A stretch of 64,000 nucleotides of DNA from Macrostomum lignano (taxonomy: Eukaryota). The stretch spans positions 62,001-126,000 of the forward strand of contig NIVC01002236.1 of assembly GCA_002269645.1 (NCBI GenBank). Direction: 5' to 3'. The notes beneath the pieces were generated by a model. That model saw only the letters and a program-made list of their open reading frames with translations, searched no databases and was not told where the DNA came from. Both the position numbers and the translations under genes were made by a program. How positions within the stretch are numbered: position 1 is the first letter of the stretch; each line of letters starts with the position of its first letter. Below are positions 1 through 64,000 of the stretch, piece by piece.

Positions 1-622
1 TCACTATTTAAGCATATCTGGGATCGCAAGTTGTGTATTCTGCAATGTTTCCAAGAGCCAATACAAGCGAACTACGAGTAAAGCAAAACTGATTTAAAAA
101 CAAAGTTTTTTTCTATCAGCTACTGCTGGTGACAACCGAACAGCGCTGTTCCAGTTTTGTGCAATTCCATGATCGCGTATATTCTAAATGAAATACGATT
201 GTTATAAAAAAATAATTTCCCACTAATATTCTGAAACGTATAGCGAAATTCTTTTGTAGACCAGCTACAAATTGTGAAACCAAAAAAATTATCATCAATC
301 GTTTGTGCCCTAATTGAAAAATAAAATATATGTCTATCTTCCTATCGTTACTAGTTTTATAGAAAAGTAATCGCAGACTTACATCGAGCGAATCCGTTGA
401 AAACATACTACTGTTTGATACACTAAAGTCGGTAGTAAGTAAAATACAAGCATAAATATTTTTGCACAGTAAAGTAACCATGTGGACGGATTTTACAAGC
501 AATGAAAAGCGACTAATTCAACTAAAATATAGATTAAAGGTGAGAAAGAACATTTATGAGATTGATGCGTGCTGATTAAATTCGCATTAATTGTTTGTTA
601 ATCCCTTGGCTCGAAGTAAAAA

Positions 623-17153
<16,531 letters not shown>

Positions 17154-18639
17154 TCCCTACGCAAAAACGGCACCATCAGGGCGAGTTCTCTGCAGTTGTA
17201 GAGGCTAGTGTTGATTGATAGAATGGCAACGCTGCGACTTCGCGCTCTGGGTGCCTTCGCTTCTCGCCACGACTGGAACAGATTGGCGCAAACAGCTAAA
17301 AATGCCTAACCCTTGCGCGCACGAGTTTCGTCTCAGTCTGGCTTCTCTCCTCTCTTTCCTTTCTCTCCTTTCCCTTACCTCTAGAGGCGAGCAGCCAGAA
17401 TCCAGAGCTGCTAAGGAGAGAAGAGCAAAGCCGGGAGTCGGTAAGTGTGCGCATGCGTGGAGCTGAGAATATAAAACACAGAGAGAGAGTCAACCAACCA
17501 TCGTGAATGGGTGTGCGCGCTCACGGACCGTTGCTCTCGCAGCTTCGGTACACAAAAGCGAAGAGAGATGAAGAGGGAAGGAGAGAGCGAGAGAGCAAAG
17601 CGAAGGAGTTGCTGCTGGAGTCATGCTGGTTGAATTGGAAGAGCTGATGGGGTTTTAAGAGCAGGCCATGGAGCCCGTGACTCAGCCTGTCTGCAAAATT
17701 TCCCTGCTTGACAAAAATCATTTTTTTAAAAGAGCTGCATGGCTCTGCAGTCGTAATTGAAATGACAGCGCCATGGCAGTGAGTACACAGAGAGGAGCGG
17801 AATCTCTGAGCACACATTGTTGAGCAAATTCTCTGCTTATGAACTCGCAGCAGTGAATGAGCCTATTAGTTCAACAAAGAATGCTCAATGAATTGCTGAA
17901 AAAAGAGATTTATCATAAATTGCAAGCAACTGATGCGTTAAAAACCTATCAGATAAGACTAAATTCCCTTCCAACTCAATGTCTGTCTAGGAATCAACAA
18001 TAATCATATAATAGAAAGCTGAACTCTTTTCTAAGATGGCCCCTTTGAGGCAGAAAATATTGGATAAGTTATGGCTCTGTTACTTATATATTTATGAATT
18101 TCCACTAACTACTCTATCAAGATTGAATCCAAAAATCATTTGTCTAATTGTAGCGTTAAAATATTCGCAAAACATATCGTAAAAAATTAATTGCCTCTAT
18201 ATTCTTCTCACAATTTCAATGTTTATGTAGCTCATTACTACTTATACTACTTAGCTACTAATGAAGCGAGTAGTGCCTATAGCTACTTCGTATTTAAACT
18301 TATAGTAAAAATACTTAAAAACAAACAAACAATTTATAGTTATGCTTTTTATGCTTCAAAGCTGCTTTTTGTGGTTCAAAGAGTTCTATGTTTTATTTGA
18401 AACAAGAATTCAATCTTCTTTATCTGATTTTTAAACCCAGGTTTCGACATATTATCTTACAACCATGAATCCAGGCAGAGGCATACGCAGGGGGCGCGGC
18501 CTCTCCCCACCGTCTCCCGCAAAGAACACTAAATGAAAGAGGTTAGTTAGTCCGTTTCATCAGAGGTTTCGATGCATGACAGGAGCTCAACTTCTGCTGC
18601 ACCTCTTAGACGTGGCCTTCGCGAGCCTAGGAGACAGGG

Positions 18640-19078
18640 GGCCCGAAGCATGAGACAGGGGCCCCAAGCATGAGACGGCCCCAAGCATGAGACGGCCCCA
18701 AGCATGACACAGGGGCCCCAAGCATGGCACAGGGGCCCCAAGCATGAGACAGGGGCCCCAAGCATGAGACAGGTGCCCCAAGCATGAGACGGCCCCAAGC
18801 ATGACACAGGGGCCCCAAGCATGGCACAGGGGCCCCAAGCATGAGACGGGTGCCCCAAGCATGAGACGGCCCCAAGCATGAGACGGCCCCAAGCATGACA
18901 CAGGGGCCCCAAGCATGGCACAGGGGCCCCAAGCATGAGACAGGGGCCCCAAGCATGAGACAGGTGCCCCAAGCATGAGACGGCCCCAAGCATGACACAG
19001 GGGCCCCAAGCATGGCACAGGGGCCCCAAGCATGAGACAGGGGCCCCAAGCATGAGACAGGGACTTCAAGCATGACAC
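18640..19078. repeat. 18-20-bp GC-rich minisatellite (GGGGCCCCAAGCATGAGACA)
   Basis: Tandem units seen directly; similar in design to the array at 29565-30130. Confidence 0.92.
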
Positions 19079-19524
19079 AGAAAGTGTCCAGAAAGTGTCA
19101 AAATAAACTCACGTAGCAGAAAATAATATTGTAGACATTTTAGGAAAAACAGTGCAGTACAATATTTTTATAACAATGTGTTTAGCTTTACTGTACTAGC
19201 AAAGTTTCAGTTCACTTGGCTTATTTTTCTTGCTTAAAAAGTTTATGACAGTTATTCAGAAATATCTCGTATCCGGAAACTTTTACGAAGAAAAAGTTAA
19301 ACAAAATCTGGTTATAGAAAGAGGATTTGAAATTCTCATCCAAGAGTTTAATTCAACACCGGGAACTCGAGCGCGTTGTGAATTGCGTCTCTCCGGGCTG
19401 AGATCTGAGATCAACTGTGGGTGATGCAATTTGCATCACAAGGCCTCAGCTTGGGCTGGTGAGGAGAGAGTTGAGAGTTATGGCTAGAGCTGGATTAAAG
19501 CAGTTGCTGCATGGGTGGGTGCAT

Positions 19525-19833
19525 GTGCCAGCGGCCCAGGCTCGATTCCAAGTGCAGTCGCATTAATTTGGAGCTAAATTGGAATCGGCTTGGCTCTGCT
19601 CGTGCAGTTAGCGACGGCCTTGAGAGCAAACCCCACCAAGGCGCAGTGAAGTGTACATGCCTAACGATAATATAAAGTTAGGGCCGCTGTACACTCCTGT
19701 GTGAGTGTGTGCCTGTGCGTATGACTGCGTACGTATCCGCGCGCTTGTGCGCCTGCTCAGGGGAGTCGGCGGAATGGGCAGCAATGCCTCTCGCCGGTTG
19801 TGACAATGTCGCTTAGAGTGCGCCAGGGTGCAC
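19525..19833 (-). repeat. Dispersed ~310-bp repeat, copy 1
   Basis: Reverse-complement match to 46959-47269 and 27871-28350; partial copy at 46082-46225. Confidence 0.85.
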
Positions 19834-20618
19834 ACATACTTGTCTCTAGTAAAAATTAAATAGTTTGTCAGCCTCTTTAAATAAAAGTAAATTGTCCTTT
19901 ACAAAAGCCTTGAATGATAGAAATTTTGAGTGATTTTTGTGGTCCTTGATTAAAACTCGGTATAAAAGAAATACAAGTATAGTGAAGACCCACTTTCTCT
20001 ACAAAAGAGCTAGAGAATGTATACAAATAAGCTGTAAAAAACTTTCTTAACGTGACTGACAAAGACTCAGCACGAGCTAATTAAACTCGACGACGAGTTC
20101 GAAGTGCTTGCTGGCGACGAGGCCGCTAGCGGTGCCGGTCGGCCCGAACAGCAGGCAGTCGCCGGATCCGGGAATGATCAGAGCGAAGAAGCAGTTTGGC
20201 TGCAGGTTCGTGCACCTGATCAGACATTCCATGTGAGATCTGAGTTGCAGTCCAGACCGCTGAGCCAACAGGACGCTAGATGCAGCCGAGATGCTTGACT
20301 GAGTGTCGGCGTAGAGCGAGGCACCCTTGGCCACTGGAAGTTGGATTGCAGTTAAATGATACACCTTTTTGCGTTCTATTTCGATAAAACTGCATTCAGA
20401 TTCGGCAAACTGGCTTTCATTTTCGGCATCAGCTATGGCCGCACATCCAAACTGCAGCTCTGATGCGTCTGATGCGAGATGCGTCTCTTGTAGCATTTAT
20501 TCCCCACTTCGGCTCGGCCATAGTCTACAGAAACGTATCTATTTGGAGTTAAATTGCATCAGGCCAAACAAATACGTCTTATAGTTTTTGGTCAGACTCA
20601 AGTGAGCACTAAATACAC

Positions 20619-21391
20619 TGTCCCATGACTGAGCGTGCGTTTTTGGTCCAAAAAGCGTGCATTAATCTTACAGTCTATGGCCCAACCCTATGCGGCGTAG
20701 CCAAAAAAGCGTGCAGATAATGAAAAAGCGTGCAGATAATGAAAAAGCGTGCAGATAATGAAAAAGCGTGCAGATAATGAAAAAGCGTGCAGATAATGAA
20801 AAATCGTGCAGATAATAGCGTACAGCGCCACAAAAAACAGCAGTTTGCAAGAAACGTTTATTAAAACAAAGGAGAAAACACAGCAGAATTTAACACCGAT
20901 GCACAAAAACAAAAAGTCAGCAGTAAAACAGATGACAGCAGAAAGGTCGACGAGTATTGAGCCTCATGCTTCTTAGACGATTTGACATCGGTCTCTTGCT
21001 CCAGCGCCCGGATTGATGCGTCAAGGTCGATCTAGGCCAAGTCGTCGTTCAAATCAGGGATGGAGTCGAATAGGCGGTTCAGCTCCTCGTTGTCGTCCAC
21101 ACTAGTTGCTTGGAGACATAACTGCTCGTCCACAAGCTTCTCAACGTCGGCCCACTCCAAATGGTGGGAGATCTCACCGGCCGTATGCCGCTTCTCATGC
21201 CGTTAGGAAATAATGAATCCATATGTGGCCAAACTCACGATCAGAAGCTTGTGCATAGCAAGAAATTGTCTATGGTGACTAAGAAAATGTCTATGGTAGG
21301 AACTCCTAGCTGCAGGAACAAAAAGCGTGCAGATAATAAAGTACAGTGCTGTGACGAAGAATTTTTTCAACGCACGCTCAGTCATGGGACA
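20619..21391. mobile_element. Non-autonomous TIR element with subterminal 18-bp repeats and a decayed ORF fragment
   Basis: 23-bp perfect inverted ends TGTCCCATGACTGAGCGTGCGTT / AACGCACGCTCAGTCATGGGACA. About 6 copies of AAAAAGCGTGCAGATAAT at 20705-20818 and one at ~21320. Confidence 0.7.
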
Positions 21392-21398
21392 ATATGCC

Positions 21399-21509
21399 TA
21401 CTACTAGGCTTTCGAGTGCGATAATAGTCTTGGCTCGAGTGCGCGAAGCTCGAGTGCGCGAAGCGCACGAGTGCCATAGACTATTATCGCACTCGAAAGC
21501 CTAGTAGTA
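21399..21509. mobile_element. 111-bp palindromic MITE / hairpin
   Basis: 32-bp perfect inverted repeat TACTACTAGGCTTTCGAGTGCGATAATAGTCT with an imperfectly paired interior; the outer TA may be the TSD. Confidence 0.75.
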
Positions 21510-22892
21510 ATCTTACATTATTCCTCGCTTATTTCACTTATCTATGACTGCGAACGGCTTCAGTCGCGCAACTACACCCATAAGCTACGATTACATCCAG
21601 CTTTGCCTGGACCCATAAACGAGTCTTCAGCCGTTCACCGCCAAAATGTATCATACATTCATGTATGCCTAAAAAACATGGAAAAAATCTAAAATTTTCA
21701 ATTGAATCTGTGAAACAGAGCAAGTCGAGAGCAAAGAGTAAAAGCGCACGCCCAACTCCCACGAACCAGGCCCAACAGAATCCAAAAAAAGGCTTGGAAC
21801 ATTTTAAATCTTTCTAATGAATTTTGAGGCGAAATTCATACAATTTGCAAGTTTAGAGGCCTTCTGCTGCAGCTGTACATGGGAAACTACATGTAACGAA
21901 CAATTTGGAAAAAATCACATATTCATGTAGACATGCTCTCACATGCGAAAATGTCGATCTCGGTTATGTGGATGTAGCGAAGGTTCGGGTCCATGCCTGA
22001 AGCATTCATGTACATCGTAAAGTACCTGCCAACGATGGGCCTCGTGCAGGTGATGTTGATTGGGTTTTCCTCAACAGTTGGGACGTTGGTGTAGTAGAAA
22101 CAAATTCCGAAAAGGTTTTTGTTGAATGCGGTCCACACAGAGGGGTTGTTGGTGACGCCTGAAGAAAAAGTGTAGCATAAATGGAGGACCAGGTGTTTTG
22201 TAGCGCAAAAGTTTATCTTATAATCTGTCGAAATATCAGTTCAAAGAGTTGGCGGGTAGAGAGGAAAGAATGTAAAGCTTTGCACGAGTATTTGGTGTGT
22301 AAAATTAATTTTGCACACTGACTGTTAAATAAAAACTCTGAACAGGTTCACGGATGAGGTTCCGGATCCGTGGTTAGTAAGTGAGCAGGACAGTGAAGGA
22401 GTAGCAGAAACGGTTAGCAGACATTTGGTCGACTTACATCAAAGCAGTGGTCTCTCATTTTCGACTTCTCTCTGCGTAGAGAAGAAATCAAACGCAGGAT
22501 TAACTTGTGTATAGTTAGATTTAATTAATAAGCATATATTTTCAAGACGGAACATTGTCAGGAATAAACACTGGGACAAAAAATTACGCACGTGCACAAA
22601 CAGCTTGAATAAAGGAAAAACAACGAAGCACTTGCTGCTATTGCGAGATACTACAAGGCAAAGTACGCTCGTAATGTATTCATGATTTAAATCTTCAGAA
22701 CTAAAACAAGACAAACTAAATGTATCTTCAAGGCATACTACGTTCATCAGATGAAAAAATTGAAGATTAAATGAATTATCAGTTCATAGCTAAACAACTA
22801 AGAAAACTTCGGGCATTTCGCTGCAAAATGTACTTATTCATTCATGGACTTCGCAGCATTTGTCACATTTGCTTCTATCCATTGTCTAAAAA

Positions 22893-23883
22893 TTAGTTGA
22901 GCAGCTGGTTGATGACATCGGCGGTCAGGTAGAAGTTGGGCACGGCCAGCATCTTCACGGTGCCGTTGATTTTGGAGTACGAGCCAGTCACATCACGCCA
23001 ACCGATCTTCATGCAGAAGTTCTCGATTTCGGGAATGTTTCCGTAAAAGATAGACACTTGGTTGTCGGGAATGAAGGACCCATCGACGAACAACCGGGTC
23101 CTGTTCACGATGGTCATCGAAATGTCGAATGTGGCGCCGATTCGGACGAACTGGTCGCTTCGGATTGGGAGCACCTGGTTAGTGGAGATCAAGTTCCGGT
23201 TTCCGGTTTGAATGTACAGCTTGCGAGTCACCTCGAGTTCGTCCCATTCCCAGAAGTCGGTGAGCTCGATGAAGGCGCTCGGCTTCGGTTGCCTTTTCAG
23301 CTCCATCAGAAACGTGAAGTTGTTATTGAAGTCGAATCCGCTGGTGTCGCTTACCCACATCCTGGATGTCAGGATGTCCATCTTGGCGCCCTCGTCAGTG
23401 TAAGTCACTCCAGTGTGCTCGGTGACGTTTTTCTGTCCGCCATCGCTGCACACGAGGTTCTCGAGCTGCTCGCCTCTGCCACCGAGCCAAACGGCGGCAA
23501 AGTGCCGATTGGCGGTAAACACGTCCACCTCTGAGTCCACAATGAACTTGCACGAGTTTGCCTCGTCTGAGGGCCCGTCAGCGGGGCTGCTCAGGTTGAG
23601 CAGGTGACAGACTCGGCTGAAGAGAAACAGCGAACAGGTGGCAGTTCGCGAGTTCCATTAGACCACGGCTATACCTGGCAGAGTTTGCAGGCGACTCAAA
23701 AATACGCACTGCAGAATGGAGACGGCCGGGCTGGGGAGGGTCCACTCGGACAGGGACTTGTTGAGGCAGGTGCGCTGGATGACCGGGTAGCGAGTTCCGG
23801 AGTTGGCGGCAGCGGTAGAGGTGCAGAGCAGAAAGAACGCGACAGAGACAGGTAAAGGCAAGTAGCGACCGGCGGAGAGCCAT
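22893..23883 (-). pseudogene. Intronless secreted protein: signal peptide + degenerate PAN-like module + LamG/concanavalin-like domain; one frameshift and one stop
   Basis: MALRRSLLA joins LPVSVAFFLLCTSTAAAN if one T is removed near 23855. An in-frame TAA at 23658-23660 is the only break before the 22893-23540 ORF (FTFLMELK...FVRIGATFDISMTIVNRTRLFVDG, LamG-like). Confidence 0.65.
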
Positions 23884-24147
23884 GATTCTTTTGATTTGAA
23901 AGTTCGTTTTCCGTTCGATGAATTAATAGTATCGAATAGGCTTGCGATGAGTTTCGCGATTTTAAAAAGCACACAGCAGCTCAGGCTAACTCGGTGACGG
24001 ATAGGGAAAATGCGCATCAGAATATTTATTTGCGATTTAAATGTTTTCACCATTAAAATAATGGCGCCTTTTCCGCACTGCCGTTGAGCCGATTCTCCTA
24101 TATGGCATGGAGGCTGTGCCAATGACTGCGACGCGACAGCAAGCCCT

Positions 24148-24580
24148 GGATGCTCACTACAGGTCGCTGCTCCGCTATGCCCTGGGCGTGCACTACCCTA
24201 CTCACTGTGCCGACCAGGGACCTGATGACTCGCGCTGGTGTTCCCGCGCTCAGCTGCACTATCCGTAAACGCCGTCAGATGTTACTTGGCCACTGCCTAA
24301 GAAGCCACAGCCGCAGCAAGCAAAATCCTCTGGCGCTGGCTCTCCTGCATCAGCCCACTGAGCACCTGCGCCGTGGCCAAGGCCGAACTGTGACGCTAAA
24401 TGATACGTTTCTGACTGACTTGCAGGCCATCGGGCTCAGCCCCCAGTCCGCCATGACTTGCCCCTCTCGGTTGTTCTGCGAACGCGTCCGCGCAAAGTCT
24501 AGCTAGGTCTCTTTTTGTCTGTGCTACTCTCTGCGTCGCTATATATATATATATATATAGATATATAGATATAGATATAG

Positions 24581-24606
<26 letters not shown>
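24148..24606 (+). mobile_element. 5'-truncated RTE-clade LINE 3' end with (TA)n/(TAGATA)n tail
   Basis: ORF C-terminus RKRRQMLLGHCLR...LLHQPTEHLRRGQGRTVTLNDTFLTDL is typical of RTE RT C-termini; a microsatellite tail follows at 24540-24606. Confidence 0.75.
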
Positions 24607-24611
<5 letters not shown>

Positions 24612-25389
24612 TAAACTCCGAGGCCCATAGAAGTCAAATAGTCTAGAGGAGATGTAGAGAAACCATTGCAGGGTATGACAGCCAACCCCCCAGTCAATCC
24701 TTCCATTTTCGTCCCTCCGTCGATAAAAAAATTAACGCATTTACTTTATTTTTTATGCTTTAAAATCACAAAAAATTGATCACAACATTTAGATTTCAAC
24801 GATCAGATCAGATCAGTATACGAGCTATTCGGCGTTGAAATTGAGACAGTAGAAAGAGATTCTAAAAGAGGTAAATAAACAATTATCACTCGTCAAAAGC
24901 ACACGAAATTAGCAAGAGGCTTTGATTTTAGCGAAATGCCTATGACCGAGAGAAAAAATCACGATTGACTGGATAATTGAAATCTGTTTGCAAGCACTTG
25001 GCACTTCTGTTTTTGAGAGTTCGAGCGTTAAAGCTGCCATTTTAAAAGGAGCCGCTCGTCCGATGGTGCTATCTTAAACATATTGATCGCAAGCTGACAA
25101 AGTGAATCCACGGTAATGCAGAGACACTTCAGGTCTTAAACAGCTACGTAGCTGTTGCTGCTGTGAAACCATTTCCTTCCACAATGATATGCCAACCTAA
25201 ACTGCTGAGACGTCAAAGGTTTAAGGGAAAATTGCAGAAACTGGGACTCTCAGGAAAGTTAGGGTTACGAGTTCAACAATGCAAGAATCAACCTATTAAC
25301 CATAAAAAATTCATGGGGGAATTGCTAAGATGTTATGGTTCAAAGGGGGATAGCTGAGTTGTCAAGGCGTCCTGTACCGCCGTCACCTC

Positions 25390-27060
25390 CTTAAACCAGT
25401 GAGACGAAGTCAAGGCAGTTGGCACGAGAGGCTCTTGGCAATACGCACTCGATACAAAATCGATACGCACTTGGCGGGCAAGAGGCCGCCCGGCCCTGCG
25501 CTAAAAAAGGCACCCAAACAGGGGGCACGTAACCTAGGCACGTACACCACCCGCACCATCGCACAAGAGCCACGCCCCACTGGTTCAACACCCAGCCAAG
25601 CTCGCCCGGTCGGACAAGTCAGCGGCCGCAGTCCGCGTCGATCTGGTGTTGGTTCAGATGGTAAAATCCTCGCTGCGTGTTGATGATCAAGAAGGGCTAT
25701 TATCCTCAGACAACGGCAGCTGCAGGAAGACGTTTGACCTGTCCAGTTTGGACCATTTGCAGCCGTCATCCAGCTTTGCGAATACGTCTTCGATGCGCGG
25801 CATTGGGTACAGCTCCGGCCTCCAGAAGCTCTCACATATGTAGGTCCGCGACACTGTGGATGTCGGCGATATACGGAGACCTATCCTCCTGAAGGCTCTT
25901 CGGGATGACGGTGAGGGCGGAGCCAGTTACCTCGAAGAGACATGGCTTGCCTTGGAGCCGCAGCTCGACCGTCAGACTCTTGCTCGACCCGCTCTGACAA
26001 ACAATGAAAAGAGGCTCCTGTAACTCAGCAGGCTCTGGATCCAACTTGTGCAGCTTAGAATTCCGGCACACCTTCCGGATGTGCCCGACTTTGCCGCAGT
26101 TTTGGCAATTAGCTCCAGTAGGCTTACACTGTTCCCAATGTGCTCACCACTGTGCACGCGCCTGTGACAGTTGCTGTCCGCATAGCGTTGGCTCGAGATT
26201 GGCGGCGGGGCTTTCCCGGGGGGAGGTGCTTATTGACCACTTTGCTTTGGGCGCAGTGAAATTCTTGTGCAGACGCAGGTAGGCAACTGCTTCAGCCCCG
26301 TGCGCCATTTCCGACGACGATCTCTTCGCTGCTTTGTCGACTCTGGCAACGAGCGTCTTGAAGTCAGGCTGTGCGACCTCCAGCAGCTTTGCACGGTGCA
26401 CGCGGACAAGCTGGTCGCGCAGTCTCTCGTCCAGAGTGGCCTCAAATTTTCTATGCTCCGAGGCCAGCAATAAAAGTCAGTGAGACTCTCGCTGGGCTTC
26501 TGTAAGCGGTGTTGAAAGCGGAATCTGGCGGATAGCATTGACGTCTGTGTAGAATAATGTGCCTTCGGGATAACTGCTAGGTCAGAGTAGAACTTGGAGG
26601 CCACAGTTTCTGGCAAGCACAAATTCTGAAGAACCTTGTTCAAGCATCCTCTCCGATAGCGGCCACAAGCATTGCGACCTTCGCCACGTCTCAGACTTCT
26701 TTTGCAGATGAAGTACTGTTCAAGCCTCTGCAACTATATCTCAATGTCTGAGTCTATAGAGAGTTCTGGAATTCTACCAGTTGTAGCCATCCTTATCGCC
26801 AATGTGAAATTATGAGTTCGGAGACGAGTGATCTAACAGAGAGAACTATCGAGTGGCCAATGTCATTAGTAATCGACCTAATATGACCAAGCTATCCGAC
26901 GTAAAGTCTCATAGAGGACTTCTTAAATTCTGTGGCTCATGTAGAGAATTTTAAGATGTCAGGGCTCATGGGAATGTTTCTGAATTATGTGGCTTATGGG
27001 GGTTGCTTAAATGCTTTAAGCCAAAGCTTACAAGGACATGCTGATATACTCGTATTAGGC
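25390..27060 (-). mobile_element. Degenerate Gypsy/Ty3 LTR-retrotransposon remnant (gag, CCHC, protease and RT fragments)
   Basis: PBS-like TTGGCGATAAGG (26802-26791) directly precedes the ATG of a gag-like MATTGRIPEL...LQRLEQYF. Zinc knuckle CQNCGKVGHIRKVC. RT piece PMPRIEDVFAKLDDGCKWSKLD. Many stops and deletions. No second LTR recognised; outer boundaries approximate. Confidence 0.75.
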
Positions 27061-27870
27061 TAGTAAATACGCTCGTAGCTGTCTTTCAGAGCTGCTGCTT
27101 TTTTATTTACACATCATTTTCTTTCATAAATTTATTAAGGAAACTTTCTGCTGCAGACGCCTCAGTCTAGGAATGTTTTAAGATACTCACCTGCTCTTGC
27201 TAGGTAGCTACATGTAGCCATGTAGGCTTGCACTCGCTGTAATAAATAATTTTCGCAGGAGGGTTGTGGCCACCTTGGCGCAGCGGTTTCGATAAAATCA
27301 TCCCATAACCAGAGCTGAGGCAGTACCGCCCATTCCGATGACTGCTTACTGCTTACCAAGTTTGATTTTTGAGAATCGCCGCGCTCAGTTGTCCCGCCGA
27401 TTCCAGACTCGAGCACCGAAGATGGCGTACGGCAGCTCAAAGTCAAGCAGCATCCAGGGCTGCCGGTCGCCGCCGCGAGTGTGCACCAAGGGCCCGCCGG
27501 TCAGGCCATCATTAATGCCGATTGGGCTCCCAGTGCGTGGTTCCACTGAGGACGACTTGGCTGGCTTGTGTTTTGGCACTTGAATCAGCTCGAATCCTAA
27601 AATGGTTTTGAGTTTGCTTTTAACTGTTGAAGATCCTACAGAATGGATTAGAAGGACAGATAAACAAAAACAGGTCCCATCAGTGGCTGCTAGTGTTCTC
27701 GAATGAGAAGTTGCTTCATAGTTTGTGCATGGTTGCCGCATGCCTGTATATCAAAACTTCAAAAGGTTTCGATCGTTAAAACAGGTAGTTTTTGAAATTT
27801 TTTATAAGAACTGTACTGCTACGTTTATATGTGACAGGCAACGGCACTTTATTATAGGCAAAGGGGCAGT

Positions 27871-28350
27871 GTGCAGCCTGGCGCACCTTAAGCGACATTG
27901 TGACACAACCGGTGAGAGGCATTGCTGTCCATTCCACCGACTCCCAGGCACAGCAGGCACAAACTACTACAGTATGGATACGTACGCAGTCATACGCACA
28001 GGAGTAGTAGGGGAAATTTGGGCTCTACTTTACCCGCGGCAGACTAAGGTCCCATGGAATTTCCATGGCTTTCCCTGCGGCAGAGTCTACCAATGCATTT
28101 ACATAGGCTCCTATGTTCACTCACTAAGGCCCGTGGTTTTCCCGTGGAAATTCCTGCGGCAGAGTCCACATTTCCCCTACTACTACTCGCAGGCACACAC
28201 TCACACCGAAGAGTACAGCGGCCCTAACTTTATTTATCGTCAGGCCCTGGGGATTGGCCCTCAAAGGCCGTTAATTGCACAAGATTCCAATTTAGCCCCT
28301 AATAAATTTGCATTTAGTGACTGCACTTAGAATCGAGCCTAGGCCACTGC
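27871..28350 (+). repeat. Dispersed repeat, copy 2 (interrupted by the 185-bp TIR element)
   Basis: Colinear with 46959-47269 except for the insertion at 28003-28187. Confidence 0.85.
28003..28187. mobile_element. 185-bp miniature TIR element with AGTAGT termini and 6-bp TSD (Polinton/Maverick-like ends)
   Basis: Left end AGTAGTAGGGGAAATTTGGGCTCT; right end reverse complement AGTAGTAGTAGGGGAAATGTGGACTCT. Flanks CACAGG (27997-28002) and CGCAGG (28188-28193). The empty site TACGCACAGGCACAC is present in the paralogous repeat copies. Confidence 0.75.
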
Positions 28351-29564
28351 CGCATACACCCAGAAACTAATTGTTAACGTTCCAACTCTGAAACCGTTAT
28401 TAAATTATTATTCAATCATTAAAAAATCATTAGCTGAAGATATTTGAGAAGCTACAGGTGTACGTAAGAGCCGGCTAGGTATTTTTTATTAAGGCTTCGC
28501 AGTTTTTGTTTTCACAGTTATTTAACAATCGAGAGTGAAAATGATAGATTCATATATGGCATTAGAAAGATCTTTTGGACAAGTCAGAAGAAGGAGCAAA
28601 GCGGAGCTCAACTGCATCGCATGGCTCTGCAGATATCAAGAAGTTCAATGCTACTTTAATTTTAAAACCAGGCTAAAAATTTAATTGAATCTAGGTTTTA
28701 ATAACTTATCTTATCTTAATTTAACTTAATTCTTAATTTAATTAATTTATTCTATTGAATAAAATAAAATAAAATTAATTTTAATTATTTATTTCTTAAC
28801 TTAATTATTAACTTAACTTAGTTTATACGTAAATAATACCGCTGTCAGGAAAGTGGGCAGTACATGCAAATTTTCAAACACTTTCTTCTTACCTGTAACA
28901 GCAGCAGAATAAAACTTCAAAGCCCAAGTCACGAGAAATAATCTTTGCATTTTTAGATGCATTTTTGATTGCTAGTCTAATTGGTGGCACTATGAGTGAT
29001 TTAGTTAACACAAAATGAGGTTCTGTTTGACAAAGTATAGCTACCGAAAGACAAAGCTGTCGAATTTCTTCTTCATTTATTTGGCTTTAATAGCTTGATA
29101 AGCTTCAGAAACAGCTGGCTGCCACCCGCTGGCATCCGATAAATAACTCATCTGTCAATTCACAATTTATCTTTTGTTTTGCTAGCTAGAAAACATTCCA
29201 AATTATTATCGACAGTTGCTATTCATCAGTTGAGACTGGCAGCACTGACAGCTGGTGGAGCGATAGTTTTATCTCTCTATTTTTCCCTTGTCCAAAAAAT
29301 TATTCAGCTTCAATTTGGGGAAATCCATGGGAAAAAATGCACATGCTTGCTAGCTTCTCTTGCGATTTGGAAACACGGAAAACTTCGTATCTTGCTAAAT
29401 GCAATTGGACATGTTTGCTCGTAGGAGCAGCGAAAACTGACCTTGCTGTGAAATTTGCACGATTTGCGGGTGCAGCGTCCATCAATATCGATTTCTATGG
29501 GTCATTGAGCACGGAGACAAGAGACGGAGGCGCCGCCCAAAATTAGATACAGGCGTCTACAACT

Positions 29565-30130
29565 AGATAGGGGCGCCCATAATTAGATGGGGGCATCCAC
29601 CAAGAGACAGGGGCGCCCATAATTAGATAGGGGCACCCGCCAAGAGACAGTGGCGCCCACAAAGAGACAGGGGCGCCCACCAAGAGACAGGGGCGCCCTC
29701 CAAGAGACGGGGCGCCCACCAAGAGACGAGGGTGCCCACTAAGAGACAGGGGCGCTCACAATTAGATAGGGGCACCCACCAAGAGACAGGGGCGCCCACA
29801 ATTAGATAGGGGCACCCACCAAGAAACGGGGCGCCCACCAAGAGACGGGGGCGCCCACCAAGAGACGGGGACGCCCATCAAGAGACAGGGGCGCCCACAA
29901 TTAGATAGGGGCACCCACCAAGAGACGGGGCGCCCACCAAGAGACGGGGGCGCCCACCAAGAGACGGGGACGCCCACCAAGAGACTGGGACGCCCACCAA
30001 GAGACAGGGGCACCCACCATGAGAGACGTGGGCGCCCACCAAGAGACGGGGCGCCCACCAAGAGACGGGGGCGCCCACCAAGAGACGGGGACGCCCACCA
30101 AGAGACGGGAGCGCCCACAAAGAGACACGA
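29565..30130. repeat. 19-20-bp GC-rich minisatellite (GGGGCGCCCACCAAGAGACA) with 40-bp dimers
   Basis: Tandem units seen directly. Confidence 0.92.
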
Positions 30131-30439
30131 ACGACCACTACTAGAACAAAAATTATTCTGTTATAATTGCACTGAAAATTTTACAAAAGCGGAATAGTGG
30201 CCGACTATTTGTTTGCGGACAGTGTTGGAACAAGTTTGGTCAGACAGAATAGTACAAATTAAGGGTATGACGAATATTTTCAGTGCATATTGTTACATTA
30301 TTGGGGTTACTTCAGTATTACTCAAAAAGATTCTTAACAACGTTGTGAGACCACGAAGTTACGAATAAAAAACCTATGGACACCATAAATCACAGCGTTT
30401 AACTTTTGCAAAAGGTTGCAAGCAAAATACCGAAATACC

Positions 30440-33400
30440 GCAGGCACACAACAAACCCTAACACTCCCCCCTAATGATGCTTTATCATTACAACATACTT
30501 GATAGCGTAACGCACCATCACCAAAGTACTAAGTTATGGAAAAAGCAGAAACACAAAAGGCGCCAAGGAGCAAAAATGTAAGCATCATCACCAGCGTACT
30601 GTACCATAGCGAAAACCAAATGTCGCGTTGAGAAGTTTACTCACAGAGCACGAGCACGATAGGATAAGAACTTGAAGATTGAAACTAAGGAGGGATAAAG
30701 ACTGAGAACTCAGACGTCAATAGTCACTGTCAGCTTTAGAAACGTCAATAACCGTTAATTCAGTCACGGCTTCTAGCAAAATCAGGTTTTCAACCGGCCG
30801 GCGAATCAAGCATCTCCTGGGTCCGCGGCCTGGCCTTTGCGCGACTCGAACTGTTGCCGATCTCACTCGTCTCGTCCCGGATGCACTGCCTCTATAATGC
30901 AAGAACACCAAGTGAGCCTCGGTTGGCAGCTTCGCCTTTCACCAGGACGATGTCACCGACCGTCGCCTCTCCGATCACGCCGTGCTTAGGATTGAGCCGA
31001 TGTTCACGCAAGCTGGTCAGATACTGCCGCTCCCAGCAGTCCCAGAAGGCATGAAGTCTGGCGCGCATTCGCTTCAGCAGTCTTGGCAACGGTAGCAGAA
31101 GATCTGGCGCGCAACTAGAAGTAGGCTCCGCCGTTAGCCGCTGTAACACCAGGAAGTGTGCCGGTGTCAGAACTTCTCCTTCGGGCTCGGCATCCACGTA
31201 GAGCAGAGGGCGGCTGTTGAGCACCGCCTCCACCTCCATGAGCACTGTCAGCAGTTCGTCCAGTGTTAGACTTGCATTCAGAAGGGTTTTGGGCAGTGCC
31301 AGCTTGATGTCCTTCATCAGTCGCTCCCAGAAGCTTCCTTGCCAGGGTGCGCGTTCCGTGATAAACTGCCAGGTAATCTTCCGAGTGGCGCAGAACTCCT
31401 GAACCTTTTGACTCTCCGATGCTTGCAATATCCGCGCGGCTTTGGCGAATGTCTTAGCGTTATCGCTAATGAGACTAGGGATACCTCTCCTTGCACAGAA
31501 TCGCCTTAGGGCTCTAAGAAGGTCTCAGTTGTTAGATCTGTGAGTTTTGGTGTTCGTTGTGTTGGCTGTTTTGGGGGTTGGCCTACTCTGGGGGGTTGGA
31601 ACGCTTTTATTCACCTGAACCTATATCGATCGGAATGTACGCGCGTACATAGTGAATGACAAATATATATATCGACTAACTTTGCCTTTGAGCCCTCGTG
31701 CTGATTTTTCTCGCAATTATGGTCTTACAGATCGTTCACCAGTTCTAGATGAAGCGCTCGCGTTGCTGCGCAGGTGAACACTAACATGTAGCCCTTTTCG
31801 ACAGCAGTGTCTTTTCTCAGCTTGACCGGACCACAGTAGTCGAGCCTGCTCCACTCGAACGCTCTCATTGCTTTCAAGCGAGATTCTGGCAACGCAGGAA
31901 CTTGCATCACAGCGAACGGGAGTGCCTGAAGACGCCTGCAGACGACGCATTTTCCAAGAATTGCCTTCACTCGCTGCCTGCCACGGATCAGCCAAAACTT
32001 CTCATGCAGTTTGCAAAGGGTGCTGTGCGCGTCTCGGATGAGGAGAACTTCTAGATGAGTCTTGTTCGGGATGAGGATGGGGCAGTCAACAGCTGCAACA
32101 ACGTTTGATTCTCTCAATCGACCCCGACTTTGGAGCAGACCTTTGCTGTCGAGGAAGAGATTCAGCTGCTTTGCAAGATCCGTAGATGCTGTCGACCTTT
32201 TAAAGTGAGCAATCTCAGCAGAGAAACTCCTTCGTTGTACCTCTTTCAGCCAACGCTCCTTTGCTTCTGACACTTCTGCAGCTGTCAAAGTTCCTGCTCG
32301 CTCCTCACTATTCCAGCTTCTTTCTGGCTCATCAGAATGCGGTGGTACTCCTGCAGCAGTGCGGGTTCACAGCGCAGCCTGCTCAGGTTACTCTAAAGCC
32401 TCTCGAATGCCACGTCGTCAACTGTTGTCAAGGCCTTTGTTGTTCCGTGCGTGCAGCAGAGAAGCACTTGCTCTTTTTTTCTTTCAGTCCTCCTGCCGAA
32501 ATGGCGTCGGACAAGGAGCCACACAGGAGCCACCCAAGCTGACTGGCTACCGCAACCAGCTCGGTGCTGATTTCAGAACGATCTATCTGTCCTGTGACAA
32601 GGTCATAGAACTGGTCAGCTCCTATGAGGATGTTGATGTCTGGATGCTGCTCGCTGCCGATGTCTCAGTCTGCCAGATCCAGATGTGGGAAGTGATCGCT
32701 GCGCAAGCTGTTGATGAGAGCAGATGTAGGGCACTGTGTTGGCGCGCAATGTGAAGGGAGTGACGCCGTCGAGCTTACGAAGTTGGAAATCGATCTTCTC
32801 CGTTTGCACGACCTTGGGCTTTGTGCCTCCAAATGTCGTCACTTCCATTGTTTCTTTGCCTATCACACAGAGTCCCATACGCTCAGCTACGCCCGACAGG
32901 ATGAACGAACGGTTGCTCGCAGAGTCGAAGAGAATTCGAACCCGTGTTTCACTGCAGCCATCTGGTGAAATCAGTACAGCTCCCGCGGTAGGAAGAACCA
33001 CTGTCTGGACCTTGGTGACCATCGCCATTGTCTTTACTTCGTGGCTCTTGACACTCTGCGTGGCCGACTGTTCGAATTTCTTCTTTCCTGAACCCGCCGT
33101 ATCGAAGTTGCAACTAGGCGTCTTGTCTGCCGGTCTCGGTGGCTGTTCCACTCGCGCAGCGCAGAGACTGGGATGATGCTTTAACTTGCAGAAGTCACAC
33201 TACTTCTTTTGATAACAAGTCTTTGTGGCATGACCTTTAGAGAGGCAACTGAAGCAGCGTCTTTGTTCTTTCAAGAACTGAAGCCTAGCAGGCACATCCA
33301 CCAGTCGATTGCAACTCTCCGGAGCATGTTCAGCGTCACAATAAGGCTCTGGCTCTGGCGACCTTCGTAGCCTTCGTCTGCAAAGCAGATACCGTGCCTT

Positions 33401-34706
33401 CCTTGGTTTGCCTGTCAACAGTGGAAGCCTCTGATGAACTGGCTGCTTGAACTCCTGCTCCGAAAGCCGCTTCCTCTCTAACCAGGATTTCAAGTCCAAG
33501 ACATTGAGGAATTCCTTGATCGAATCTAAGCCGTTCTCATCCGTCACCTGTAGCTGACTGACACCATAGAAAGGCCGTAAGGCAACCATCCTGGCAGTTC
33601 TAAGCATCCCGAGACGGACCACTTCGTATGAAGCAACGTACACTCACCCCGAGATTCTCCAGGCTGCGGACATTGCCGTTGACTTGATCGTGGAAGTTTC
33701 TGAGTTGGTGGACTGAAGCACCTGAACAAGTCAGCGCCGAGAACTTCGCCAGATGCTCGCGCACGGCTCCACTCCGGGATCCAAACCGTCGTTGCAGGTT
33801 ATCGATCTTGTCGATCTTATCGATCTTGTAGTTCTCGGCTGTGATTTTACGGCCGGCGATCGAATTCTTGGCTTCTCCTGAAAGGCACGATTGCAGGTAG
33901 CTAAACTTTTCGACGACGCTGAGGCTCGGGTTGTCGTGGATGCTGGAGCTGAAGCGGTCCCAGAATGCAGTCCATTGCGTCCAATCTCCATTGAATGCTG
34001 GCGGCGGCAGCCTAATGGCCGGCGTAGTCGTCAAAGCAGAATTCTCTCGCGGTGACGTGGATGGAGTTGACTTTTTCGTTTGCTGTTGATCTTTAGCCTG
34101 CATGCGGCTTTCTCGCTCGGCCTGAAGACTCTGCAGTCGCTTGGCAAGACTCGAAATCATCTTCCCAGCCAGTAGCTCTCACTCCATCGTCTTCTCCACT
34201 TACTCTTGGAGTATTTTCTCGTCGATCTCAACGGACAGCTCTTTATCCGCTGCCAGCAGCTGTTGCTTCTTGAGGCGCAGGGCTTCCAGTACGCTGTCGA
34301 TGTCTTCCTCAGCAGCCCCTGAGTTGAGCAGGTCTTGGGCTTTCTGGGCTAATCTGGTGACCGTCGCTCTCAAAACTCCACGCTTTTTGGAGCCCATGCT
34401 GAACTGATAAGAAATCGGGTGAGTCACTGTAGAACTATAGAGCCAATACTTTCACTTTACTTTGATTTTAGTTCGGGCGCCATGTTGTCTGAACAAGAAA
34501 TTGAACAAGTCTGAGGGCCGTCAATTTAGCTAACAAGAAAAAATCAACAATTAAGCGCTTACTGAGAGGTCTGCAATACCTTGTAATACTGTATATTTAA
34601 CTTAAGTCTCTCGCAACAACCACCCCACCATGCGCACTGAGGAGGGGGACACACAGCGTACACACAAACCAGAGGGTGCTTGGCAGGCACACAACTAACC
34701 CTAACA
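30440..34706 (-). mobile_element. BEL/Pao LTR retrotransposon, internally deleted (no RT/RNaseH), with frameshifts
   Basis: 5' LTR 34706-34483 (TG...CA) and tRNA-Lys-type PBS TGGCGCCCGAAC (34482-34471). Gag DUF1759-like FNGDWTQWTAFWDRF, CCHC CFSCLSKGHATKTC, protease LFDSASNRSFI, integrase LDYCGP/APWQGSFWERL and C-terminal FWDCWERQYL...VGDIVLVK. PPT AGGGGGGAG is followed by only ~24 bp of 3' LTR (30463-30440). Confidence 0.9.
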
Positions 34707-34768
34707 AAGAGAATCTACTCAATTGGATTCGAAAACAGTTCACGGATTATTGTGTTCAGCGGTGAATT

Positions 34769-36530
34769 CTACACAGCAATGAAGTCGAAGTACTTGCTGG
34801 CTACGAGTCCGCTAGCGGTGCCGGTCGGTCCAAACAGCAGGCAGTCGCCGGATCCGGAAATGACCAGAGAGAAGAGGCAGTTTGGCTGCAGGTTCGCGCA
34901 CCAGATCAGACATTCCATGTGAGATCTGAGCTGCCGCTGAGCCAGCAGGACGCTGGTGCCGGCAGACAGGCTGGACTTGGCATTGCTGGTGTAGAGAAAC
35001 GTGCCTGCAGTGGAGTTTGAGTTTGTTAACGCATCTCTGACATCTGCAGGTAACTGTAGTAGCAGCGTAAAAACTAAGAAACGTTTTTATCACTCACGAG
35101 CGAAAATGTCGATTTCGCAAATGTGAATAAAAAAGATCGATGTTTGTAACTCCTGTGACGTTCCTGTACATGGTGAGGTACCTGCCGGCAACGGGCTGTG
35201 TGCAGGTGATGTTGATTGGGTTTTTCTCAGCAGTCAAAAAATGAGTGTAGTATTAGCAAATGTCGAATAGGTCCTTGTTGAATGTTGTCCACACGGAGGG
35301 GTCGTTGGTGATGCCTGTTTTTGTGGATAAATTATTCGTGTGGGACTGTCATGTTTCTTTGAGCTCATTGAATTTAACATATCAGGATATCTAAGGTATG
35401 AATGATAGTGAAAATAATTGATTACTCCTGACTTAATGGGCAAATATTCAACCGACAGCTCAGCCGCAGCTATTGCGCGGTGCATCTGAAGGCTGCGTAT
35501 GGCTGCTCAGTCCAAGGACTGGGGGGTCACCACCCACACCCTCAATTATCACAGGCTCCTCAGCTAATGCTGGCACCCATTTTACAACTTGGTGAACTGA
35601 AAGCAACGCTGAGCTAAGTGTCTTGCACAAGGACACAAATTGTACTAGTTTGGTCGAGATTCGAACCTCGACCTTTCAGTGGTGACTCCGACGCCAGGTT
35701 ACAATCCGCTAGGATATGAAATTTCTACCTTGTGTACGGTTTTTAGCTTGTGTGGTTCTGGAAGTGTTCTCTCTACATTTACATGTGGAGAAATTTCTAG
35801 CTGCTGACGCACCACTCTGAAAAATGGGATTCGCAAGGTGTCCTCCCCTATCAAATACGATCCTCCTGAACGATATGCATATCCAGACCCGAGCGCCAAA
35901 GATGACGTACGACTATTCCAAGTCCAGCATCAGCCAGGGTTGTCGGTCCAAATTATTGATGTGAACCAGCATCCCACCGGTAAGGCCATCGTTGATCATT
36001 TTCGGTTGCGCTACTCCTGGGACCACAGGAGACGCCTTCACGGGCTTGTTCTTGAGCACTTTAACCAGCTCAAAACCTGCTGCATAAATTTCAGTAAAAA
36101 TTAGAAATCGAATGGGAGAGGATAAAAATATGCCTAATATACAAATATTTCAGGAGCATTTAACAGTCGTCTACCATGATCTACCATGACCTATCATGAT
36201 GTGCCATGATCTAATATGATCTTACCAAGATCTAAGCTGCCTACCATTATCAACAATTATCTACCCATAATCTATCCATGACCTACATTGTCCACCATTA
36301 TCAACAAATATCTACCCATGATCTACCATGACCTACTATGATTTAACGAGGAAATTACGAGTAAACTAAATAGTGAAACGCTAGACGTCCTGTATGCAAC
36401 CGTTCGGAAGCGGCATAAATTTAAAGTTTATTAAATTTGCAGAATTGCAGTAGAACTGACGATCGCTGACTGACCACTGACGATAGCAAGATGACAACAC
36501 AGTAGAGTCGCGATTCCTATGAACTTGTTA
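34769..36530 (-). pseudogene. F-type lectin + PAN/apple-like gene, copy B (pseudogene)
   Basis: Signal-like exon ~36530-36475 (FIGIATLLCCHLAIVSG). Exon 2 starts at 36076, has TAG at 35913-35915 and breaks off near 35880. Exon 3 (35314-35098) has TAA at 35253-35255 and a 2-nt deletion. Last exon 35004-34769 is intact. Confidence 0.8.
35412..35700 (-). mobile_element. CORE-like tRNA-derived SINE, second copy
   Basis: Reverse-complement match to 12851-13177 (shared GCAGCCTTCAGATGC.CCGCGCAATAGCTGCGGCTGAGCTGTCGGTTG). Confidence 0.8.
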
Positions 36531-37590
36531 ATGCCGTTTAATTTTCTTCGTACCAGCGTACATGTACTCGTATCAATGTCAAAGCCAGTTTCGACATGCG
36601 CAAAAAAGTTTTAATAAATTTTTCTTAGTTTTTCAAAGGACTCGAACTGATTCGCGATCGCCCCTTTCGTAGACGACTCAATTTTATCAGCTTTCAAGCT
36701 CTGCAGATAAATTCTCCACCGCTGTTGTTTATTTTTTCCTCTACTTTTGTTCAGTTGCCAAGGTGACACTTTCAAGACATGAGACAGCTTTTCTTACTGG
36801 CTGCAATTGACCAATTAGTAGGGGGAAGGGGGGCTCGGTGAAAGTTTTAAGTATCCGTCTTCGTGTCAGTTAGCATTTGTATTGGTATTTCAAGATCTGT
36901 CTTAGTAAAGCTTATAGATGAATAAAAATGTTGAATTAAAACACTTCCTTAGATACGATTTCAAGATAATAAAATTGGGCCAAACAAAATTGATTTTAGT
37001 TATATTAACTAAAATGGGGACGTATCAATTAATGGAATGTGGTTTGATTCGATGAGGGCATAAATCTAATATCATTACATAAAATGTTGTTAAGACATCA
37101 TTAAGACATCACTTCACTACCCACTCAGACCCTCAGTAGCGTTTTTTTATTGTATTTAGGATTGCCCCGTCTTTCTACTCATAATTAAAGTTGTAAAATT
37201 AGGCATAAAATAAGCATACGAGCGAAAGTTCAGATTTAGGTTGAGGCAAATTTATGGATATGTGAGAAATAATCAATATTGTTTCTGAGTTACTTCTTCG
37301 ACGCAGTTTAACAAAAATAACGAAATATAGGGCCAAACGAATTCGCAAGAGCTACATGCATTATTTAATCATTCTTTAAAGAGCTATAATGAAATCAGGG
37401 CTCACAAATCGAGACAGTTACACCAGCTTCGCATTGATTCCCATAGGGTAACACCGCGTGCACATGTAGATAAAGGTGGATTAGCTTATTGGGCAAAATA
37501 CTCGTATTTTTAGAACATCGGAATAGGAAATGAGTGTGCAAAATTTTTTTAACCTTGAATATTACATTTGCAGTTTTTCTTCTTTTTGCT

Positions 37591-40284
37591 TCACCAGAAG
37601 TGACACTTTTTATCGTTAGCCAAGTATATTGGATCTCCCGGCTTGCAGTTGAACACCCTGGCGAAGTCCTTCGACTGCATCACCAGGCCGTTCACTCTGG
37701 GATGCGGTGGCGAGTGAGAATTATTTTTTTGTCGAGAAATCAGAGCATCCATTTCCGCCTTGGTGCAGTGCAGCTGGGCCTGCTGGATGAAGAACAGCTG
37801 ATCAGGTGTCAGGCCTGCCAATTTCTCTCCTGGAAGCATCTGAGGCCGATTCCCAGACTTCAGCAATTTTGCTGCTCTGTTTCTGTAGGCTAGGAAAGCG
37901 GAATTGGTGCCAACAATATCGGCAAAATTTTCATCAAACTTTTGAACCTCTGCTTCCGTTTCCTCTTCCGAAATTTCGGATTTCGCGAACTCAGGATCGA
38001 TGATCTGGCTGTAGAAATTAGCCAGACAGTCAGTTTTATTGCCGTACCGCAGCGCTGTGATATTGTCAAATATACGTTTCTGTTTGTTTCCAACACTAAA
38101 TTTACTAACTAATCTGTCGCAGCCGTGCCCGACCTCGTGGCCGATTATGTAGCCGACGCCACCGTACAACAGGTAGTCAGGGTAGCCCTTCATGTAAATT
38201 TTGCTGAGCAGCAGGCCAAAGTAGATAAAAATCGAATTGTCGTATGGTGAATAATGAGCGTTGACAGTAAACATTCTTGTAAACATATCTTTTGGCATCA
38301 TGTCCTGTTTGTCAGCTGTCGCAATCCAAAGTCGATTCTGAAGCTGAGTGCTTTTAAACTGCAAAACAACATCGCCAAATGTTCTGCTTTGGTTAACTTG
38401 AGCAGCAACTTTTGAGTAGCCTTCGGTGAACTCGGACATGTTGAACTGGGGGTAGCCAACAGTGCTCCGCATGGCATCGATTCTCTTCTTAATTGCTGCT
38501 TTACTCGGCTGCTCAATCCACGCCTCGCTGTCCACATTCTCCCACATGGCCTCCTTGATGTCGCCGATTACCACTTTCACTGAGTTGAAGTCGTCTGTGA
38601 CGAAGGCGCTGCTGAACATCTGCAAAGCCACTGGCGGCATGGAGCCCAGCATCATGTTCATGCACAGTCTTGAGCTGTTCCGACCTTCTTTCTCATGAAT
38701 GAGATACTTTTGTTGCCCGAAAAGGTTTTTAAAGAATTTAAACGATTCGTCTGGAAGAAAATTGACTGCCGACAGTGCAGAGTCCAGGAGAATAAAGTCG
38801 TAGTACGGTCCCTGTCTGTGCTCCAGCTCTGTTGTGAGCTGCTCGAGTACAAAAAATAATAGCGGGTACCTAATAATTTCAACTTTCATTGAGGGAGGTA
38901 ACTTATTGGCTGAATACTTGCTCACAGCGCTGTAAAACTCCGTCCAGTTAAAGTTGAGATTTTCTGCCTCAAACAAAGGCAAATCGTATTTGAAAGTTGG
39001 TCCTTACCATCTGGAACAGCTGCAGAATTTTACTCAGGTTAACATTTTCTGAACTGCAGGCTTCATCTGATTTATACTAACAGTCAAATTCAGGTCTATG
39101 AGATCACTGAAATCTTCTAATGCAGAAATTCCGTCATTGAAAACCTTATTCCAGGATTTCAGGGTAAATAGGTAGTATGGTGACGAGTGCAATCTCAGAC
39201 TCCGCTCCACCGAGCCTGGCGACAATCTGAACAGATCCGATGTACCGGTTATTACCAGTCTCGCTAGGAAGTCTTCAATGCCTGAGTAGCCCTCTAGAAA
39301 GTCCAACAAAGGTCTCACTAATGATTTCATGTCGAACGGTCGTTTTCCAGTCTGCCAGCTGTTCGGGAGAAATTCCTCTTTCTTAGAATTCAGAACGCTG
39401 GAGCCGCGCCAATCCATGCAGGTCCCGTAGATGGATCGCAGCGTCTGGAACAGCTGCGCTTCGCTTGCGTCTCTGGGCTTGGACAAGTTCTTGAAGTACA
39501 TCATCTCAAATAGATTTCCTTGAATGGAGTTGTCCTCCTGTAGTACTGAGCCCACGGTCTCGGCGGTGAAGGGGTGGCTTTTATGGAAACCGCCGCAGGC
39601 GAAGCTGTAGAAGTCTTGGCATGGGTCCGCAGATCGGTCGATGTGGCTCTGCAGCAGTGCGCTTGCACTTATGCAGGCCTCGCTGGTGCACAGGCTGGGC
39701 TGCTTGGGAGTGGCTGCTGCAGATAGCAGTTGGCCGGTAGCTGCTCCAGGTGGTAACCGAGCTGTGCTGAGAGCGTAGAGCAGAACGAAAACTAGAAGCA
39801 GAAACGAAAGTACCGCTATTGCTAGGTACACAGACAGACGTCTAATTCGCTCGTGTAGAGTTGAACTCTCAACTCTAACGCGGTTGAAAATGCTCTGTTG
39901 AAAATGCAGCAATTTAAGGTACGAGTATGTCATTCGTATTGTGTCGCATGTGCCATACATTTTCTTCCTGCATTTCCTTGCCACCTCCAGACTCTGTGTT
40001 TGTGACTACCTGTGCGGTCTCGCTCCCTTGTCCTATCGTAATTCCCTTACAATTTCCTTCTTTATCCCCCCCTGTGACTATGCCTGCCTTCCACATGTCC
40101 TTTCCTGCCTCCATTTAAAGTTCCTTCAACCAGGACGGGTGGTCTGTGGCTGCCATTCAATCTTCCAATCTCGAAACCTACTCCTCCAGGTAAGCCTTCG
40201 GGAAAGTAAGACCGGATACTATACAAGCTACAATGCAAATCTTACCATCGAACTTGCTCCAGCACTTGTATCAGTAGCCTTCAT
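37591..40284 (-). CDS. Neprilysin / M13 family type II membrane zinc metallopeptidase
   Basis: Predicted short exon 40284-40246 (MKATDTSAGASSM) spliced to 39894. TM segment LSVYLAIAVLSFLLLVFVLLYAL, CTSEAC...DPCQDFYSFACG, GHEVGH zinc motif, ENFAD third ligand, C-terminal HSPPHPRV...FNC...KCHFW. The two long ORFs are in the same frame but are separated by two stops near 39000-39036. Confidence 0.85.
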
Positions 40285-41765
40285 GACGAGATGCTTTCAT
40301 TCGTTTTCTGTGACTGTTAGTAAAAAACGACTTATATGTGTTTTTAAGTCAACGAGCCAAAGGCAATTTTTTTTTATTGACGCAGCAAGTGAGTGTAGCT
40401 ATTCCAAAGTAGCGAAATAAATAGGATTAAAGCTACATGCATGCATACTCGGTTTTTATTGACTTATAATAACAGTCACAGTGTTAGTCACATCTAACCT
40501 GAGTGTTGGGCGTTGGTCCAAAACTTTTGTACGTCTAAATTTCGTATTTTATTTGCATTTTCGCCCCCCCCCCCACGGAGTCAGTTAGCACCATAGCTTT
40601 CGCGTCTCCATACCATCAGCTATCGATACATATCGAGTCCTGAAATATGTTGGTTTTAATTACGAGTTCGTACAACTATATTGAGCTGCTATGCTGCAGT
40701 GATGAAAATTTACGACGCATTTAAGCCACTCGAGGGATAATTTGTCAAAATTTCGTGGACCCGACGTAATTATGATGTTAGGAAACATTAAGGGATTCTG
40801 AGAAAGTCACCAAAGCATTCGCCGTGACACATCGACGCTCTCCAGCAGTCTTCTGAACGCAAAATTATGGTTTCGGTCGAGAAGACTTCAGTAAATTAGG
40901 GCTTTTCGCGTTGTTCAAAACATTTTTGGCATCACACTGGACTGCAGTGCTAGGCGTTCTTTTTTGTAATAGACTTTAGAACAAAAATAAAACTTCGCGC
41001 TCGACTCAACCTTTCAGTAGAGTTTTACTGCGTGCTGTGCTGCTACTTTTGAAATGTGTCAACAAGTTAATTGGATAAACATTGATGGGTTTCGGCCTTT
41101 TCGGCTCCTTTCGGGAAGCCTTCGGGCCTCAGGTCTCAGAAATAAATCAATTAGAGTCCTGGCCCCCCACTCCTGTCAGATGGTCAGCCCCAAGGTAGCT
41201 TGATCGGTGGCGAGCAGTCTAGGTCCTATAGCTAAGAGAGGGACAGCGAGAGACAAGCAGGGAGAATTTTGAAGGTAGAGATCAGCTAATCCGCAGATTA
41301 ACTAACCCGCTGCCACCAGCCCGTGCGTCCTGGCTCACCAAACCGGGACTTTTGAAATCGGGCTTCCGACTAGAAGAGGCCTTGCACTTACCTGCCAACT
41401 AGTGTATTTTTGCTGTCAATCTCGAAGTCATAGCCGATGATAAGGGACACTGCTGAGACTAGATCGCATTGGCCATGCAGGTACAGAGGGGACTTTTGCA
41501 GGGGATTCTTGCAGTGGCGAGTCTATGGGGTAGCTACATGTACTATTACATTGCTAAATACGAAGAATTTTACTTTTGGCCTTCAACGCGCCAACTAGCC
41601 TCTCGTAGCGCTGATGATAGGCTAACTCGAACATCGGAGACCGCATTATTCATTTACCCGAGCCGCTTGGCGAATCTAGAGTGCACTATTATTTTGCACT
41701 ATTGGCAATTTTGCTCACTGATTTGATAGATTGATCGACTGAGAACTGTCTTGCCATTGGTCCAC

Positions 41766-42524
41766 TGTGACCGGCGCCTACTAGCTTAGCTACTCATCTG
41801 AGCTATCGGCGAACAAAGAAATAAAACCGATAGAAATAACTGTCAGATTTAACCTTCTCACTGATTCACTTCACACCTCAGATTTAATTGGAGTTTCAGA
41901 CTACTAACAGTATTATTAAGTGATTTCTGCCTCAGCAACAGCACTACTGAACAAAATGAGCAAAAGTGTGCGCCTAATCCAGCTACTGAAATAGGTGAAA
42001 GATAAGGGATCACCCAATCAAGCAAGTCTAGGTAGCCTCTCACCCAACCAATCAGAAACTCAACAGCCGGAGACCAGGTAATCCACAGTGACCGAATCGG
42101 CTTAGTGCTTCGCAGCTGTAGACCCGGGATGATGCTGATGTCACAATCTTCGCAGATAGCTAGCAGGTGATGTTCTAATTTTGATGTTCGCTGCTGACGA
42201 CCGGGGGGATTCGTCCTTAATGATGATGGGGGAAGTCGCGATCCGGGGATCAAGAGACGACGGTCGCGTGTAGCAGCCGGGTGTCAGGTGACAAGTGACC
42301 GGCCAAGTTGAAGTCCGAGCGGGCCAAAAACGCCGGTTTTTATAGCCGCCAACTGGACCGCAATTTGTTATAATGAAACACCTCGACACTGATTGGCTGA
42401 GCCGATTTGTTATAACTGATGTCGAATTTTCTGATTGGCTGAGCTTGTTGCCAACCAAACTCACATGACCAGAAGATCCTATCAGTTCCCTCGGGGCCAT
42501 TAAAATACGCCAGGTGCTGTCATA
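41766..42524 (-). mobile_element. Possible solo LTR / promoter-bearing repeat
   Basis: Imperfect inverted termini TGTGAC...GTCATA. Two CAGCCAATCAG boxes (42443-42431, 42401-42389) upstream of TATAAAA (~42343-42337) on the minus strand. No TSD found. Confidence 0.3.
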
Positions 42525-43181
42525 AATCACTTAAAATCGCTACTAATGATTTATGACCTTTCGCGTAGGAGTGACAAAAATTAATGAAAAATATACATTA
42601 GAAAGATCTTATTAAGTAGAAAGTGAAGGTGGTGAGAGAAATCGCTAATCGCTAATCCCATAGTACTTTTAGGAGTAAAACGCATAGCTGTCAAAGCTGT
42701 CAAACGCTTGAGTGAACATGAACAATAGGCCCTGACCTCATAAATCTGATGGCCTGTCAAAGATGATGAGAAAAAAGCTACCGCCCGCATCCTCTCAAAC
42801 CATCTGGCGCCAGCCTCAGCACTGAGTGAGGCCCAGGTGGCTGTCAGACCAGCTCAAAAGCAATGATTTATGACCCCAAAAGCAGCAAAAACCGCGCCTA
42901 TGTTATTATGGCTACAAGTATGGGAGATTCATATAGCTACAAAAGTATGAATTCTAGAAAAGTTACATAAAAAGGAGAAAAATGCCCATAGCCTGCTGTT
43001 AGTAGGCTAGCAAGTTTGGAACCCATGCGCAAGCGTGAAATTTGGAAAAAAAGGTGCGTCCTCATCAACATTTTTAATATTAAGGGAAACTAACAGTCAT
43101 TAAATCTAGTGTACATAGATAATATATGTCTTTGGAGTATTGGAAAAGCAAACCGCGGCGGAATTAGGAATCAGCTTTACT

Positions 43182-43945
43182 AGGGGGTTTTCATTTTCAG
43201 CCCAAAAAATTATTATTGCTTTTGCAAAACGCAGATCCAGTGTTCATCTTTTGATATGTTTTACCATTCCTTTAGCTCTATTGAATATTATAATAAAGAT
43301 TTTATCTTAGAAAATTATGGTTTTAAGTTAATTAGGTAGTACGTTAAATGAAAGAGATGTAAAATTATGTGGTTCTAATTGGGTTCACTTTTGTTTTTAC
43401 AGTTTTCCGTATGGAAAAGTCAGGCTAGAATAAATACAAGCCGGGTGCTTTTTAATTATAGAAAAGATAAGATAATTTCATAGAAAATTCTAGAACTCGA
43501 GAATATTGAGCGCGGGAGTTTAAATGGCCGGCTAATATAGAATTTTGTTCTCGCAGAAATTTCTAGAAAGGTACATACGTACGTACATGCTTACATGTCC
43601 TGTGTCCTATCTAATAAGGCTTGGCACAGCTCGACTCATTCGCTTTATGAACCTATTTTATCATCTCTGCTACACATAATTGTTACATAATCAGCAAGGA
43701 ATGATAAAACATATTAATAAAACTACGGCTAATGAGTCCAGTCGTGCTATTTTTAGGTCAGGACATGTACGATTGTGCTCATGACATAAAAAATTAACAT
43801 GGAATCCACATTTTTTAATGGAAAGCTTTATGAATATCAATAGAACAATATGAAAGGTACAACATATCAAAAGACGAACATGGGGTCTACATGCCTCCTA
43901 TCAAAAGCAGTAACAATTTTTGTGCTGAAAAACTGAAAAAACCCT
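43182..43945. mobile_element. Foldback/MITE-like element with ~90-bp imperfect inverted repeats
   Basis: 43182-43269 pairs with 43850-43945 (for example ATCCAGTGTTCATCTTTTGATATG versus CATATCAAAAGACGAACATGGGGT). Confidence 0.6.
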
Positions 43946-44733
43946 GTTTCCGTAATGTATTTTTCAGAGAAACCCAGTTTCCCGTACCTATTCTACTTAA
44001 GTAGTCACTGATGCTTACTCTTTATAAATTCGTGGCTTCATATTTGAAAAAATGTTAAAAATATAAGTGACATTAACGATAAGAAAAATTTCAGTTGATT
44101 AAAAGCTTTAAAATGTCGGTAAAACCTATTCAAATTTAGTAAAATTTCTAGGGGATTCGTTAATAACAATTTTTTTAACACATACCACACGTTCAAATCA
44201 AAACATGTGGGTAATTTCTTGTAATAGTAAACAAAGTATTTGAATAAAATAAAAAACTGTGATTCAAAAACAGAATATGATCATTCATCACAAGGCCGGA
44301 AAATCTCTTTATCAGTTAGACAGTGTAGAGATCAAACGATAAGTTATTTACATGCATACTAGAAATAATGTATACAAATACTTAGATTTACATACAAGTA
44401 CATGCGATTTCAAAAATAGCTCGTAGTTCAGTTTAGGGCTCCAGAATAAAATAACCAAAGAATAACAAAAACCTACAGCTATCATTTTTGAAATGATTAA
44501 CTTGAATTTATATGATAGCATCTATCGATAAGGCTGACTTACAGAACGAACAGCCAGACAATAACTTTTCAGACATGAATGCTACGAAGAGGACCGAAAC
44601 AATAGCAACTGTTCATAATTGAACAGGAGATTCAAAACTAGACAAAAAGTCGCATAGTCATCCTTTTTGATGTAGAATCTTGTCGGCTTTATTTGCAAAT
44701 CGTTCTCGAACTAATTGTGCTCAGTGGCGAATT

Positions 44734-46408
44734 CTACACAGCGGTGATGTTGAAGTACTTGCTGGCTACGAGGCCGCTAGCGGTGCCGGTCGGTCCGAAC
44801 AGCAGGCAGTCTCTGGATCCGGAAATGACCAGAGCGAAGAGGCAGTTTGGCTGCAGGTTCATGCACCAGATCAGACATTCCATGTTAGACCTGAGCTGCC
44901 GCTGAGCCAGCAGGACGCTGGTGCCAGCAGTCAGGCTGAGCTGAGCATTTCTGTTGTAGAGAAGCGTGCCATTCGCCACTGCAGTGGAGTTTGAGTTTGG
45001 TAAGCATCTCTCACATCTTACCGGTAAGTGTAGCTGCAGCGTTTGAATTAAGAAAAAAAATCACTTACGAGCGAAAACGTCGATTTCGTATATGTGAATG
45101 TATTTAAGGTTATCGTCAGTAATTCCCGTGACATTCATGTACATGGTGAGGTACCTGCCGGCAACAGGCTGCGTGCAGGTGATGTTGATTGGGTTTTCCT
45201 CAGCAGTTGGAACCTGTGTGTAGTAGTAGCAAATGTCGAATAGGTCCTTGTTGAATGTTGTCCACACAGAGGGGTTATTGGTGACGCCTGCATGTAAGAA
45301 GTGTATCAACAGCGATACAAAGTGTGAGCATACTGCTGAATAATGATGCTATAAGACGCATGGTGATTCAACGGTTTCCCGCAACAGGGGCGTCGCCCTA
45401 AATGGGTTTGGCCGTCTTGTTTGTTTGCGGGAAACATCACAAACCGATAAGACAAAATAGACGTCAATCCATTTTACTTTACAAATTCGCTTTTGCTTCG
45501 AATTCTTTGGAACATGCGTACATGTACGAGCGTACATGAATATACAATTAATAAGTTAGCTTCTAAAAGATTGTACTTTACTACGCGTATATGTATATGT
45601 AAATATCCGCAGAAAAAAGACGAAAGTGCATACCAAATTAGATTTGCGTAAATCGATGCGCCCACTCGTCGCGCCGGTTGTAAATTCGGGCGCTAAAGAT
45701 GACGTAAGACTGCTCCAGGTCCAGCATTAGCCAGGGTTGCGGATCCAAACTATTGGTGTGAACCAGTAGTGTTGCATTGATGATGCCATCGTTGATAGCA
45801 ATCGGTTGTGCAGTTCCCGGGCCTATGGAGGAAGCTTTCACAGACTTGTTCTTGGGCACTTGAACCAGCTCGAACCCTGACGCATTGATTTCAGCAGGAA
45901 GAACATGCACCGAAGCATAAATAAGATAAAATTATTTGCAACGTACATGTAGTTCACGAGCTCAAGAGGCTCAGAAAACAAAAAGGGTACTGAATCTCTA
46001 CAAATTGATCTGCCATGATTTTAACATGATCCAACTATGATCTGACGTGAGATTAATGAGGCCAACCCCCAAGGCACAGAGAGTGTACATGCCTGACGAT
46101 TAGAAAGTCGGAGCCGCTGTACACCCTGTGTGAGCTTGTTTGTGCTCAACAGGAGTCAGCGGAATGGTCAAAACTGCCTCAGCTCTGGTTATCGGACGAA
46201 GTCGCCGAAGGTGAATTTCACTCGTATGTAACTGTGATCTACCGAAATTCAATAATTATACTACTTTCATCCAATTGAAATGTATGAAATTTTGTTAAGG
46301 CCTGTGTACCTGCAAGGATGTAGCATTTTTCTCACCTCTAGCGGTCACGATAAGACAGCACAGCAGAATCGCGATTTGAAAGAGTTCATTGGAGATTTTT
46401 AAAAGCAT
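44734..46408 (-). pseudogene. F-type lectin + PAN/apple-like gene, copy C (intact except one premature TAA)
   Basis: Signal exon 46408-46336 (MLLKISNELFQIAILLCCLIVTARG). Exon 45876-45634 has H-x27-RRD-x4-R and TAA at 45638-45640, 5 nt before the donor. Then exon 45287-45069, a candidate 12-nt exon 45033-45022, and the PAN-like exon 44978-44734. All introns are phase 1. Confidence 0.8.
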
Positions 46409-46958
46409 GTCGCTTGCAGAAATTGGGGCCCAGTATGCTTGAAGGTATCTCCGGGTTCTTAAACTCTGGTGGCTCACTTTTGTCAGCTTTCACGCAGCTG
46501 AATTTCTATATAGCTTAGCTGCTGTTGTTCTGCTATTCTCACCTGGTTGTCAAGGCTACGCATTGTAAATTTCATGCAAGAAGCAATTCAGCTACTCTTA
46601 CTGGCTGCCCGCGGCCCTGGCGCCTCCTGCTGCCTAATGGGAGGCTGCTTGCACAGCTGGCTGTACGCAGTCAGTAAGAAGCTGAGGCCTGTCTGGTTTC
46701 ACAGAAAAGAAGAGCCGAGAGACGAGCTGGAAATCCTACCGGTAAGCCTCGTGTTTTAATTGTCAATTATTCATGGAGTTTGGAAGCGGGCGTATTCACA
46801 CAGACTATAGCGAAGTCGCGCGTAGAGAAGTGAAACAACAATTCATTCCATTTTCAAGCCTGAGTTAGAGCTGACAAATGTCAATGCAGTATCTTGATTT
46901 TCATCATCGATTCTACTAAATATGGCAATTAAGTTATCAGATCTTTTATAGAGGTTGC

Positions 46959-47269
46959 GTGCACCCTGGCGCACTTTAAGCGACATTAGGCACACAACCG
47001 GCGAGAGGCATTACTGCCCATTCCGCCGACTCCCCTGAGCAGGCGCACAAGCGCGCGGATACGTACGCAGTCATACGCACAGGCACACACTCACACAGGA
47101 GTGTACAGCGGCCCTAACTTTATTTTATCGTTAGGCATGTACACTTCACTGTGCCTTGGGGGGGTTGGCTCTCAAGGCCGTTAATTGCACGAGCAGAGCC
47201 AAGGCGAGATTCCAATTCAGCCCCAAATTAATGTGACTGCACTTGGAATCGAGCCTGGGCCGCTGGCAC
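46959..47269 (+). repeat. Dispersed ~310-bp repeat, uninterrupted copy
   Basis: Matches 19525-19833 (inverted) and 27871-28350. Confidence 0.85.
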
Positions 47270-50200
47270 ACCAGAGCCTGCGCTAGACCGCTGGACTACG
47301 GCCCCCCGTTACCAGATTTTAACTTTTCGTATCATTTTAAAGCTGCTGAATTACTTAATTCTCTATTGACTATGCATTTCAAAGAAAAACATGCAATTAT
47401 GAGTACTTATTGAGCTTAGCAAACATGTGAATCAATCTTAGAATCGATTTTTAATGTCCATTATAGCTTGCCCCAGCTTGTGATATAGAAGAAGTTTAGT
47501 AGGCCGGTATAATTGGTTATACATAGCTGCAGTAGTGGCTCGCCAGCTGGCTTCATCAATAATTCCCAGGATTACCTGCCAAGGCTTTCCCGTCATTGCA
47601 CTATAACAGTTTCCCATAATGCATTTTTTAAAGAAAGCTCCTGAAAATGTTGGGCCATAGCGACGCTGCTCAACGCCGCTCTAAAAACTGCAGTTGAAGA
47701 GGCAGAGAAGAGAAGTATGTACAGTACAAAGCACGGAAACTCGGCCGTATATAGAACTTCATCGCCTGCTAATTGGCAGTAGCTCAGTGCAAGTTAAGAC
47801 AAAGATGGAACAGAAGCTGGAAGCCGGAGCCTTTAGAGAGAAAGAAATGATGAAGTTTATTATAAATTAATTAAGTGGCTGGAATACTTGCGTCAGGCGA
47901 AAAAGGTGCATGGCGAGTCAGAGTCTGTAGAGACTGTAGAGCTAATCTGTAATTACTTGCAAATATGCAGCAGGAGTGATGGCTGCGAGAGGCTGAGACT
48001 GACAACTATAAGACCGTAATCCGTAATACTGTGAGCAATACTTTGAAAGACAATTAAGGCCTTTTAAAGAACCTACAAAATGAGATGACACAGATTCAAA
48101 TTCTCGAGGCAACCTCTTGTTTGCCCAAGGCCTATCTATGAAACTGCGTGGGAGCTTGCAGGGATACCTGGTATGTATATATAGAGGCCGAAGGAGTGAC
48201 TTGTGTAAATTAATGCCAATCGATTCCATACATTGCAATTATTAAGGAAATGTAACCATACAAACAGCAGCTGCTGCAAGTACCATTTTTGATAGACAAA
48301 AGGCAAACACAAAGACCATGGATGATCGATGAGCCATCCAACCTTGTAGAAAGATTTACAGTAGACTGCTCCGTATATCGATTCTATAAAAGCAAATGGA
48401 GTCCCAAAAAATTACATTGTGTATCTTAGCAACAGTAGAGATCGTTGCAGTGGCGAGATTAAGGCGCCCTGCCCTGCTGTCAAGACTCATGGTTTTACAT
48501 ATATAGCATGAAATCCAATTTCTTTATACGTACATATGTATAATATAGAAAATATCCGTAGAGATACTTAGCCCAAACAAATTAGATTACATAATAGTGT
48601 TACATATATGAATGGACATGTTGCGTGAAAACAAATTAGGACCACTGAGAACTTCTAGTGGTGCTTGCATATCTGGGCATATGGTACATGTATATATTTT
48701 TGTGTGTTCTAGCCCGATCATTTTTTACACTAATTCGATGAGCATCTGAGACAGCTAGTTGAGCTGTGATTGAAAGCCGCATGATATTTTCAGCCATTTT
48801 CCCTAATCCATGAGTTGATTCTTGAGTTGAGTTGAGTTGTTCTTGAGTTGTAGGTTCCCAAAAGGATGGTGAACTCAACAATGGCGGAGTAGATTTGTAG
48901 CGGTAGCACTTGGCAAATCAGCGGCAAGATAAGTAAGGGTCGCAAGTCGCAACTTGTTTATTGTAATTGTCAATATAGGTTAATACAGAGGCTATAGCAC
49001 GCGGGGCGCTGGCGGCTGCAACAATGGGTTTGAATTTAATAGATTAAGTAGGGTGATGAGCAGATTGATGAAGGTGACGCAAATAGTAGAGCGATGGCGA
49101 TGAGTAGACAGTGGTGGCAGCCTTCGGTGGCAATGCAAACTGGCAGGCAGGAAAGTAGCGTAGTAGGGCCTAGCGAAGGCGGCTAGCCCATGGTGGCGTG
49201 AGACAGAGAGAGACGAGAAAGCGTAAACAAGTCTGGCCCAGACGGAGCGGGGCCGTGGCGAGAGATAAAGAGAGAAGGAGAGCACGAAGGAGCGGGGAAA
49301 AGCAAAAACAGAAAGTATCGATCACGTGAAGACCCTACAGGCGTACGCAAGGATTACAAATGTACGTAATGATTAGCAATTGATACAGATTCGTTGGGCG
49401 CTACTACAAGTAAATGTGCGCATACAAGATTGGAGAATGTTAATTAATGAGAAATTGTAGTCCAACGGCCCTTTTGCGGGACCACTTTAAACTGACAACG
49501 TCACATATACCATGATATATGTGCATGGTATATACATAATTGGACGAGTTAGGTGTGCTGCAGTTACGTGTGCATTTATGTACATTACATCGTAAATATG
49601 TACACGTACAGGTGTATTACAAAGAACCATGCACGGACCACTATAGGTAACCGTTGTACAACGGTGTGGTCCTTGCAAAGAACTCTTACATATATATGTA
49701 ACTTATATAAATTTGCTCTTGCGTCCATAACTGTTAAAAATACATGCAAATGCACATTCGGTGAATTACGGTCATCCATTTCTCAGAAAAGGATCAAAAT
49801 AACGAAAAGTTAAATGCAAAATGCATAATGATCTGTATTATGTCATGTACACATACATGTAAAGAACTTCGTTTTATAATATCTTTAAAGTATGACTTCA
49901 CGCAAAGACATCACTACAGTTCAGATAGGCAATTTTGTTTCTAGCTAGCACATAAATAGACAGCATTTTTTGATACAACTTGCCTTTTTATTGTTATGTA
50001 CATTTATGGTATGAAATTTCTTACGGTTTGCAAATAAAATGTAAGTTCGGGTTTTAATAACGGTTTTAACAACATGTTTTACAACATATAAAAATAGATT
50101 TTAAAACTGTACTATTTAGCCTGTAGACAATAAAGATTTTGTTTTTTATTTTAATTATTATGAATATATTATTTTAATTAAAATTAAAAAAGTAATATAA

Positions 50201-50358
50201 AAACGTCAAACTGGCACGTGTCGCGAAGCCAGCCGCCGCTCTTCCGACTGTGTTTGTTAGCGCGCCTGTCGCCCGATAACAATTCTAACAGCTGTCCTGT
50301 CTGTTTGTAACCGGCTCAGTCTCACCGTCTGGAAAAAGCTTTATAACTATATCTAATA

Positions 50359-60118
<9,760 letters not shown>

Positions 60119-60889
60119 GTGGAGTAAACTACAAATTTCTACGGTTCAAACAAAAAACTAACTATACGCTATTTTTGCTACTGACCATAAAGTAAGTAGT
60201 GTAGTTTGGACATTTATTTAATTTATATAAAAATTATTTTTCGACCCAATTTTATTTGCTACAAAAGCATTTTTGCGCAATTAGTTTTTTTGCAAATATA
60301 TGCTACTGCAAAGTGAGTAATATGCCGTGTTCAAACCTTTAGTTATTTTTCTATTTGTCTTTTTCACTTTTTTATGTTTGCAACAAGTTCGCGTACGTAT
60401 GTTTCGCGTCTCTCTGCTCACATATTTTTGTCCGCAGGCAGCTAAATTAGACCTTGAGCATGCGCTATACTGATTTCAGTAGACACTCTGGTAACAGGGG
60501 TGTAATGTCTGATCAATACGGCTCACTCTTGGTTGTAATTGTATATAGCATTTTTATTCATTCTATAAAAATTGTACTAATATCAACGCTATTTTTATTT
60601 CCTTTTTATACTAACTGGCATTTTAATGCAATGGTGCAATTTCGTATTTATTCAATTCTCTCAATTTATGCTTTTTAAGCTGCCCCCGTAATGTAACTGT
60701 GTTGTAAAACTCGACTGTGTCTCGACTTAATTGATCAAATAAGCGTTGGTTTTTATTAACAAATTGAAATACATTGTTGGCATGCAGTTCGCCACCTTGA
60801 CCTTGTGTAGGCCGCAATTCGAATCGAATGTACCGAATAATTTTTGTTTGAGTGTGTATTGATGCTTGAGTGTGTTTTGTTTATTTTTA

Positions 60890-62800
60890 GTGAAACCGAG
60901 CTAAGAAATCTGATCTGCGTGTTTCTTAGAATCTCAATCAACTGTCCTGTTTTCCTAGAAACAGTCCTTCTGGTTTCTTAGAAACTCGATCAATTTTCTT
61001 GTTTTCCTAGAAACAATCCTTCTGGTTTCTTAGAATCTCAATCAACTGTCTTGTTTTCCTAGAAACAGTCCTTCTGGTTTGTTAGAAACTCGATCAATTT
61101 TCTTGTTTTCCTAGAAACAGTCCTTCTGGTTTGTTAGAAACTCGATCAATTTTCTTGTTTTCCTAGAAACAGTCCTTATGGTTTCTTAGAAACTCGATCA
61201 ATTTTCTTGTTTTCCTAGACACAGTCCTTCTGGTTTGTTAGAAACTCGATCAATTTTCTTGTTTTCCTAGAAACAGTCCTTATGGTTTCTTAGAAACTCG
61301 GTCAATTTTCTTGTTTTCCTAGAAACAATCCTTCTGGTTTCTTAGAATCTCAATCAACTGTCTTGTTTTCCTAGAAACAGTCCTTCTGGTTTCTTAGAAT
61401 CTCAATCAACTGTCTTGTTTTCCTAGAAACAGTCCTTCTGGTTTGTTAGAAACTCGATCAATTTTCTTGTTTTCCTAGAAACAGTCCTTCTGGTTTGTTA
61501 GAAACTCGATCAATTTTCTTGTTTTCCTAGAAACAGTCCTTCTGGTTTCTTAGAAACTCGATCAATTTTCTTGTTTTCCTAGACACAGTCCTTCTGGTTT
61601 GTTAGAAACTCGATCAATTTTCTTGTTTTCCTAGAAACAGTCCTTATGGTTTCTTAGAAACTCGATCAATTTTCTTGTTTTCCTAGAAACAATCCTTCTG
61701 GTTTCTTAGAATCTCAATCAACTGTCTTGTTTTCCTAGAAACAGTCCTTCTGGTTTGTTAGAAACTCGATCAATTTTCTTGTTTTCCTAGAAACAGTCCT
61801 TCTGGTTTGTTAGAAACTCGATCAATTTTCTTGTTTTCCTAGAAACAGTCCTTCTGGTTTCTTAGAAACTCGATCAATTTTCTTGTTTTCCTAGACACAG
61901 TCCTTCTGGTTTGTTAGAAACTCGATCAATTTTCTTGTTTTCCTAGAAACAGTCCTTATGGTTTCTTAGAAACTCGATCAATTTTCTTGTTTTCCTAGAA
62001 ACAATCCTTCTGGTTTCTTAGAATCTCAATCAACTGTCTTGTTTTCCTAGAAACAGTCCTTCTGGTTTGTTAGAAACTCGATCAATTTTCTTGTTTTCCT
62101 AGAAACAGTCCTTCTGGTTTGTTAGAAACTCGATCAATTTTCTTGTTTTCCTAGAAACAGTCCTTCTGGTTTGTTAGAAACTCGATCAATTTTCTTGTTT
62201 TCCTAGAAACAGTCCTTCTGGTTTCTTAGAAACTCGATCAATTTTCTTGTTTTCCTAGACACAGTCCTTCTGGTTTGTTAGAAACTCGATCAATTTTCTT
62301 GTTTTCCTAGAAACAGTCCTTATGGTTTCTTAGAAACTCGATCAATTTTCTTGTTTTCCTAGAAACAATCCTTCTGGTTTCTTAGAATCTCAATCAACTG
62401 TCTTGTTTTCCTAGAAACAGTCCTTCTGGTTTCTTAGAAACTCAATCAGCTCCCTTGTTTTCCTAGAAACAATCCTGGTTTCTTAAAAACCCAATCCGCC
62501 ATTTTCTAGAAACTCAATCGCTATTTCTTAGAAACTGAATCCGCCCTTTCCTAGAAACTTAATCTGCCGTTTCCTAGAAACTAATACCACCCCTTTCTAC
62601 TTGTAGAACTAACCCCACCTTTTCTAAAAGCTAATCCCACCCTTTTCCAGAAACTACTTAGCCCCTTTCCTAGAAACTAATCCTACCATTTTCCTAGACA
62701 CTATTTCACCCTTTCCTAGAAACTAAATCTGCTTCTTTCCAAAAAACGAATCCTACTCTTTTCTAGAAACTAATCCCTCCCTTTCCTAGAAACCAATCCG
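60890..62800. repeat. 52-bp satellite (TTGTTTTCCTAGAAACAGTCCTTCTGGTTTGTTAGAAACTCGATCAATTTTC) with degenerate right flank
   Basis: About 30 units to ~62480, then degenerate TTTCCTAGAAAC units. Confidence 0.94.
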
Positions 62801-63198
62801 CGCCTTTTCTTAAATTATTTCTTATTTCTTACTTTTCTTAAAGTATATATAAGTAGTATCGGCAGCGCATGAAATGGTGCATAATAATAACAATTGCACC
62901 ATTCTAACGCACTTATTATTCACCGTTAAAGTGCAATGATTCCAGCGTAGACCTTGCGGCGTGAGAACACGAAAAGAATGTGGCGCCACGCTGTACAGTG
63001 TTGCTATTTTTAGACTGGGCTTGACAAGATTTTCCTATGCAGTTTAGGCCGGTGACCTAAGAGAGCAATTTTTAGAATCCAATTGGGTAGGGAATGCACT
63101 TTGACTTGTAATATAAATAGCTTGAATTTTTTCAACTCTCGCATCTTTCTCTCGCTTCTTTTACTTTGAAAATATTCTCTTAGTAAAGGCACGAAGAC

Positions 63199-64000
63199 AT
63201 GGCTTTCTGTTGTCCATCTTCTTCTAGTAGCAGCAATAGCGGCGATAGCAGCCGTCCCAGCGATCGGGAGGAAGCTTTGCAATTGCGGCTGGAACAAATG
63301 CGCAGGTAGTTTACCGTTGCGTCCTTTTTAAGTGTTACATTTATGATTATTAAAATGTTTCTGATTTCTTCTGCTTTCAGAGAGCGCGAGTCGGAGCTGA
63401 AGCAGATCAGCCGCGTAGTTGCTGAGGCCAATCCTTCCGCTGCTGCCCCTAGTAGCAGCAGCAATGGTCAGTCAGCTGTGCAGCAGATGCTGCAGCAGCG
63501 GCTGCCGCCTTCGTCCACTGGGCTGCCGCAGGCGCCGCCGCCTCCCCCTCCGCCGTCGGCAACCGCCACGGCAATTCGAGTGGAAGTTGTTGGTCTGAAC
63601 GAGCTGCGACCCGTCAGTCGAATTTTGCAATCGAGCGCTTTTCGAACCGAACTTGAAAGCCTGGTTCGAGCGAGCCTGTCGCCAAGGCAACAGCAGCAGC
63701 AGCCAACCCGAGTTCCTGTTGTTGCTAGGGACCAACAGTCTGAGCCACAGCAGCAGCTGCCGCAGCAACCACCGCAACAGCAGCCGCAGGACCGCTCCCT
63801 GACTGAACTCCGCCGTCAGCGCCACGAAGATCTGGTGCAGGAGATCAACGAGCTGCTGCACTCCCAGCTGGTCTCTGGCGGCTTGGACGGCGCCTTCCGC
63901 GCCAGACTCGACCGCGACCTGCGGGCTCGCGCCGCCGCCCTGCCAGACGGTGGCCGAAGGGCGCAGACCGCCGTGCAGCATCTGCCGCCGAGCGGAGTGC
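63199..64000 (+). CDS. 5' part of an uncharacterised Q/P/S-rich protein (runs off the window)
   Basis: Exon 63199-63305 (MAFCC...LEQMR) is spliced in phase 2 to an open exon from 63381 to the window end. It contains two related motifs, ELRPVSRILQSSAFRTELESLVR and ELLHSQLVSGGLDGAFRARLDRDLR. Confidence 0.75.

Follow-up and report, generated by a model that had tools for sequence, protein, structure and literature searches.

A 185-bp insertion with Polinton-like ends lies at positions 28003–28187 of a 64-kb stretch of Macrostomum lignano DNA, the whole of which is called the window here. The insertion has (AGT)2 at its left end and (ACT)3 at its right end, and it raises the question of whether a mobile element can be this small and still be moved as a Polinton, or whether a longer element has shrunk at this site. 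An earlier note on this DNA took it for a MITE-sized element that a Polinton integrase mobilises, and on that description the short form itself would be spreading. The ends, the insertion site and the copy pattern of the element were analysed to choose between these readings.

The element interrupts a decayed host repeat on the minus strand (27871–28360). Paralogous copies of this repeat are found at 19524–19836 on the plus strand and at 46956–47310 on the minus strand, and the site is uninterrupted in both, within 19699–19738 (near 19,700, in the opposite orientation) and within 47057–47096 (near 47,080). The filled copy is longer than the empty paralogues by 191 bp net. A joint that skips the same 191 bases is present in read-derived contigs of all four runs examined (nine contigs in total). 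With two empty paralogues and a net gain of 191 bp, the insertion is real, as the earlier note had stated from the same two sites. Over aligned columns, the identity of the filled copy to the two empty ones is 89% (240/270) and 88% (237/268), and the two empty copies share 96% (289/302).

The host repeat is likely a tRNA-type SINE. The copy at 47 kb carries A-box-like (47298–47288) and B-box-like (47255–47245) motifs 32 nt apart, which agree with the promoter pattern quoted in the excerpted text of PMC8969392, and it has a very high summed depth in reads. Rfam at the gathering threshold and ARAGORN returned no matches within the 64-kb window. A second repeat in the window (12875–13151 vs 35413–35694, 80% identity) has a B-box-like motif near one end and is likely another tRNA-type SINE family.

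The left terminal inverted repeat (TIR) is 24 bp long (28003–28026, plus strand), begins with two AGT triplets, and matches the right end at 22/24 positions when the additional triplet on the right is left out of the comparison. The right TIR is at 28161–28187 on the minus strand. None of 20,000 random 185-bp windows reached an end score of 22/24. The 15-mer AGTAGTAGGGGAAAT has two matches in the window, at the two ends of the element only, against 0.08 expected. The triplet counts given in the earlier note (two left, three right) are retained, and its TIR length of ~25 bp is revised to 24 bp plus one triplet.

The left end mirrors the right end for 24 bp only, after which a motif repeats in direct orientation. 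A plus-strand patch at 28027–28042 repeats the subterminal motif (28028–28043 vs 28069–28084, 14/16). It is followed on the same strand by a first ~80-bp subterminal unit (28043–28122), common to longer multi-copy elements, and by a partial second unit (28123–28169, 77% identity to the first over 48 columns) that runs into the right TIR. Both units contain a GC-rich motif, and its third, short copy, after the left TIR, is in direct orientation. The loss of the mirror after 24 bp, together with the direct orientation of the motif, points to rearrangement.

Six-frame translation of the 185 bp gave nothing recognisable by eye, and a 202-codon open frame over the locus had no Pfam match. A coding role was ruled out, the overlapping frame being without a Pfam match. 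The folding z-score of the element is −5.36, which reflects the TIRs and was not accepted as a sign of RNA function. An alternative delimitation, a GGGG..CCCC core element with a TA duplication, was also rejected because the triplets are absent from the empty site and present in the related contigs. Neither a second copy of the element nor any other AG..CT element with a perfect 6-bp target-site duplication (TSD) was found within the 64-kb window. A 111-bp near-palindrome at 21399–21509 (82% self-complementary) has TA on both sides and ends in ACT/AGT triplets whose orientation is opposite to that of the 185-bp element; it is possibly a TA-targeting MITE.

Copy pattern was read from assembled contigs of sequencing runs. 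Runs X1–X4 (at most three samples from two studies) were compared over 27950–28240, with 32 pieces shown and 2,491 more that are mostly host repeat. Runs X2 and X3 were also compared over 27991–28199 (42 contigs, 16 pieces shown). Part of the stretch is contained in 5 of 24 listed runs, none with half of its words, and no RNA run is listed as containing it.

In run X2, a contig of 50 bp whose end falls exactly at 28184 has a depth of 471.5, against 8.84–12 for this locus. The right-end contig depth is 39–53 times the locus depth, a ratio that is not equal to copy number. Relatives end at 28184, after two triplets, in 4/16 pieces shown for X2 and X3 and in 6/32 for X1–X4. None of the 42 contigs of X2 and X3 reaches 28187, and the last three letters, 28185–28187, could be an additional triplet or else the first letters of a 9-bp TSD. 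Of the 16 pieces shown for X2 and X3, six extend 379–767 letters inward, with sequence unlike the left end of the element. A 682-bp contig starts at 28184 (141 letters matched, with nine differences and one gap), is ~9 times as deep as a single-copy-like contig, and has a loose end that resembles the end of a further unit. The right ~142 bp of the element is the terminus of longer multi-copy elements. This copy differs by 4–7% from the nearest multi-copy contigs, so the insertion is not fresh, and by 13% from another family.

A sister family with the same subterminal motif has ACT-triplet ends, seen at loose contig ends, with two triplets in the X3 row and three in those of X2 and X4. Contigs on 28043–28184 in X1–X4 indicate at least three longer repeat families that share the subterminal motif; their ends, where seen, carry ACT triplets.

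The left end has a different copy pattern. Across the four runs, positions 28010–28039 are covered by one contig only (102 bp, 27979–28080, no differences, depth 8.84). This contig has 24 letters in the flank and overlaps an error-free contig spanning 27950–28008; the left junction is covered by these two overlapping error-free contigs of run X2, neither of which has 31 letters on both sides. None of the contig pieces shown spans the right junction (32 on 27950–28240 and 16 on 27991–28199). A near-identical left end in another flank would be expected to break a unitig, and the unbroken run from the flank into the left end speaks against such a second copy in that sample. In X1, X3, and X4 the left end has zero depth, which was treated as a hole and was not counted as absence.

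By contig depth, the left TIR and the short patch at 28027–28042 are the single-copy portion of the element. The left 40 bp is at single-copy depth and no amplified MITE family is seen; contigs show presence rather than absence and the filter omits records, and the short form could have further copies that are diverged or were filtered out. The element resembles a MITE in being short and non-coding with TIRs and a TSD. Many homogeneous copies of the short form were not found, the left end being present in one contig at single-copy depth. Of the element proposed in the earlier note, the Polinton-type ends stand, and the spread of the short form, although possible, finds no support in copy number.

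The commonest end of vertebrate Mavericks is (AGT)2//(ACT)2, with 6-bp TSDs, in the excerpted text of PMC8097293, a description with which the hallmarks named in the earlier note (AG...CT ends of AGT repeats and a 6-bp TSD) agree. Polinton ends of the form (AGT)2//(ACT)2 or (AG)3//(CT)3, as described there, are found at this element, and the related contigs end likewise. Under a 6-bp reading, the left TSD copy is CACAGG (27997–28002, plus strand), with the same letters as the empty site, and the right copy is CGCAGG (28188–28193, plus strand), with one mismatch.

Maverick-type ends, a single-copy left end and a right part derived from longer multi-copy elements lead us to favour, tentatively and at somewhat below even confidence, a collapsed remnant: a longer Polinton-type element would have been inserted by an integrase with a 6-bp duplication and would later have lost its interior. 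A Polinton-type origin overall is considered probable. On the collapsed-remnant reading, a longer AGT-ended element would have entered the SINE through a Polinton-type integrase, and the 6-bp duplication would be the work of the retroviral-type integrase that Polintons carry. Its longer relatives may be Polintons or gene-less Polinton derivatives. Maverick end repeats are expected to serve jumping-back initiation, according to the same excerpt of PMC8097293, and the extra right-hand triplet may be a slip of such initiation by a protein-primed polymerase.

Nearly all of the interior would have been deleted after insertion, if the order of events is as supposed. A deletion with a short templated patch would have fused 24 bp from one terminus with ~145 bp from the opposite one. 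This would probably have happened in place, aided by pairing of the long inverted ends and the ~80-bp tandem units. The remnant has no recognisable coding and shows no sign of further spread. Degraded copies make up 96% of vertebrate Maverick loci in the available portion of PMC8097293. The imperfect TSD counts against a collapsed remnant, as does a 9-bp reading that yields exactly the usual two-triplet end of the family. Polinton parentage is proposed from the end motif of the one copy seen with both flanks and of the related contigs. As a collapsed remnant, the element would be an ordinary fossil and mainly a pointer to several uncatalogued AGT-ended Macrostomum repeat families.

The main rival to collapse is a one-off, helper-driven insertion of an already short form. 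The short form would have come first, as a defective replication product of a Polinton, and would then have been integrated in trans by a helper integrase, in very few copies. Collapse in place and this one-off insertion predict an identical sequence here. Insertion in trans is a possible account, on the doubtful side. Both ends and the duplication are retained, and template switching during strand-displacement replication might yield the patchwork left end. A named non-autonomous family, Polinton-1N1_DR, exists in the excerpted text of PMC9341505. Against insertion in trans, the only run that contains the left end has it at single-copy depth, the 64-kb window holds no second copy, and the 24-bp TIR is shorter than 46 bp, the shortest among intact vertebrate Mavericks in the PMC8097293 excerpt.

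A bolder version of the short-form account, to which we give little credence, is that 185 bp of DNA with only 24 bp of one terminus suffices for insertion by a Polinton integrase, which would give rise to MITE-sized hitch-hikers. Variable numbers of AGT triplets would then record passage through protein-primed replication, and this copy would mark the minimal cis-acting Polinton end. Independent movement of the short form, if shown, would set a bound on the minimal sequence needed by a Polinton integrase and would extend non-autonomous Polintons down to MITE size.

The length of the TSD bears on the remaining explanations, and its readings were enumerated over boundaries that give 191 bp at this one locus. 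The 6-bp reading matches at 5/6 positions and requires a single substitution plus a third triplet on the right. The same net length of 191 bp follows from a 9-bp reading, which defines a 182-bp element (28003–28184) with symmetric two-triplet ends, a duplication matching at 7/9 positions (27994–28002 vs 28185–28193), and terminal matches of 18/20 without any offset. A 3-bp reading gives a 188-bp element with its first triplet mutated and one mismatch. A 4-bp reading has a perfect duplication but requires two additional terminal bases. By inspection, outside the enumeration, an 8-bp duplication minus one dinucleotide also yields 191 bp. A rough likelihood ratio of 6 bp over 9 bp is 1.2–27, using rates that were assumed. 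Six base pairs appears to be the best reading at this single locus, short of demonstrated. The 6-bp duplication with one mismatch proposed in the earlier note is therefore kept as the best of several fits and loses its standing as the sole one, since the 9-bp (two mismatches), 3-bp and perfect 4-bp readings also fit.

Mutator-like elements typically have 9-bp TSDs and long, repeat-rich termini. The 182-bp element with a 9-bp TSD would be the remnant of a Mutator/Foldback-type cut-and-paste element with long, tandemly repeated termini, an origin that we judge unlikely. Its flank match, net length and offset-free terminal matches are as given above, the related contigs do end at 28184 in the pieces counted, and tandem units of ~80 bp are present. 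However, this origin requires that two of the 9 bp were substituted and that one of these changes created a perfect ACT triplet, and the rough likelihood ratio runs against it by the same 1.2–27 under assumed rates. The sister family also shows three-triplet ends, and AGTAGT ends are not known to us from any Mutator family. The AGT-triplet motif is the Maverick norm in the PMC8097293 excerpt.

Membership of some other or unclassified DNA transposon group, with a 6-, 3-, 4- or eroded 8-bp duplication and a likeness to Polintons by convergence, is improbable: the 3-bp, perfect 4-bp and dinucleotide-loss 8-bp readings all fit 191 bp, and IS3EU and GingerRoot produce 6-bp TSDs in the excerpt of PMC10045372, but the termini described in the excerpted sources are TA..TA or occasionally TG..CA for IS3EU and GingerRoot and TGTNR, with 4–5-bp TSDs, for Ginger1 and Ginger2, whereas the ends here are AG..CT, and the 3-bp and 4-bp readings require ends that are absent from the related contigs. 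A collapsed Polinton-type remnant remains the reading that we prefer.

The window contains other repeats and genes. The ~760 bp between ~120-bp inverted repeats with 74% identity (43182–43945) is likely an old non-autonomous DNA transposon. Broken minus-strand frames at 30892–34178 match DUF1759 and DUF1758 and include an integrase-like frame, seen by eye and without a Pfam match; this region is likely a decayed BEL/Pao LTR retrotransposon. One or two unclassified interspersed repeats (75–87% identity) are present as fragments at 20099–20300, 21945–22177, 34727–35317, 35890–36094, 44691–45290, and 45687–45894. Two long minus-strand frames (37591–40005) encode a Peptidase M13 (neprilysin-like) and have close M. 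lignano paralogues. One window protein has its top 3 of 48 matches in Macrostomum lignano at 78–94% identity, and the next are at 25–27%, which places the window in this flatworm or a near relative. An MCM helicase gene at 53360–59031, with MCM_N and MCM domains, has minisatellite arrays between its exons. Minisatellite arrays are dense at 771–19080 and 53976–62807, and many of those in the first 12 kb apparently fill introns of a minus-strand coiled-coil gene.

Possible relatives were sought beyond the window. The terminal 15-mer was found in viral contigs at 75 loci, as single matches only. The viral-contig loci were treated as chance, the longest alignment being 32 columns among 78 loci and the best-scoring ones 17–25 columns. 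The motif-plus-end pattern was found at three metagenome loci without flanking similarity, in no viral contigs and in no prokaryote genomes.

Non-autonomous Polintons have been named before. Polinton-N1A_NV is named in the excerpted text of PMC11296320 and has a capsid gene, and Tlr1 is sometimes called a non-autonomous polinton in the portion of PMC5499653 available. An apparent absence of non-autonomous copies in the anole is remarked on in the excerpt of PMC3014272. The available text of PMC6431247, PMC8502044, PMC8504770, PMC8232201, and bioRxiv 10.1101/2024.01.15.575659 names no MITE-sized Polinton derivative. No Polinton derivative this small was found in the literature, a weak blank with Kapitonov and Jurka 2006 and Repbase outside the search, and no literature on Polintons in Macrostomum was found, judged from the titles listed. 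The category that the earlier note considered rarely described already has named members.

Among known systems, Ginger1 and Ginger2 are integrase-related elements whose TGTNR termini and 4–5-bp TSDs, in the excerpt of PMC2836005, are unlike the AG..CT ends here. IS3EU and GingerRoot, also integrase-related, share a 6-bp TSD with the best reading at this locus and differ in their termini, as far as the excerpt of PMC10045372 goes. All of the other integrase-type superfamilies checked differ in their ends, in keeping with the Polinton-type ends proposed in the earlier note. Cut-and-paste MITEs arise by internal deletion, in the excerpted text of PMC8232201, an origin that the element here would share. 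They are also alike in small size, short TIRs, a TSD and the lack of coding capacity; the element is unlike them in showing no amplification of the short form, and its ends are unlike those of the superfamilies checked.

To judge by its name, Polinton-1N1_DR is like the element here in being gene-less with Polinton-type ends, and would depend on a helper. It was reportedly first described by Kapitonov and Jurka in 2006. This zebrafish family is a catalogued repeat family in the excerpt of PMC9341505, whereas the 185-bp form shows no second copy.

Polintons and Mavericks are alike in the end motif, in the 6-bp TSD under the best reading here, and in short terminal repeats suited to jumping-back. 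TSDs of Polintons in general are 5–8 bp in the available text of PMC10748475. Intact vertebrate Mavericks have TIRs of 46–1,447 bp and sizes of 12.7–24.6 kb in the PMC8097293 excerpt, whereas this element is 185 bp long with a 24-bp TIR, no genes and one extra triplet. The 185 bp contain none of the Polinton genes (pPolB, integrase, ATPase, protease, and capsid), and the element is therefore not an autonomous Polinton. Judged by its ends and contents, it would work like a Polinton-ended relic.
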